From NCBI GenBank assembly GCA_030867685.1, contig JAQOWU010000008.1:2666001-2730000 (forward strand): a stretch of 64,000 nt of DNA. The letters run 5' to 3'. This DNA comes from Wickerhamiella versatilis (lineage: Eukaryota). The translations under genes were made by a program, and so were the position numbers. The notes below the pieces were generated by a model. That model was not told the origin of the DNA, did no database searches, and saw nothing but the letters and a program-made list of their open reading frames with translations. Positions 1 to 64,000 of this stretch are shown here, in pieces; position 1 is the stretch's first letter, and the number at the start of each line of letters is the position of its first letter.

Positions 1-1
1 T

Positions 2-190
2 GCTATTGAGCAGCAAGTCGGCTCGGGTCTTGTTGAGGAGATTCTAGTACAGGCGGCTGACGAATTTCGCTTAGCGGAGGATCTTGCGGAGCATAAAGTG
101 TGGGAAAGTCTTGAGGAAGAACCCCTTCCTGATCAATGGATAGGACATGCAGTGAAGGACCAGCCGGAATACCCGGGTCAAGGTATATAG
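2..190 (+). CDS. 3' end of mitochondrial complex I accessory subunit NDUFA5/B13 (NUFM); partial, truncated by the window edge
   Basis: Frame 2 reads AIEQQVGSGLVEEILVQAADEFRLAEDLAEHKVWESLEEEPLPDQW...GI*, matching the NDUFA5 C-terminal pattern IExxIGxGLIEEV..AxxE..L...m..xKvWExLEExP..xQW. TAG at 188-190. Not in the ORF track. Confidence 0.8.
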   Translation, partial: AIEQQVGSGLVEEILVQAADEFRLAEDLAEHKVWESLEEEPLPDQWIGHAVKDQPEYPGQGI

Positions 191-479
191 GTATTTAGAT
201 CTCTTATTTTGTGTATTTACGTGGCAAGTGTGTTTCAAGTTTCACTGTTTGATCTCCTCGTGTCTCTTATCAAGTGACTTATGCAATTTACATACATATG
301 ATACTCAGATAATGTTTACAGGCATATATTGCTAAATTTGACATTATATGTATAAGCCATCGTATCAAACCAAATTAAAAGAAATACAAAGAAGGACAGT
401 CTCCCACATCTATTTAACCACTGTTAAGGGTGAATATAAAGAAGCACAAAGAAGCTACCAAATAATAATCTATAGAACA

Positions 480-1088
480 TTAGCAACACGAACTCGACGA
501 ATCCTTGCTAGAACCAACAGCAACGCTGGACTTTGATTGCGACGGGGGAGCGTTCACGTACATATTGTCCTTTATATGTCGGGCCAGAGTTAGGAATGCA
601 TCGTCCACTGAGGCAGCAGTTTTTGCTGAAGTCTCTATAAACGGAACACCCAATTCATCTGCAAGTGTCTTGCCCTGATCATAAGAAACCACACGCTTAT
701 CCTCCATATCACACTTGTTACCCACTAGAATAACTTCAACATTATCACGAGCATGCTCCTGAATGTTCGCGTGCCATGTACGAATGTCGGCAAAGCTTTG
801 CTCGTCAGTGACATCATAAACCAACAAAAAGCCCATTGCAGAGCGATAGTAGGCAGTTGTAATCGTCTTGAAGCGCTCCTGCCCCGCAGTATCCCATACC
901 TGGAACTTAGCCGTTTTGCCATCAAGGTCCACGGTACGCAGCTTGAAGTCAATGCCGATTGTTGAGATGAAGCTAGGGGTGAATTCATCTTGGCAAAACC
1001 GCAACAGAAGACAAGATTTTCCAACCCCCGAATTTCCAATCAAAAGCACCTTAATGAGCAGGTCGTACGTTTTGCTCGTCGAAGACAT
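480..1088 (-). CDS. SEC4: Rab GTPase, Sec4/Rab8 family
   Basis: GNSGVGKS P-loop, FISTIGIDF effector loop, WDTAGQE, NKCD, ETSAK and a C-terminal CC prenylation site. First ATG at 1088 (MSSTSKTYD). Confidence 0.9.
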
Positions 1089-1304
1089 GTGGACGAAATT
1101 CCGATTACTACGCAAGGAGTATCATCTGGCGGGTTTACCATCGCCCAGCCTGAAATGAACAGGTTAGCCTACGTTATAGTGGATCAGAAATTTAATCGAA
1201 TAAGTGAAAATTAGATTAGAGGAAGCAAAGTACAGGGAATTTCTAACTATGCCAACCTTGATAACTTTCTTATCCAATCTGGCGAGGTGGACGTCTGACC
1301 AAGC

Positions 1305-2285
1305 ATGTCGTCGGGCGAGGATGACCTCTTCGGCAGCGTGAGCGATACAGGAGATTCGCCAGAAGCCACTGAAGTGACAGAGACCGCTCCCGAAAGACCC
1401 CTGAATCGGGAACGTCTTGTATTGCCTAGACTGGGGTGGGGCCACCAGCTCAAGACGGTGTATTCGGCCAGGGTTCCTGCTTTCTTACGCCTGGAGCCAG
1501 GTCCTTTTGATGCAAACAAGATCATAGAGACGCACCGCACAGAGGAAGATTTTCTACTAGAGGAGGGGACTTTACGTTGGAAATACGCACGGGATGCTAC
1601 GACAGGACAAATTACCAAGGTAGCAAATTCTCGGATTGTGGAGTGGGATGATGGCACACGTACCCTACAATTAGGGGATGAGCAGTTTGAGATCCGTACC
1701 CAGGCACCATATGATACGACGTTTGTATGTGCTTCACAGAATGACCGAGGTGTATACCAAACAGAGGCCCTGGTGGACGAGACACTAACACTACTTCCTA
1801 CCTCAACATCAAGTGCCACACATAGGAAACTTGCGGAAGTGATGGCGCGGCGTCGGATTTCATCCCGTCAGAAGGTTGGCAATGTCTTCACCACAGAGGA
1901 CCCAGAGAAGGTCCAGCGGGAAGTCGAGCGCGTTGAGTCACAGAAAGAAAAAGCTCGTCGGAAACTCGCAGCACAACGTGATGAGGTAGTATCGTATACC
2001 GACAGAGCAGCACCAGCTGAGGCTGCTGCTGAGGATGAGGAAGAGGACGAGGAAGAGGAGGAGGAAGGTGAGGAGGAAGAAGGCCTAGAAGGAGACGATG
2101 ACGACGACGAGGAGTCTGTACAAGGTAGTGCAGATGAGGAGGAAATGGGAGCAAGACTTCAACGTGCTAAAAAAGCGCAGGACGCAGATAATATGGAGGA
2201 TGATTCCCCGACCAAACGGACCAGCACTGGCTCTGAGCCACCACGACAGAGGCGTAAAATCATGGACGATAGTGAATCAGATTAA
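1305..2285 (+). CDS. LEO1: Paf1 complex subunit Leo1
   Basis: N-terminal DDLFG motif, Leo1 domain (VPAFL..EP.PFD; NSRIVEWDDGTRTLQLGDEQF; STSSATHRKL) and an acidic tail. Confidence 0.88.
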   Translation: MSSGEDDLFGSVSDTGDSPEATEVTETAPERPLNRERLVLPRLGWGHQLKTVYSARVPAFLRLEPGPFDANKIIETHRTEEDFLLEEGTLRWKYARDATTGQITKVANSRIVEWDDGTRTLQLGDEQFEIRTQAPYDTTFVCASQNDRGVYQTEALVDETLTLLPTSTSSATHRKLAEVMARRRISSRQKVGNVFTTEDPEKVQREVERVESQKEKARRKLAAQRDEVVSYTDRAAPAEAAAEDEEEDEEEEEEGEEEEGLEGDDDDDEESVQGSADEEEMGARLQRAKKAQDADNMEDDSPTKRTSTGSEPPRQRRKIMDDSESD

Positions 2286-2309
2286 TTATTATATCAATGC
2301 CATTAAAGT

Positions 2310-2795
2310 TTATATAGTGCTATCCTCTTCACCTGACGATTTAGCTGCTGCTGCGAGCGCAGCTACTCGACCTTTCTCACCACTGAGCAGCTTGTTATCA
2401 GCCATATCCTTAAGTATCTGATTTAGTCTTTGATTCTCATCCGGATTGGCACCCTGTGCATATAGGGCAACATATTTTTCACCCTTTGGCCAGTTGGACA
2501 CATAGTACCACTCTGCGAGCTCCTTATCCCCCGAGTTCGATTTCTTTAAGGCCCTAAGCGCTTTTTTACGTTCAAAGAATCGAACCATATGATACTTTTT
2601 AGCAAATTTCTTTTCTACATTACGACGGGATGCACGGTCAAGATCAATACTCAGGGCTTCCAGTGCCCGTTCGGTCTCACTTCGCTTAGTAGCAGCTAAA
2701 CCCTCTTTTTTAAGGACTCGCTGAAGGCTCCTGATTTTCTTCTTGATTTTCTGTCTGCCTGCATTTTCCGGCAGGTCGTGAATGTGGCCGGCCAT
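2310..2795 (-). CDS. EFG1: rRNA-processing protein Efg1
   Basis: KIKKKIRSLQRVL, KKYHMVRFFERKKA and YV..WPK.EKYVALY are Efg1 family motifs. Likely start MAGHIH at 2795. Confidence 0.85.
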   Translation of the reverse strand: MAGHIHDLPENAGRQKIKKKIRSLQRVLKKEGLAATKRSETERALEALSIDLDRASRRNVEKKFAKKYHMVRFFERKKALRALKKSNSGDKELAEWYYVSNWPKGEKYVALYAQGANPDENQRLNQILKDMADNKLLSGEKGRVAALAAAAKSSGEEDSTI

Positions 2796-2939
2796 TAGCA
2801 CAAGGTTAGGGTTATATTTCAAAAAAGGTCCTAAGAGCCATACTCCCAGTAAAGCTGCTGAACACACTGGCATCTTATCATAAATATATAAAGATGTATG
2901 TATATACAATTATACCCTAAATAACCAGCTAAATTCACT

Positions 2940-3710
2940 CTACATACCGAACATCTTTGCCATATCAGTCTGATCCATTTTCATACTGTCCTCAATGACC
3001 TTTTGTGCACTAAGTGCTGGGCTGACCCCTGGAAGAATGGGTCCGAAATGCATTCCTCGAGGTACAGCGAGTGCACGTGGACTGTCAAACGTTGCTAGCT
3101 GTCGGTACATGTTGACTCGGGCAGAGGCCTCCGTGGTGGGGTTTTGCTTCATGTAGGCACAAATCTTCGAGAAAAGGTCCCTTTTGGAGCCCGAATAGTT
3201 TACTCGCACCCGACCAGGATTGGCCCAATCATTTGGATGTGTTTTGGTAACCTCAAATGCCGACTGGAAGCCCAGATGTCTGCATGCCTCACTGATTGTG
3301 GTGGCAAGGGGATTTGGCACCGCCTCGGACTTGGGAACACGTCGACCCTCTCCAGAACTACGCGCAGCATCAAAATATATCGGATAAAGGACACTCCATT
3401 TCTTCATGTGTTCAGGTATATCACGGGAGGGAGGGACACTTGACTGCTGCTTCAAACGTGGGTCAGGCCCTATATTAGGAGAGGACGACATGACCGATGA
3501 TAGCGGTGGGGATGCTGGTGATGGAGTTGGGCGTGGAACCTCGGGTGCTCGCTGAGGTTGCTGCTCAGGCTGTAACGTACGCAAACGTACAGGTGCATCT
3601 TCCTCTACTGGCATATTCCGTGAGAACGGGTTACTAGGGTCGAACTCGCCGAGATCAAAATGCATGTTATCGATATCATCCTCGTCCGGCACTTCCTCTA
3701 TGATAGGCAT
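2940..3710 (-). CDS. SEC65: Signal recognition particle subunit Sec65 (SRP19)
   Basis: N-terminal IEEV..DDIDNM, W..LYPIYFD...S..EGRRV and KTHPNDWANPGRVRV. Confidence 0.92.
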   Translation of the reverse strand: MPIIEEVPDEDDIDNMHFDLGEFDPSNPFSRNMPVEEDAPVRLRTLQPEQQPQRAPEVPRPTPSPASPPLSSVMSSSPNIGPDPRLKQQSSVPPSRDIPEHMKKWSVLYPIYFDAARSSGEGRRVPKSEAVPNPLATTISEACRHLGFQSAFEVTKTHPNDWANPGRVRVNYSGSKRDLFSKICAYMKQNPTTEASARVNMYRQLATFDSPRALAVPRGMHFGPILPGVSPALSAQKVIEDSMKMDQTDMAKMFGM

Positions 3711-3742
3711 GGTTGGATTAGGTCAGTCAGCAATAGGAAAAA

Positions 3743-4483
3743 ATGCTCCCAGTCCTTTCAGGTGTGACAGGAAGCATCTCCCTTGCATGCTGGATCATTG
3801 TTTTTACACCTCAGTTATATGAAAATTATACTCGCAAATCCTCAGAGGGCCTCAGTTTAGCATTCGTCGTTATCTGGCTGCTAGGTGACTTGTTTAATGC
3901 CGCCGGTGCTTTGCTTCAACATGTATTGCCGACGATGACAGTACTCGCGTTGTACTATACGGCTGCAGACATTGTTCTATTATGGCAGTGCCTTGTTTAT
4001 GGCACAAATGGACGTCCTGCTGAATCCCAACCTATCCAGACGGATGCAGAGGACCAACCCCTTCTTCCCAGAAAGGCACGAAAGCATTACCTGGCTCTAA
4101 AGAACACTTTAATAGTGCTTGTAGTGATTATATGTGGATGCCTGGGGTATCTGGTGAGTGACCATTCTACTGATGATACACCCCACGAACCGCAGCCCAT
4201 CTCAATTTCAGGCCAAATATTGGGTTGGGTATGTGCACTTTTGTATCTTGCTTCACGATTTCCTCAAATCAAGCTGAATTATGATCGTAAATCTACGGAT
4301 GGTGTCGCAATTCTATTTTTCCTGTTTGCGGCTCTGGGAAATATCACATACTGCGTGAGCATCTTCGCTGCTGATTCATCAGCTCATCAATTGTTCATTA
4401 ACCTGAGTTGGATCGTGGGTGCAGCTGGGTCGCTAGTGCTTGATATTGTACTCTTGGGGCAGTTCTGGATTTACAGTAAGTAA
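3743..4483 (+). CDS. YPQ1: PQ-loop vacuolar cationic amino acid transporter (Ypq1/Rtc2 family)
   Basis: Two PQ loops (FTPQLYENYTRKSSEGLS; RFPQIKLNYDRKSTDG), about 7 TM segments and a dileucine-like EDQPLL motif. Confidence 0.88.
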   Translation: MLPVLSGVTGSISLACWIIVFTPQLYENYTRKSSEGLSLAFVVIWLLGDLFNAAGALLQHVLPTMTVLALYYTAADIVLLWQCLVYGTNGRPAESQPIQTDAEDQPLLPRKARKHYLALKNTLIVLVVIICGCLGYLVSDHSTDDTPHEPQPISISGQILGWVCALLYLASRFPQIKLNYDRKSTDGVAILFFLFAALGNITYCVSIFAADSSAHQLFINLSWIVGAAGSLVLDIVLLGQFWIYSK

Positions 4484-5049
4484 TGCAGCGCAGTCGCATA
4501 GATGCTTATCAGCTTCTACATGACCTTGATCACGACCAGTCGGAGAAATTAGCGGAACATTTATTGAGTGCAAACAAACTCAGTCGTGAGGTTGGAGTCC
4601 CCCATCCATCTTGGGTTGCTTGGCCTCAGGTTGACCCGCCAAAGCCTAATAATGTCATGCCTGAGGACTTTAGTGGTGACGTTGTCGCTGACGGGGTCGA
4701 GCATCGGGTCTCAGCAGAAGACTATGTTATAGCAGCATGTGAGGCGTACCTTATTAGACTTGTGACTGAGAGAATTCGTGAAGAGCCAGGGCTTGAGCTC
4801 AGTCTTGATCATGAGCCTAGAATCGGAGGCGCACTGAGGACAATGATATTAGAAGCATTGGAACCGTTCATGACACCTTCCCTGAAGCGCCACGATAAAT
4901 GCCCGTTTAACTGGACACGTCTTGATATGCAGGGACGTACGTTGCAAAGACTGGAAGCCCTTTTTGGACCGGAACGAGAGTATAGAGCACCGACATTCAC
5001 GTATAACCCGCCTGGCTCGGATAGTAGCGACGAAGCCACCACTGAATAG
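4483..5049 (+). CDS. RRN9: Rrn9-domain protein (RNA polymerase I upstream activation factor subunit-like)
   Basis: N-terminal D..KLAEHLLSA.KL...P.PSWVAWP resembles the Rrn9 domain (DLxxHLYxA...WTxWP), with W and RLEALFG downstream. Its ATG overlaps the YPQ1 stop. Confidence 0.65.
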   Translation: MQRSRIDAYQLLHDLDHDQSEKLAEHLLSANKLSREVGVPHPSWVAWPQVDPPKPNNVMPEDFSGDVVADGVEHRVSAEDYVIAACEAYLIRLVTERIREEPGLELSLDHEPRIGGALRTMILEALEPFMTPSLKRHDKCPFNWTRLDMQGRTLQRLEALFGPEREYRAPTFTYNPPGSDSSDEATTE

Positions 5050-5475
5050 TATGCTAATGACTGGATATTTATCTGTTATTTTCAAAACTAATTCTTTGGG
5101 TTCACTAAAAAGAACTGAATCCTTTTCGTAAAGCCAATATTTTACAACTGATCTATGCTACCCTTTTTTTTCTTGTGATTTACAGGATATTACGTGGGGT
5201 CGAACATCATCCCGGTCCTTCCCAGCAGAAAATTATTCCCGAGTGGTTCAGAGAAACGATAAGTCTAATACTTTAAATGGAATTTTCTATACCGAACAAT
5301 ATAATTTGACCGTTACATCATGGATCAATCAGATCGTGTATTCCGTTCCTGTCGGCTCCCTATCTCATCATGTCAAATATGGTTGTGCGATCGATACGAC
5401 GATACGTATACCACTACGGGGTTAGGGTATACACAAAGTGACCCACAATGGCCGCGATGATCGAATTCTATTACT

Positions 5476-5862
5476 ATGGCATCACTTTTCACTCCAGAAG
5501 ATAAAGCACTGATTAGTGCTGGCTGGCGGGAATATCCTGGACAGAAGGGACATACCTACTGGTTTAACTCGAATACATGTGACGTCTCATGGGAGAGACC
5601 GAATCCTGCCGTGCCGCATGATTCGGGTGATGCACAGCTTTCTCCGAATAAGGATATGACCGGGAAGTGTCCGTATGTGGATTGCAAGTTCAAATCGGTG
5701 TCTGCAAAAGCATGGAGGTCCCATATACTATCCCATGCCGGGACAAAGCCTTTTGAAGATCGTAGAAAGGCCAACAACCATTGTGAGAAGTGTGGCATAG
5801 AGTGTCCGACGCAAGCAGACCTTACGATACATAGCAGTATCTGCCGCCGAGACTCCCGGTAA
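5476..5862 (+). CDS. Small WW-domain + C2H2/C2HC zinc-finger protein, function unknown
   Basis: WW domain GWREYPGQKGHTYWFNSNTCDVSWERP; finger 1 CPYVDC-X12-HILSH; finger 2 CEKC-X12-HSSIC. Confidence 0.75.
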   Translation: MASLFTPEDKALISAGWREYPGQKGHTYWFNSNTCDVSWERPNPAVPHDSGDAQLSPNKDMTGKCPYVDCKFKSVSAKAWRSHILSHAGTKPFEDRRKANNHCEKCGIECPTQADLTIHSSICRRDSR

Positions 5863-6187
5863 CTGAGCGTTATTTTGTACACCCATACGACGCGATTTAT
5901 TTGTATAATTGACTGATAATGATAACCTTTATTGCTTCTACTATAACATTTTTGTAATGATTCACCTTTAGTATTCAATAGTGCTTCGAAAATTAATCTT
6001 TAACTGAGATATGTGTGTGCTGACTTAAAAATACAAAAAAAAAGAAATACATATATATATACGTCAACGATGTAAAGCCTTCCGGCTCCAATTATTCAGA
6101 TTCATCTTGTCACTAACCAGGCTACGCCAGGCTATTGACGGCTTGCCAATGTGCTTGTAGCAAGTCTGGCAATAATATGCACGAAAA

Positions 6188-7261
6188 TTAATCAACAAAA
6201 CGAGAGCGAGACGTATCCACAAGTTCAGTGCCGAATACGCGATCCCAAAATTTGGAGGTGACACCAAAGCCCATCTCATAGTCTTTATAGTGATGGTCTA
6301 GGTGGTTTTTCTTTGTCTCCTTCATGAATCCTGGTAGTTGCATATGATGAATGAAGTAATGCGTGCAATCATAAAGGACATATCCCATATGAGCCCCGGC
6401 AAAGATGGCCTGAGAGACGTAATAATGGCGAAATACTGCATGGCACAGGAAATACAATGGAGTGGCAATAACGAAAAATAGCGCCGGTGGCATCACAAGA
6501 CGCATTTGGTCCATAGGTAGATAGTGATGAACTCCATGCATCAAAAAATGCAAAAGATAAGCCGTCTGATATTCCGGCAAACTATAGTCAAGGTGGAAGA
6601 GGAAGCGGTGCAAAAGATATTCGACGAGCGTCCACAAACAAAGGCCAAAAACATAGAGCGGCAAGAAAGCGAATGCAGGTATTCCGCGGAGCGCGATGCT
6701 AATCACATACATATTGACTGGGATCCAAATCATGGGAATAACCCACCATGAGGTCTTCGAAATAGGCTCCAAGAAGTTACCAAACAATGGTGCAGAGCCA
6801 TATTTATAGTGTCGCGGACGATGAATTTGCTCTATGTAGAAATCACGGGTCCAATTTGCTTTCCACACTTGAGGTATAAGTGGCCTGCTGAGATCCAAGA
6901 AATGAAAGTCTTGGAAGTCCTTCGCAGGGTCTGTGTCCTTGTGTAGTTCTGCCGTAACACGGCGCTCCCGTTCGGCGTAGGACTCCTCGGTCTCAGATTC
7001 AGATTCTCCCGTAGGAAGTCTGCCAATAAGGTATTCATCGAGCACAGTATACGCAGCTTCACTATGGCTGTGCGTGTCTTCATCGGCCATAATACTAGTG
7101 ACATCTGTATTTGCGAATTCACGAATCAGGTCGTCTCCCCCTGGGTGGTCTGGCAAGAATTCCGTCACATCGTACACTTCTGTGTTATGCAGCATCACTA
7201 GGACGCGCCCTTGGTTGCGCAAGTCATTTACTTGCTGTTCGCTAAGAGTTGGTACTACCAT
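6188..7261 (-). CDS. SCS7: Sphingolipid fatty acid 2-hydroxylase
   Basis: Cytochrome b5 domain (HPGG) followed by His boxes HRFLFH, HGVHH, HYFIHH and HLDHH. First ATG at 7261. Confidence 0.95.
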   Translation of the reverse strand: MVVPTLSEQQVNDLRNQGRVLVMLHNTEVYDVTEFLPDHPGGDDLIREFANTDVTSIMADEDTHSHSEAAYTVLDEYLIGRLPTGESESETEESYAERERRVTAELHKDTDPAKDFQDFHFLDLSRPLIPQVWKANWTRDFYIEQIHRPRHYKYGSAPLFGNFLEPISKTSWWVIPMIWIPVNMYVISIALRGIPAFAFLPLYVFGLCLWTLVEYLLHRFLFHLDYSLPEYQTAYLLHFLMHGVHHYLPMDQMRLVMPPALFFVIATPLYFLCHAVFRHYYVSQAIFAGAHMGYVLYDCTHYFIHHMQLPGFMKETKKNHLDHHYKDYEMGFGVTSKFWDRVFGTELVDTSRSRFVD

Positions 7262-7278
7262 TGAAGGAAAGACTGGAT

Positions 7279-7287
7279 GGTGGCAAA
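7279..7287 (+). promoter_or_regulatory. PACE-like (Rpn4) element GGTGGCAAA just upstream of SCS7
   Basis: Exact 9-mer match to the S. cerevisiae PACE consensus, about 18 bp from the ATG. Confidence 0.35.
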
Positions 7288-7513
7288 TCGTCAAAAAAAC
7301 GGGTCGTGATTATACGTTTTTACCCTTGCCCGAGAAACACCCAGTTAGTCACCAGGGCTTTTAGAACTTCTAGCATTGACTGCTTAAATGTATATAATAC
7401 GATGCAATTATGATTCGTTGCGCAGAGTGATTTGCCAGGGATCCTGAAAATTCGGCATTGAACCATGAAGTTAAGAATTTTAGATTGGAAAAAAAAGGTA
7501 AAAAGATATCCTA

Positions 7514-7587
7514 TGCCTCGGACCGGATTCGAACCGGTGATCTCAGCATTACTAGTGCTGCGCCTTAGCCAACTTGGCCACCAAGGC
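7514..7587 (-). tRNA. tRNA-Thr(AGU), copy 1
   Basis: GCCTTGGTGGCCAAGTTGGCTAAGGCGCAGCACTAGTAATGCTGAGATCACCGGTTCGAATCCGGTCCGAGGCA folds as a cloverleaf with anticodon AGT and GTTCGAATC B-box. A T-run lies downstream. Confidence 0.96.
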
Positions 7588-7678
7588 AAAGAACTGCAAG
7601 AGTCCGGGAATATGAAATTATATCAGCTTAAACAAAGCATGAATCTGTATGGCAAAAAATTGAAAAAGTAAGAGGAAA

Positions 7679-7752
7679 TGCCTCGGACCGGATTCGAACC
7701 GGTGATCTCAGCATTACTAGTGCTGCGCCTTAGCCAACTTGGCCACCAAGGC
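7679..7752 (-). tRNA. tRNA-Thr(AGU), copy 2 (identical)
   Basis: Identical 74-nt sequence, with its own T5/T6 terminator at 7654-7667. Confidence 0.96.
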
Positions 7753-8010
7753 CCCTTCTTGAGAAGATGCTGGAAGCAAACATATATATGAAGCATTCAT
7801 ATCTGTCAGGACGAAGACACGATCTCTCTTATGATATTTGGTTGAGAAACGAGGAGGGTCCCGAATTCAGGAAATTGTTGCATGTGTGAAGAAGTAGTGA
7901 AATATCTTTAAATCGGGAAGAAATAATCTCTTCGAAAAAAAGAACAAAAAGATAGGATGGTCGAGCAAATTATGTAATTTTTTTCCAGGAACCTGGGCTT
8001 TGGCGAATAC

Positions 8011-9243
8011 ATGTCGGTCCGTGTGCGTCTTGTAACACAGGACGAGGACATAAAGGTGGATGAGACCCCACTCTATGTACCAGTTGACCTTAAAAGATAT
8101 GGACTTAGTGAAGTCGTAAATCAGTTATTGAAGACTACAGAGCCCATACCCTTTGACTTTCTGGTGGATGGCGAACTACTTCGAAGCTCGGTCTCGGATT
8201 ACTTGAAGAGCAAAGGGCTCTCCTCTGAGAGTGTTCTCACTTTAGAGTATGTTCGGGCCATAATGCCCCCCCGCTTTGTTTCGTCATTTGCACACGATGA
8301 CTGGGTGTCCGCTGTACAATTCCGCAAGGAACTGGTAGCCACTGGTAGCTATGATGGCATAGTTAGAATATGGGATCGTTCGGGCCAAGTTAAAGATCAA
8401 TATGCTGGGCATAATGGGTCAATAAAGGATGTCAAGTGGATTTCCGACAGGCAGTTGGTGTCGGCAGGTTCCGACCGCCAGCTGTGCCTCTGGACTGACA
8501 AGAAATTGAGCTGTATCTTCTCTGGACATAAGGCTGCAGTGAATTCTGTTTGCACACTCCAAAATAGAATAGTGAGTGGGTCCGCGGACAACAGCCTGAA
8601 GGTCTGGTCTGCCAACTATAAGGATCTACCCCCACCCCCCAAACCAGCACCTAGTAAATTTTCCCAGACCCAGAAGCGGAGAAAACTTGCTGAAAATGCT
8701 TTAGCCGATAAACGGGTTCGTGGTGCACTCTCTACGCTTGAGGGCCATGTAGCACCTGTCACAGCGGTAGTTCCACACCCAACCGCAGATAGTGTTGTCT
8801 ATTCATGCTCAGAGGATCATACCTTGCGTACATGGGATTTAGTAACTGGCCAGCTGGTGGACACCAAAACTACATCTAGCTCGCTACTTTCCCTGCTGGC
8901 ACTGGGGCCCCCAACAAACCTTCTTGCATGTGGTTCAGTGAATAGACATATTTCGCTGATAGATCCCCGTGCCACTACGACGACGAGCCAATCTCAACTC
9001 ACTGGGCATAAGAATTTTGTAGTCGCACTTGCGCAGTCACCTAAAAATTCCCACCAATTTGCATCTGCCTCACATGATGGAACAGTTCGAGTGTGGGATG
9101 TGAGAGCAAACAAGAGTGTATTCATTCTTGAGCGGCCAAATGTTGCCGCTGAAAACAGGGACCTGTATTGTGTTGATTGGGACGATGTCATCGCCACTGG
9201 AGGTAGGGCTAAGACCTTGGAAATCGCGGAGATGAGGTCATAG
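8011..9243 (+). CDS. YTM1: Ribosome biogenesis WD40 protein Ytm1
   Basis: N-terminal NLE domain (VPVDLKRYGLSEVVN..L...PIPFDFLVDGELLR; LEYVRA), HDDWVS and WD40 repeats. Confidence 0.95.
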   Translation: MSVRVRLVTQDEDIKVDETPLYVPVDLKRYGLSEVVNQLLKTTEPIPFDFLVDGELLRSSVSDYLKSKGLSSESVLTLEYVRAIMPPRFVSSFAHDDWVSAVQFRKELVATGSYDGIVRIWDRSGQVKDQYAGHNGSIKDVKWISDRQLVSAGSDRQLCLWTDKKLSCIFSGHKAAVNSVCTLQNRIVSGSADNSLKVWSANYKDLPPPPKPAPSKFSQTQKRRKLAENALADKRVRGALSTLEGHVAPVTAVVPHPTADSVVYSCSEDHTLRTWDLVTGQLVDTKTTSSSLLSLLALGPPTNLLACGSVNRHISLIDPRATTTTSQSQLTGHKNFVVALAQSPKNSHQFASASHDGTVRVWDVRANKSVFILERPNVAAENRDLYCVDWDDVIATGGRAKTLEIAEMRS

Positions 9244-9327
9244 GAGGAAAAAAAGTAATATGCAAAAATGCGATAAGATTAGAACTATGTAAGTAACATT
9301 TATATAATTAGTGTTCTACAGATAAGT

Positions 9328-11448
<2,121 letters not shown>

Positions 11449-11793
11449 CTAAACATGGGCTAGGGCAGAGAGTTTCAGTTGTCACTTGCTAAAAATACTT
11501 CGAAAAAAAAGAAGCATAATAAAATTCCGCCGGAATGGATGCATGACCAAATACGGATCGGCATGTCCAATGTGGGCGCTAAAAGCTTAATGATAGTATT
11601 GTGAGATCTGAATGTATCTGAATGCATTTCTAGGAATTACACAGGAAAGCGACTATAAATACAATATTATTACATTTAAGGTTCTCAGAGCAACGCATTT
11701 CTTTGTTCTATAGGCACCAATATCGGTCTTATGGGAATGAGTAAAGCATGCTCATAATCTCCCATGATTGCGAGCTTTTTTCGGAGAAAAAAA

Positions 11794-11843
11794 TATAATC
11801 TCAGCCCATATTATGATATGGTATGGTATGGGCTGAGGTTATA
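11794..11843. repeat. 17-bp inverted repeat (hairpin) within a cluster of hairpins
   Basis: TATAATCTCAGCCCATA (11794-11810) pairs with TATGGGCTGAGGTTATA (11827-11843), with one G-T wobble. Confidence 0.85.
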
Positions 11844-11944
11844 CCCTTAATCGAAATTAAGTAGAAAAGACGGGGACTTTCCCCGCCAGATATGCTTGTA
11901 GACAATTACATCACACCTGACTGAATAATAGAACGTCCGTGCGT

Positions 11945-13885
11945 TCATGCAGCCTGTTCGCTTCCAGATTCGGCACTACTATTGCTACCAGTAGGACTAC
12001 CACTGAAATCGTGGCGGATTTCTGGGTTTCCTGAAGATGATGCAAGCTCCAAACGCGTCTGCTCCTGTTTTATTGCCCTCCAGCCCGAACGGTATGCGAC
12101 ATAAAACAGACTGCTTTTGAGCGCAGACATGCTCTCCGTTTCCCCAAATAACGCCTGGAATTTCAGATGACAGGCCCTCGCAGGAATTCGCTTCATACGC
12201 TGCTCACTTAACTCGTCGCTGATATATTTCCACTTGAACCGTTCGGCCGTGTCAAGCAGCTTGAATAGCTCCTCCTCATCCTGCGATGTCCAGTCAGTAT
12301 CAACCGGACCATCATAATCGTTGCCTGGGATTGTCATTAATTGCTCTTCTCCATTTTCGCCCTCGCCTGGAGAGATAGACATAGGCTCGTGTCTGGGTTC
12401 AGACATAACAGTTAACCTTGATGGGGACATCGGCTTACCGTGTTCGACATGCTGCTGCATTGCATGGGAAATCGGCGGTGTGGGAGTGTTTTGTGCTTCT
12501 CTTTGTGGGGACCAAGAATAATAACTATAGGAGGGGGGGTACTCCTCTCGTATCGCCTGGCCACCACCTGCAGTTCGGCTCGTAGACGATGGCCCAGGCC
12601 CAGGACCGGACCCAGGTAAAGGAATAGGCACAGGTCTGGGCCCAGGAGTAGGAGCAGGACCTGGACCTGGAATTGTGTTTGGCATGGGTCCTGAGCCAGG
12701 GGCTGGAGGACCAGGGGTCGGAACCGACTCTCTAAAATACATTCGTTGCGGTGGTGGAAGCGACTGTTGAGGCGGTGCCATGGCAATTCCTAGTCCTAAG
12801 GGTTGGTGTCCTTGCTGAGGACTGTTGTACATATTTGCCCCCATGGTGGCTTCGTCGTATGTCCAGGATGGCGGCCCGGGACCACTGCCAACATAGAATT
12901 GGTTGGAGGCGGGACCCGGCTGGACTGCAGCATTACTTGCCACTTCCTGAAGCTCTCGTGGTCCATGTCTGTGCTCCTGGCTTGCTTTACTGATCCCAGC
13001 ACGGGCCGACGTGGATGAAAAAGACCGTGCTCGGTCTAGATGGGGACCTTGGCTCTGACTATGGCTGCGAATATGCCGTGCTGTGCGTGTGGAGTGCCTC
13101 CTATGGTGTCTTAATTTAGGATTCTGGCCGATGTCGTCGATTTCTCCCTCAAAACTCTTCGGTGGTGGTAGGGTGAGTCCCTGTGGTGGCTCTCCCTCAG
13201 ATGCGGCGTGCGTGGGTGGGTGTGATGTTAAATTAGATGTCACTGTATGAATGGGGGGAGGCGAAGAGTGAGGTAGAGGTGCAGCAGGGATCCGGCGTGA
13301 GGGTCTGAAGGGACGAGACTGTGGCACAGAGCTCGGTCTGGACAATATCGAATCCCTTATGGGAGCCTCAATGTTAGGCCTAATTTCGTCGACAGGAATG
13401 GCAGTCTCAGTCTTTTCTGTTTGGTGTAGACCAGCTTTGTCCACAGGTTTCCGCTCACCCACTATTTCAGGGTCCACAGTGTTTAGTACAGCACCAAATT
13501 CACCCTGCGAGAACTCTGGCGTGTCGTTTGGTGACAATAAGAAGCAGCTGTCGCTAGTTGTTCTGTGATGTCTTGCTTGGTCCACAGTACGGGTTCGCAT
13601 GTGCCGAGGCACGAACGACAAGGAGAACTCTTCTTGTGGGGGCGCATACATCTGGCTCTCCTCGGCAGCTTGTGCCTCTGTTGCCGCTTCTGGAGGCGGA
13701 TGCGGCCTATATTGCGGAGATTCCTTGCTGGTGGGGTCCATGGGATACTGTATGTGCTCCTCAGGGATCAGTGGCATGTAGACTGAGTCGGTTCGCCGAC
13801 TGGATGCTCTTCGCGTTTTGGCGGTTGGAGACTTCGTATCGCGGTCTTTTTCTGTCAGGTCGCTTGCTTGGAAGGGAGCTGACAT
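11945..13885 (-). CDS. Proline-rich disordered protein with a C-terminal Myb/SANT-like domain
   Basis: 646-codon ORF with PGP repeats; C-terminal WTSQDEEELFKLL....KWKYISDEL....R.PARAC..KF. Confidence 0.75.
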   Translation of the reverse strand: MSAPFQASDLTEKDRDTKSPTAKTRRASSRRTDSVYMPLIPEEHIQYPMDPTSKESPQYRPHPPPEAATEAQAAEESQMYAPPQEEFSLSFVPRHMRTRTVDQARHHRTTSDSCFLLSPNDTPEFSQGEFGAVLNTVDPEIVGERKPVDKAGLHQTEKTETAIPVDEIRPNIEAPIRDSILSRPSSVPQSRPFRPSRRIPAAPLPHSSPPPIHTVTSNLTSHPPTHAASEGEPPQGLTLPPPKSFEGEIDDIGQNPKLRHHRRHSTRTARHIRSHSQSQGPHLDRARSFSSTSARAGISKASQEHRHGPRELQEVASNAAVQPGPASNQFYVGSGPGPPSWTYDEATMGANMYNSPQQGHQPLGLGIAMAPPQQSLPPPQRMYFRESVPTPGPPAPGSGPMPNTIPGPGPAPTPGPRPVPIPLPGSGPGPGPSSTSRTAGGGQAIREEYPPSYSYYSWSPQREAQNTPTPPISHAMQQHVEHGKPMSPSRLTVMSEPRHEPMSISPGEGENGEEQLMTIPGNDYDGPVDTDWTSQDEEELFKLLDTAERFKWKYISDELSEQRMKRIPARACHLKFQALFGETESMSALKSSLFYVAYRSGWRAIKQEQTRLELASSSGNPEIRHDFSGSPTGSNSSAESGSEQAA

Positions 13886-14557
13886 TTCTTTGGCGCATTA
13901 AACCGGTCAGATCGTCCTAGAGGAAAAGGAAGCCGCAGGTATTGCCGAAGGGTGGTTGGGTTGGGTGCTGTATGTTTTAGATTTGATCGCACTGCATAAT
14001 ATGGTCGAAAGGCTATTACTGGGCACATCTAATTCTGCATCCACTAAAGGGCAGATATATTTATTTATATATTAATCTCAACAAGTTCGACAAATATGTA
14101 TATATACGTCTTTATGACGACTAGACTCAATACTGAAAAAAAAGAGCCGGCCATTAGTCCCGACGCAAATCACTCTAGTCCCCCTTTCCCCTCCATTCAA
14201 CCAACTGCTCGGCTGATGAAGTGAATGGGGGACATGGTATCAGTATCGGAAAAGCATAACCCGGCTGGGTGGGTAAATATGTACGCATAATTCCGCCCTA
14301 GCCCTCTATTAGCTAATCATATTTTGGATTGGACAGTGGTTATGTCCTGCCTCACTTATTCTTGGAAACCAACGCCAAGCTTACGTTTAACTGTATTTGT
14401 TTAAAATCTAATGAAGCTTAGCTTATATTTCTATACTTTCTGCGTATACCCTTTCCTGGAATCAAAATAGCTGTGGTCGGTGGGTCTCCGTTGTGAAATA
14501 TTACCGCACCTCTACTGATAACACGCATTTTTGGCGCACTAGCCACAGAGGTCTGAC

Positions 14558-15622
14558 TTAGGAAAGGTCAGAAACCAAGCTTTCCACCTTTCCAGTGTCC
14601 AGAAGACTTTCCACGTTGTGCAATACTTCTGCCTCCATCTTCTTGCGGGCCACAACTGTATGGGTGCCAACATGTGGGAGCAGCATTGTGTTCTCATTTG
14701 CTATGAGACCAGGATGAACCTTGGGCTCATGCTCATATACATCTAGGCCCACCGAACGCACATGTCCGGAATTCAGAGCATCGACAAGGGCATCTTCGTC
14801 GATGACAGGTCCCCGACCCACATTGATAATGTATACACCTTTCTTCATTCTCGAAATGATGTCACGGTTGATGATGTGATGGGTTGCTGCGGAGTGGGGC
14901 AAAACAGAGAGGATGACATCGCTGGTTTCAATGAGTTCATCCTGGGAGACATACGCTGTGTTCTTGGCCCTATCCTTTGGCAATTCGCGTCTGTTGTGGT
15001 ACTGGATCTTTTTGAAATTGAATGCAGCCTCCACTTTATCGCGGATGAGTTCACCAACGCCACCCATGCCCCAGATTCCTAGAGTTTTACCGTCGTACTC
15101 ATCCGCGAGAGGAATTCCCGATATGAAGTTGCCTTGGCGCAGATTGATCATCGTCCGGCCAAAATTACGCAAGGTACCCAAAATCAGCCACAAAGCAACA
15201 TCTGCAGTGGCCTGCTGAACGCTCAGCGGGGTGTTGGAAACTTGGATGCCTTTACTCTTGTAGATCTTAACGTTTTCCCCATGAACGTTTAGGGCATCAT
15301 AACCTGCACCGAAGTGACATATTCCGTCAACGCCATTGGGAATGCTCTCTATGAGTTCAGTGGTCCATTTGCCAAACTTACTTCCCCCAAAGCTGACGGC
15401 CATAACCTTGATGTCGTGGGTTTTGAAGTATTCCTTCAATTTATCCAATGACGAAACTTCCTGGGGAAGTTCAACAAGATCTAGTGAGTGGCGTGTTGCA
15501 ATCTCTTGCCACTCCTTGGCATAGAACGTTCTGATACCTGGAAAGACCAATAGCTCTGGCATTGCGATAGTGGAGAAACGCTGGGTTGCTACGTAAGCTG
15601 ACCTTCTGAGACAGTGAAACAT
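14558..15622 (-). CDS. D-isomer-specific 2-hydroxyacid dehydrogenase (glyoxylate reductase Gor1-like)
   Basis: GAGYD, GIWGMGGVG Rossmann motif, INVGRGPVIDE, GLDVYEHEP and LLPHVG. Confidence 0.92.
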   Translation of the reverse strand: MFHCLRRSAYVATQRFSTIAMPELLVFPGIRTFYAKEWQEIATRHSLDLVELPQEVSSLDKLKEYFKTHDIKVMAVSFGGSKFGKWTTELIESIPNGVDGICHFGAGYDALNVHGENVKIYKSKGIQVSNTPLSVQQATADVALWLILGTLRNFGRTMINLRQGNFISGIPLADEYDGKTLGIWGMGGVGELIRDKVEAAFNFKKIQYHNRRELPKDRAKNTAYVSQDELIETSDVILSVLPHSAATHHIINRDIISRMKKGVYIINVGRGPVIDEDALVDALNSGHVRSVGLDVYEHEPKVHPGLIANENTMLLPHVGTHTVVARKKMEAEVLHNVESLLDTGKVESLVSDLS

Positions 15623-16272
15623 CAGGTGAGCTTAAGTCAGGATAAATCTAATGTGACTAGTGGCAATCACGCGGAATGATGACTTACTTTTTTGTGTATT
15701 AGTATGCAAAATGAAGTCGTCCCACGCACCCTTTAAAGGGCCCTAAAGGGATCGCATTTCTGTAGTAATCATATGATAAGGCAATTCACGGGGCACTGAG
15801 ATCCCTGAGGGGATATTTAGCAGTCACGGTCAAGCAAATGAGTTTTTTGGGGACAAGAAGCCAGTGCTAGGCAGAATTGGTTCCACAAGGTCAGCAAGTT
15901 GGTCCCCCTTTTTTTTGTTACCATCCCTGTTGCTTGTGAGCATTATTTATAGTAGAATTATCGTACGATTAGGAAATGAAGGTAGCTGATTTGAATAGAG
16001 CTAAGCCCGCTAAAAAAGCAGGATGCCCTAATAGAGCCCCGTGGTCCACGTGGCAAACCTTCCTGCGGCTAGGTTCAATTGAAGGGAGAAGTGTATTTAA
16101 TTTTAGATCCATGTCTAGGAATAAAATAATAATTAAAAAAAGTAACTTTTCCACAGGGCAAAAGGTAGGCTTAGATGCACATATGCCCCGTGTCAGTTAG
16201 GGAGTGTGTGCCAATGCAGCTCAAGTTCTGGCTAAGCACACATTACTAAGCCGATTCCATTCGCGACGGAAC

Positions 16273-17295
16273 ATGACACCTGAGCAGGAAAAAGAGTTCC
16301 TTGCGAGCTACCCTCAGACAGCCCCGCCTTCTGCCGGACATGGGCATCCGGGTAACCTTACACCAGAAGAGAAGAAATCCGTCGAGCATCTTCGTGACTT
16401 CTTGAAGGCTGAGGGTTATACGCTGCGTCTGGATGATGCGTCAATGTGCCGATATCTGCGCGCACGCTCATGGGACGTGTCCAAGGCCCACGATATGTTT
16501 GCAGCCACGGAGAAGTGGCGTCGTGAGGAAAATATTGATGATATTTTGTACGATTTTGCGTATACGGAGTGCGATGAGGTGAACAAGTACTACCCGCAAT
16601 ACTACTATAAAACCGATAAGGATGGCCGGCCTGTGTACTACGAGGAGATAGGCCAGGTCGATATCAATGCGTTGCTGAAGATTACGACCATGGATCGCAT
16701 GCTCAAAAATCTGGTCTGGGAATATGAGGCATTCACTCAACACCGCCTTCCAGCGTGCTCGCGGGAGTTCGGGTACCTGATAGAGACGTCCTGCACCGTG
16801 CTTGACCTCAAGGATGTCTCAATTTACAAGGCGAGCTCGGTCTACTCCTATATTCGGGAAGCTTCGCATATTGGCCAGAACTACTATCCTGAGCGTATGG
16901 GTAAATTTTATGTGATCAATGCTCCGTGGGGGTTCAGCGGAATCTGGTCTGTGATTAAGAGGTTTCTTGACCCGGTCACTGTGGAAAAGGTACATATTTT
17001 GGGCCACAAGTATCAATCTGATCTCCTCAAACAGATTCCACCCCAGAATTTGCCTCAGGAGTTTGGCGGTTTGCCAACCACAGATAAAGAATCATTCAGG
17101 ACATCGGACCAGGGTCCTTGGAGAAATCCGGCCAACGTAGGTCCTGAGGGTCTCGCGCCCCTAAGCGGCACGTCTAAGGAACGACCCAAGTCTGAGAAGG
17201 TTGACGTTCCTCCTTCTAATGATGCTAAAGATGATGCTGAAAAGGCCAATGCAGATATTGGCTCGCCAGGCTACCAAACACCACCGACTGCTTAA
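16273..17295 (+). CDS. SEC14: Phosphatidylinositol/phosphatidylcholine transfer protein
   Basis: PGNLTPE, RLDDA...RYLRAR, YYPQYYYKTDKDGRPVY and QNYYPERMGKFYVINAP. First ATG at 16273. Confidence 0.95.
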   Translation: MTPEQEKEFLASYPQTAPPSAGHGHPGNLTPEEKKSVEHLRDFLKAEGYTLRLDDASMCRYLRARSWDVSKAHDMFAATEKWRREENIDDILYDFAYTECDEVNKYYPQYYYKTDKDGRPVYYEEIGQVDINALLKITTMDRMLKNLVWEYEAFTQHRLPACSREFGYLIETSCTVLDLKDVSIYKASSVYSYIREASHIGQNYYPERMGKFYVINAPWGFSGIWSVIKRFLDPVTVEKVHILGHKYQSDLLKQIPPQNLPQEFGGLPTTDKESFRTSDQGPWRNPANVGPEGLAPLSGTSKERPKSEKVDVPPSNDAKDDAEKANADIGSPGYQTPPTA

Positions 17296-17414
17296 AGAAT
17301 TATCATAAACGTTAGAGGATATTGATTATTCACGTGACCTGTGACTAATACTATAGGGAGGAGCTATCTAAGCTAAGCTACGATAGTACTTTTTTAGTTG
17401 ACGCCACCGGGGTA

Positions 17415-17867
17415 ATGTCTACAACAGCGCGCAAGCGGCTCATGCGCGATTTTCGCCGTATGAGACAAGATAGCCCGGGTGGTGTTAGTGCTTCGCCCAC
17501 ACCGGAAGATATAATGCGATGGAACGCAGTTATAATTGGCCCTGATGGGACGCCTTTTGAGGATGGCACGTTCAAACTCGTTCTCCAGTTTGATGAAAGC
17601 TATCCCACGAAGCCTCCCAGTGTCAAGTTTATTTCTGAGATGTTTCATCCCAACGTGTATGCATCAGGAGAGCTGTGTTTGGACATTCTTCAAAATCGTT
17701 GGAGTCCCACGTATGATGTATCCACGATTCTCATGAGCATACAGAGCTTATTGAATGATCCTAATACCGCATCTCCCGCTAACGTTGAGGCATCCAATAT
17801 GTTTAGGGACCATCGCAACCAGTATAGCAAACGGGTTCGGGAAACCGTCGAGAAAAGTTGGATGTGA
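17415..17867 (+). CDS. RAD6: Ubiquitin-conjugating enzyme E2 Rad6/Ubc2 (no acidic tail)
   Basis: [13 protein letters not shown] and [26 protein letters not shown]. Confidence 0.97.
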
Positions 17868-18110
17868 GTTTGCACGAGACAAATCTCTCGAGACTCACTC
17901 TGGGAACAGAGGAGACTGCACCTCCCTCGAGTCTGCCTGTGGGAGCACTGGGGTCGCAGTTGGAGGTGGAGTTGGAGTCGCTTAGCGACATGCGTTGAAA
18001 AGTTACTTCGAAACGGAGTAGCCTGAAATAAGCTTAAGCAGAGGCAATTATGGACATAGTTGTGTGTGTTTAGAGTGTTTCACTATCACTAGTCATATAT
18101 CTTAGAGCAT

Positions 18111-20414
18111 TTAATCTACATCAACGAGTAGGCATCCGCGAACCTCTGTCAACAGAATTTCACTAGCGCCTTGGACTTCTGCGAAATGTTTGGACGCAGA
18201 CGCGGCCGATCCAAGTGCTCGTTCACATTCCTCGCGTTGTCTTGTTTGGGTCTCCAACTGTGACTGAAATGCCGCCCTCACATCCTGGGCAGGAAACTTC
18301 AGGACTTTGCGGGACTCAGACGCAATACGATCAGCGTTGTGTTGCACGTAGCCCATTTCGTCGATTTCGAAGGCAATTTTTCGGGAGAGGGCCCGAGGTA
18401 TCGTTCTGGGGAGCTCATGTACTATCCAGAGCCCTAGGCCTGCCACACCAACAATGCTAATAGGTAACAGGAGTTTACGAACATCGACCCAGCCAGCGTC
18501 GAATGCTGCCTTGACCACCTGGGAGCCGAGTGCTAGCTGGGTGCCACCTACAACCGAGAAGGCAGTGAGGAAACCACTCAATAGTGAGGTTGATGAAGAG
18601 GAGACCAGTGCTTTCTTTGAAGCCTTCAACACCGGCAAAGGACGTTCAAGAATTGGAGTGATGTCAAATATGTCAGTCAAGCCAAACGTTGAATGTATAG
18701 ATTTACCCAAATTATCGCGTTTTCTGCTGAACATGGCAGATTTTTGGAAGACTCTTGCGAACGCTGGGCGGTCTCCCACATGAAGAACGCCCAATTGCTT
18801 GATAGCGTCAACAGCAGTAGCAGTAACATCTCTAGCGTTATCTTCACAGTGAGCCACCGCATCCTGGATGTGTGAAACCAGGGAATCACGTGTCGCAGCT
18901 GCGTATTTGAGGACATCGAACAAACCAGTCCAAGGTACCAAAGGCACATTTCCCGTTTCTGTAACGGCTTTTGAAAGGTGTTCACAGCTTTGGTTAAAAA
19001 GAGCATGAGTGAGACGCTCAACGTCACGATCAATTTGCTCCGAAACCTGCGCATATTCGCGAGCAGCCGAGTCGATACCAGGCTCCATGTCTGCCAATTC
19101 ACCGGAGAGCTTCTGCTCATTGTTTTTAGCTATTTCTGCATTGATACGCGATAGTGATCCAATATCTGTCAATACATTGACTAGATATGTTCGTGCCGGT
19201 GCTAGTTTAGACAGACTGCGCTTGCGTAGGACGAAATTACGCAGGGACATCTCTAGCTTGTCAAAATCAGGGCTACCAAGACCATGGGGCGGGGAAGGAC
19301 CAGAGGGAGGATGTGAAGGGCTGGGTGCCGTTACAAAATGTACAAAATCGTCCTGGTCCTTATGCGTCTCCGGTGCGAGATCAGCTACTTGATTGAGAAT
19401 CCTTTCCCGACAACGCTGCTGATTTCTTATTTTGTCGAAATTATTCACAACAATAAATACTAGGCTTTTCTCTCTCGCAGTATCACTCACAAAATCTTTT
19501 GCAGTTTGGGTGAAATGATTTTCCGCGGAGACAACGAAAATTACAAGGTCTATCTCCTCCTGGCGACCAAAAACTTCTTCTGTCTGTAAATTGGAAACAT
19601 TAAGCCCCGGTGCATCAATAAGGCAGATATCCACAACTCCGTTGGCAAGCAGGCTGGTGTCGAGAGGACGGGGGTCCACCAAGTAAACTTTCAACAATGC
19701 ATATTTGTCCGACTCATGGACAAGGTTATCAAGCTCTTGAAGTGGAGCAGCCTTGAATGTCTTAGGGTTTTCACGGTCGTATTTTTGGCCTAGTTCAACT
19801 GCGTGTACCTCTTCGATGCCAGAGTTATTTGCCGTCGCATCCAGTACTTCACAGAAAACTTCTGTACATGGCTGTTGATCAATAGGAAGGATATCACGAC
19901 GAAGCAAAGCGTTGCAAAGTGAAGACTTTCCGGAATTAAGATCACCAGTTATCAACACCCGGGAAGCAGTATCCTCCAATCGTTCTCTCAATTTTTCTGC
20001 ACGTTGAATTACATGCAATAACTTAGATTCAAGTAACCCTTGAACACTGCGAGCGTATGCGGAATCAGAAAGCGACCGGGTATCTAAAGTCAGTACCCGA
20101 AGGGACATATCCTGTGGAACTTCTATCACCTCTCCTATCTGCTGAAAATGAAGAAAGTTACGAAGAACTTCAACAGTACGCTGAATCCATTCGCCTAGAG
20201 CTCGCTGGTTTTGTACATATCGCCTCTGACGCTCATGCGCGTCAAGTTGATCTCGTGAAGTTCGTGACAACGATCGCATTTGTCGAGGGGGGTGTGGGCC
20301 ATCAATCCCATCAGTGATCATAGATAAGACACCATCCACAGCGACTGCGTCTGGCTTAAGATGTCGTTTAGAGTCAGACTGATCTTCTGTCGACCTCTCA
20401 TCTGAAGGGGTCAT
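18111..20414 (-). CDS. FZO1: Mitofusin GTPase
   Basis: RVLITGDLNSGKS, LPIDQQPCT, IDAPGLN, RQEEIDLVIFVV, LRNFVL.KRS.SKL.PA; C-terminal TM region and coiled coil. Confidence 0.93.
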   Translation of the reverse strand: MTPSDERSTEDQSDSKRHLKPDAVAVDGVLSMITDGIDGPHPPRQMRSLSRTSRDQLDAHERQRRYVQNQRALGEWIQRTVEVLRNFLHFQQIGEVIEVPQDMSLRVLTLDTRSLSDSAYARSVQGLLESKLLHVIQRAEKLRERLEDTASRVLITGDLNSGKSSLCNALLRRDILPIDQQPCTEVFCEVLDATANNSGIEEVHAVELGQKYDRENPKTFKAAPLQELDNLVHESDKYALLKVYLVDPRPLDTSLLANGVVDICLIDAPGLNVSNLQTEEVFGRQEEIDLVIFVVSAENHFTQTAKDFVSDTAREKSLVFIVVNNFDKIRNQQRCRERILNQVADLAPETHKDQDDFVHFVTAPSPSHPPSGPSPPHGLGSPDFDKLEMSLRNFVLRKRSLSKLAPARTYLVNVLTDIGSLSRINAEIAKNNEQKLSGELADMEPGIDSAAREYAQVSEQIDRDVERLTHALFNQSCEHLSKAVTETGNVPLVPWTGLFDVLKYAAATRDSLVSHIQDAVAHCEDNARDVTATAVDAIKQLGVLHVGDRPAFARVFQKSAMFSRKRDNLGKSIHSTFGLTDIFDITPILERPLPVLKASKKALVSSSSTSLLSGFLTAFSVVGGTQLALGSQVVKAAFDAGWVDVRKLLLPISIVGVAGLGLWIVHELPRTIPRALSRKIAFEIDEMGYVQHNADRIASESRKVLKFPAQDVRAAFQSQLETQTRQREECERALGSAASASKHFAEVQGASEILLTEVRGCLLVDVD

Positions 20415-20431
20415 TGGCTTACGTTGGCTGG

Positions 20432-21340
20432 ATGAATGGTGTCTTTGCCGTAGCTAAACCGGGAGGACCTACCTCCCAGGAGGTAGTAGCTCACTTGAAG
20501 AAAATATTTACCTCCTCTCCTTTTTATGAACCCCCCAAGCAGTCGGGTCCTAAAGGCCAAAAAGGAAAGCGTGGGCGTGGGAGGAAAGACTGGATTAAAA
20601 TCGGACATGGCGGCACCTTAGATCCTTTGGCTGATGGTGTTTTAGTATTAGGCGTTGGTACTGGAACTAAACGCCTCCAGGGCTATTTGAGTGGATGCTC
20701 AAAAGTATACAAGGCCATAGCTCTCTTCGGCTGTAGTACCACTACATATGACCAGGAAGGTGCAGTGTTGGCCTGGGGACCTACAGAGAAACTCGACGAT
20801 AATTCGGTGCAGAAGGCTCTTGAGGCATTTAAAGGAGAAATCAGCCAGTTGCCGCCTGTTTTCAGTGCCCTTAAAATGGATGGTAAACCTCTCTATGAAT
20901 ACGCGCGTGAGGGCAAGCTTCTTCCGCGCCCAATTGAACCTCGCATTTGCAACATTGACTTTTTGAAAGCCGGAAAGCTTAATTGGGATCATAAATATAT
21001 GTTCCCTGAAAATATTGCGTCCGCGGGCGATCGCGAATTTGCCAGCAAAGTTTCTGGCGAAGATTATCTCCCAGAAACCACTCGGCCAACAGCTGGACCC
21101 ATATTGGAACTTGAATTTAGTGTGTCCTCAGGTACATATATCCGCAGCCTGGTTCACGACCTTGGTAAAGCATTGGGAACCCAAGCACATCTGGTGAGCC
21201 TCACTCGTATGAGCCAGGGACCGTGGTCACTAGGCAAGAACACTCTTTCTTTTGAACTATTTGATAAACCGTATGAAGAATGGTGGAAAAGTCTCAAGCC
21301 GGTCCTTGATGACGGGCCTGATAGAGCTTTGGAAAATTAG
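20432..21340 (+). CDS. PUS4: tRNA pseudouridine-55 synthase (TruB family)
   Basis: MNGVFAVAKP start, KIGHGGTLDPLADGVL, PPVFSALKMDGKPLYEYAR and SSGTYIRSLVHDLG. Confidence 0.95.
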   Translation: MNGVFAVAKPGGPTSQEVVAHLKKIFTSSPFYEPPKQSGPKGQKGKRGRGRKDWIKIGHGGTLDPLADGVLVLGVGTGTKRLQGYLSGCSKVYKAIALFGCSTTTYDQEGAVLAWGPTEKLDDNSVQKALEAFKGEISQLPPVFSALKMDGKPLYEYAREGKLLPRPIEPRICNIDFLKAGKLNWDHKYMFPENIASAGDREFASKVSGEDYLPETTRPTAGPILELEFSVSSGTYIRSLVHDLGKALGTQAHLVSLTRMSQGPWSLGKNTLSFELFDKPYEEWWKSLKPVLDDGPDRALEN

Positions 21341-21461
21341 TGATTTATGAATATGGAAGAGATCCATCTACCGACCCTACCAATTTTGTATATATAGATC
21401 TAACAACTGTTTATAGCTTGTGATGCTAGCTAGCCAGTAAATGTCTCTGCAGGCTAGATCA

Positions 21462-22886
21462 CTACAATATAAATATAAATACAATGCACAAAAGCGTTAA
21501 TTTCAAGGAGGGATGTGCAAAGACCCCACTATTATCGTCATATACTGCCCCAGGATAACTGCAAGTAACATCCCCGTCATCTCCCATGACACCGTAGGAG
21601 CTATTTATGAGGTCTTGAGTTGGACAAGTGAAGCCTAGTGATAATGGGCAAGTTCGCACCAGCCCGTAACACAAGCTTCGACAAGGAAGTATCTCTTTAT
21701 ATCGACCAGGCTTAATCAATCGATTAATCTCGGGGTTTCGAGATTTTCCAACCTCACGGGGTGCCAAATATGATGCATTATTTTCCCAGTCAGCACATCG
21801 GGGTATTGTGATAGCACATAGCCATTGACGATAGCTATAGTCACAGTCTATACAAGTGGAAAACATCGAGTAACGGTCATCTTGAGGTACATCACAAGAA
21901 ATCTGCTGTAGGGATTTGCTGAAGTTTGAATACCGCTCTTTTGCCATATTATCGTACAGATTTGAGAGTTCTGGTACTGAGAACGTCGAAGCGTTACCTG
22001 GGACGGCAAACGCCATCTGGTCACAAAAAGTCATGTTATACAAAACTTGGCAACTCTCGCTCGTTTTCGATGAGAAATCCACATGTCGAAAGCTGGCACC
22101 ACCGATCGCACCATTAAAAGGACTTTTTAGTCCCAGGTATGCCTCGTAGCGTGTACTGCGATTAAGGCCTTTCAAAAAGAATTGCCCACGGGTGGTTTGA
22201 TTGGAAGCTCCTCTATTTGTATCACTCAAATCAGCATTTGCTTGGTTTAGCAAAGAATTCTGCTGAAGTGCACAATAGCTTCGATTGAGGTGACGTACCG
22301 GATTGTTTCCTTTATCAAACACGAACAGGGAAAGAAGTGTTGAATTCATTTCATCTTTTTCATACTCCTTAATTCCCGCGTACGTTGTATTTTCTATGGA
22401 TTCTTGTAAGTCATCATACGTAGAAGACACAAAAAGGGCATTGCGGAAGTCCGAATCTACAAGGTAAAGATTTGGTGTTTTAAGGTGCCAGCTTGACGAA
22501 TAAGCCATACCAACTTGATAACTCCAGATTGTTCCGTTTTTAGGGGCGTCTATCCTTATTGCTCCATCGTCCTCTCCATAGGCCACCTCAGTCAACCCAC
22601 GTTCTGTTGTCTCATTGAAACGGCGAGTAGACAACCTAAGGGGTAAGGCTTCAGCTGGCTCCCGATGACATTCACTTAAGGACAAATGTTGCTGTATTCC
22701 AAATAAATCAAACTTTGGCATATAGTAATGCGTTTCTCCAGCTTTTATTTGGGCAGCGATCCCATCTACAGGCAGAGCGGTAGTTTCAGGATCATCACGG
22801 CGTACTATTCCCGTAGGTGCTAGGGGGTCAGTAACGTTCGCAGCTTCATTCAAGCCCAAATAGAGTAGTAGCCATCTCCATCTCAT
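21462..22886 (-). CDS. MID1: Stretch-activated Ca2+ channel subunit Mid1
   Basis: Signal peptide, LVDSDF..ALF, Cys-rich C-terminus (CDQMAFAVP, C.DC..SYRQWLC...IPRC, YKEILPC) and a hydrophobic end. Confidence 0.9.
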   Translation of the reverse strand: MRWRWLLLYLGLNEAANVTDPLAPTGIVRRDDPETTALPVDGIAAQIKAGETHYYMPKFDLFGIQQHLSLSECHREPAEALPLRLSTRRFNETTERGLTEVAYGEDDGAIRIDAPKNGTIWSYQVGMAYSSSWHLKTPNLYLVDSDFRNALFVSSTYDDLQESIENTTYAGIKEYEKDEMNSTLLSLFVFDKGNNPVRHLNRSYCALQQNSLLNQANADLSDTNRGASNQTTRGQFFLKGLNRSTRYEAYLGLKSPFNGAIGGASFRHVDFSSKTSESCQVLYNMTFCDQMAFAVPGNASTFSVPELSNLYDNMAKERYSNFSKSLQQISCDVPQDDRYSMFSTCIDCDYSYRQWLCAITIPRCADWENNASYLAPREVGKSRNPEINRLIKPGRYKEILPCRSLCYGLVRTCPLSLGFTCPTQDLINSSYGVMGDDGDVTCSYPGAVYDDNSGVFAHPSLKLTLLCIVFIFIL

Positions 22887-23041
22887 CTGACCACTATATG
22901 TAAGCGGCTATGTTAGAGATCTATTTTGGGTTCTGGCCAAGCGCTAATCGTCAAGATACTGAGACTAAAGCCTATTTTTTCCACTATCTAGGGTATTCAG
23001 TTTCACAATTTCCCAGAAGTTCAGATCGAATTGAACAGATC

Positions 23042-23066
23042 ATGAGATGAGATGAGATGAGATGAG
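23042..23066. repeat. Pentanucleotide microsatellite (ATGAG)5
   Basis: atgagatgagatgagatgagatgag in the MID1/RFC3 intergenic region. Confidence 0.85.
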
Positions 23067-23211
23067 AATGCATTCACATTTCTAAAGCATAGACTAGAAA
23101 TATTAATTTATATTATTTAAATAGAAAAAAAAACCAATTTAGAATTCCCTAAAATAATCGCTTTTGTTATGTCTCCTTTTATCCTTCTATTAAGTCGCGG
23201 TACTCGCCACG

Positions 23212-23217
23212 ACGCGT
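23212..23217. promoter_or_regulatory. MCB element ACGCGT upstream of RFC3
   Basis: Exact MluI box 5 bp before the ATG of a DNA replication gene. Confidence 0.5.
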
Positions 23218-23222
23218 AATCA

Positions 23223-24191
23223 ATGGACTCTCTTCCATGGGTTGAGAAGTATCGACCGACACGACTAGGCGACGTAAGTGGTCAAGATGGGGTTGTTGCA
23301 ACTGTGCGACAATTTGTTAATCTTCGACAACTTCCACACTTGCTGTTCTATGGACCGCCAGGTACGGGAAAAACCTCGACCATCGTGGCAATCGCACGAG
23401 AGATTTTTGGTGATAGCTATAAAAATATGGTGCTGGAGCTGAATGCAAGTGATGATAGAGGCATCGATGTTGTACGGGACCAAATCAAGATGTTTTCTTC
23501 GACACGTCAGATCTTCGCCAAGCAAGGCTCGTTCAAGCTGGTTATTCTCGATGAAGCCGACTCCATGACGAATGTGGCTCAGAATGCACTTCGGCGTATT
23601 ATTGAAAAGTATTCAGCGCACACAAGATTTTGTATACTGGCAAATTATGTGCATAAACTGAATCCTGCCCTGGTGTCGCGATGTACTCGGTTTCGATTCT
23701 CGCCAATATCTCAAGATGCGATAAAGTCCAGAATTCAGCATGTCATTGAAGGTGAGCACGTTAATATTTCTGATGATGGATTGAAAGCTTTAATGGAGTT
23801 GAGCCAGGGTGATATGCGCAAGGCACTTAATGTGCTCCAAGCATGCTATTTCCGCAAACAGGGCGAAGATAGCTCAATTAAGGCTGCGGATATATATGAT
23901 TGTGTTGGTAGTCCAGACCCCAATGACATCGAAACAATCGGCAAATCACTTCTTCGGGATGATTGGCCGTTATGCATGGATACAATATTCAGTCTCAAAC
24001 TGCGAAAGGGATATGCTTTGGCTGATATCTTGTCTGGTGTAGGACAGCTTTTCATGGATGTCGACATATCCCCCTCCACGCGTAAAAACGCACTAAGCGG
24101 ACTCGCGGAAATTGAATATCGCCTGGCTAATGGAGGCTCAGAAAAACTACAGACTTCAGCAATGATTGGTGCAGTGAAACAATCTTTGTAA
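23223..24191 (+). CDS. RFC3: Replication factor C small subunit
   Basis: LPWVEKYRP, PHLLFYGPPGTGKTST, ELNASDDRGIDVVR, ILDEAD and SRCTRFRF. Confidence 0.95.
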   Translation: MDSLPWVEKYRPTRLGDVSGQDGVVATVRQFVNLRQLPHLLFYGPPGTGKTSTIVAIAREIFGDSYKNMVLELNASDDRGIDVVRDQIKMFSSTRQIFAKQGSFKLVILDEADSMTNVAQNALRRIIEKYSAHTRFCILANYVHKLNPALVSRCTRFRFSPISQDAIKSRIQHVIEGEHVNISDDGLKALMELSQGDMRKALNVLQACYFRKQGEDSSIKAADIYDCVGSPDPNDIETIGKSLLRDDWPLCMDTIFSLKLRKGYALADILSGVGQLFMDVDISPSTRKNALSGLAEIEYRLANGGSEKLQTSAMIGAVKQSL

Positions 24192-24339
24192 AGAGAATAA
24201 TACATAAAAGATCACCATCCACCCCCTCATCTCCTCTAACGCAAAAAATCCCAATTAAATTGTCGGCTGTTTAGAATAAGAGATGCTGAATATGTATTTT
24301 AGAATTCTACATATTACGATACGGCAGCTAAATAAATAT

Positions 24340-25143
24340 CTACGTTGGTAAAGTACAGCGCCACGAGTATTTAAGCCCCTCCTGGGCGGCCCACTCGACC
24401 CCGATTCGGTATAGCAGGCAGGCAGCTTCTTGGGGATCTGAATTTACATGCAATGGAAGTACCGCCTTATCACTGCTTAACTTGGGTGGGTCACTGAGTT
24501 GCGCTTTTGTCCAATGGCCAAGGTGATATTTTTCTTGTAGAATGTGCAAAGGAAGCAATGTGATTCCTCTGCGAAAATTAGATACAGCGGACCACAAATG
24601 GTCAACACTTGTACGATTATGCGACGCAACACGAATCTCAACTATTGCACTCACTTGATATATTAGTCCAATCAGGTCAACCTCCAGGGAGCCAAGATAA
24701 GATGCTGTTTTCCTGAGATATGGTAAAAGGGTATTCCATGAGCGTGCATGTAGTGGTTGAGACATATAGTGCTCACCCTTTTCCTCCCATAGGAAAGCTA
24801 ATATAAAGCACGCAATGGCATCGAGCGACTGAAGGGCTGCGAGCCGATGCAAATTATCCCGTGCTGCCTTGTCGGCAGCATGTTTTGTCTCCCGTGCACG
24901 TTCATTCCAAAATTTCACTCGACGATGTGCCATCTTGTAGCTAGCCGCATCTCCTTGTGGAAGTTTGAGAGTGACAAGAAATCGACGGCTTTCGGCGGGT
25001 TCACAGTAGTCGGGTGGAAGCGATGGACTTAAGGGTTCACTCGGAAGATCTAACTCACTAGCAGGATCCCAATCGCTCGGCAGGGTAGGACTGAGAATAG
25101 GCGGCAGCTCCAGTTCGACCAGTGAACCAGCATGCTGCCGCAT
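24340..25143 (-). CDS. Ebp1/AF4-like C-terminal domain protein (putative elongation factor partner)
   Basis: N-terminal LPPILSPTLP/LSPSLP motifs and a helical domain (AR.TKH.AD; SLDAIACFILAF; SWNTLLPY) resembling fission yeast Ebp1 and the AFF C-terminal homology domain. Confidence 0.55.
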   Translation of the reverse strand: MRQHAGSLVELELPPILSPTLPSDWDPASELDLPSEPLSPSLPPDYCEPAESRRFLVTLKLPQGDAASYKMAHRRVKFWNERARETKHAADKAARDNLHRLAALQSLDAIACFILAFLWEEKGEHYMSQPLHARSWNTLLPYLRKTASYLGSLEVDLIGLIYQVSAIVEIRVASHNRTSVDHLWSAVSNFRRGITLLPLHILQEKYHLGHWTKAQLSDPPKLSSDKAVLPLHVNSDPQEAACLLYRIGVEWAAQEGLKYSWRCTLPT

Positions 25144-25171
25144 TATGACGTCAGCTCAACTTGCAAGAAAT

Positions 25172-25591
25172 ATGATCAAGTACGTTAAAGGCGACCTATT
25201 CAATGCTAATTCAGGAGTACTTGCCCATGCATGCAACTGTTATGGCGTCTGGGGAGGTGGGATTGCCGTGGCGTTTCGCAAAAAGTTCCCGGCAGCCTAT
25301 GAGGCTTACCATCAGCATTGCGCTCTAAGATCCCCCCAACAGCTGTTGGGTACGTGCTATTTGATTCCCGATGGAAAGTTCAAGATCGCCTGTCTCTTCA
25401 CCTCGGACAATTCAAGCGTAGATGAAACAGTTGCATACACAAAATCTGCTATGGAGGACCTGATACGACAGGCACCAGATGAGCCCATCTCAATGCCAAA
25501 GATCAACGCTGGAATTTTTGCGGTACCCTGGGAGAAAACCGAGTCTGCGCTGGTGCAATTAGATTATCCTATTAATGTTTATGTTCTATAA
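25172..25591 (+). CDS. POA1: Macro-domain ADP-ribose-1''-phosphate phosphatase
   Basis: [33 protein letters not shown] and [13 protein letters not shown]. Alternative in-frame ATG at 25145. Confidence 0.9.
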
Positions 25592-26771
25592 AATCAACCG
25601 ACCCAACGTATGAGAATCCTTGAAAGAGATGATTTTCAGCAGGATTCCGGGTGGGCGGGCTCAATATCATTTTGGTAAAATCATCGCTGAAGTTTTCCGC
25701 CAATTCCGGATCTGTGACCAAGGGCTTGATGGGCGGATCGAGGGTCTCAGATTTCGTTTCAATCGCCTTCCAATTCAGCTTACGGAAAAAACGATGCTTC
25801 TGAATATACTGTATATCACGAAACCCCAGCCGTTTGTGAGCTTCTTTGCGCAGTAGTTTCCGCAATATATCTTTTGCATCCTCACTCAGGTAATACGGCA
25901 AGTTCACCTTCTGACGCGTGATCTTTTCCATGATCCGCTTATTATTATTTCCAGTGAAAGGCGGACTTCCCGTAAGCATGTCAAATAATACAGCGCCTAG
26001 AGCCCACCAGTCCACGGCATAGTCATATTCCTTGCCAAGAAGAACTTCGGGGGCCATATATTCAGGCGTACCAAGTAGAGATTTACAGCTACTGCCATCC
26101 TCTGCAACCTTGGATAGCCCAAAGTCTGTCAGTAATAAGTTTCCATCGGCGTCGAGCAAGCAATTCTCGGGCTTCAGGTCTCGATACACTATGCCGGACT
26201 TATGAAGGTGCGTTAGCGCACTCACTATTTGTGCGGTGTAAAATGCCGCAATATCCTCATCGAACATACGCTCGGAGGCAAGGTGGGTAAATAATTCGCC
26301 CCCTGGAGCATACTGTAATATTAGGTAGAGCTTTTCAGGATCCTGGACCGCGTAGTGCAACCGGACGATGTACGGATGCCGAATGGCCTCCAGGATCTGA
26401 CGCTCAGACATAGTTTGCTCCAAGCGCCTTGATTCCATCACCAGGGTCGCTTTTTTCAGCTGCTTCTGGGCATATAGCCGCTTGCTCGTTTTATCCCGAA
26501 CAAGCAGCACCTTACCATATGCACCAGTGCCAAGCACTTTCAATTGCTCAAAATCTTCGGGAACACGCCCGCGCTTTTTATGTTTTACAAGGTCCTCAAC
26601 ACCCAGCACTAAACTGTGGCCAGCTCGATGCCCTCGCGGAATAGAGGTTCCTGGACTGGGTACATCGTTATCGGGCATCGGAGGCACCGCATCTAACAAT
26701 GCAGGTGCAATCTCAGCAGAACCCTGCGACTGGGTCCGCGTCGGGACGCCCTCCAGGTCGAAAATATCCAT
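25572..26771 (-). CDS. YPK3: AGC-family S6 kinase-like Ser/Thr kinase (Ypk3/Psk1)
   Basis: [43 protein letters not shown] and hydrophobic motif FQGFSY. First ATG at 26771. Confidence 0.88.
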
Positions 26772-27258
26772 TCGGCCTGACGTCCACACCCACACCAGCA
26801 CGTGTAAGCAGAGAGAATATGAGATTGGAAGAATTGCCTCTAAGTGCAAGATACCTCTCAGCAGGGAGCTATATGATTTCCTATAAATAAATTTCTTTTT
26901 ATAAAATAAACCTGCACGCTTAAAGTCTTCTTGAAACTTCCGAATTGGATGGTGAGGTGATATGAGTAAGAGTCAGGAGAGCAAAAGGCACTTTATTAAG
27001 GAAAACACTAGCGTGTGCCGCCCGTCCCACCAAAACCAAACCAGAGAAACTTAATTTGCGATAGTTTTTATTCCAATTTTTGAAAATGAAACATATAATT
27101 TTAAATTTTATAGTTTTTTTCCCGATTTCTTTTTGTTCGAGCACATCTCATCACCAACCGTCACATTCATCCATCACGGGAATCGACATAACCGGGTACT
27201 TTCTGGGGACAATTAACTGGGAAGGTAATTTTACTAGTAAGATAAATAATAAGTTAAA

Positions 27259-27573
27259 CTATTTGGTGCCGAAACCGTAGAGGGTTCGGCCATTGCGTTT
27301 GAGGGCATAAACGACGTCGAGGACCGTAACTGTCTTACGCTTCGCGTACTCAGTGTAGGTGTACGCATCTCTGATGACCTTGTGAAGGAATCCACGCAGA
27401 ACAATACGGGTGTGCTCGTAGATGAGGGCTGAAATACGCTTGACACCTCCACGACGAGCCAGACGGCGAATAGCGGGCTTGGTTACACCTTGGATGTTGT
27501 CACGCAAGACCTTGCGGTGGCGCTTGGCGCCTCCCTTTCCGAGTCCTTTACCGCCTTTTCCACGTCCAGACAT
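27259..27573 (-). CDS. Histone H4, divergent (variant-like)
   Basis: Canonical N-tail [20 protein letters not shown], but many histone-fold substitutions and a C-terminal GFGTK. No neighbouring H3. Confidence 0.95.
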
Positions 27574-27659
27574 ACTTGTTTCCAGTTAAAACGAAAGAAT
27601 GTGGGTGGTGTGGCGGTCTTTATACCTGCCGCGAGGCTTCCTTCATCACAGGTCAGTGG

Positions 27660-28577
27660 TTAGGGACCAGTAGTATAGGGTAAGGAAATACCACCCATAC
27701 CCGGTCGACTCTCGTTAATCACGTGGATAGGACCGTTAGGTGTGGTGAATACAGCGGCTACCATTGAACTGGCCCCCTTTAAGACCCAATCCACTTGGAT
27801 ACCTGTGTCATATGACTCTGCTCGAATAACACCAAAGTAGGGATCTCTTTGCATTTGTATGTGTGATTGCATTTTGCCCGCGAGTTCCGCCAAATCCTCA
27901 CTAACAGCTCCCTCACGCGCTAGCTGAAATGCAGCTATGTCTTCCCCAAACCCGGAGCAAAGGCAGGCAGTCTTTTCTGTGGCAAAAAGTGCTGCTCCAT
28001 ATTGAGCTGCAGGCCCGATACGACCAGGGTCCTTTAGCAGAGCACCGCCGCTGCTGCTAGCAACTGCGACTTCGCCTTCCTGCATCACAAAAACACCAAT
28101 TGTGTCCCCTCTATATCTTTCGAATCTACGACGGGTTGACTCTGTTTTCAGATCCCGGGAAGTCAAGCCCGCCTGTGCGGCATAAGCCTGAGCGCCGTTG
28201 CCCGCCAAAAAAGTTGGCGTTGCTGTCCTCGAGGGTTGCCCCTGTCTTTGCAGCATCAATTCACAAACTTTGATTGGATTCGCCACGTGAGGGACCGCAC
28301 CTACGGCGGCATGGCCTAGCCGGCTGTTTTTTATTGAGGCCAAACAGGCGTCACACTCGACCTCTCCAGTGAGATTGAGCTCGCTTCCAAGACCGCAATT
28401 TGTGAGCGGACTATCCTCCAAGGCCACCGCCAGACGAACGGCAATTTCCTCTGCCGATAAGCCTGGTTCAAGATCAGATGTAATCCCCAAGACATCAACA
28501 GCTAGGCGACTGAGTCTATTGACAGCATGTGCCGGTAGAATTTCACCAGCACCTAGAAGCACTCCGACTACTGTCAC
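27660..28577 (-). CDS. Taspase-1/type-2 asparaginase family Ntn hydrolase; putative GTG start
   Basis: VLLGAG, LEDSPLTNCGLGSELNLTGEVECDA, GAVP.VANPI, cleavage site GD|TIG, SSGG..LK.PGRIGPAA and SGFGED. No in-frame ATG precedes these motifs. Confidence 0.8.
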   Translation of the reverse strand: MTVVGVLLGAGEILPAHAVNRLSRLAVDVLGITSDLEPGLSAEEIAVRLAVALEDSPLTNCGLGSELNLTGEVECDACLASIKNSRLGHAAVGAVPHVANPIKVCELMLQRQGQPSRTATPTFLAGNGAQAYAAQAGLTSRDLKTESTRRRFERYRGDTIGVFVMQEGEVAVASSSGGALLKDPGRIGPAAQYGAALFATEKTACLCSGFGEDIAAFQLAREGAVSEDLAELAGKMQSHIQMQRDPYFGVIRAESYDTGIQVDWVLKGASSMVAAVFTTPNGPIHVINESRPGMGGISLPYTTGP

Positions 28578-28942
28578 TTTGAACTTTTCGATCAAACCCT
28601 AGCCCAAAGCATATCACCAGCTTTTAGTCAAGCTGCCTATCTTGCAAGCCATATTCGTGCACATGCATCCGCACACGCATACTAAAAAAATGGATTGACC
28701 ATTGGTTTGGTGGTAATTTCCAGAACTAGCTACCGGTTTCTCGCATATTGGAGCTGGGGCCAAGCTATTTACTTAGTCATTGGAAACTTCGTTTTTCTGG
28801 GGTGTGCATGGTGCTGCGCATCGTTCTAGAAGAAATAGAAAAAAATATATCCTTTCCATACAAATCGCACCAGGCTCACTGGCTATTGAACTTTGTGATA
28901 ACACTTAGATGAAGCTTACTCAGTCAGGTTAACTTCAGCAAA

Positions 28943-30136
28943 ATGGATGCCCGTGCTCGGATGGAAGCATGGGTTGAACGTTGCTGCCGGTCACCTGGAG
29001 TTAACGAGCAAACGCTTACTATGGTGAGATATAAGGTCGCCATGGCGTTGCAATTCCCTCATATACTCAATAATACGAACTGGGAGAAGGAAGCAGTACC
29101 ACGACCCCAATCCTTCGATACCACTAATAATTCTAAGAACGCTAGAGGTGGACAGGCTGCAGCAAATTACAAGAAAAAACCTCAAAAAAATTATAGTAGC
29201 GAAACCGGCGATATTGGGCTATCCCATCAATCGCTAGAAAAACCCACTCAAAACCAACTGGAAAAGCGCCGGGCACGGTTTAGCCAGCCAGCACCCAAGC
29301 GTCCTACCACAGTTAAGCGCACTACTGATGGACATATACTGGGATACTGCCAGGATCTCGAAAAAGAATATCTCCGTCTCACCTCTGCCCCGGATCCTGC
29401 ACGGGTGCGGCCTCCAGATGTGCTAGAAAAATCTCTCGACTACGTTCTTGGAGTGTTCAAAAAGAATCATAAGTACTCGTACATCATAGACCAGCTTGCG
29501 TCAATTCGTCAAGACCTCAAGGTCCAAGGGGTGCAAACGCCGTTCAGTGTGCGGGTCTACGAGACAAATGCACGGATTTCCATTGAACATGATGACATCA
29601 ATGAATTCCACAAGTGCGAACGAGAACTCAATGAGACTCTATACCCTACAATTGGCTGGGAAAAGTGCCCGAATGCCGGCGAGTTTAGAGCTTACACTAT
29701 TTACTACCTGTTATACGTACAGCATTGGGACGAACTTAACACGGAGGTGTATAAGGTACGCCGTGAACAGCATCTGTTGAAATCAAAAGACATCCAACGT
29801 GCCCTCAGTTTGGTCGACTCTAAGGTTGGCGGGGATATCATGAATCTCCTTCAGCTAGTGTGCACTGCACCGCGGCATTCGCAGATGCTGCTTAAGAACT
29901 TCTTATTGCGCGAGAGAATTAGCCTGCTCAATGATATAGTTTCGTGTCTGCGAGGACCAAGTGGTGTGTCCGTATCCACAATAGCTAAAGCTATGAACTT
30001 GAAAGATGCAAAAAAGTTTTTGGACACACTAGGGGTCAAATATAGTCATGGGGAGCTTACAAGCAAGGCACTCCCCCATATTCAACGAAAATTGCGCGAG
30101 TTTTCGGGCCCTGTAGATTTAAAAGGGCAAATATAG
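28943..30136 (+). CDS. THP3: SAC3/GANP/THP3 family PCI protein
   Basis: RRARF, GYCQDLEKEYLRLTSAPDPARVRP, IRQDLKVQ, VYETNARI and C-terminal VDLKGQI. Confidence 0.88.
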   Translation: MDARARMEAWVERCCRSPGVNEQTLTMVRYKVAMALQFPHILNNTNWEKEAVPRPQSFDTTNNSKNARGGQAAANYKKKPQKNYSSETGDIGLSHQSLEKPTQNQLEKRRARFSQPAPKRPTTVKRTTDGHILGYCQDLEKEYLRLTSAPDPARVRPPDVLEKSLDYVLGVFKKNHKYSYIIDQLASIRQDLKVQGVQTPFSVRVYETNARISIEHDDINEFHKCERELNETLYPTIGWEKCPNAGEFRAYTIYYLLYVQHWDELNTEVYKVRREQHLLKSKDIQRALSLVDSKVGGDIMNLLQLVCTAPRHSQMLLKNFLLRERISLLNDIVSCLRGPSGVSVSTIAKAMNLKDAKKFLDTLGVKYSHGELTSKALPHIQRKLREFSGPVDLKGQI

Positions 30137-30153
30137 ATATTAGATATGAATGC

Positions 30154-30837
30154 CTACGACTGATCAACAAGCGCTATTATTGAGAAGTTCCCATCCTTCT
30201 CGCGATGCATAAACTCCTTGATAACTTCTATGGCCTGTGCATTGAGCACGTCACCATCAGAACCAACAGAACCCCTGACGATAGGACCTTTCCGTCTTCC
30301 ATCAAGCTCTACAAGTTCGGATGAATTCCTGGCTTTTGTCAGGCACACATAGTGGAAGTCTATATCGGCGTTTGCCGGTGGGGCCTCCGTAGTACCACCG
30401 GATGCCACCGACGCGTGCTGAGAGGCCAATTTTTCGCTACCCTCAATATATCTGACCCTATCCTCTTTAGACAGGTCGGGTAAATCGCGATCAAACTCTG
30501 CCAATAGGCCGTGGCCTTTGGCCTCACTGGGGATACCATTCAATGCCGCATGGAGCAACGCCATCGTACCACATGCATTGTCAATTGTCTGTTTTAGCCA
30601 GATAGAACTTTGAGCCTCGTCTGCACCGTGGTGCTCGTCACTGCTTGCCCGATATGCCTCATAAGCAGGTGTTATGGGGAATACAAGGAGTAGGGCGCGA
30701 ACAGGTCGAGGCACGAAACTAAGCATCTCATCGTCTAATGACCAGATGTCAATGAATTCCTCCCCTGTGACACCAAGTTTAACCAAGAGTTCGTTAAATA
30801 CATCAGGGTTACACTCCAGAGGCACGAAGGCTGGCAT
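30154..30837 (-). CDS. YUH1: Ubiquitin C-terminal hydrolase (UCH-L3 type)
   Basis: FVPLECNP, KQTIDNACGT (catalytic Cys), FHYV (His) and ELDGR (Asp). Confidence 0.95.
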   Translation of the reverse strand: MPAFVPLECNPDVFNELLVKLGVTGEEFIDIWSLDDEMLSFVPRPVRALLLVFPITPAYEAYRASSDEHHGADEAQSSIWLKQTIDNACGTMALLHAALNGIPSEAKGHGLLAEFDRDLPDLSKEDRVRYIEGSEKLASQHASVASGGTTEAPPANADIDFHYVCLTKARNSSELVELDGRRKGPIVRGSVGSDGDVLNAQAIEVIKEFMHREKDGNFSIIALVDQS

Positions 30838-30950
30838 AACGTAATATGAATGAAATGTACTGGACTGCTAATTTGTTTACATGAATGATGATATATAGGG
30901 AAGGGGGTGTAAAATACAATAATGACTGTTATGAGGTAAGTGAAAATAAA

Positions 30951-32246
30951 TTATAAGGATTGGACGTACTTTCCGAGACGTTTGTACTCAGTGAGTAGTT
31001 GACGGACATCACTGATGGTGAGCTGTTCTGGGTCACTATGGAGAAACCGGGTATTGACTGCAGGTGGAGGGGTTTGGCTTAATTGCTTCGACAGCATACC
31101 TTTATAATTTTGAATAGTAGCACCTAGTGAGCCCAATGAGAAAGTGCTGCTGGGGTTGTAGCGGGAGCTTCGCGAACTCTGCGAGCTGGACCTGCTTCGC
31201 GACCGTAGGCGATTGGCAGGGTGCGGAGCAGCTTCGATGGGGGCAAATACAGCCGGATCCACATCTCCAGGGAATTCGTCAACCACCAGGCTTTCAACAA
31301 TAGTTATTGAAGCCTCCAGGTTTGTGAGGCAATATTCAGCCTGAGACACTATCGCGCTCTTACGTCGGAACCTGTGGATATATTGGAATTGTGACCAAAT
31401 ATTGTTCATTCCACTGGTGATCATGCAATGAAGAAAGCAGGGCAGGATGTGATCGCCGGCCGATGCTCCTGCCCCGCCTAACGTCTTCTCCAGGGCCGAA
31501 GCGATATGCTGATGTGCCTGTACGATCTGGTTTAATTTATCCTGCGGAGATCGTTCAAGTCCAACTGCCTGCAGTGCATTCGTAGCTGGCTGCAAAGCCT
31601 CACACAGCGCAGGATTGTCGAGAAGCAGCAGCTGCTTAGCGGCGAAGTCAGGATGGGTCCTCAATACGTCGAATCTCCCCTGGATCTTGCGGCAACGCTC
31701 GCGATCTGATATATCAGTTGAGGGTTCAAATAATTTAGGGTACAATGTTACAGTAAGACGTTGCTCAACGGCATCGAGAGCATGCTCGATGCGGCGGTCC
31801 TGGTGACGGCGCTGCCGCTTCTTTGTTGCCAGCTCTGAGCTGCTGAGCATTGGCATGCCAAGATTATCAGGATGATTTGATGCTGGTTCAAGTTTAGTGG
31901 CAAGGCCGCGATAGAACTCCTGGAATAGCCAGGCAATTTCATCCCCGCTCAAGGCCTTGGCGTACTTGGGCTCCTGCAAACTCTTCACAAAATTTTCTGC
32001 AGCAGCATCAGCGGCCATCATGATGTCTCGCGCACTTTCGTGCTCTCCGTGGTCGACGTTCTCCTCTAAAATAGTGTGATTCACGGGCGATTTTGACGGG
32101 CTTCTGTCAGCTCCGGTCTCTCTATCTCGCCATGCCTCTACTGTTTCGTAGCTCACATTTACGCTAGTCTCAGGTGTAAAAAAGAATGGCTTTCGATGAG
32201 GAGCTCCAGCACCTGCCTGCGGTGGACGGAGACTCGCAAGGTCCAT
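30951..32246 (-). CDS. VPS9-domain Rab5 GEF (Muk1-like)
   Basis: SPQDKL...H, GDHILP, YIHRFR and AEYCLTNLEA; C-terminal RFL...PEQLTISDV..LL.EYKRL. ATG at 32246. Confidence 0.82.
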   Translation of the reverse strand: MDLASLRPPQAGAGAPHRKPFFFTPETSVNVSYETVEAWRDRETGADRSPSKSPVNHTILEENVDHGEHESARDIMMAADAAAENFVKSLQEPKYAKALSGDEIAWLFQEFYRGLATKLEPASNHPDNLGMPMLSSSELATKKRQRRHQDRRIEHALDAVEQRLTVTLYPKLFEPSTDISDRERCRKIQGRFDVLRTHPDFAAKQLLLLDNPALCEALQPATNALQAVGLERSPQDKLNQIVQAHQHIASALEKTLGGAGASAGDHILPCFLHCMITSGMNNIWSQFQYIHRFRRKSAIVSQAEYCLTNLEASITIVESLVVDEFPGDVDPAVFAPIEAAPHPANRLRSRSRSSSQSSRSSRYNPSSTFSLGSLGATIQNYKGMLSKQLSQTPPPAVNTRFLHSDPEQLTISDVRQLLTEYKRLGKYVQSL

Positions 32247-32671
32247 AGCCAATGTGATGAAAGGAGACGAGGTTTTGGGCAGCTATGTAATCTAAGCGGC
32301 CTAATTGCCGGTGCAGGTACACTTCTAAATAAAACTCCCAACTAAGTCGGGTTTAAATGATGCGTTTAGAGCGAGAGTGTGTTAGAATGCACAAAAAAAT
32401 AAGGATTTGTCTTGCGTGTGATGAACTTTGAGTGGTTTCATAATATCAGTACCAAACCACCGGAAACTACTAATTCGGCGGTCACAAGACATATGTGGGG
32501 AATTGAAAGAAAAAAGGTGGTATGACAAGCTAGTCTATTTACAAAATGAACATATTTAATTTTTTCCTTTGCAAGCTAAACGAGGTTTCTCGAAAATTCG
32601 CACCAGTTAACACCGGATGATTACATACGCACTATATAGCTCTGGGGACGAAGGCCGTTTCCTTGCCCTGG

Positions 32672-33073
32672 ATGAAACGTAGAGCAGATGCCTTTCCTGA
32701 GCAAGGCCAGCCGTCTAAAAAACTTGCGAGAATTCTATCAGAGCTTTCACTGAACGATCAGCTCTCTAGGAAGGTCACGGATGTGCACGAGATTGATGAT
32801 GACAAGGAGGACACCCTGATCAATAATGTCGAGGTAGATAGGAGGTTCCTGGAGATTCCACCGGAGATAGCCGCGTCCTTCCAGCCGCAAGGCCAGGAAC
32901 CAAACGCTCTAATACTTTATAAACCCATGTCGATGCCTAATCCGTATACAAGCGATGAGCCAATTGTCGAGTTCCCGGACGAACCCAGCGACAGCAACAA
33001 TTATCATGCCACTGGAACTCAGAATTATAAACAAATAACGGATGGGGCTGATGTCATGGAGATCGATGACTGA
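32672..33073 (+). CDS. Small hypothetical protein
   Basis: MKRRA...KKLARILSELSL, ALILYKP and C-terminal MEIDD are motifs typical of small conserved fungal proteins. Coding-like composition, with TATA-like tatata upstream. Confidence 0.6.
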   Translation: MKRRADAFPEQGQPSKKLARILSELSLNDQLSRKVTDVHEIDDDKEDTLINNVEVDRRFLEIPPEIAASFQPQGQEPNALILYKPMSMPNPYTSDEPIVEFPDEPSDSNNYHATGTQNYKQITDGADVMEIDD

Positions 33074-33206
33074 CCCGGATATTAATGATGTTATGACTTA
33101 AGATTTACGACTTCGACAGCACTAAGTATTGCATTGTGTCTATAAGATAAATTTAGATGCTCATCATGCTAGATAAAAAAGTAGCAGGACATGAGGGGAC
33201 AGAATA

Positions 33207-34910
33207 CTATCGCGCATAGAGCGCTAGTTTAGTTCCATTTCGTAACAGATGCTCAAATGCACTCGAAGATTCTACCGGCGATCCTGAGAGATCAGAACTA
33301 GTGTACAGCTCGGGTTGCGTACCTAGGCGATCGGATATCCGAGCGTAAACTTCGGGCCATGGCGTTGGGTGCGGGATCCGCATTGCAATAACGTCATGTG
33401 AATTAGTGTGTATTTTGAGCTTTAGGGTGGGTACTCCACTGAGGTTACTCTTGGACGGGAAGCTCCGCAGAGTATGGGCCTGGATTTGTGAATTTGATGG
33501 GGGTGCCGACACAACCGATGTGTTCCCAAGCTCTGGGCTACCGGTAACTGCTGCCGGGGTCATGGGAGAAGGGGAGGGCATTCCGGAAATTGATGCGGTG
33601 TTTATTGAGCCCTCAGAGCCAATACGCCGTGCAACGTCATCATCTGGCGGCTGGGGTAGCTCTGTTGTTGGTTCCTGGCTATCAATATCTCCCTGGCGGG
33701 GGTGAAACAGCTGCAAAACCATTGCGCTGCGAGAGATTTTAGGTGGCATACGAATGAGGGCTTTGACATAGTCGTCGAGATTAGCGCACCGTTGAGAAGA
33801 TATCTTGTGATTGACCAGGGTGAGAGGACCCGGCATGAAGGGGAGCGTTCGTGTCTGGCCCGTGCGACCGGCCTCATCAGGAAACACGTCCAGAAGCTTG
33901 ATTTGAAAGTCGTAAAATTCTTGATAAAACCTACAGAGGTTGCGGTAATGACCATTAGACATCTCAGCTTTTAGTAGATACCAATAGCGACCGCCTGTAA
34001 TGGCAAACTTATCGACCCTGGCCTTCACCACATGCACGGTCCCTGGGGCGGCGATTGGCGCTTTCGAGGATGATTGGGCATCTGCAGAATTGTTCCAGGG
34101 ACCACTGGCATTGGAACTCTGGAATGAGGAGCTCGTTGTCGACTCGAACTTACCCAGAGGTATGCTGGACGCCTTATATTCCGCAGCCCGACGCTTCCAC
34201 TCGTCAACATTGGGCACGCCAGCGCGCCGTATAGCTGCTTGCACATCCTCGGGAGGTATTGGCATGTCATTTCCCACCTCACGGAGTTCAACATAGCTGA
34301 CGGGAATGAGTCCCGGCCCACCAAGCCTTCCAATGGGTTTAGCGACAAACCATTCTTCATTCGACTGGGCAATCACGACGATGGATTCTCCTGCTCGCGC
34401 ATCAAGCTCATCATTGCGCTCTGCAGTGAAATCATAGAGCACAAACCCGTAAAGCATCATGGACGCCCGGGACCGGGATGTCCCCTTGGAGCTGGTTGTG
34501 GATTGACTCACTCTCTGCGAATGCCCCTTGACGGGAGTGGTAGCTTGGTGGGACCCATAGGTTCGTGCAGATGGGGTGGCTGAATTATGGTTAGTTTGCG
34601 CATGCATCGCGTGAGTTAAACTCACAGTATTGGTAGGCTCCTGGCGATGGATAACCGTGAAGTATGACCTCGGGACAAGGCCTGACGTATTGGCAAGCGG
34701 GTCGCACGCCACAAACCAGTCCCTGTCGCTATCATCCAGCACGTAAAGGAAATGTCCTTTCTCAAACGACATCTCATCACTATGCTGGGCGGTGTAAGGG
34801 TGGTCAGCTCGGATAATCTGCTTGGGGGCGGCAACTGCTAGTTGACTCTTTGCTTCGCGTGGCGATTCATGCCGCCACTCGCCACGAAGACGCCGCAGAC
34901 CTTTAATCAT
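33207..34910 (-). CDS. BEM1: Polarity scaffold Bem1/Scd2
   Basis: Two SH3 domains, EWFVAKPIGRLGGPGLIP, PX domain (LCRFYQEFYDFQI.LL..FP.EAG...LPFMPGP) and C-terminal PB1. Confidence 0.95.
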   Translation of the reverse strand: MIKGLRRLRGEWRHESPREAKSQLAVAAPKQIIRADHPYTAQHSDEMSFEKGHFLYVLDDSDRDWFVACDPLANTSGLVPRSYFTVIHRQEPTNTVSLTHAMHAQTNHNSATPSARTYGSHQATTPVKGHSQRVSQSTTSSKGTSRSRASMMLYGFVLYDFTAERNDELDARAGESIVVIAQSNEEWFVAKPIGRLGGPGLIPVSYVELREVGNDMPIPPEDVQAAIRRAGVPNVDEWKRRAAEYKASSIPLGKFESTTSSSFQSSNASGPWNNSADAQSSSKAPIAAPGTVHVVKARVDKFAITGGRYWYLLKAEMSNGHYRNLCRFYQEFYDFQIKLLDVFPDEAGRTGQTRTLPFMPGPLTLVNHKISSQRCANLDDYVKALIRMPPKISRSAMVLQLFHPRQGDIDSQEPTTELPQPPDDDVARRIGSEGSINTASISGMPSPSPMTPAAVTGSPELGNTSVVSAPPSNSQIQAHTLRSFPSKSNLSGVPTLKLKIHTNSHDVIAMRIPHPTPWPEVYARISDRLGTQPELYTSSDLSGSPVESSSAFEHLLRNGTKLALYAR

Positions 34911-35438
34911 TGTCGTATATCTTTTTCCCCTTTCTATTAATGACTAAGATGCGCGGCTTGACGTATGTCGAGCGATGCGCATATCGATTACTTTAGTATA
35001 CTCAGCCCATTTAAAGATCAATAGCGGTCAATTATGCGTAAAGTTTCAGTTTAATGGTTTTATCATGTTCTTGACACAAAGTTATCAGCGTGAAATCACC
35101 ATGCGTCCACGGTGTCCACGCTAATAGTTACGAAACGTATTAACAGGGTTAGGAACATCTAATTTCAGGTGGTGCAGGTGGCTGACTATTTAAAGTACTT
35201 CCCAAATATAATTACTGAATTTGCTGAACCGTGAATGGTAAGGTAACGTGATAACATCTATATGGTTTTGATGGTCACAACTGACAGCCCCGATTCTGTT
35301 TAAAGAAACTGAGGAGGGGGTTATTTTGCTATATTTATCTTCGTCATTATAATATGTAAGCGCCACGACCCTCGTGGATTGTGCAGGCCACGCTGGTGTT
35401 GACACTAAATCACTTGCTGGCTTACTAAGCCTCACGAT

Positions 35439-36389
35439 ATGCTCGAGAAGGAACTTCAAGTCGCTCTTAACGCGGTGAGGGCGGCCTCTCATATCACCAG
35501 GAAGGTGCAGCACACGCAGATAAGCTCATTTGGCAAGGAAGACTCATCCCCGGTGACGTTTGCCGACTACGCTGCCCAGGGAGTTATTATTTCAGCAGTC
35601 AAGCGGGCGTTCCCTAAGGATCCTTTTGTGGGAGAGGAGGATGCTGATAAGCTACGGCGGCACCCCAAGCTAGCCGATGCGGTGTTCGAGCTCTCCAAGG
35701 ATTACGGTGTCGGTACGAAGGAGGACCTTCTTGATGCGATTGACCAGGGCGACTGTCCTGGAGGACCGGTTGGGCGCCAGTGGGCACTCGACCCTGTCGA
35801 TGGAACCAAGGGGTTTTTACGTGGTGGACAGTATGCCATATGCCTGGCGCTGATAGTGGACAGCAAGGTACAGCTGGGCGTTATTGGTTGCCCAAATCTC
35901 GATGAATGCGGTGGCCTCTTTTGGGCCGTGAAAGGCGCTGGATCCTGGTACCAGCCCCTTAACAACCCCGAAGCGGTCCCCCAAAATATTTCGTTCAAGC
36001 ATCTGAAGTCAACCAAAGACGCAATTTTCTGTGAGAGTGTCGAGGGTGGCCACTCGAATCTGGGAGCTCAGGCTCAGATTGCTGAGGACCTAGGCATAAC
36101 GAAGAACCCGCTTCGAATGGATAGCCAGGCTAAGTACTGTGTGCTTGCCAAGGGTGACGCTGATATCTATCTGCGGTTACCTGTTTCCTTGACGTACGAA
36201 GAGAAAATATGGGATCACGCCTCGGGATCTCTTCTCGTGACCGAGGCAGGAGGAATTGTTACCGACATGTATGGCCGGGATCTCGACTTCGGTCAGGGTC
36301 GGACGTTGAAAAACAACAAGGGTGTCATTGCATCCAATCGCAAGACGCACCCGGTAATTTTAGCGAAGCTCGCATCTATGGGTAAGTGA
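35439..36389 (+). CDS. MET22: 3'(2'),5'-bisphosphate nucleotidase
   Basis: K.D.SPVT.ADY, GEED, WALDPVDGTKGFLRG.QYA, RMDSQAKY and EKIWDHA.G. Confidence 0.95.
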   Translation: MLEKELQVALNAVRAASHITRKVQHTQISSFGKEDSSPVTFADYAAQGVIISAVKRAFPKDPFVGEEDADKLRRHPKLADAVFELSKDYGVGTKEDLLDAIDQGDCPGGPVGRQWALDPVDGTKGFLRGGQYAICLALIVDSKVQLGVIGCPNLDECGGLFWAVKGAGSWYQPLNNPEAVPQNISFKHLKSTKDAIFCESVEGGHSNLGAQAQIAEDLGITKNPLRMDSQAKYCVLAKGDADIYLRLPVSLTYEEKIWDHASGSLLVTEAGGIVTDMYGRDLDFGQGRTLKNNKGVIASNRKTHPVILAKLASMGK

Positions 36390-37208
36390 TTTAAGCCCCT
36401 CTTAGTTTCTATGGGTCTGTAATTATTTTAGTGCTTTATGGCCTGTGTTCTCATAATGATTCCTATTCTATGTTTCTATTAGTACTCGGTATACGTAAGC
36501 GACCCGCCCACTCCACGTTTTCGGTATTAGCAATGTATAACGTAAACACGGACATAAGTCGCTCGACTGCGCGGGACCTCCCCCGGATCCGGCTGAGAAT
36601 GACCTAAGGTGCACGTCGGGGCGGAGGGGTCGGGGGTAAACATAGAAAAGACGGGCTCCGGGATTGCTCCGACGGAATTCTTTTCAATAACTACGCTAAC
36701 AGCCGGGTTTGTGAGAAAAAAAAACTTTATAAAAATTTATGTCCGTTCTGTATAGTAGATCTGAATATCTCGAAAACATACCCTTGGGTAAGGTTAATGT
36801 TGTCCAGGTTATTTTTGTTTCATGATAAAACGGTATCAAGACTAGCTGGCTGAATTGAATTGTAGTTATGTAGTGCGTGTGATTTCTTCTTATCTATATT
36901 TTTTATTGTTTTGCATGTAGCAGCTTGTTTGCGCAAACAATCTTGCAGTATGCCAGTCTGACAAAGTTTACTATCGGAGTTTGTCACGTGATTAATAGTT
37001 CGGATATATTGAAGTAAAGTCAGCAAGGTTTGCAACAGCAAGCTGCCAACACATCGATCAAAAAGATTGAAGATTCCTCTCACAATAGCCAAAGCGCTAA
37101 ATACTTATTATTTTTTTTTACCATAACTTCTCCAAAAGTTTTTCTTGTAGAAGCAACCGCATAAATTGGCAGGAATCAGATTGAACAAATTCTAACTCTC
37201 GAAAAAAA

Positions 37209-37946
37209 ATGGGTGATATTGCTTGTGGACTCGAGGACAAAGCAGTATATGAAGAAGAACCTCCAAAGGAAGGTGCATCTCGAAAATATGTTCCTATTCG
37301 CCCGGCTTTTAGGCCGTTGTTGCCAAAATCGTCTGCCGACGCGGGTTCGGTAAACCGGGGTCTGCAGTCCAAGTTGCGTGGACCACGTTTGCACAGCGCT
37401 ACCGCTACTGATGCTGGTAATAGTACAAATAAGAAACGGAGGATTGTTCCTTCGTCGGGAGCCTCAAAGTCCCCATCTGATCCTCTTCAACAAATGACGA
37501 CCGGCGAACTGCCGAGTACTGTTGCACCGGCAAATCTCGTCAACAAACGTCGGAAGCTGCCTAACTCCAGCGCTACGGGTAAGATTTCGGTGCTAGACCG
37601 AGATAGTGGTCTTGCGTCCCCACCTTTGTCGTTGGCTCCGCAGGAGATCACGCGGCAAGATATAGGGAAGCAAGTCCCACAGCAGGATCAGAAGCCACTT
37701 TATTCCAATACTCTACCTGTGACTCCAGGCTTGAGCCCGGCGGATCCATTTGAGGATCCTCTGTTCTGCGCAATTCCTTTTAACAATTCAGAGGGACAAA
37801 ATACAGCTAGCTTGTCCTTTGAGGGTTTGCCATTAGACAGCTTTACTGATCAATTCCTAAATTTTGGTTCGTTTCCTACTGTGGAGGACCGTCCAGATCA
37901 CTTTGATCCGATGGAGTTCTTTGGGCCTGCCGTCGACATCTTTTAA
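37209..37946 (+). CDS. Hypothetical disordered protein with two NLS-like repeats and an acidic/aromatic C-terminus
   Basis: 245-codon ORF with AAAAAAATG context, GC richer than its flanks. No family recognised. Confidence 0.6.
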   Translation: MGDIACGLEDKAVYEEEPPKEGASRKYVPIRPAFRPLLPKSSADAGSVNRGLQSKLRGPRLHSATATDAGNSTNKKRRIVPSSGASKSPSDPLQQMTTGELPSTVAPANLVNKRRKLPNSSATGKISVLDRDSGLASPPLSLAPQEITRQDIGKQVPQQDQKPLYSNTLPVTPGLSPADPFEDPLFCAIPFNNSEGQNTASLSFEGLPLDSFTDQFLNFGSFPTVEDRPDHFDPMEFFGPAVDIF

Positions 37947-38542
37947 TTGATTTCACGACGACTGTTATGAAGTGACGACCTAGATGTTTATATAGTCTGT
38001 CTATGTAAAATCGCGCCTACTTTATTCATAGAGAAAATAAATTCTCAAGTGTAATTAATGAGAGTGTACCGTTTCTGCACTATAATGGGGCTGCTTGCTA
38101 ATCCGTATTGTTACTGCTATTATTATCAACTTCAGTCCCCGCATTCTTCGCTGTATATCGTATGATTGATCTCTTATTTTTTGCGTGTACTAAATAATAC
38201 AAAATAGCGTTGGATTATTGAAATTTTTAACAGATAGTTTGGAAATAATATAAAACATCAGCCTATGCTCTTATGGGGCTTTTTTTTCAAAGGTGAAGCG
38301 ACCGGAAGCAAAACTACCTTTTCAAGTGAGAATATTTAGTGATTACCATCAAAACCCCTTTTTATTACCAGGAATTGTGATCTGCCTCTTTCCGTTTGTC
38401 GTGAAGAAAGGAAAGAACGGACAAAGAAAGGGGGTCTCGACTACCCAGTCAGAGATTTCCAGATGCTAAGGACCACTACTGTGTCCAGAATGCGCGAGTT
38501 TTCATTGTCCTCTTACATCGTCGTTTTCTTTTGGTTTGTTAT

Positions 38543-39175
38543 TTAATTTCGACGCGCTATGGGTCTGATCCAAGCAGGCAATGCCAGAGGATTATGGCGG
38601 GACCACTTGGGATATACGTCCTCTAGGAAGAATACACAATGACCTATCAATAATCCAAGGATTTCATTCGTAACAAGTCGTGGCTGAACCATTATCGTGA
38701 ACGCCAGCTGAACGTAGATGAGATAGTCAGCTGGCAGCCTGAAAACAAGGAACACAAGAACATGATCATTGGGGTTTCTACGCATCCACATATATGCTAT
38801 AGCTGTACTCAAAGCAGATGCTGGAAAGCGAATATTCGCCAAAGGTGCTATGGCCAACAAGGCACCTGACATCAGCGTGAGGACCCAGGCGTAGGTAGCA
38901 CTGTCGTTGTAGTGAGCCGTCTCAATCCAACTACTAAACATATAAGTTTGTGCAGCACTAGGTATCATTATTAGATCGAATTCACCCTGATATGCTAGCG
39001 CAGTGAATGGGCGCCACACATCCCCACCTATAGTTGCAGCCGGAACGTATGCAAGTAACTGCTCTGCAACAAAATGTAGACGCACAGCTATTGCAAGACT
39101 CAGCATGGACAATACCAAGACGCGAGTTACGGGCGGTATGTCAAGAACCGCTCCTACCAGACGGTCCATATCCAT
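38543..39175 (-). CDS. DER1: Derlin (ERAD rhomboid pseudoprotease)
   Basis: IPPVTR, WRPFT, YMW.RRNP and GLLIGH..FFLEDVYP. Confidence 0.85.
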   Translation of the reverse strand: MDMDRLVGAVLDIPPVTRVLVLSMLSLAIAVRLHFVAEQLLAYVPAATIGGDVWRPFTALAYQGEFDLIMIPSAAQTYMFSSWIETAHYNDSATYAWVLTLMSGALLAIAPLANIRFPASALSTAIAYMWMRRNPNDHVLVFLVFRLPADYLIYVQLAFTIMVQPRLVTNEILGLLIGHCVFFLEDVYPKWSRHNPLALPAWIRPIARRN

Positions 39176-39220
39176 CCTTTCCCTGCCAGCTGGCTGACTG
39201 AGCGAGTGGATTTTGGGGCC

Positions 39221-40141
39221 ATGGAAGGTAAAATGACCTCTGTCTCAGAGTGTCCATGGAATATTGATAACGAGTTAGTTCTCACTGCACCTTACAGGTA
39301 TTTGTTAAATCATCCTGGTAAGGATATCAGAAGAGAGCTTGTGAAGGCATTGAATGAGGTTTTCTGTGCACCTGAAAAGTATTTATCTTTTGTTCAACAT
39401 GTGACTGAGGGTCTTCATACCGCATCTTTATTGTTAGACGATGTTGAGGATGACTCTCTTTTACGTCGAGGAAGACCCACAGCTCATTTAATATATGGTA
39501 AGGCCCAGACTGTCAATAGCGCCACCTACATGGTTTTTATACATCTCCAAAATACGAAGGCTCTACTAGGCGATCAAGCTGCTAGTTTTTTTATTGAGGA
39601 AATGATGTTTCTACATCGGGGTCAAGGCCTAGATATTCACTGGCGTGAAAGCTCTACCTGTCCCACAGAAAGCGAGTATTTAAATATGGTGGCAAATAAG
39701 ACTGGTGGTTTATTTAGATTAGCCGCAAGGCTTCTCAGCTGCCACGGAGAGAATTATGCTTCCCTCTCTCCCTTTCTTAATGCTCTAGGGGTGTACTACC
39801 AGATACAGGATGACTACTTAAATCTAATTGACGGGGGCTATCAGACATCAAAAGGCTTTTGCGACGACATAAGTGAAGGAAAATACAGCTTTCCAGTCAT
39901 CCATAGCCTCAGGGCAAAACCACATAGTGAGTTAGGCTCAATACTGCGGTTAAAGACACAAGATCCTGGTATAAAGCAAGTTGCGTTGAAATGTCTCGAA
40001 GAAACTAAAAGTCTTGACTATACACTGTCATTCCTACAGATGCAAAGCCAGGAAGTAATAAACGAGCTTCAAAGATTGAAAGCCAATGGGCATAATGTTA
40101 CTGCGCTCGAAAGGCTAGTTCACGTAGCACTTAAGATATAG
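39221..40141 (+). CDS. BTS1: Geranylgeranyl diphosphate synthase
   Basis: PGKDIR, LHTASLLLDDVEDDSLLRRG, LHRGQGLDI.W, KTGGLF and YQIQDDY. Confidence 0.95.
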   Translation: MEGKMTSVSECPWNIDNELVLTAPYRYLLNHPGKDIRRELVKALNEVFCAPEKYLSFVQHVTEGLHTASLLLDDVEDDSLLRRGRPTAHLIYGKAQTVNSATYMVFIHLQNTKALLGDQAASFFIEEMMFLHRGQGLDIHWRESSTCPTESEYLNMVANKTGGLFRLAARLLSCHGENYASLSPFLNALGVYYQIQDDYLNLIDGGYQTSKGFCDDISEGKYSFPVIHSLRAKPHSELGSILRLKTQDPGIKQVALKCLEETKSLDYTLSFLQMQSQEVINELQRLKANGHNVTALERLVHVALKI

Positions 40142-40268
40142 ATTATTAGCCACGATGAATCCTGCATGATTTTTATTGACACTGGAGAGGAAAAAGACAT
40201 TCATTTTAGTAGGTTTAACTACACTAACTGGTTGTGGAGCTTGGTGCATAACGTGTTGTCAGCAGCGA

Positions 40269-41705
40269 ATGATCACCCCGGCAGGAGCACTCCTCAACTG
40301 TCTCAATAGGCCTCCTTGGCAATGGCTGCAGTTTTGGACGGTTCTTGCTGCAGCTGTAATCATATGGGCTGCGGTAGGGCTGGGCCCGTATTCAGGCTTC
40401 CACTCCCCGCCTATGTATGGAGACTTCGAGGCCCAGCGCCATTGGATGGAAATAACACAATACCTTCCTGCCTCTCAGTGGTACCACTATGATCTTGAAT
40501 GGTGGGGACTCGACTATCCGCCGCTTACCGCGTATCATTCTTGGATTATTGGCCACCTTGGTTCGTTATTCGACAAGCGCTGGTTCGCGTTGGATGCCAG
40601 CCGCGGCTTGGAGGACCCTGCTCTTAAAAACTTCATGCGAAACACGGTAATAGTGAACCTTCTGGCTGTATGGGTACCTGCTGTTGCTTTTTATCAGAGC
40701 TTTCTTCCTGTACTCAAGCGCTCGGAGGTCATTGGCATAATATTTATGTTACCCAGCCTAACATTGATTGATTGTGGACATTTCCAGTACAATGGCGTGA
40801 TGCTAGGCCTGTCAGTGGCTTCCTTAGACTTTCTTCAGCGACGCAGATTCGTTTGGGCCAGTATTGCGTTTGTAGCTGCTCTGTTTTTCAAACAAATGAC
40901 TCTTTATTATGCTCCAGCTATCTTTGTTATAATTCTGGGTAACTGCATCAGACCGCTGCGATTAGGACGACTCTTCGCTGTAGGGATCACAGTCATATGC
41001 ATGTCATTGTTGCTTATTTCTCCATTCCTTGATCTTGATGAGCTGAACCAGGTACTTTTCCGGGTTTTCCCATTTGCTCGAGGACTATGGGAGGACAAAG
41101 TTGCAAACTTGTGGTGCACACTTAATACCGCCATAAAGCTAAGGCAAGTATTCACACAAACAGAGTTGCAGCAGCTGGCACTTGGGGCCACAATGATAGC
41201 GATACTACCGTCCTGCATAATAGGTCTTGTCAAGGCAAAGAACTCGAAGGTATTACCATGGGTATTCGGGTCCTGTGCATGGGCATTTTTCCTCTTTTCC
41301 TTTCAGGTGCATGAAAAGTCTGTACTTCTGCCCTTGGTACCCACAACACTCACCTTGTTCCAGGGTCCTCAACCGTTAGTCCTCTGGATAAACAATATAG
41401 CCTACTACTCGATGTGGCCGTTGCTCAAGCGCGAGGGCTTGTCATACCAATATTTTGTTGTTCTAGCTCTATGGAATTGGCTTTTTGCTGCATGGCGTCA
41501 ACTACCTAGGCAGTGGTTGCACAGGTTGGTTGTTGTCGGCTCTTACGCGGCCATCGCGGTGCTTGCGGTCACAGAGTACGCGGAGCTTGTGCCTATACTA
41601 TCCAAGTATCCAGATATATGGGTTGTGCTAAACTGCACCCTCTCCTTTGCTTGCTTTAGTTACTTCTGGCTATGGCAAACTATTCAAGTGGGTTTCTATA
41701 TGTAA
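40269..41705 (+). CDS. ALG6: Dolichyl-P-Glc alpha-1,3-glucosyltransferase
   Basis: PPMYGDFEAQRHWMEIT, WGLDYPPLTAYHS, ID.GHFQYN, RVFPFARGLWEDKVAN.WC and FQVHEKS. First ATG at 40269. Confidence 0.95.
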   Translation: MITPAGALLNCLNRPPWQWLQFWTVLAAAVIIWAAVGLGPYSGFHSPPMYGDFEAQRHWMEITQYLPASQWYHYDLEWWGLDYPPLTAYHSWIIGHLGSLFDKRWFALDASRGLEDPALKNFMRNTVIVNLLAVWVPAVAFYQSFLPVLKRSEVIGIIFMLPSLTLIDCGHFQYNGVMLGLSVASLDFLQRRRFVWASIAFVAALFFKQMTLYYAPAIFVIILGNCIRPLRLGRLFAVGITVICMSLLLISPFLDLDELNQVLFRVFPFARGLWEDKVANLWCTLNTAIKLRQVFTQTELQQLALGATMIAILPSCIIGLVKAKNSKVLPWVFGSCAWAFFLFSFQVHEKSVLLPLVPTTLTLFQGPQPLVLWINNIAYYSMWPLLKREGLSYQYFVVLALWNWLFAAWRQLPRQWLHRLVVVGSYAAIAVLAVTEYAELVPILSKYPDIWVVLNCTLSFACFSYFWLWQTIQVGFYM

Positions 41706-41874
41706 CCTGGTAGCGAATCAGTTACCACATGTAAATATAAGTCGAACTGAATCAGAAACACAGGAAATGTTGATCTGAGTCCGTCCATTTAGCACGGGGC
41801 CGATAGTGCGTTCTTGCCCTGCACTGGTAAACGAACTGTTTGAAAAGATTTGTAATCTGCTCGGGATCTGCTTA

Positions 41875-42222
41875 TTAGGACCAGTGGGAGAGAATCGATC
41901 CGCGGGTATCTGACCCATCTAGTCTTTGGAATAAACTTTCTGTACTTGAACTAGACCCCATACTAGTTGTGTCGTATTCTTCTTCATCATGAGTGTTGGG
42001 CATACTTAAATTGCATGGCTCGTTGAATTCGCTACCTGGCGTACCGAAGTTGAAACGGTGTTCTCGCAGGGACTTTATGATTTTATGGCACTCAGCGGAC
42101 CAAAGCCCTAATTTCACTTCAAATTCAACCGATTGCCGCTCAAGCTCTGCCAGGGCATTGGTGGCTATAGAGATATCACGGGTAGCCTCAATGGGCTGCC
42201 AGCTATTACGGCGAAAGAGCAT
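41875..42222 (-). CDS. Hypothetical 115-aa protein
   Basis: ATG-started ORF filling the gap between ALG6 and the GH17-like gene; helical N-half and acidic/Ser-rich C-half. No family recognised. Confidence 0.4.
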   Translation of the reverse strand: MLFRRNSWQPIEATRDISIATNALAELERQSVEFEVKLGLWSAECHKIIKSLREHRFNFGTPGSEFNEPCNLSMPNTHDEEEYDTTSMGSSSSTESLFQRLDGSDTRGSILSHWS

Positions 42223-42317
42223 GATGATACTTTCTGAAGATTTAACTGCTATGATATAATATTATTTTACTGTGGCTTTATGCTCCAGCTGACATTAGGT
42301 TGTGGGTAGGTGTCATG

Positions 42318-43811
42318 CTACCAGGCGGTCTCTACCCGATTTGGGAAGGTACAGCCTGGAAGTGCATTGGGCTTAATCGTTCGATTGGTATAGAAAATAC
42401 CATCAACATCGCGCCATGGTTGATCGAAAGCCTCTGACCAGTACCATTCAACGTTTAGTCCATGCGATGTCTCACATATCCACGTCTCGGCTAGGTTTTT
42501 ACGACTTCCGGCTGTCACATTTGTAAGTATTTGCCTTTGATTGAATGAAATTTCGTGGTCAATACTTTGGTATGGGTCGGTGGTGATTCCTTGAACCACG
42601 TCAGGTAGTTTCTTCATTTTGGGATCTGACCACTTTTCCATGGATTCGTCGAGTACGACATTGATTTCTGGATAACCTTCTCGGTCAAGGTATCCACGAA
42701 CATACTTATAGTATCCGGATAATGTTGGCACGTCGACGTGACCTAATTCCAGCGAATTGTGACCAAGGAATATAGCATTAATAGGAGCTTCTGGAAAGTG
42801 CTGAAGCACATCCCTTAGGTCATTCAGTTGTCTAAGGACATCTAACTCATCACCCTCTAGGGAAATACCCAGACTAATATTGAGGGGAAGTTGTAGATCG
42901 GTGATTGCATGTAAAACATAGTCAGCTTGATAACAGTCGGTGCTAAATAACCGGATGCGTCTAGTAATGCGCGACAACAATGCAATGTCCCGTGAAATAT
43001 CGCGTTGACTCGTGCCACAGACACCGTGAATTGAGAAATCTGGGGAGTAGTTCACACCTTGGTAGCTCAGCCATAAATGTGGAGATGACAATATTGGAGC
43101 GATTTCTGGATCTGTAGGTCCAATATAAGCATAATCTGGATCTCGCGGTCGGTACTGGATTGAGCTGAGTACAACCTCACCGGCAAGCATCATTTTTGCT
43201 TGGGTGGACCATGTTTTGCGGTTGGCTAGTAGATATATTAGTGCAATGAGGGTGGTGATACAAGCCACACTGAGCGCTACCACAACCCCAACCAAAGTTT
43301 TTCGCACTCTGTGGTCGTGATCGGCCCTTTCAGCCATTTTTACCGATGAAACTGGAGGAGTATTATCATGCTTAGATAGTTTCTCGGAGAACGCATAACC
43401 GTTGAGATCCAGGGAATCTTCGTCCTCCTCCTCATTATTATTTTTAAAACTACTCGCATATAAAGAGCGTAGACGGTCGCTTATCTCGCTACGAAGACGC
43501 TGTTTGATTCCTTTAGTGCGGGGCGAGGACGTATAGTTCTGTACTTCAGCACTGAGCTGTATATCACTGGGTTCACCAAACTGTATATCAAGTATGGGAC
43601 GATTTTGCCCCTTTTCATGTTCTTCAGGTAGCTCTTCCTGTGGTGGCAGAGTACTTCTTGGCAAAAGGGTTGATGCATGGGCATATTTACTCGCAATGGG
43701 TGTCTCTGTGTATTCTGTGTAGATGCTGGAGGAATCATCAGCCCTTATACCCTCGGGAAGCGGGGGTAGAGACCGTAGGTATTCCAGACGTGAGCCACGA
43801 GGTGTGCTCAT
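42318..43811 (-). CDS. Membrane-anchored GH17 beta-1,3-glucanase-like protein (BtgC-type), catalytic residues degenerate
   Basis: Disordered N-terminus, a single TM (LVGVVVALSVACITTLIALIYLL), then GVNYSP...C...DI..LS..T..IRLFSTDC.QA..VL.AI and C-terminal W..EAFDQPW. Confidence 0.75.
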   Translation of the reverse strand: MSTPRGSRLEYLRSLPPLPEGIRADDSSSIYTEYTETPIASKYAHASTLLPRSTLPPQEELPEEHEKGQNRPILDIQFGEPSDIQLSAEVQNYTSSPRTKGIKQRLRSEISDRLRSLYASSFKNNNEEEDEDSLDLNGYAFSEKLSKHDNTPPVSSVKMAERADHDHRVRKTLVGVVVALSVACITTLIALIYLLANRKTWSTQAKMMLAGEVVLSSIQYRPRDPDYAYIGPTDPEIAPILSSPHLWLSYQGVNYSPDFSIHGVCGTSQRDISRDIALLSRITRRIRLFSTDCYQADYVLHAITDLQLPLNISLGISLEGDELDVLRQLNDLRDVLQHFPEAPINAIFLGHNSLELGHVDVPTLSGYYKYVRGYLDREGYPEINVVLDESMEKWSDPKMKKLPDVVQGITTDPYQSIDHEISFNQRQILTNVTAGSRKNLAETWICETSHGLNVEWYWSEAFDQPWRDVDGIFYTNRTIKPNALPGCTFPNRVETAW

Positions 43812-44238
43812 GATACTGTCGATTGAGAAATCACTACTTGCCTCATTTAGAAGACATCGCCTGATTGACAGCCTGCTTAGGAAAGTTGGGTCAAATGGGG
43901 TTTCTTCCCAGGGATTAATTAGGCTATATATTCAACCTGGTAATAAATAATATCCTTTTAACTCTAAAATTTGGATTCAAATATTGACAAGGTCATCGTA
44001 AAATAATAGAAAGAAATTGGGGGCACAGAAAGCAATTTTTTGGGACAAAGGAATTAATTCGAATGAAAATACAATGCAATATTCGTTTAGAATGTCCCTC
44101 TATTCTCTGTTATGCCAACTAGTCAATCACCTTATTGACGCACTGTTTCACGTGATTACACTAGGCATCGTCCGAAGTGCCCTTACCCATTACGCGTTAT
44201 TGGGAGTGGAATCAAAACAAACCAGGAATAGCGGACGA

Positions 44239-47200
44239 ATGGCGGAGGGCTCACGCTACGTTTGGATTCCTGATGCCGAGAAGAGCTATGTCAAGGCACA
44301 GGCGCTCACAAGTGGTGATACTGTCGAATGTAGGCTACCAGATGGTACCATTGTCAAGGTGGACGCTAGTAAGGTGGATAGAGTGAATCCCGCGCAATTT
44401 GACCGGGCTAATGATATTGCAGAGCTCACTTATCTGAACGAGCCGTCGGTGATCAATAATATTGCTAGTCGTTATGCTTCAGATCTCATCTATACCTATT
44501 CAGGGCTATTTCTTGTCGCGGTCAATCCGTATCGTTCACTCCCTATATACGGTAAAGATGTGATACCAGACTTTAAGAACAAGAAGCGGGATGAGGCGCC
44601 GCCACATATATTTGCTGTGGCAGATCAAGCTTTCCGTCAGATGCTTGAATCCAAGGAGAGTCAAAGTATTTTAATTACTGGTGAGAGTGGGGCAGGTAAA
44701 ACTGAAAATACCAAGAAAGCCATTCAGTTTTTGAGCGCGGTTACAGGTGCGTCGCATTCAGCACGGTCTATTGACCAACGTATATTGCAAACTAATCCCG
44801 TGCTGGAGTCCTTTGGCAACGCACAGACGATTCGAAACTCCAACTCATCTCGATTTGGCAAGTTTATTCGCATCGAGTTCGGAACAAGTGGTGGTACAAT
44901 CAGTGGTGCATCAATAGAATGGTATCTTTTAGAGAAGTCTCGGGTCATCACCCAAGCATCAGAAGAGCGGAATTACCATGTATTTTACCAACTTCTTGCT
45001 GGTGCAGATGACAAGCTCAAGGAACGTCTACTGATCCCAAGTGATGCCAAGGCGGCCGACTTCGCATATCTTCGGAACTCCACGCCGTTGATTCAGGGTG
45101 TTAATGATGCGGAGCAATTCAAGGCCCTTGTCAACGCTTTCGAAATTACAGGTTTTGGCAAAAAGGAAATTGAACAGATTTTCGAAGTCATTGCTACGGT
45201 ATTGCATCTGGGTAACATCGAGTTTGCCCCAGAGTCGGCTGATCAAGGGCGTATAGTCAACCGGAGTCAAGTAGAGTGGGCGTGTAATCTTCTTGGTGTT
45301 TCGCCAGAACACTTTTCGAAGGCTCTGCTGAAGCCGCGGGTACGCGCTGGCCGTGAATTTCTGATGCAGAGTCGCACAGCTGCACAAGCACAGTTCTCGG
45401 TTGATGCCTTGGCCAAGGCATTGTACGAAAGACTTTTTGGCTACATAGTGGAGCAGTTAAATCAACTTCTTCGCCAGAATGACTCACTTCCATCATCATT
45501 TATCGGTGTGCTTGATATTGCTGGTTTCGAAATATTCAAGACTAATAGTTTTGAACAGTTATGTATCAATTATACAAACGAAAAGCTACAGCAATTCTTT
45601 AACCACCACACATTTGTTCTTGAGCAAGAAGAATATGTTAAGGAACAAATTGACTGGGAATATGTGGACTTTGGCAATGATCTTCAGCCCACCATTGATC
45701 TTATAGAACGGGCGAAGCCCATGGGTATCTTTAGCTGCTTGGATGAGGATTCCGTGATGCCTAGGGCTACCGATGATTCCTTCACGGAAAAGTTGACAGA
45801 AAGATGGACAGGGAAGAATCCTAAATTTACTCCAGCGCGCATAGGGAATGGATTCGTAATTAGCCATTATGCTGGAGATGTTGCGTATTCAACTGAAGGC
45901 TGGCTTGATAAGAACAAGGATCCCCTGCCCGAGCCAGTTTTGGAACTTCTCGTCGGCTCTTCTAATAAGCTCATAGCTCAGCTTTTTGGTTCTGAGCAGG
46001 CGACAATCGAAGCTGCTGCCAACACAAAGCGTGGCAAATTCCGAACAGTAGCCCAGCGCCATAAGGAGCAACTCACGAATTTAATGAATCAACTGGAAAG
46101 TACGCATCCCCACTTTGTACGATGCATAATTCCCAACAAACGAAGATTACCCAAATCGTTTGATAACGCCCTTGTTCTTGACCAGTTGCGATGTAACGGG
46201 GTATTGGAGGGTATTCGTATAGCCCGCCGTGGGTACCCAAATCGTTTGGAATTTCAAGAGTTTCGAAAACGATATCATTCGTTGGTTAAGGGCGCTTTGG
46301 GTAGCGATAATCAACGGGTCTGTGCCCAGATTTTATCCGAGTTGCACCTGGATCCGACTTCCTATAAGGTTGGTCTTACGAAAGTTTTTTTCCGTGGTGG
46401 TGTCCTTGCGGAACTTGAAGAGAAGGTTGAAAAGCTTGTGAGAGAGCAAATATTGGCCACACAAACAATTGTGAGGGCTACACTCTCGCGACGTAAGTAT
46501 CGTAGAGCTCTACATCGTCAACAAGCAGCAAGGCTACTAGCTTCTCGTATAAAAGTATCAAACCAAGTACAACATGACCCATGGTGGAGACTTGTAGCTG
46601 CTATGAGGCCCATGTTTGAATCCAAAGAGACTCTTGACAATAACAGAAAAGACATAAGGATGCAGAAAATGGAGAATAGTATGCGCGAGCTTCGAGAAGA
46701 ACTTTTGCAGCTGAAATCGAAGAACCAGGATCTAAGGTCTAAAGTGGCTGACTCGGACAGGAGCAACGACCAAGCCCAGAAGCAGATCTCTGATCAACAA
46801 AAGAGTTTAGATCGTGCTCAAAAGCAAGCTTCGGTATCTGAACAAGCACTTGAAAAGTCCCAATCAGAACTTGCAAATTTGAGGAATTTGTTGGCGGAGA
46901 AGTCTGATGAAGCTCAAACTTTCCGCAACGAAGCAGAAGAGATGCGGGGCCAGGTTGCTGAAATTGAAGCCATTCGAGAGCGTTCAAATGCAGCGCAGGC
47001 GCTTCGTAAAGAACTAGACGCTGCTAGAACTCAGAACTCAGAGCACGCAGCGAGACATAAAGAACTCACGAAGGATAACGGGCGTTTGAAAGATCAATTG
47101 AAGGCGCTCGCTGCTGTGAAGGTTGAGCACGAATCGCTCGCAAAGGAGTTTGAGGCTGCTAAGAGTGGTTGGGCCGAGCGTCTTGCAGCCTCAGAGGCAA

Positions 47201-49134
47201 AAGCATCCACTGATTCTGGTCTACAGGACAAACTGAAAGCTGCCGAGGGGCGTATAAATGCCCTAGAGAAGGAACTGACTGCCGCGAAAACTGATACAAC
47301 AGAGCAGCAGAAATTGCGAACGGAAATCCAGGCTGGCAAGACATTGCACCAACAGGTTTCGACTCGCGCATCAGAACTCGCTAAGGAGAATTCAGAACTC
47401 CAGAATCAAGTTACGAAACTGCAGAATGAGGTTGCTGAGCAAAAGGATCAGTACGAGAAGCTTATGTCCGAGTATACAGCGACCCTGAAAGATCAAACTT
47501 GTCGAGGCGGGAAGCTAGCATCAATGGAGAAGGAATTGAATGCCATGAGGGAAAGAATGAAGGAACAGGATGCACTTGTCCCCATGCTCACCCAACCTAT
47601 GTCCAGGCACTCAGTACCCGCTTCACTGCAGATCAACGTGCCTCCTCGTCCTGCTGCAAATGTACAATCCCTGCCTCATTCTTCTCAGGGCCAAACCTCG
47701 GCTCCTTCACCATTCCATACCAATCTAAGCCCACGTGGTCGCGGAAAACCTCTGCCTTCTTCTAAGAGCGATTTGGAGCAGGCATTATCAGACCGTCAGC
47801 GTGAGATAGTGACAGCAACCTCAAAGATTGCTCAGCTGGAGCAGGAGCTGGAGGCTGTCAGACATGAGCTCGCTGATGCGGCACTACTTCGACCAAAACT
47901 AGAGAAGGTTCAACGCGAAAAGGCACAACTCGTCAATGAGCGATCAAAGCTTATGTTTAGCAGCCATGAAAAGCTTGGTGCAGGTAAGAGCCTTGATATA
48001 GATCGGGCAACTTCTGATGAAGTCAAGAAGCTGCAAAGTGAACTCAAGATACTCAAGCTCCGTCTTGTTAAGGCAGAACGTGATGAACAAGAAGCACGTG
48101 CTCGAGCAGAAGGATTAGAAACTGTTGAAAGCCTTCAGCAACAACTTAGGGCTCTGAGACTAGCAAATGAGCATCTGCGAGATCAAATACCACAGCAGCG
48201 ACAGAGTTCTGGTCAGTATTCTAGCCACCCTGATGTTGGTATGCACAAAGGACTTGACGCTCCTCAGTTAGTCGTGCGCAAACGTGATGTTGGACGAGCT
48301 TTACGAGTTATTTCCAATGACCGTCGAGTTTCTGAGTCACAGATTAGGGCCGGTCCAGTTGCTTCGGCAGATGTTGAGGATTCACTCAATTTCTACCGAT
48401 CACGCGCCAACGAGATCCATAAAAAGCTCGAGAATGCTGAACTTGTTGTGCAGGCTGCAAAGCGAGCAGAGGACAGCGCAATAGAGCAGCTCAACAAAAT
48501 GCGTGAACGCTATGATCAGATGGATGCGGTTCACCAACAAGACATTATGAGCCTAAGGAGGACCATATCCTCTCTTCAATCAGAATTAGCAGAGAAGGAT
48601 ATGACCGTTGCCACAAGCGAAGAGAGCGAGAAGAGAGTCCGTATGATGGAGTCTAAGCTTGTTGCGCTCCAAACCACCCTAGACGAGGTATCTCAAGAAC
48701 GTGACAGGCTCAGTGGAGACAAGCATAAGCTGGAGAGACGCTTGAGCACGAGTTGGTCGCTTGATACCTCGGCTAATGACGGTGAAAAGGGCATGGGCCC
48801 TCGAGGACTTCGGGATCAACTGGCCAAGGCTAAGGTTGACTTAAATACGCAATACCGCGTGGCATCAGATCTCAAATGGCAAATCGAACGTAAGGAGCGC
48901 TATGCTGAACAGCTCAAACGATCCTTAAAAGACAGTGATTCTCGAATCGAGCAAATTCGTGAGCACCTAGATCGTGTCCAGGCATCTGAATCTGCCAAGG
49001 ATGTAGCGTTGCGCCGGGCAACACGTGAGATCAGTGGGCTTCGTGAAGAAGTACTACTCAGGAAGAGTGATCTTGAGACCATAAGGACGCGTATGCAGAG
49101 ACCACAGTCTGTGCCTGGGCGTGCCTTTGTATAA
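44239..49134 (+). CDS. MYO1: Type II myosin heavy chain
   Basis: NPAQFD, GESGAGKTENTK, NSSRFGKF, LDIAGFE, CNGVLEGIRI, IQ region and a long coiled-coil tail. Likely start MAEGSRYVW. Confidence 0.95.
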   Translation: MAEGSRYVWIPDAEKSYVKAQALTSGDTVECRLPDGTIVKVDASKVDRVNPAQFDRANDIAELTYLNEPSVINNIASRYASDLIYTYSGLFLVAVNPYRSLPIYGKDVIPDFKNKKRDEAPPHIFAVADQAFRQMLESKESQSILITGESGAGKTENTKKAIQFLSAVTGASHSARSIDQRILQTNPVLESFGNAQTIRNSNSSRFGKFIRIEFGTSGGTISGASIEWYLLEKSRVITQASEERNYHVFYQLLAGADDKLKERLLIPSDAKAADFAYLRNSTPLIQGVNDAEQFKALVNAFEITGFGKKEIEQIFEVIATVLHLGNIEFAPESADQGRIVNRSQVEWACNLLGVSPEHFSKALLKPRVRAGREFLMQSRTAAQAQFSVDALAKALYERLFGYIVEQLNQLLRQNDSLPSSFIGVLDIAGFEIFKTNSFEQLCINYTNEKLQQFFNHHTFVLEQEEYVKEQIDWEYVDFGNDLQPTIDLIERAKPMGIFSCLDEDSVMPRATDDSFTEKLTERWTGKNPKFTPARIGNGFVISHYAGDVAYSTEGWLDKNKDPLPEPVLELLVGSSNKLIAQLFGSEQATIEAAANTKRGKFRTVAQRHKEQLTNLMNQLESTHPHFVRCIIPNKRRLPKSFDNALVLDQLRCNGVLEGIRIARRGYPNRLEFQEFRKRYHSLVKGALGSDNQRVCAQILSELHLDPTSYKVGLTKVFFRGGVLAELEEKVEKLVREQILATQTIVRATLSRRKYRRALHRQQAARLLASRIKVSNQVQHDPWWRLVAAMRPMFESKETLDNNRKDIRMQKMENSMRELREELLQLKSKNQDLRSKVADSDRSNDQAQKQISDQQKSLDRAQKQASVSEQALEKSQSELANLRNLLAEKSDEAQTFRNEAEEMRGQVAEIEAIRERSNAAQALRKELDAARTQNSEHAARHKELTKDNGRLKDQLKALAAVKVEHESLAKEFEAAKSGWAERLAASEAKASTDSGLQDKLKAAEGRINALEKELTAAKTDTTEQQKLRTEIQAGKTLHQQVSTRASELAKENSELQNQVTKLQNEVAEQKDQYEKLMSEYTATLKDQTCRGGKLASMEKELNAMRERMKEQDALVPMLTQPMSRHSVPASLQINVPPRPAANVQSLPHSSQGQTSAPSPFHTNLSPRGRGKPLPSSKSDLEQALSDRQREIVTATSKIAQLEQELEAVRHELADAALLRPKLEKVQREKAQLVNERSKLMFSSHEKLGAGKSLDIDRATSDEVKKLQSELKILKLRLVKAERDEQEARARAEGLETVESLQQQLRALRLANEHLRDQIPQQRQSSGQYSSHPDVGMHKGLDAPQLVVRKRDVGRALRVISNDRRVSESQIRAGPVASADVEDSLNFYRSRANEIHKKLENAELVVQAAKRAEDSAIEQLNKMRERYDQMDAVHQQDIMSLRRTISSLQSELAEKDMTVATSEESEKRVRMMESKLVALQTTLDEVSQERDRLSGDKHKLERRLSTSWSLDTSANDGEKGMGPRGLRDQLAKAKVDLNTQYRVASDLKWQIERKERYAEQLKRSLKDSDSRIEQIREHLDRVQASESAKDVALRRATREISGLREEVLLRKSDLETIRTRMQRPQSVPGRAFV

Positions 49135-49280
49135 TATTATCTTGTGATTTGATACATCATATTAATACCAAGTAAAGCTAGTCAACTAATATGGGTTAAT
49201 TTTATGCTAGCCTTGAAAACTTAAAACCAAGTTCTAGAACCAGGTAGTATAGTCCCAGCTATGCCAGGCTTAGGCCACAT

Positions 49281-50123
49281 TTAGCCATCAAGTTCTGCAC
49301 GAGTTAATGTCGTGGATGGGTAAGTGATGCGTGGATTTACTGGTAAGTAATGGTCAAGCAACAGATTCTGAGCTAGCGAAAAAACGTTAGAAACGAGCCA
49401 GTAGAGATCAATAGCGACCGGCGCCTGAAATGCCATGGCCATAAAAAAAAGCGAACCTAGTCGGGAAAGATTTGCGAGGGCCAACGATGCTGAGGGTCCT
49501 TGTTTCGCACTTGCTGGTATCATGGCCGCATTAAGCTCAACATTCGTTAGCGCAGCAGCGCCAACAGCAAGTGGTAAAACGCCGTAAGGATCTGGCTGCA
49601 CTAGTGAAGGACACCAACCAAAACCATCTTCAATAAACTGAGGATTAGTGTCTATTCCATCAAGCACAGCCCAGCCACACATGGCTCGTATGGTCAGCGA
49701 CATGGCAATAAATAACGGGATTTGCACACATGGGAGGGCAAGGATCTTCCATTGCTGGCATTTTAGACGTTTAAATAGCTCGACCCGGCGCCGGCGCCGT
49801 TCTTTTGTTGCCAGGGCTATGATCTGTTGACTGGTGAGATTAGACTGTCCACGAGTCACACTTTGGGCGAGTTGCGCCTTCAGAACGGGTACCATGGCCG
49901 ATAACAACGGCTGAACGGAAGCCTGCTTCCTGAGGCGGAGGCGATTCATCACTGCCAGTGGAAAAGTCATACAAAGACGAAATCCCAACGCCGTCACCGG
50001 AATCAATACCGGCCAACTCAAGCCAGTAAAACCATGCAATCCAACTAAAAAATCATGCACTGGCACAAGTGTAGCCCCGCTGAAAAATCTACGACCTAAG
50101 GCAGCCTGTCCGCCTCGAAGCAT
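49281..50123 (-). CDS. COX18: Mitochondrial inner-membrane insertase Cox18 (Oxa1/YidC family)
   Basis: Presequence, LHGFTGLSW..LIP, ERRRRR..LFK...C, QIPLFI, DPYG.LP and LYWL.S..FSL.QN. Confidence 0.88.
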   Translation of the reverse strand: MLRGGQAALGRRFFSGATLVPVHDFLVGLHGFTGLSWPVLIPVTALGFRLCMTFPLAVMNRLRLRKQASVQPLLSAMVPVLKAQLAQSVTRGQSNLTSQQIIALATKERRRRRVELFKRLKCQQWKILALPCVQIPLFIAMSLTIRAMCGWAVLDGIDTNPQFIEDGFGWCPSLVQPDPYGVLPLAVGAAALTNVELNAAMIPASAKQGPSASLALANLSRLGSLFFMAMAFQAPVAIDLYWLVSNVFSLAQNLLLDHYLPVNPRITYPSTTLTRAELDG

Positions 50124-50159
50124 GTCAGCAGTGGGAAAAAAGTGTGAAAGGTTGATTTT

Positions 50160-51218
50160 CTAGTCTAATGGCAGGACTGAAGCTCCCTCTGCTGGTGAAA
50201 GTAGCTTCCAATCCGCCTTAACTCCTTCTCGCTTAAAAACTTCAATTATATCCTTTGCAATTTCTTCGAAATTTTCTGTGGCAAGGGCAAGGACAGTGGG
50301 TCCCGCACCACTAAGACACACCCCGACCATGCCAGGTTGTGTACGGGGCGTCATGCTACCCAGGATCTCTGCAAGGCCAGGTACCAAAATTTTACGATAG
50401 CGCTGGTGGATTCGGTCTTGCATTGCAAAATATATTAGTTCCTTATTGATAGGCGTCTGGCCAAGGGCGGAGGTGAGCAATGCAACCCGTTGCAAATTAT
50501 ATACAGCATCCTGGCGTGTGTATGCATCCGGCAAAACATCACGGGACTTCGCAGTGCTAACTTCAAAGTCTGGAATCACGCAAATAGCCCGGAGTTCTGG
50601 TGCAATAGAATACTGAAGACGATGTGATATACCTATCGGCGGCTCAGGAGGAGAGAGACCAGTATCCACTCCCCCAGAAAGTTGTGGGAGGACCTCTGCG
50701 ACTGGAATTTCCACGCGCTCGAGCTCAACGCCGGATAATTCTCGGAGAAATGAGCCCACAAAACCACCAAACATGGCAGCAGCCACATTGTCAGGATGCC
50801 GTTCGATCATGAGGCAGAAGTCCATCATTCTACCTTTATCCAGACCCAGCTGGCCGACCTCGTTAGCCAGCACTACACCAGCAACTACGGCAGCCCCCGA
50901 GGATCCAAGACCCCGGCCAAGCGGGATATCATTATGGATGTGAACATTCGTACCTATGGGGAACAGACGAACACCGTTACATCTAAGGACGTATAGTGCG
51001 GTACGTGTAATGAGGTTCTCGCCTGCATTGGTTGGAACTTCCTCTTGGCCTAATCCTGAGGCGGAAATCGTACAGTTGAAAGGGCTTGATGGCTTCACAT
51101 TATCAGCATCAATTTTCACATCAACAATGAGATAGAGCGAAAGTGCAATACCCAGAACATCAAAACCAGAGCCAAGGTTGGCGCTGGATGCTGGTGCTTT
51201 AATTCTGAATTGACGCAT
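50160..51218 (-). CDS. THR1: Homoserine kinase
   Basis: PASSANLG.GFDVLG, IPLGRGLGSSG, ERHPDN, DRIHQ.YR and LSGAGPT. Confidence 0.97.
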   Translation of the reverse strand: MRQFRIKAPASSANLGSGFDVLGIALSLYLIVDVKIDADNVKPSSPFNCTISASGLGQEEVPTNAGENLITRTALYVLRCNGVRLFPIGTNVHIHNDIPLGRGLGSSGAAVVAGVVLANEVGQLGLDKGRMMDFCLMIERHPDNVAAAMFGGFVGSFLRELSGVELERVEIPVAEVLPQLSGGVDTGLSPPEPPIGISHRLQYSIAPELRAICVIPDFEVSTAKSRDVLPDAYTRQDAVYNLQRVALLTSALGQTPINKELIYFAMQDRIHQRYRKILVPGLAEILGSMTPRTQPGMVGVCLSGAGPTVLALATENFEEIAKDIIEVFKREGVKADWKLLSPAEGASVLPLD

Positions 51219-51248
51219 GAGTCAGTGACAAAAAAAAGTCCTGAGTCA
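51218..51248. promoter_or_regulatory. Two Gcn4 response elements (TGAGTCA/TGACTCA) at THR1
   Basis: TGAGTCA at 51218-51224 (shares a base with the ATG) and at 51242-51248, next to an amino-acid biosynthetic gene. Confidence 0.65.
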
Positions 51249-51394
51249 CCCTCTTGTTTATGACTGGAGATGGTGCATGGTCATATTCTTCATGAAAGTA
51301 TAATCAATCATAATTAGGAAACCACATAGCTTAATTTATTGAGTCGTAGAAGTCCTGGCTTTCTTATACCTCCAGTTGCCAGAGCTCTGTCAGC

Positions 51395-52657
51395 ATGATC
51401 ACGGGACTCAGCGCCTACCTCCGCTCCCATCGGCTGGCCGTCAAAACAGATCTTACCGGTTCTGTCATAGGGGTTGCTGCCGAATATCTGGTTGGTGATG
51501 TTGCGGCAAAAGTGATGGAGGTGGCGCGGACCGTCGGCTTTCGGTTAGTGGTAGTGTTCGATGGACCTGGTCGTCTAACTAGCAGCCCGCTTGATGGGCT
51601 GGCAGCTAGGCGTCTAAGAGACTATCTCGACGAAAAGAAAGTACATGTTGTAGTTGCACCTAGCTTGGCTGCTGCTCAATTAATATATCTTTACGAGCAG
51701 GGTTTCGTTTCTCATGTGGCAGGCACTGATGAAGTGTTGCTCTTTGGCGACGCTCCTCTTGTCATTGATCTCGAGCAAGAAGTTGCTCACGTTTTGCAGC
51801 GTAGTAGTCTTCTTGCAATGCTGGGCCTCCCCGAGCCGAAGCTTGTAGAAGTTGCGTTAGCCGCTGGTACGTCCAGCCTGCTACCTGAAACGTTTGCCAT
51901 GCTGGACAACTACATGAATCCCATAGAATCTGCAGCTCAGATCTTTCAATTAAGTGGTAGCCTGCTTAGAGCTGCTGCCTCCTTTGACCCGAATTACTTT
52001 GAGCGCTTCCAACGGGCCCTGTGTGCCGTGGCGTTTCAACCTATACTTTCTGCCGATGGTGCGGTCCAGTTAACAAATAAAATAGGCCTTCCACTACCCC
52101 GGGACCTTCATGAAGTTTTGGGGAGGAGACTGCCCGATCTTTGTTACTGGTATTTGCAGAAGGGATTGATGGGAACCGAGCTCCTCGCTGCTGCGCAGTG
52201 GGGATGGCTGGATGATGATCCACACTTTTCTGTGGCTAATGCACCGGCTTATGCAGAACTACAGCGCCTACTTTTGCCGCTGCGCCAACAATCTTTGGCT
52301 CTGACTGTGCAGCCCCTGCACCGCTATTTCAGCGTAAAAGATATCGAGTCTCATATCCCGGGAATCCCCACTCTCCATAGGGTTGCTCCACAGCTACCCT
52401 CAACTGCAGAAACTGATCCTGCGGCAATTGCAAGCCTCTTGGTGGCCAACGCATCAGCTGTCCTTGGTGAGGACAAGGCTACACCAGACCTACCGAAAAA
52501 ACTAGCCTCTCAAGTTGGTGGGGATCAGAGATTGACAGATGATGCTCAACTAGCGTTGCGTGAATATGTCGAAGCGGCCTTGTATTCTCTCATGGAAAAT
52601 GGACATACCTCACGAGACCTGGACACCAGGGCTTTCTTAGATGCAATACCTTGGTAG
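51395..52657 (+). CDS. MKT1: Mkt1-like post-transcriptional regulator (XPG/PIN-like fold), shortened
   Basis: VVVFDG, VVAP..AAAQLIYL and P.DLHEVLGRRLP..Y.Y..KGL. Confidence 0.75.
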   Translation: MITGLSAYLRSHRLAVKTDLTGSVIGVAAEYLVGDVAAKVMEVARTVGFRLVVVFDGPGRLTSSPLDGLAARRLRDYLDEKKVHVVVAPSLAAAQLIYLYEQGFVSHVAGTDEVLLFGDAPLVIDLEQEVAHVLQRSSLLAMLGLPEPKLVEVALAAGTSSLLPETFAMLDNYMNPIESAAQIFQLSGSLLRAAASFDPNYFERFQRALCAVAFQPILSADGAVQLTNKIGLPLPRDLHEVLGRRLPDLCYWYLQKGLMGTELLAAAQWGWLDDDPHFSVANAPAYAELQRLLLPLRQQSLALTVQPLHRYFSVKDIESHIPGIPTLHRVAPQLPSTAETDPAAIASLLVANASAVLGEDKATPDLPKKLASQVGGDQRLTDDAQLALREYVEAALYSLMENGHTSRDLDTRAFLDAIPW

Positions 52658-52850
52658 AAACCAAAGTAAAAAAGAATAGCAACTCTTTTAGGCTAATACA
52701 TACTTGTCCACGTATATATATATTACACAAGGGAAAAAAAAGCTAGGAGATAGCCTTCTTTTCCCGTGGAAACCGTACGTACTTCCTTATTCCACATCAC
52801 TGAGATGCCTAGGCTTAACTAAAATAAATTAAGTGTTGAGAGGGTTTGCA

Positions 52851-54311
52851 TCACTGGAGAGTTGTTTGTGAGGTTGCAGGGCGTCCATGCGGTAAGGTGG
52901 ATGGAGTGGGAATGGTACTATCCGACATACTATCACCGCCATCGGAATCGGTTGTTGCTGCTCTACCAACGCTCTGCGGACGTTGTATAGTGCTACTAAC
53001 ATCAATTCCGGATTGTGTTTCCACCGTCGCCAAGCGAGACGCTATCGTTGAAGAGGTTGCATGTGAGCTTCCTGCAGGTGCGCACCAGTAACGGTGCAGC
53101 GACCACGCGGAAAGCTGGCAATCCTTCGAACAATAGCGGGTGCGTTTGCAACGGCGGCATTTTGCGAATTCACGCGGACAAGACTCCCACTTACCACAAG
53201 CAAAGTTCGCGCATTGACGTATTCCGCCACGAGATTCATCCTTACGACAGGAATTGCGCATAATCACTCCTGCCCAGTGATGAAAATCTCGAGGCAACCG
53301 GTGAGCGGTGAAACGCTCAACCAAAGCAAACAAATTAAATGTCTTTGTACGACTCTCCTCATCGACGTCCCACGTATTTTCAAAGTCGTACTGCGCATAG
53401 GCCTCTTCCAAGTCTGAAAACTCCGAATAACACTTAGGCTCGTCATCACATACCATTAGGTCCTCTACCACCGTCTCTCTCGGTCGTACGCTAAGTTTTG
53501 GAACGAGGTGTGTGTGCTGTATATTCTGCTTGAGATGCACGTATTTTGTTACAAACGCCAATATCTCTAATGACCAGCTGATATCCTGCTCATTCGGAGC
53601 CAAGACACCTTGAACAAACTGCGGCTGTTCTACAGATTGGTCCATTATATCAGATACCATCGCGTCATTATCAGAGATAAACTCATCATTCATCTCTGGA
53701 TTTGGATTCAGTCGCATCAGTGCACTGCCCATTCCAAGAGACGACGGTATTTCCTGGAATGACACTTGCTGGCCAGTGGCCCGACTAAACTGGGACAAAA
53801 ACAGCTCAGCGCGGGTCATGCTGGATCCCTGGGCCAACTGACCCAGTTGTGGTTGCGACTGCAATGTGGCGTCCCGCGAAAAATGCTTTTGTGGCTCCGC
53901 AGGTGGCAACGCATTTCTTCCATACAAATCAAGATAATTATCGAGCACAGTGGCAATAACCGGAATAGCACCTGCCTCAACAATGCGCCTCCTTACATGC
54001 TCACTTCCCCGTGCTCCCAAATTCAGCAGACATTGGAGGCATAGGTGCCATTTGCAAAAAGTAAAAGAAGGGCTGGACGATGACGCACTTGAGCACTCTT
54101 TCATAACGGTTACCAGTCTCTCAAGTCCGCCATCAAAGCAGAGCGTCTCCCGCACCCGTCCTGAGCTGGACGTTAGGAAGATCAATTGCTGGAGCGAGTT
54201 GATCAATGGCTTGTCACTCGTGCAGTCGAGCGCACGACGGTCATACAGCGTTTGTGTAATAGCCAACGCCGCACGGTTCGTGCTGGTAGACAAGAAATTC
54301 AGCTCGCGCAT
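52851..54311 (-). CDS. MUB1: MYND zinc-finger protein Mub1/SamB
   Basis: MRELNF...NRA...IT..LYDRRALDCT, WAGVIMRNSCRKDESRGGIRQCA and MYND finger CRRCKR..YCS..CQ..AW..H..WC. Confidence 0.93.
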   Translation of the reverse strand: MRELNFLSTSTNRAALAITQTLYDRRALDCTSDKPLINSLQQLIFLTSSSGRVRETLCFDGGLERLVTVMKECSSASSSSPSFTFCKWHLCLQCLLNLGARGSEHVRRRIVEAGAIPVIATVLDNYLDLYGRNALPPAEPQKHFSRDATLQSQPQLGQLAQGSSMTRAELFLSQFSRATGQQVSFQEIPSSLGMGSALMRLNPNPEMNDEFISDNDAMVSDIMDQSVEQPQFVQGVLAPNEQDISWSLEILAFVTKYVHLKQNIQHTHLVPKLSVRPRETVVEDLMVCDDEPKCYSEFSDLEEAYAQYDFENTWDVDEESRTKTFNLFALVERFTAHRLPRDFHHWAGVIMRNSCRKDESRGGIRQCANFACGKWESCPREFAKCRRCKRTRYCSKDCQLSAWSLHRYWCAPAGSSHATSSTIASRLATVETQSGIDVSSTIQRPQSVGRAATTDSDGGDSMSDSTIPTPSTLPHGRPATSQTTLQ

Positions 54312-54531
54312 CCAGCGCCCCGTGTTTTTCTGCGCCTTTCAAAAGATCACGCTTAGCTGGGAGTTGCCACCTGGGATCGAGTTTTGGGTTGGCTGGGATG
54401 AGGGTTAGGGTCAGAGACGAACGTCACTACAAGGGTTAAGGGAGGACCTATGATACTACTGCCAATTTAGAACGGTAATGTGGGGAGGAAGGAGGGATAT
54501 ATATATTACCTTATATTAAAACTACACAGAA

Positions 54532-56493
54532 CTAACCATATAGAAGGAATTCGCGATCCTGGTCGTTTAATTTTTCAGGGGCCTTTGCATTATCATCCAC
54601 AAGTTTTTTCGCAAGTTCCCGCTTGCGTTCTTGAATAACAAAAATACGTTCTTCCAGGGTATTATGGGCCATTAATTCCACGCATTGAACCTCATGGGTC
54701 TGACCTAGACGGTGGACTCGTTTCACGGCTTGATCCACTATCTGTGGATTCCACCAAGGCTCAGTCATAACCACCTGCGAGGCCGCAGTAAGGTTAAGAC
54801 CAACCGCAGCGCAATGTAGAGAGCACAAAAGTACGCGGATTTTACCTTTAGGGTCACCGAAGTCAGCGAGAATGGCTGCACGGCGGTCTGCTCTGAGTTT
54901 ACCCTCGTAGATTGCACATGGGAAGCCCTCTTTCTCCAGAGCTGGTTGCAATAGATGAAGCATTGTTGTAAAGCTAGAGAAGACAACTGTTTTTCCATCT
55001 TTACGCAGGAGTCTAATCAGGGCACCAACCTTACTATTTTGATCGTCCACCTTCTCAGCAAGTCCGAGCCCGGCAAGTAACGCCACAAGGTCATCGTCAC
55101 TGTCCTCTGCTGGGATTGAGGGCCCATCATCAGTTCTCTCGGGCAGTGCTTGGGGTTTTTTGTCTTGGCTCTCGTGGTCAGGCATTTCCAACAGCCCATC
55201 GCATGCTATCCGCATCCGAGTAAGGCAGGCAAAAAATTGACTCCGCTCAACGGTTGCTTTCTTTCGGTCTGGTTGTACCAATCTATATGCTTCCGATTCT
55301 TTAGCTGTTAGTTCGACAGTTTTCCGCTCGCGTGTCAGCTTGGGTAAGAGTTCGCCTAGGATTCTCTGACTTCGTCGGATCATCAAGGTCGATAAAACTG
55401 TACGTACTGCATCAAGCTTCAGAGCTAGGCTCTCAAATTTAGTTTCACTTATGCCGTAGGGATCAACCTGAATAAATCGAAACAGCCCATAGAGGTCTTT
55501 CACGGAATTGTGCACAGGGGTGCCGGTGAGACACCATCTTCGCCCATCTGATTGAAGGTTTGACATAGCTTTAGACACTTGTGATTTACTATTACGCAAA
55601 ATGTGTGCCTCATCAGCAATAATGCGATACCATTCGCCTTTAAACAAAGGACCATCTCTGTTTGACTCTGTAACCACTGTGTCATATGTAGTTACAACCA
55701 CGTCTGTGTCATTTTGAAGCTCCTTGATAGACCCAGTACGCTTTGTGCCTTGGTGTGTCTTGACCTTTAGCGTTGGGGCCATTCGAAGTATTTCATTTTT
55801 CCACTGATCAAGCACCGCAAGTGGCCCAACAACCAACGTCGTTTTCACTTTTGCATCGTCTGGGGCTGGCCGATAAAGAATTAACGCAATGGATTGCAAC
55901 GTTTTACCCAGACCCATATCGTCACATAGAAGTCCACCCCGAGCATACTTTCGTCCATTTTCACGACGGGCCATGAAGCGAATACCCTTCCATTGGTGGG
56001 GCAATATATTCGGACGGAGTCCTTCAATCTTTTCGATTTCCGGCAAATCGTCGTCAGCTTCCTCAGGCTCATTTTCAAAAGTAAGCACTCGCCGTGCATC
56101 CAAAACCTTTGGTTTTTCTGGAGAAGTGCGAGCTGGGGGATCTATAATTCGCGATGAGACTGGTGGCTGTCTTTGGTTTAAAGGACGACCCCAGTGAGGG
56201 GACTGGGGATCTAGAGGCTCAATTGCCGCTGGACTTGGCACATGTAGATTCTCATTGGTACGCACATTAGAATTGGGCTTTTTTGCGTCATCAAAACCCT
56301 GTCTTGGACGATTAGGCTTCACTATCGGAGCTATTTTTGCTTGGTCATGATGTGGATGTTTCGACTCTAAATTACCATCTTCTTTCATATGCGCACCAGA
56401 GGGAGGACGCAAGGGTATGGTTCGCGAACCTGGCTTCCTTGGAGGAGCTCGTAAAGCACTGCCAGCAGTGTTTGTTCGCTTCTTCTCAGACAT
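54532..56493 (-). CDS. SNF2-family ATPase of the Rad5/Rad16/Uls1-like group, lacking the RING finger
   Basis: GGLLCDDMGLGKT, DEAH, LTGTP, VGLNLT.A and EPWWNP...QAVKRVHRLGQ. Confidence 0.88.
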   Translation of the reverse strand: MSEKKRTNTAGSALRAPPRKPGSRTIPLRPPSGAHMKEDGNLESKHPHHDQAKIAPIVKPNRPRQGFDDAKKPNSNVRTNENLHVPSPAAIEPLDPQSPHWGRPLNQRQPPVSSRIIDPPARTSPEKPKVLDARRVLTFENEPEEADDDLPEIEKIEGLRPNILPHQWKGIRFMARRENGRKYARGGLLCDDMGLGKTLQSIALILYRPAPDDAKVKTTLVVGPLAVLDQWKNEILRMAPTLKVKTHQGTKRTGSIKELQNDTDVVVTTYDTVVTESNRDGPLFKGEWYRIIADEAHILRNSKSQVSKAMSNLQSDGRRWCLTGTPVHNSVKDLYGLFRFIQVDPYGISETKFESLALKLDAVRTVLSTLMIRRSQRILGELLPKLTRERKTVELTAKESEAYRLVQPDRKKATVERSQFFACLTRMRIACDGLLEMPDHESQDKKPQALPERTDDGPSIPAEDSDDDLVALLAGLGLAEKVDDQNSKVGALIRLLRKDGKTVVFSSFTTMLHLLQPALEKEGFPCAIYEGKLRADRRAAILADFGDPKGKIRVLLCSLHCAAVGLNLTAASQVVMTEPWWNPQIVDQAVKRVHRLGQTHEVQCVELMAHNTLEERIFVIQERKRELAKKLVDDNAKAPEKLNDQDREFLLYG

Positions 56494-56895
56494 TTGTTTA
56501 CTAGGATGCGCTTACGTGACGAGTGTGCAGGCCACACCCACCATTTTTCTTTTTCTTGATATACCTTTTATCTATTTTTGAAGGTTTTGTATTATTATTT
56601 ATCTTTTAGCAAGAGTTCTGAGTGCTTTAATGTCTCTGGGAGATACTCATATTTTAGTATGTGATCAGTGAATTTCAAAAATCCTTAACTGAGCAGTCTA
56701 TATCTGCGAATCAACAAATTTAAGCATTTAATTAATTGAGACATTTTTTTTCACTGCAGGTCATTATCTCAGTTATATCTATCCATATCCTTAATTAAAC
56801 TTTATATCACTCCTTCACTTGTCCACAACCTTGGGTGTTGCAACCTTCGGTCTTTCAGCTCGTACTTCGACAAATTATTCACAAGTCAGGTATCT

Positions 56896-58653
56896 ATGTA
56901 TAGACATCGATACGTCCGCCTTGTGATATATGGTCTTATAGCTACAGTTTCAATGCTCATTGGTGCAACCTGTGCGTTGGAATATCTCGGAGGGGGTGGC
57001 AGCATTGGCTTGAAGAAACTGAGGTCACACTCAGACTTTCATACCTTCTTGGAACGATTCAGACATCATACTCATTCTAATACAGCGCGTTATTCAAAAT
57101 TTGGTGAAGCCCTTGAAGACTGGGAACGAGACACCTCTTCAGAATATGTGATGCAGCTGGCGGACGAAATGTCGCAGGCTGAACTACCCACTGTACGTCA
57201 TTATGATTTTGAGGTATCAAAAGTCAGCTCCTGGATAAATGGAATACATAGGAAACTCTCTGTTATCAATGGTCAGTACCCTGGGCCCTTGATAGAAGCC
57301 GTAGAGGGCGATACCATTGTCATTCATATTGTAAATCGGGATTATGACTCTAAAACAGTTCTGCATTTCCATGGATTGGATATGAATGGCTCAGAGCATC
57401 TTGATGGAGTTGCCGGCTTGACGCAGTGCGGCATAAAACCGGGTGAGACTTTTACCTACGAGTTTGTAGTCAAGCGGACTGGGACACATTGGTATCATTC
57501 ACACTACGATATGCAACGGGTACAAGGGCTGTTGGGGCCAATTGTGGTACATCCCCGACAAAGAGATTATTGGGAAGACCACATGGGTGAAACAGCTGTT
57601 CTTCTCACTGATCTTTACGATAGAGATCCAAAGGAGCTTATGCTAAGTTTCCAAGAACCCTGGATAGGTGGTGATGAGCCAATTCCCAGCATAGCACTGA
57701 TGCAGGGCAAACAGTTACCAATTATACCGTTGGAATCCCCTACCTCAAGACACAAACTTAGATTAATCAATGCTTGTACATTCACCACTATCAAAATTTC
57801 ACTTGATCAGCATGATATGACAATAGTTTCCGCAGATGGGACTCCAATACAACCAGCTCGTCATTCTGCGCTGGTAATTTATCCTGGTCAGCGCTACGAT
57901 ATTGTCATACGTAAGAGAAACCATGAATTGACCAGCAGCTGGCTGAGAGCTGAGGTGTGTACAGATACATGGACGGATATTCCTGGAGAGTACAAACAAT
58001 CAAAGAAAATATCTGGAATAAGCGACGTGAAAGGCGTCTTACTTTACCATAGTACAGTGGCGACAAATGAACCACAAGAGATTTTTCCAAATTCTCGACC
58101 AAAACAAGATTCGAATGGAGATGTTGAGAAGTGGCTGGTCCCTCTAAGACCAACCATCCCACCACATCCAGATGTAGAATTAAAGCTTATGGCCCGTATG
58201 GGCCGTGATGAAAATGGTGAAGTGATTGCAGCAATTAATGACACAAGTTTTCTTCTTCATGATTATTATCAGTCCCCAAGGCTTAATGCTATCGCTGAGA
58301 GCTGGCCTCGACTTCTAACCACAGAGGATATTACTGTGGTAGATATTGTTCTTCAAAATGACGACGACGGACCCCACCCATTTCACTTACATGGTGGTAA
58401 GTTTTGGATTATAAGTCGCGGAGAGAACCAAAAGGAAAAGATTTATTGGACCTCTATGCTTCCACTGGAACGAGACACTGTGTGGGTTCCTAAAGGAGAG
58501 TGGGTCAACCTAAGGTTCATTGCCGACAATCCAGGCCTTTGGTTATTTCATTGCCACATTCCATGGCACTCTGTCATTGGAATGCAAGGCGTTTTTGCTG
58601 TGATGCCATCAAGAATACCCTCCCCTTCCCAAGAATGGCTAGATTTATGCTAG
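56896..58653 (+). CDS. Laccase-like multicopper oxidase (AA1) with an N-terminal signal anchor
   Basis: All four Cu-binding motifs present: HFHG, WYHSH, HPFHLHG and HCHIPWH...GM. Confidence 0.92.
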   Translation: MYRHRYVRLVIYGLIATVSMLIGATCALEYLGGGGSIGLKKLRSHSDFHTFLERFRHHTHSNTARYSKFGEALEDWERDTSSEYVMQLADEMSQAELPTVRHYDFEVSKVSSWINGIHRKLSVINGQYPGPLIEAVEGDTIVIHIVNRDYDSKTVLHFHGLDMNGSEHLDGVAGLTQCGIKPGETFTYEFVVKRTGTHWYHSHYDMQRVQGLLGPIVVHPRQRDYWEDHMGETAVLLTDLYDRDPKELMLSFQEPWIGGDEPIPSIALMQGKQLPIIPLESPTSRHKLRLINACTFTTIKISLDQHDMTIVSADGTPIQPARHSALVIYPGQRYDIVIRKRNHELTSSWLRAEVCTDTWTDIPGEYKQSKKISGISDVKGVLLYHSTVATNEPQEIFPNSRPKQDSNGDVEKWLVPLRPTIPPHPDVELKLMARMGRDENGEVIAAINDTSFLLHDYYQSPRLNAIAESWPRLLTTEDITVVDIVLQNDDDGPHPFHLHGGKFWIISRGENQKEKIYWTSMLPLERDTVWVPKGEWVNLRFIADNPGLWLFHCHIPWHSVIGMQGVFAVMPSRIPSPSQEWLDLC

Positions 58654-58664
58654 GATGCTGTAAA

Positions 58665-61181
58665 TTAAATGTATTTATACAAGTCTGCATCTAATGCGCC
58701 AAAAAGATACCTTAACGCTTCGTTGATTTCTGTCAGCTCCTCACTAAGAGTTAATGCAACCATCAGATAGGAATAGAGAAGAACAAAGTCTTCAGGAACC
58801 GTGGTGGAACGGCTTTCCTGTAATTTTCTAACAAAACGAGCTACCGAATCGCGAGGTTGCGGAAGATAATCCGGCACAGGAAATCCTAGCCTCACTGAAG
58901 CAGCCGCGGTGTAAAAATAGAGGAAGAGCATACTGCCGATTTCCTTGCGTTCAAGAGATGTATCGCTAATGAGGGACTGCTCACCCAAAGTGTTGGGCTC
59001 ATCAAACGTCAAGATTGAAATTGAGTGGAAGGCATCCAATATTTTTTGAGTATTCTTAACGAGGCCGGCATAAGGTTCGGACTCAAATTTGCCACGCAAG
59101 CGAAATTCCGCCGGACTCTGAGCCAGCAAAGTCCTTAAATCCATCATCATATTTTGCAATTCAGATTCACCACACATACCACGCATCTGAATGGGATCAC
59201 TTTTCCAAACCATTCCGAGCCGCATCCACTGCACACTTAAATTGTCACGGAGAAGTCTTCGGGCACTGTGGGGCCAAATAGTCAACGTTACGAAAACAGC
59301 CCACGTTATACCAGCTAGCACAGAGAGAAAACGGTGGAATGCCACATCATACACAGGGTTTCCTCTATCTGGATCATCATCGTCGTAGTCATTGTGGGAT
59401 ACTGAATAGCTGTAAAGACATACCAAGTTGTAAGTCAGAAGAACAAAACGTCCAGCTGGTGGCTTAGAGCTTGCGAGGATCGAAGGGAAGCATGAAAGAG
59501 CAATCAAGAATCCTACAAATACCAGACTTTTTTCGTCATTGCCAAATATCATATATACCAGAATACCCAAAACGGCACCAGTTGCTGTTCCGAAGACTCT
59601 ATAAGGGATATTTTTACGCATAGCACCCAGATTACGGGCAATGATGATCATGTATGTAATGACAGCCCATTCACCGTGCCATAGCTTGAATATCGGACGG
59701 GTCTGTTCCAGAAACGCTGGCCACGAGATTATTATAGTACCAACACCACACCGTATACCATGCTGGACATCTCTCCGTTGTAAAAATTTAATGAAAGACC
59801 AAACTGTTAGTCCCACACCGCCTATCCCTTTAGCCTGCCGTGTTGGGTACAATGCCTCTGTTATGGCGAGAAATGGCGATGCATCTGCTAACACTGTGGA
59901 TCGTGAACCCCAGGACCTCCAATTCTTGAATATCCAAGACCAATTTCGGCTTTGCGAATCAGGCAATGGTTCAAGGGATTCTCTACATAGAACCTCCTCG
60001 CCAAGGTACTTCAGAAGATGGGCAAACATTCCAGATGTGGCCAGAAGAGACTCTGCGGTAGTACTCTCGAGCTTTACATCAGAATAAACATGTCTCATTT
60101 TCTGGGTGAGGATTTGGGAGTAGCTTTCGAGAGATGAATCCAGGTTATGAACCGTTTTAATGGCTTCGACCAGATTCTTCATTGGCCAACTCATCCACTT
60201 TAAGAATTTTTGGATCCCAATCTCGTCTTCATCCACCTCGCCCAGGCCGGCATCCCCTGCCATAGAGAAGCGACGTCTAGCACCGCCTTTATATGCGAGA
60301 AGTTGCGATTTCACCTCTATACAATGATTTATGCCACCCAGATGTAGCGCTTGTCTTTCCATGCATTGAACTTTGAACTCTAAGCGTTCATAAACTTGAA
60401 GCTTTCCTGCTAAGGCGAGCTCTAGATACGCATAACGAAGCCGATTCTTGGCTGCTGTCAGCTTTGTTCGCGCCTCGGTTTTCAATTCTGCTAGGTCACC
60501 TCGAAGACTTCCGTAAGTGAATTCTTCAAACAACGCCTCGAAAAGTTCGCATTGCAAGTCGAGAATATCGGCAATTTCTTTAACCAAAGTATCGGTGTCA
60601 TAATTGCGATTGCCGACAACGCATACTATGGCAGCGATTGAAGAGCCAATACAGGACATTAGGAAAAAAGAGAATATCTGGCTAAATGACAGAGCTCCTG
60701 ACTGTCCGTCGTCTTCCCGTAGAATTACGGTTACTAGAAATATTATCGCAACCGAGCATGCAGTATTGAAGCTTGGGTGCCCGACCCTAATTTTGATGAA
60801 CCCTACAAAGCCAAGACCACAGCCACAAAATAAAACAAGCATTACACAGTAGTTCACCTCAGGTAGACCGCAAGCAAATAAAGCCTGGGCAACTATTTGG
60901 GAAAACAAAGCTAGGGCAAGTGAATAGGCTAGCATAATAGAAACGTATATTACGGCCTGTATCATTTGTCCCACAGACCTACCAGGATGAAAGTAAACGC
61001 TTGATGTTGCAACTACATGTTTGGATCCTGTTCCTGCCAGGAAACTAGATAAGGGTGTGAATACGAAAAGAGAGGCCAAACTATAGGTAAGAGCACACCA
61101 AAATATTGTACTTGAAGGAAGAAACCGTCTCCAACTTCTTGCTTCTCCTTGCAAAAGCGGTGTTAGCTCTACCGACGACAT
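58665..61181 (-). CDS. FUSC/aromatic acid exporter (ArAE)-like multi-pass membrane protein
   Basis: N-terminal TM block (YFHPGRSVGQM), C-terminal FUSC-like block (GEWA...Y; R..GT..GA; GRFVLLTYN; HRF.SV..G; WP..AR) and EFRLRG.F. Confidence 0.8.
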   Translation of the reverse strand: MSSVELTPLLQGEARSWRRFLPSSTIFWCALTYSLASLFVFTPLSSFLAGTGSKHVVATSSVYFHPGRSVGQMIQAVIYVSIMLAYSLALALFSQIVAQALFACGLPEVNYCVMLVLFCGCGLGFVGFIKIRVGHPSFNTACSVAIIFLVTVILREDDGQSGALSFSQIFSFFLMSCIGSSIAAIVCVVGNRNYDTDTLVKEIADILDLQCELFEALFEEFTYGSLRGDLAELKTEARTKLTAAKNRLRYAYLELALAGKLQVYERLEFKVQCMERQALHLGGINHCIEVKSQLLAYKGGARRRFSMAGDAGLGEVDEDEIGIQKFLKWMSWPMKNLVEAIKTVHNLDSSLESYSQILTQKMRHVYSDVKLESTTAESLLATSGMFAHLLKYLGEEVLCRESLEPLPDSQSRNWSWIFKNWRSWGSRSTVLADASPFLAITEALYPTRQAKGIGGVGLTVWSFIKFLQRRDVQHGIRCGVGTIIISWPAFLEQTRPIFKLWHGEWAVITYMIIIARNLGAMRKNIPYRVFGTATGAVLGILVYMIFGNDEKSLVFVGFLIALSCFPSILASSKPPAGRFVLLTYNLVCLYSYSVSHNDYDDDDPDRGNPVYDVAFHRFLSVLAGITWAVFVTLTIWPHSARRLLRDNLSVQWMRLGMVWKSDPIQMRGMCGESELQNMMMDLRTLLAQSPAEFRLRGKFESEPYAGLVKNTQKILDAFHSISILTFDEPNTLGEQSLISDTSLERKEIGSMLFLYFYTAAASVRLGFPVPDYLPQPRDSVARFVRKLQESRSTTVPEDFVLLYSYLMVALTLSEELTEINEALRYLFGALDADLYKYI

Positions 61182-61327
61182 AGCATATCGCTAAGAATAA
61201 AGCCCTTGTCGCACAATACTAACCTAACCTCAGCCTCACAAGGACTCCCCAACCTTTTAGTCATACTTTTGATTAATCCTATCTGTTCGAAAGCCCTCTT
61301 TGAGCAACGCAATTGCGCTGAGAGAGG

Positions 61328-62644
61328 ATGGCGCTCGAACAGGAGGATGGCGTGCTCGGTATGATGATAGATAGTGGCACTGCAACCGACGCGTCAGTCG
61401 CCTCTGCAACGTCCAGTCCAATCGTACCCGAGACGACGCCGCCACCTGAGGATATTAGTGAAACTCGTGCCGAAACACCAATTGGTCGACTTAGTCTCCG
61501 TGTTGACAGTCCACAGCGGGTGACTGAGGGGAACTCAGCATTTGTGTCGTACCTGATAACATCGCAAGGCGAGGGCCAACCTGCTGAACGGGTACGTCGG
61601 AGGTTCAGTGAGTTTGCTAAGCTCTATGACCAGCTGGTTTCTGACTACCCGGCATGTGCTGTTCCTCCTTTACCGGATCGTTCACGACTTGAATATATTG
61701 CAGGTGATCGGTTCAGCCCTGAATTCACCTCGAGGCGGGCCGCGTCTCTCGAACGGTTCCTATTTCGGGTCACCCAGCATCCAGAGCTGGGGAAATCGCG
61801 GGCCCTTGCTGCATTTTTGGCGCCTCGTGATCTGAACGCTCGGGCCAGACGCCAGGGACTGGCCGGTCACATTCCAAGTGACGGTAGTGGTGTACTCGAT
61901 AGTATCAGCGACACGCTTGTGAATGCATTTGCCAAAGTAAAAAATCAGTCAAAAGAAATGGCAGATGCCCGAGATCGGGCTAGCCGGTTTGAACATAGCG
62001 TTGCCTCTGTGGACAAAGCTGTTGTGCATCTTGGACGGAATCAGCAAGAGCTTGTCCAGGATTTCGAGGACATGCATCGCCAGGCAATGCGGCTGGGAAA
62101 GCTAGAGCCCGCGGTGTCGTCGGAGTTTGGCCACTTAGCAACAACGGCAAAAGCCCTGGCGAGCGCAACGGCTGCACTCCGGGTAGGTATCGATACCGGG
62201 TTTGCAGGTGCTTTACGCGACATGGCGCACTACGTCCAGGCAGTAAAGGGGATGCTGAAGCAAAGGGAACAAAGACAAATTGATTACGAGGCTCTTGTTG
62301 AATATCTTGAGCGCTCTGAGGCTGAATTGGCTGCTGCCAAGCAGGGCTCAGCGGGAGGCTATCTTCGCACGAAAGTTAATGATTTGCGAGGTGTTGACAA
62401 GGAACAGGCGCGAAAGCAGCGTGTAACCAAGCTCGGATCGCGCATACAGGAACTTCGGGACGAAGTTTCCTTAGCTAGAAAGGTCAGCGACGACTTTGAG
62501 GCCCTGGCAAAGCGCGAAGTCAAGGTATTCGAAAGAATTGAATCCATGGAGCTCCAAACCTGTTTGACTGGGCTTGCCGACAGTTATATTGAGTATTTCC
62601 AACGCGTCCTGAAGGAGTGTCAGGAAATTGAATCACAGCTCTGA
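61328..62644 (+). CDS. SNX4: Sorting nexin 4 (PX-BAR)
   Basis: VSYLI, VRRRFSEF..L, YPACAVPPLPDR.RLEYI.GDRFS.EFT..RA.SL and a BAR domain with QIDYEAL..YL. Confidence 0.92.
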   Translation: MALEQEDGVLGMMIDSGTATDASVASATSSPIVPETTPPPEDISETRAETPIGRLSLRVDSPQRVTEGNSAFVSYLITSQGEGQPAERVRRRFSEFAKLYDQLVSDYPACAVPPLPDRSRLEYIAGDRFSPEFTSRRAASLERFLFRVTQHPELGKSRALAAFLAPRDLNARARRQGLAGHIPSDGSGVLDSISDTLVNAFAKVKNQSKEMADARDRASRFEHSVASVDKAVVHLGRNQQELVQDFEDMHRQAMRLGKLEPAVSSEFGHLATTAKALASATAALRVGIDTGFAGALRDMAHYVQAVKGMLKQREQRQIDYEALVEYLERSEAELAAAKQGSAGGYLRTKVNDLRGVDKEQARKQRVTKLGSRIQELRDEVSLARKVSDDFEALAKREVKVFERIESMELQTCLTGLADSYIEYFQRVLKECQEIESQL

Positions 62645-62823
62645 TTTTCATTTTTCCCTATTATAATTATTTATTTTTTTTTAACTATATTCTTATGCCA
62701 TCAATAGTATGATGAATGATGAACATACCGGAACGTAGTGCGTTCTCCAGATTGGGGGTGGATGCAGAAGTGACACGCACGAAAGTGGTTCGGTCACATA
62801 AGCAATTATCATAGAACACCGTG

Positions 62824-63010
62824 GAACCTTCTGGAGATAGATACATAGCTAAAATTCAAAAGGCTACAGAGAAAGAAATGAGTTCTAGTCCACTTTTCGA
62901 TACCAAAAATCACCAACCCCCTTGCTGAAGTCTCCATCAGTTACCTTTGAGTGATCATCCCGTTAATTCGGGTAAGGGTTATTGCTACGTGGCACTTTCC
63001 GGGTATATAA
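62824..63010 (+). promoter_or_regulatory. KAR2 promoter: HSE-like, UPRE-like and TATA elements
   Basis: GAAccTTCtgGAG at 62824-62836, TACGTGGCA at 62986-62994 (Hac1/XBP1-type site) and TATATAA at 63004-63010. Confidence 0.55.
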
Positions 63011-63050
63011 AGACGCGCGCTGCTTACACAGTAATAGAATTTCGCGACGT

Positions 63051-64000
63051 ATGCATTTGAAGCCGTGGAACGTCTTTCTATGGGCGGTTGCGCTGTTCGT
63101 CCTGCCATTTTTTGGTGGAGCCAGCGCAGACCCCGATGCTGAGGATGTAGGAACAGTTATAGGTATTGATTTGGGTACCACCTACTCCTGTGTAGGTGTC
63201 ATGCAGCATGGTCGTGTCGAGATCATTGCCAACGAACAGGGTAGCCGTATTACCCCAAGTTATGTTGCATTTAACGATGGTGAACGTCTTGTTGGTGATG
63301 CTGCCAAGAATCAGGCAGCCTCTAACCCCCACAACACGGTGTTCGACATTAAGCGTATCATCGGGTTGAAGTTTAACGACCCGAGTGTCCAGCGTGATAT
63401 GAAGCGATTCCCATTCAAGGTTGCCGGCAAAAATGGCAAGCCAGTTGTGGAGGTTGACTTTAATGGCGAGAAGCAGTTTGCTCCCGAGGAGATCTCGGCC
63501 ATGGTTCTTGGCAAGATGAAGGAGATCGCCGAAGATTATCTTGGTCACAAGGTCACTCATGCGGTGGTTACTGTCCCTGCGTACTTCAATGATGCCCAGC
63601 GCCAGGCCACCAAGGATGCCGGAACTATTTCCGGTTTGACTGTCATGCGTGTTGTCAATGAGCCAACCGCTGCTGCCATCGCTTACGGTCTCGACCGCAA
63701 GGACGGCGAGCGCCAGATCATTGTCTACGATCTGGGTGGTGGTACTTTCGATGTTTCGTTGCTTTCTATTGACAACGGTGTCTTCGAGGTGCTGGCCACT
63801 GCTGGTGATACCCATCTGGGTGGTGAGGACTTCGATCACCGTGTCATGAACGACTTGATCAAGAAGTATAACGCTGCGCATGATGTAGACATCCGCAAGA
63901 ACCAGAAGGCAGTTTCCCGTTTGAAGCGGGAGGTCGAGAAGGCCAAGCGCGTTCTTTCGTCGCAGATGTCGGCTCGCATTGAGATCGAGGGATTCAACAA
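63051..64000 (+). CDS. KAR2: ER Hsp70 chaperone BiP; partial, runs off the window
   Basis: Signal peptide [26 protein letters not shown], then [33 protein letters not shown] and [10 protein letters not shown]. Absent from the ORF track because there is no stop in the window. Confidence 0.97.

Follow-up and report, generated by a model that had tools for sequence, protein, structure and literature searches.

Results

A solitary histone H4 gene between a kinase gene and a taspase-like gene

The analysed stretch of Wickerhamiella versatilis DNA (64 kb, called the window below) is compact, intron-poor yeast DNA with 47% GC. Its housekeeping genes include those for a Rab GTPase, Leo1, SRP19, Rad6, an RFC subunit, a macro-domain protein, UCH, SAC3, myosin and Hsp70, among others. 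The histone H4 coding sequence locates at 27259..27573 on the minus strand. It was assigned from its open reading frame (ORF) and translation and from a phmmer search against solved H4 chains, and consists of 104 intron-free codons followed by TAG. The frame is intact and uninterrupted from ATG to TAG, as stated in a preliminary description of this DNA, and the product has 104 amino acids.

The neighbours named in that description, an S6K/Ypk3-type kinase on one side and a taspase-like gene on the other, were both recovered in tandem orientation with H4. The AGC kinase gene of the S6K/Ypk3 type (25572..26771, minus strand) lies directly downstream. It carries the Pfam domains Pkinase and Pkinase_C, and its best solved relatives are p70 S6K1 (E=1e-92). 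The H4 3' flank up to the kinase start (26772..27258, minus strand) is AT-rich directly past the stop codon and is the presumed terminator region. The taspase-like gene (27660..28583, minus strand) lies directly upstream in the same orientation and belongs to the Asparaginase_2 family (Pfam PF01112), with threonine aspartase 1 as its best solved relative (E=2e-26). A catalytic-type motif, GDTIG, is present in this gene. Its N-terminal third (28257-28583) is conserved and its frame is open, with no in-frame ATG after the preceding stop and the first ATG at 28256. Judged from the sequence, the gene would be truncated, start at a non-ATG codon or have a small intron near its 5' end.

The spacer from the taspase-like stop to the H4 ATG (27574..27659, minus strand) is just 86 bp long, so further H4 control elements must sit inside the taspase-like gene. 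The candidate TATA box, TATAAAG, is present on the minus strand as described before, but at 27618..27624, one base off the coordinates first given; it was read from the sequence, lies 51 nt upstream of the H4 ATG and has a putative function. No cluster of Spt10-type UAS sites was found at the H4 gene, and one site with a single mismatch was detected at 27884-27899, about 310 bp upstream. Across the window there were 31 such sites versus 28.7 expected by chance, with a consensus that may not suit this clade. No Rfam family was found within 20000-36000.

Canonical yeast H4 genes are divergently paired with H3, and this gene is not. Its upstream neighbour is the tandem taspase-like gene, which bears out the earlier remark that a divergent H3 partner is lacking, and H3 is absent across the 64-kb window, which covers 27 kb to one side of the gene and 36 kb to the other. 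When the window was searched by tblastn with the H4 protein, the gene returned itself alone (next best E=3.8). Short signature motifs of H3, H2A and H2B gave no credible match in the window.

Several other features of the window were recorded. A Rad6/Ubc2-type E2 (17415-17867, plus strand; best solved relatives yeast Rad6, E about 5e-78) and a Leo1-like Paf1-complex subunit (1305-2285, plus strand) both look ordinary. Proteins of these two kinds work in H2B ubiquitination and on transcription-coupled chromatin. Two tRNA-Thr(AGT) genes stand in tandem on the minus strand at 7513-7588 and 7679-7752, about 90 bp apart. Four ORFs gave no Pfam family at a threshold of 1e-5 or 1e-3, at 11945-13885 (minus strand, 646 aa), 24340-25143 (minus strand, 267 aa), 37209-37946 (plus strand, 245 aa) and 42318-43811 (minus strand, 497 aa).

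A canonical tail on a histone fold with rare residues

The protein carries both the tail and the fold of H4. In the alignment, residues 1-28 do not differ from those of human H4, with K5, K8, K12, K16, K20 and the basic patch all present, and the tail is canonical as first noted. Residues 1-102 match solved H4 chains by phmmer with E=9e-53, which identifies an H4-type histone fold by sequence. About 15 differences to the best solved chain, 4xyi_B, were counted by eye in the printed alignment. The identity to human H4 (P0089) is 86%, and that to a canonical yeast-type H4 (P0213) is likewise 86%. The Pfam CENP-T_C/H4 fold family scored 24.3 bits, under its curated cut-off of 28.1. The DNA-contacting arginines and the hydrophobic α2 face packing on H3 are kept. 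The window H4 gene is genuine and intact, and its sequence is strongly conserved.

Canonical fungal H4 (S. cerevisiae HHF1/HHF2 and S. pombe H4) shares with it the length class, the tail 1-28, the fold, the DNA-binding arginines and the hydrophobic α2 face, and is 85-86% identical over residues 1-102. In contrast to these proteins, the window H4 has E53H, E63H, N64K, V70Y, H75Y, S83V and Q93N, and ends with G-T-K rather than G-G. At the gene level it is unpaired with H3 and has no evident Spt10-type sites. The changes listed in the preliminary description were all present (E53H, I56, K59R, E63H, N64K, V70Y, H75Y, V83, Q93N, and G102T plus K103), and two more, I29V and G60, were absent from that list.

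H4 is among the slowest-evolving proteins. To state how rare each residue is, residue frequencies were taken from 230-232 other H4-like sequences, a sample partly selected for likeness to the query, which makes the counts conservative. H53 was found in none of 232 and Y70 in none of 231 other H4s. H63 occurred once and K64 three times in 231 sequences, V83 in 5 of 232, N93 in 11 of 230 and Y75 in 14 of 231. I56 (28/231), R59 (39/231) and G60 (25/231), together with A48 and L84, are ordinary variation among the collected H4s. Of the seven rare residues, at most four recurred together in any other H4 of the sample, and 209 of the 232 sequences had none.

The codon usage of the H4 gene was compared with that of the 31 window ORFs of at least 250 aa. 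The ENC of H4 was 46.9, while the long ORFs averaged 57.7 and went no lower than 51.7; the H4 bias is the strongest in the window and confirms the suspected enrichment in preferred codons. GC3 was 0.577 for H4 and 0.470 for the window ORFs. C-ending codons were used for 13 of the 16 Tyr, His, Phe, Asp and Asn residues, and CGT or CGC for 13 of the 15 Arg residues. GTG, GCA, ATA, GGG, CGG, AGG, CTA and TTA were never used.

The changes in helix α2 cluster on one face

All eight α2 changes fall within 80 degrees of one helical face (resultant 0.59), and only 350 of 20,000 random subsets were equally clustered. The opposite face, formed by L58, F61, L62, V65, A69 and Y72, is untouched. A fold model of the protein gave one long helix over residues 43-80, with a mean pLDDT of 69.7.

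Two of the changed positions have been studied in S. cerevisiae. H4 E53 is exposed on the disc surface of the nucleosome, at a distance from DNA, and has a reported contact with the CAF-1 subunit Cac1; the E53A allele is reported to cause a 63-fold hyper-recombination and an S-phase delay (PMC7328676). Cells with the H75Y allele are viable, and selections for stronger telomeric silencing yielded the allele twice. With it, silent chromatin spreads more and is more stable, and a stronger H2B/H4 contact and a weaker interaction with Asf1 were predicted (PMC2587916). The S. cerevisiae alleles share their positions with the window H4, and H75Y is exactly the same substitution. They are, however, single engineered or selected mutations in canonical H4, whereas the changes of the window H4 are natural, accompanied by about eight others and fixed in a lineage.

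Because the tail, the DNA-contacting arginines and the H3-packing face are kept, assembly into ordinary nucleosomes is expected, and the tail would offer its KRHRK basic patch and all its usual sites of modification. The lineage-specific changes would affect the α2 face opposite H3 and the C-terminal end of α2. E53H, E63H and N64K would remove two acidic groups from the exposed disc surface and add one basic group, and V70Y and H75Y would add aromatic bulk towards the H4-H2B interface. In the predicted nucleosome the H3-H4 disc surface is less acidic and the contact of H4 with H2B is tighter, and the changes are presumably co-adapted with the chaperones and H2B of the lineage. We infer these structural consequences for the nucleosome.

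The same H4 in a diverged sister lineage

Two H4 entries from other assemblies, P0035 and P0122, are ORFs extended upstream. Their extensions align to the 3' end of the window taspase and to the spacer (ISL..YT..CDE..IKT), which identifies the same taspase-H4 locus in a diverged lineage. About half of the flanking residues are changed there and indels are present, and the 104-aa H4 is 100% identical. A check of synteny in related species had been proposed, and on the taspase-H4 side synteny is kept in this sister lineage. The I-K-T codons of the extension stand at the matching place of TATAAAG and are compatible with its retention. Opposite window positions 27574-27662, the taspase stop and the spacer are altered in the sister lineage, and the ORF runs through into the H4 frame. 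The called proteins from these read-through ORFs, of 137 aa and 152 aa, are probably an ORF-calling artefact and not a fusion protein.

P0036 is the sole other form of this H4, with 99% identity and one conservative change, A69S. As judged by these comparisons, the H4 is under strong purifying selection with conserved synteny.

A silent or decaying dispersed H4 copy, that is, a pseudogene in the making with no functional consequence, might be suspected from the solo position, the very short upstream spacer and the changes at otherwise near-invariant positions. This explanation is very improbable. The gene has an unbroken frame and the most biased codon usage of the window, and its product retains the hydrophobic core and the DNA-binding residues. 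Over 104 codons there is not one amino-acid change in a lineage whose flank has diverged with indels, and the only other form differs by the conservative A69S. The intact frame, the top codon bias and the 100% identical protein in the diverged sister lineage agree with the earlier view that the gene is not a decaying pseudogene, and a pseudogene reading is nearly excluded by the sequences.

Distribution of the sequence and number of contigs

When about 5.8 billion clusters were searched with the whole protein, only P0035 (100%) and P0036 (99%) exceeded 88% identity among the best 120 of 8000 scored matches. When only the fold (residues 46-104) was used, its own two forms reached 118 and 116 bits among 181 candidates, and the rest of the 120 listed had at most 89 bits and at most 84% identity. 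Metagenome contigs gave no H4 of the window type: of 493 H4-encoding stretches 80 were kept, the best of which had 88% identity, and none held the variant-specific peptides. None was found in contigs of prokaryote genomes either, where all 55 loci were mis-binned eukaryotic canonical H4, and the protein atlas gave generic H4 clusters only. Since no other H4 of this type appeared in the database searches and contig scans, the sequence seems to be confined to the source yeast and its nearest kin. The 55 loci that encode canonical eukaryotic H4 (L081-L135) are filed under bacterial and archaeal MAGs and isolates; some of their contigs hold at least three H4 copies (those behind L092/L097/L086 and L094/L098/L100/L101) and look like mis-binned histone-repeat contigs.

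These searches also bear on a foreign origin of the gene by horizontal transfer from another eukaryote. The Wickerhamiella/Starmerella clade is known for many horizontally acquired genes (PMC12629084), and the H4 gene lies apart from H3. No candidate donor was found, however, as the matches listed from the roughly 5.8 billion clusters, apart from the protein's own forms, did not exceed 88% identity over the whole protein or 84% in the fold. The nearest solved relatives are ordinary fungal-type H4s and the codon usage is the preferred set of the host, and we consider a transfer extremely improbable.

The exact H4 protein was found on 23 contigs, with 26 in its 90% cluster and 6 more for the A69S form. 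In comparison, 12 single-copy window genes (115-474 aa) had 8-16 contigs per cluster with a median of 11 (13 for Rad6 and 16 for the 115-aa ORF). An excess of about two-fold is what a second locus for the same protein would give. Alternatively, a short invariant gene could survive better in fragmented mixed-strain assemblies, or more distant lineages may share the same H4.

The locus was present in at least 20 runs from 12 studies, mostly metagenomes of food and food fermentation, with several isolate runs of about 10-11 Mb of contigs; none of the runs listed was an RNA run. For Mid1, which neighbours H4, relatives were found at 98% and 70% identity; the nearest named one was that of Wickerhamiella sorbophila (49%), followed by Trichomonascus, Yarrowia and Sugiyamaella, which points to a yeast of the Wickerhamiella/Starmerella clade.

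Evolutionary rate of the H4

Relative rates were tested with human H4 as the outgroup. With P0213 as the sister, 9 changes were counted on the window H4 branch versus 2 on the other (chi-square 4.45, p=0.035). With three other sisters the counts were 8 versus 2, 6 versus 1 and 8 versus 5, none of which was significant. The rate excess suggested by these sequences is thus real but modest.

As for the background, the Wickerhamiella/Starmerella clade is one of three faster-evolving yeast lineages, with the acceleration largely on terminal branches (PMC12629084), and present-day H4s that depart from the canonical sequence are reported for some Trichomonascaceae (PMC10878826). For histone H4 in Wickerhamiella/Starmerella, no mention was found among the papers listed, and the variant peptides of the window H4, searched as printed text, gave no literature match. 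The divergence of H4 in Trichomonascaceae is already remarked in one sentence of the literature, and the specific window sequence is not in print as text.

Discussion

A probable bulk H4 of a fast-evolving lineage

The preliminary description put forward a specialised H4 variant in its headline, and as the other reading a lineage with fast-evolving histones. The second reading is favoured by the fast-evolving clade, the divergent Trichomonascaceae H4s and a contig count about twice that of the single-copy neighbours, and the variant reading is weakened. We consider it somewhat probable that the gene encodes a functional nucleosomal H4, the diverged bulk (replicative) H4 of a narrow Wickerhamiella/Starmerella lineage, possibly from more than one locus. 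The window locus would then be a dispersed H4 gene without H3, and the same protein would probably be encoded elsewhere too, plausibly at the H3-H4 cluster of the clade. We infer both the bulk use of this H4 and the existence of a second locus.

The fully canonical tail and the strong codon bias support use as bulk H4, and several observations argue against it. The gene has no H3 partner, and if a paired cluster like that of Starmerella exists in this yeast, the window gene is an extra copy. The 86-bp spacer without a Spt10-type cluster is unlike the standard control regions of budding-yeast histone genes. The databases hold no intermediates, and a burst followed by stasis is also expected of a neofunctionalised duplicate. 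The relative-rate excess is modest as well.

A true H4 variant would mean that canonical H4 is kept at the H3-H4 cluster and that the solo gene is a duplicate with a new role. Examples of such a role would be replication-independent deposition, or the marking of special chromatin by the re-charged disc surface and the tighter H2B contact. The gene stands solo between unrelated genes without H3, and its 86-bp upstream spacer has no Spt10-type sites. A single paired H3-H4 cluster is reported for Starmerella (PMC10917516), which would make the solo gene an addition. The changes are confined to one exposed helical face and consist of residues essentially unseen in other H4s, their strict conservation in the sister lineage points to function, and the lack of intermediates in the databases searched fits a burst after duplication. 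On the other side, the strongest codon bias in the window suits a bulk histone better than a minor variant, and about twice as many contigs carry the exact protein as carry its single-copy neighbours, which one variant locus per genome does not predict. The H4s of some Trichomonascaceae are themselves divergent, and the tail is fully canonical, whereas it is mainly the tails that set the fungal variant H4E apart, a variant that a survey of fungal H4 genes did not find in Saccharomycotina (PMC10878826). Weighing these points, we regard a true variant as possible but unlikely. Slightly more doubtful still is its most specific form, a highly expressed H4 replacement variant beside canonical H4, conserved in the sister lineage, with a canonical tail, a disc re-charged by E53H, E63H and N64K, and an H4-H2B interface made aromatic and tighter by V70Y and H75Y.

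Comparison with known fungal systems

Bulk H4 of a fast-evolving lineage has a parallel in Hanseniaspora (PMC10917516). Hanseniaspora is likewise an accelerated budding-yeast lineage in which the canonical core histones themselves have diverged from those of other yeasts. Spt10 control is reported as lost there, which shows that canonical histone genes can do without it, and it is not evident at the window gene either. In Hanseniaspora, however, the divergence is greater in H2A and H2B than in H3 and H4, and the genes stay clustered, whereas in the window H4 itself is changed and the copy is dispersed.

The fungal variant H4E (hH4v; PMC10878826) was considered as the identity of the window H4. 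Both are fungal H4-family proteins whose genes are unlinked to H3. H4E has longer, divergent N- and C-terminal tails with few Lys and Arg residues, and a weakly expressed gene with multiple introns. In contrast, the window H4 has a canonical tail, no intron and a strong codon bias. An H4E-type identity was rejected on the canonical tail, the uninterrupted ORF and the range of the family, which was not found in Saccharomycotina.

Significance

With His at E53 and E63 and Tyr at V70 and H75 fixed in nature, this H4 can serve as a useful natural experiment. A silencing-enhancing allele (H75Y) is joined in it to a change at E53, where CAF-1 makes contact, and the lineage has shed many genome-stability genes. 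In either reading, the protein provides a species-specific marker peptide for a yeast that is common in food fermentations. Should this yeast also have a canonical H4, the window protein would be the first variant of this histone in Saccharomycotina, with its differences in the fold and not in the tails. If it is the bulk H4, co-changes are predicted in H2B, CAF-1 and Asf1, and the protein would indicate the extent to which a nucleosome core can drift in a rapidly evolving yeast and the surfaces that change first.
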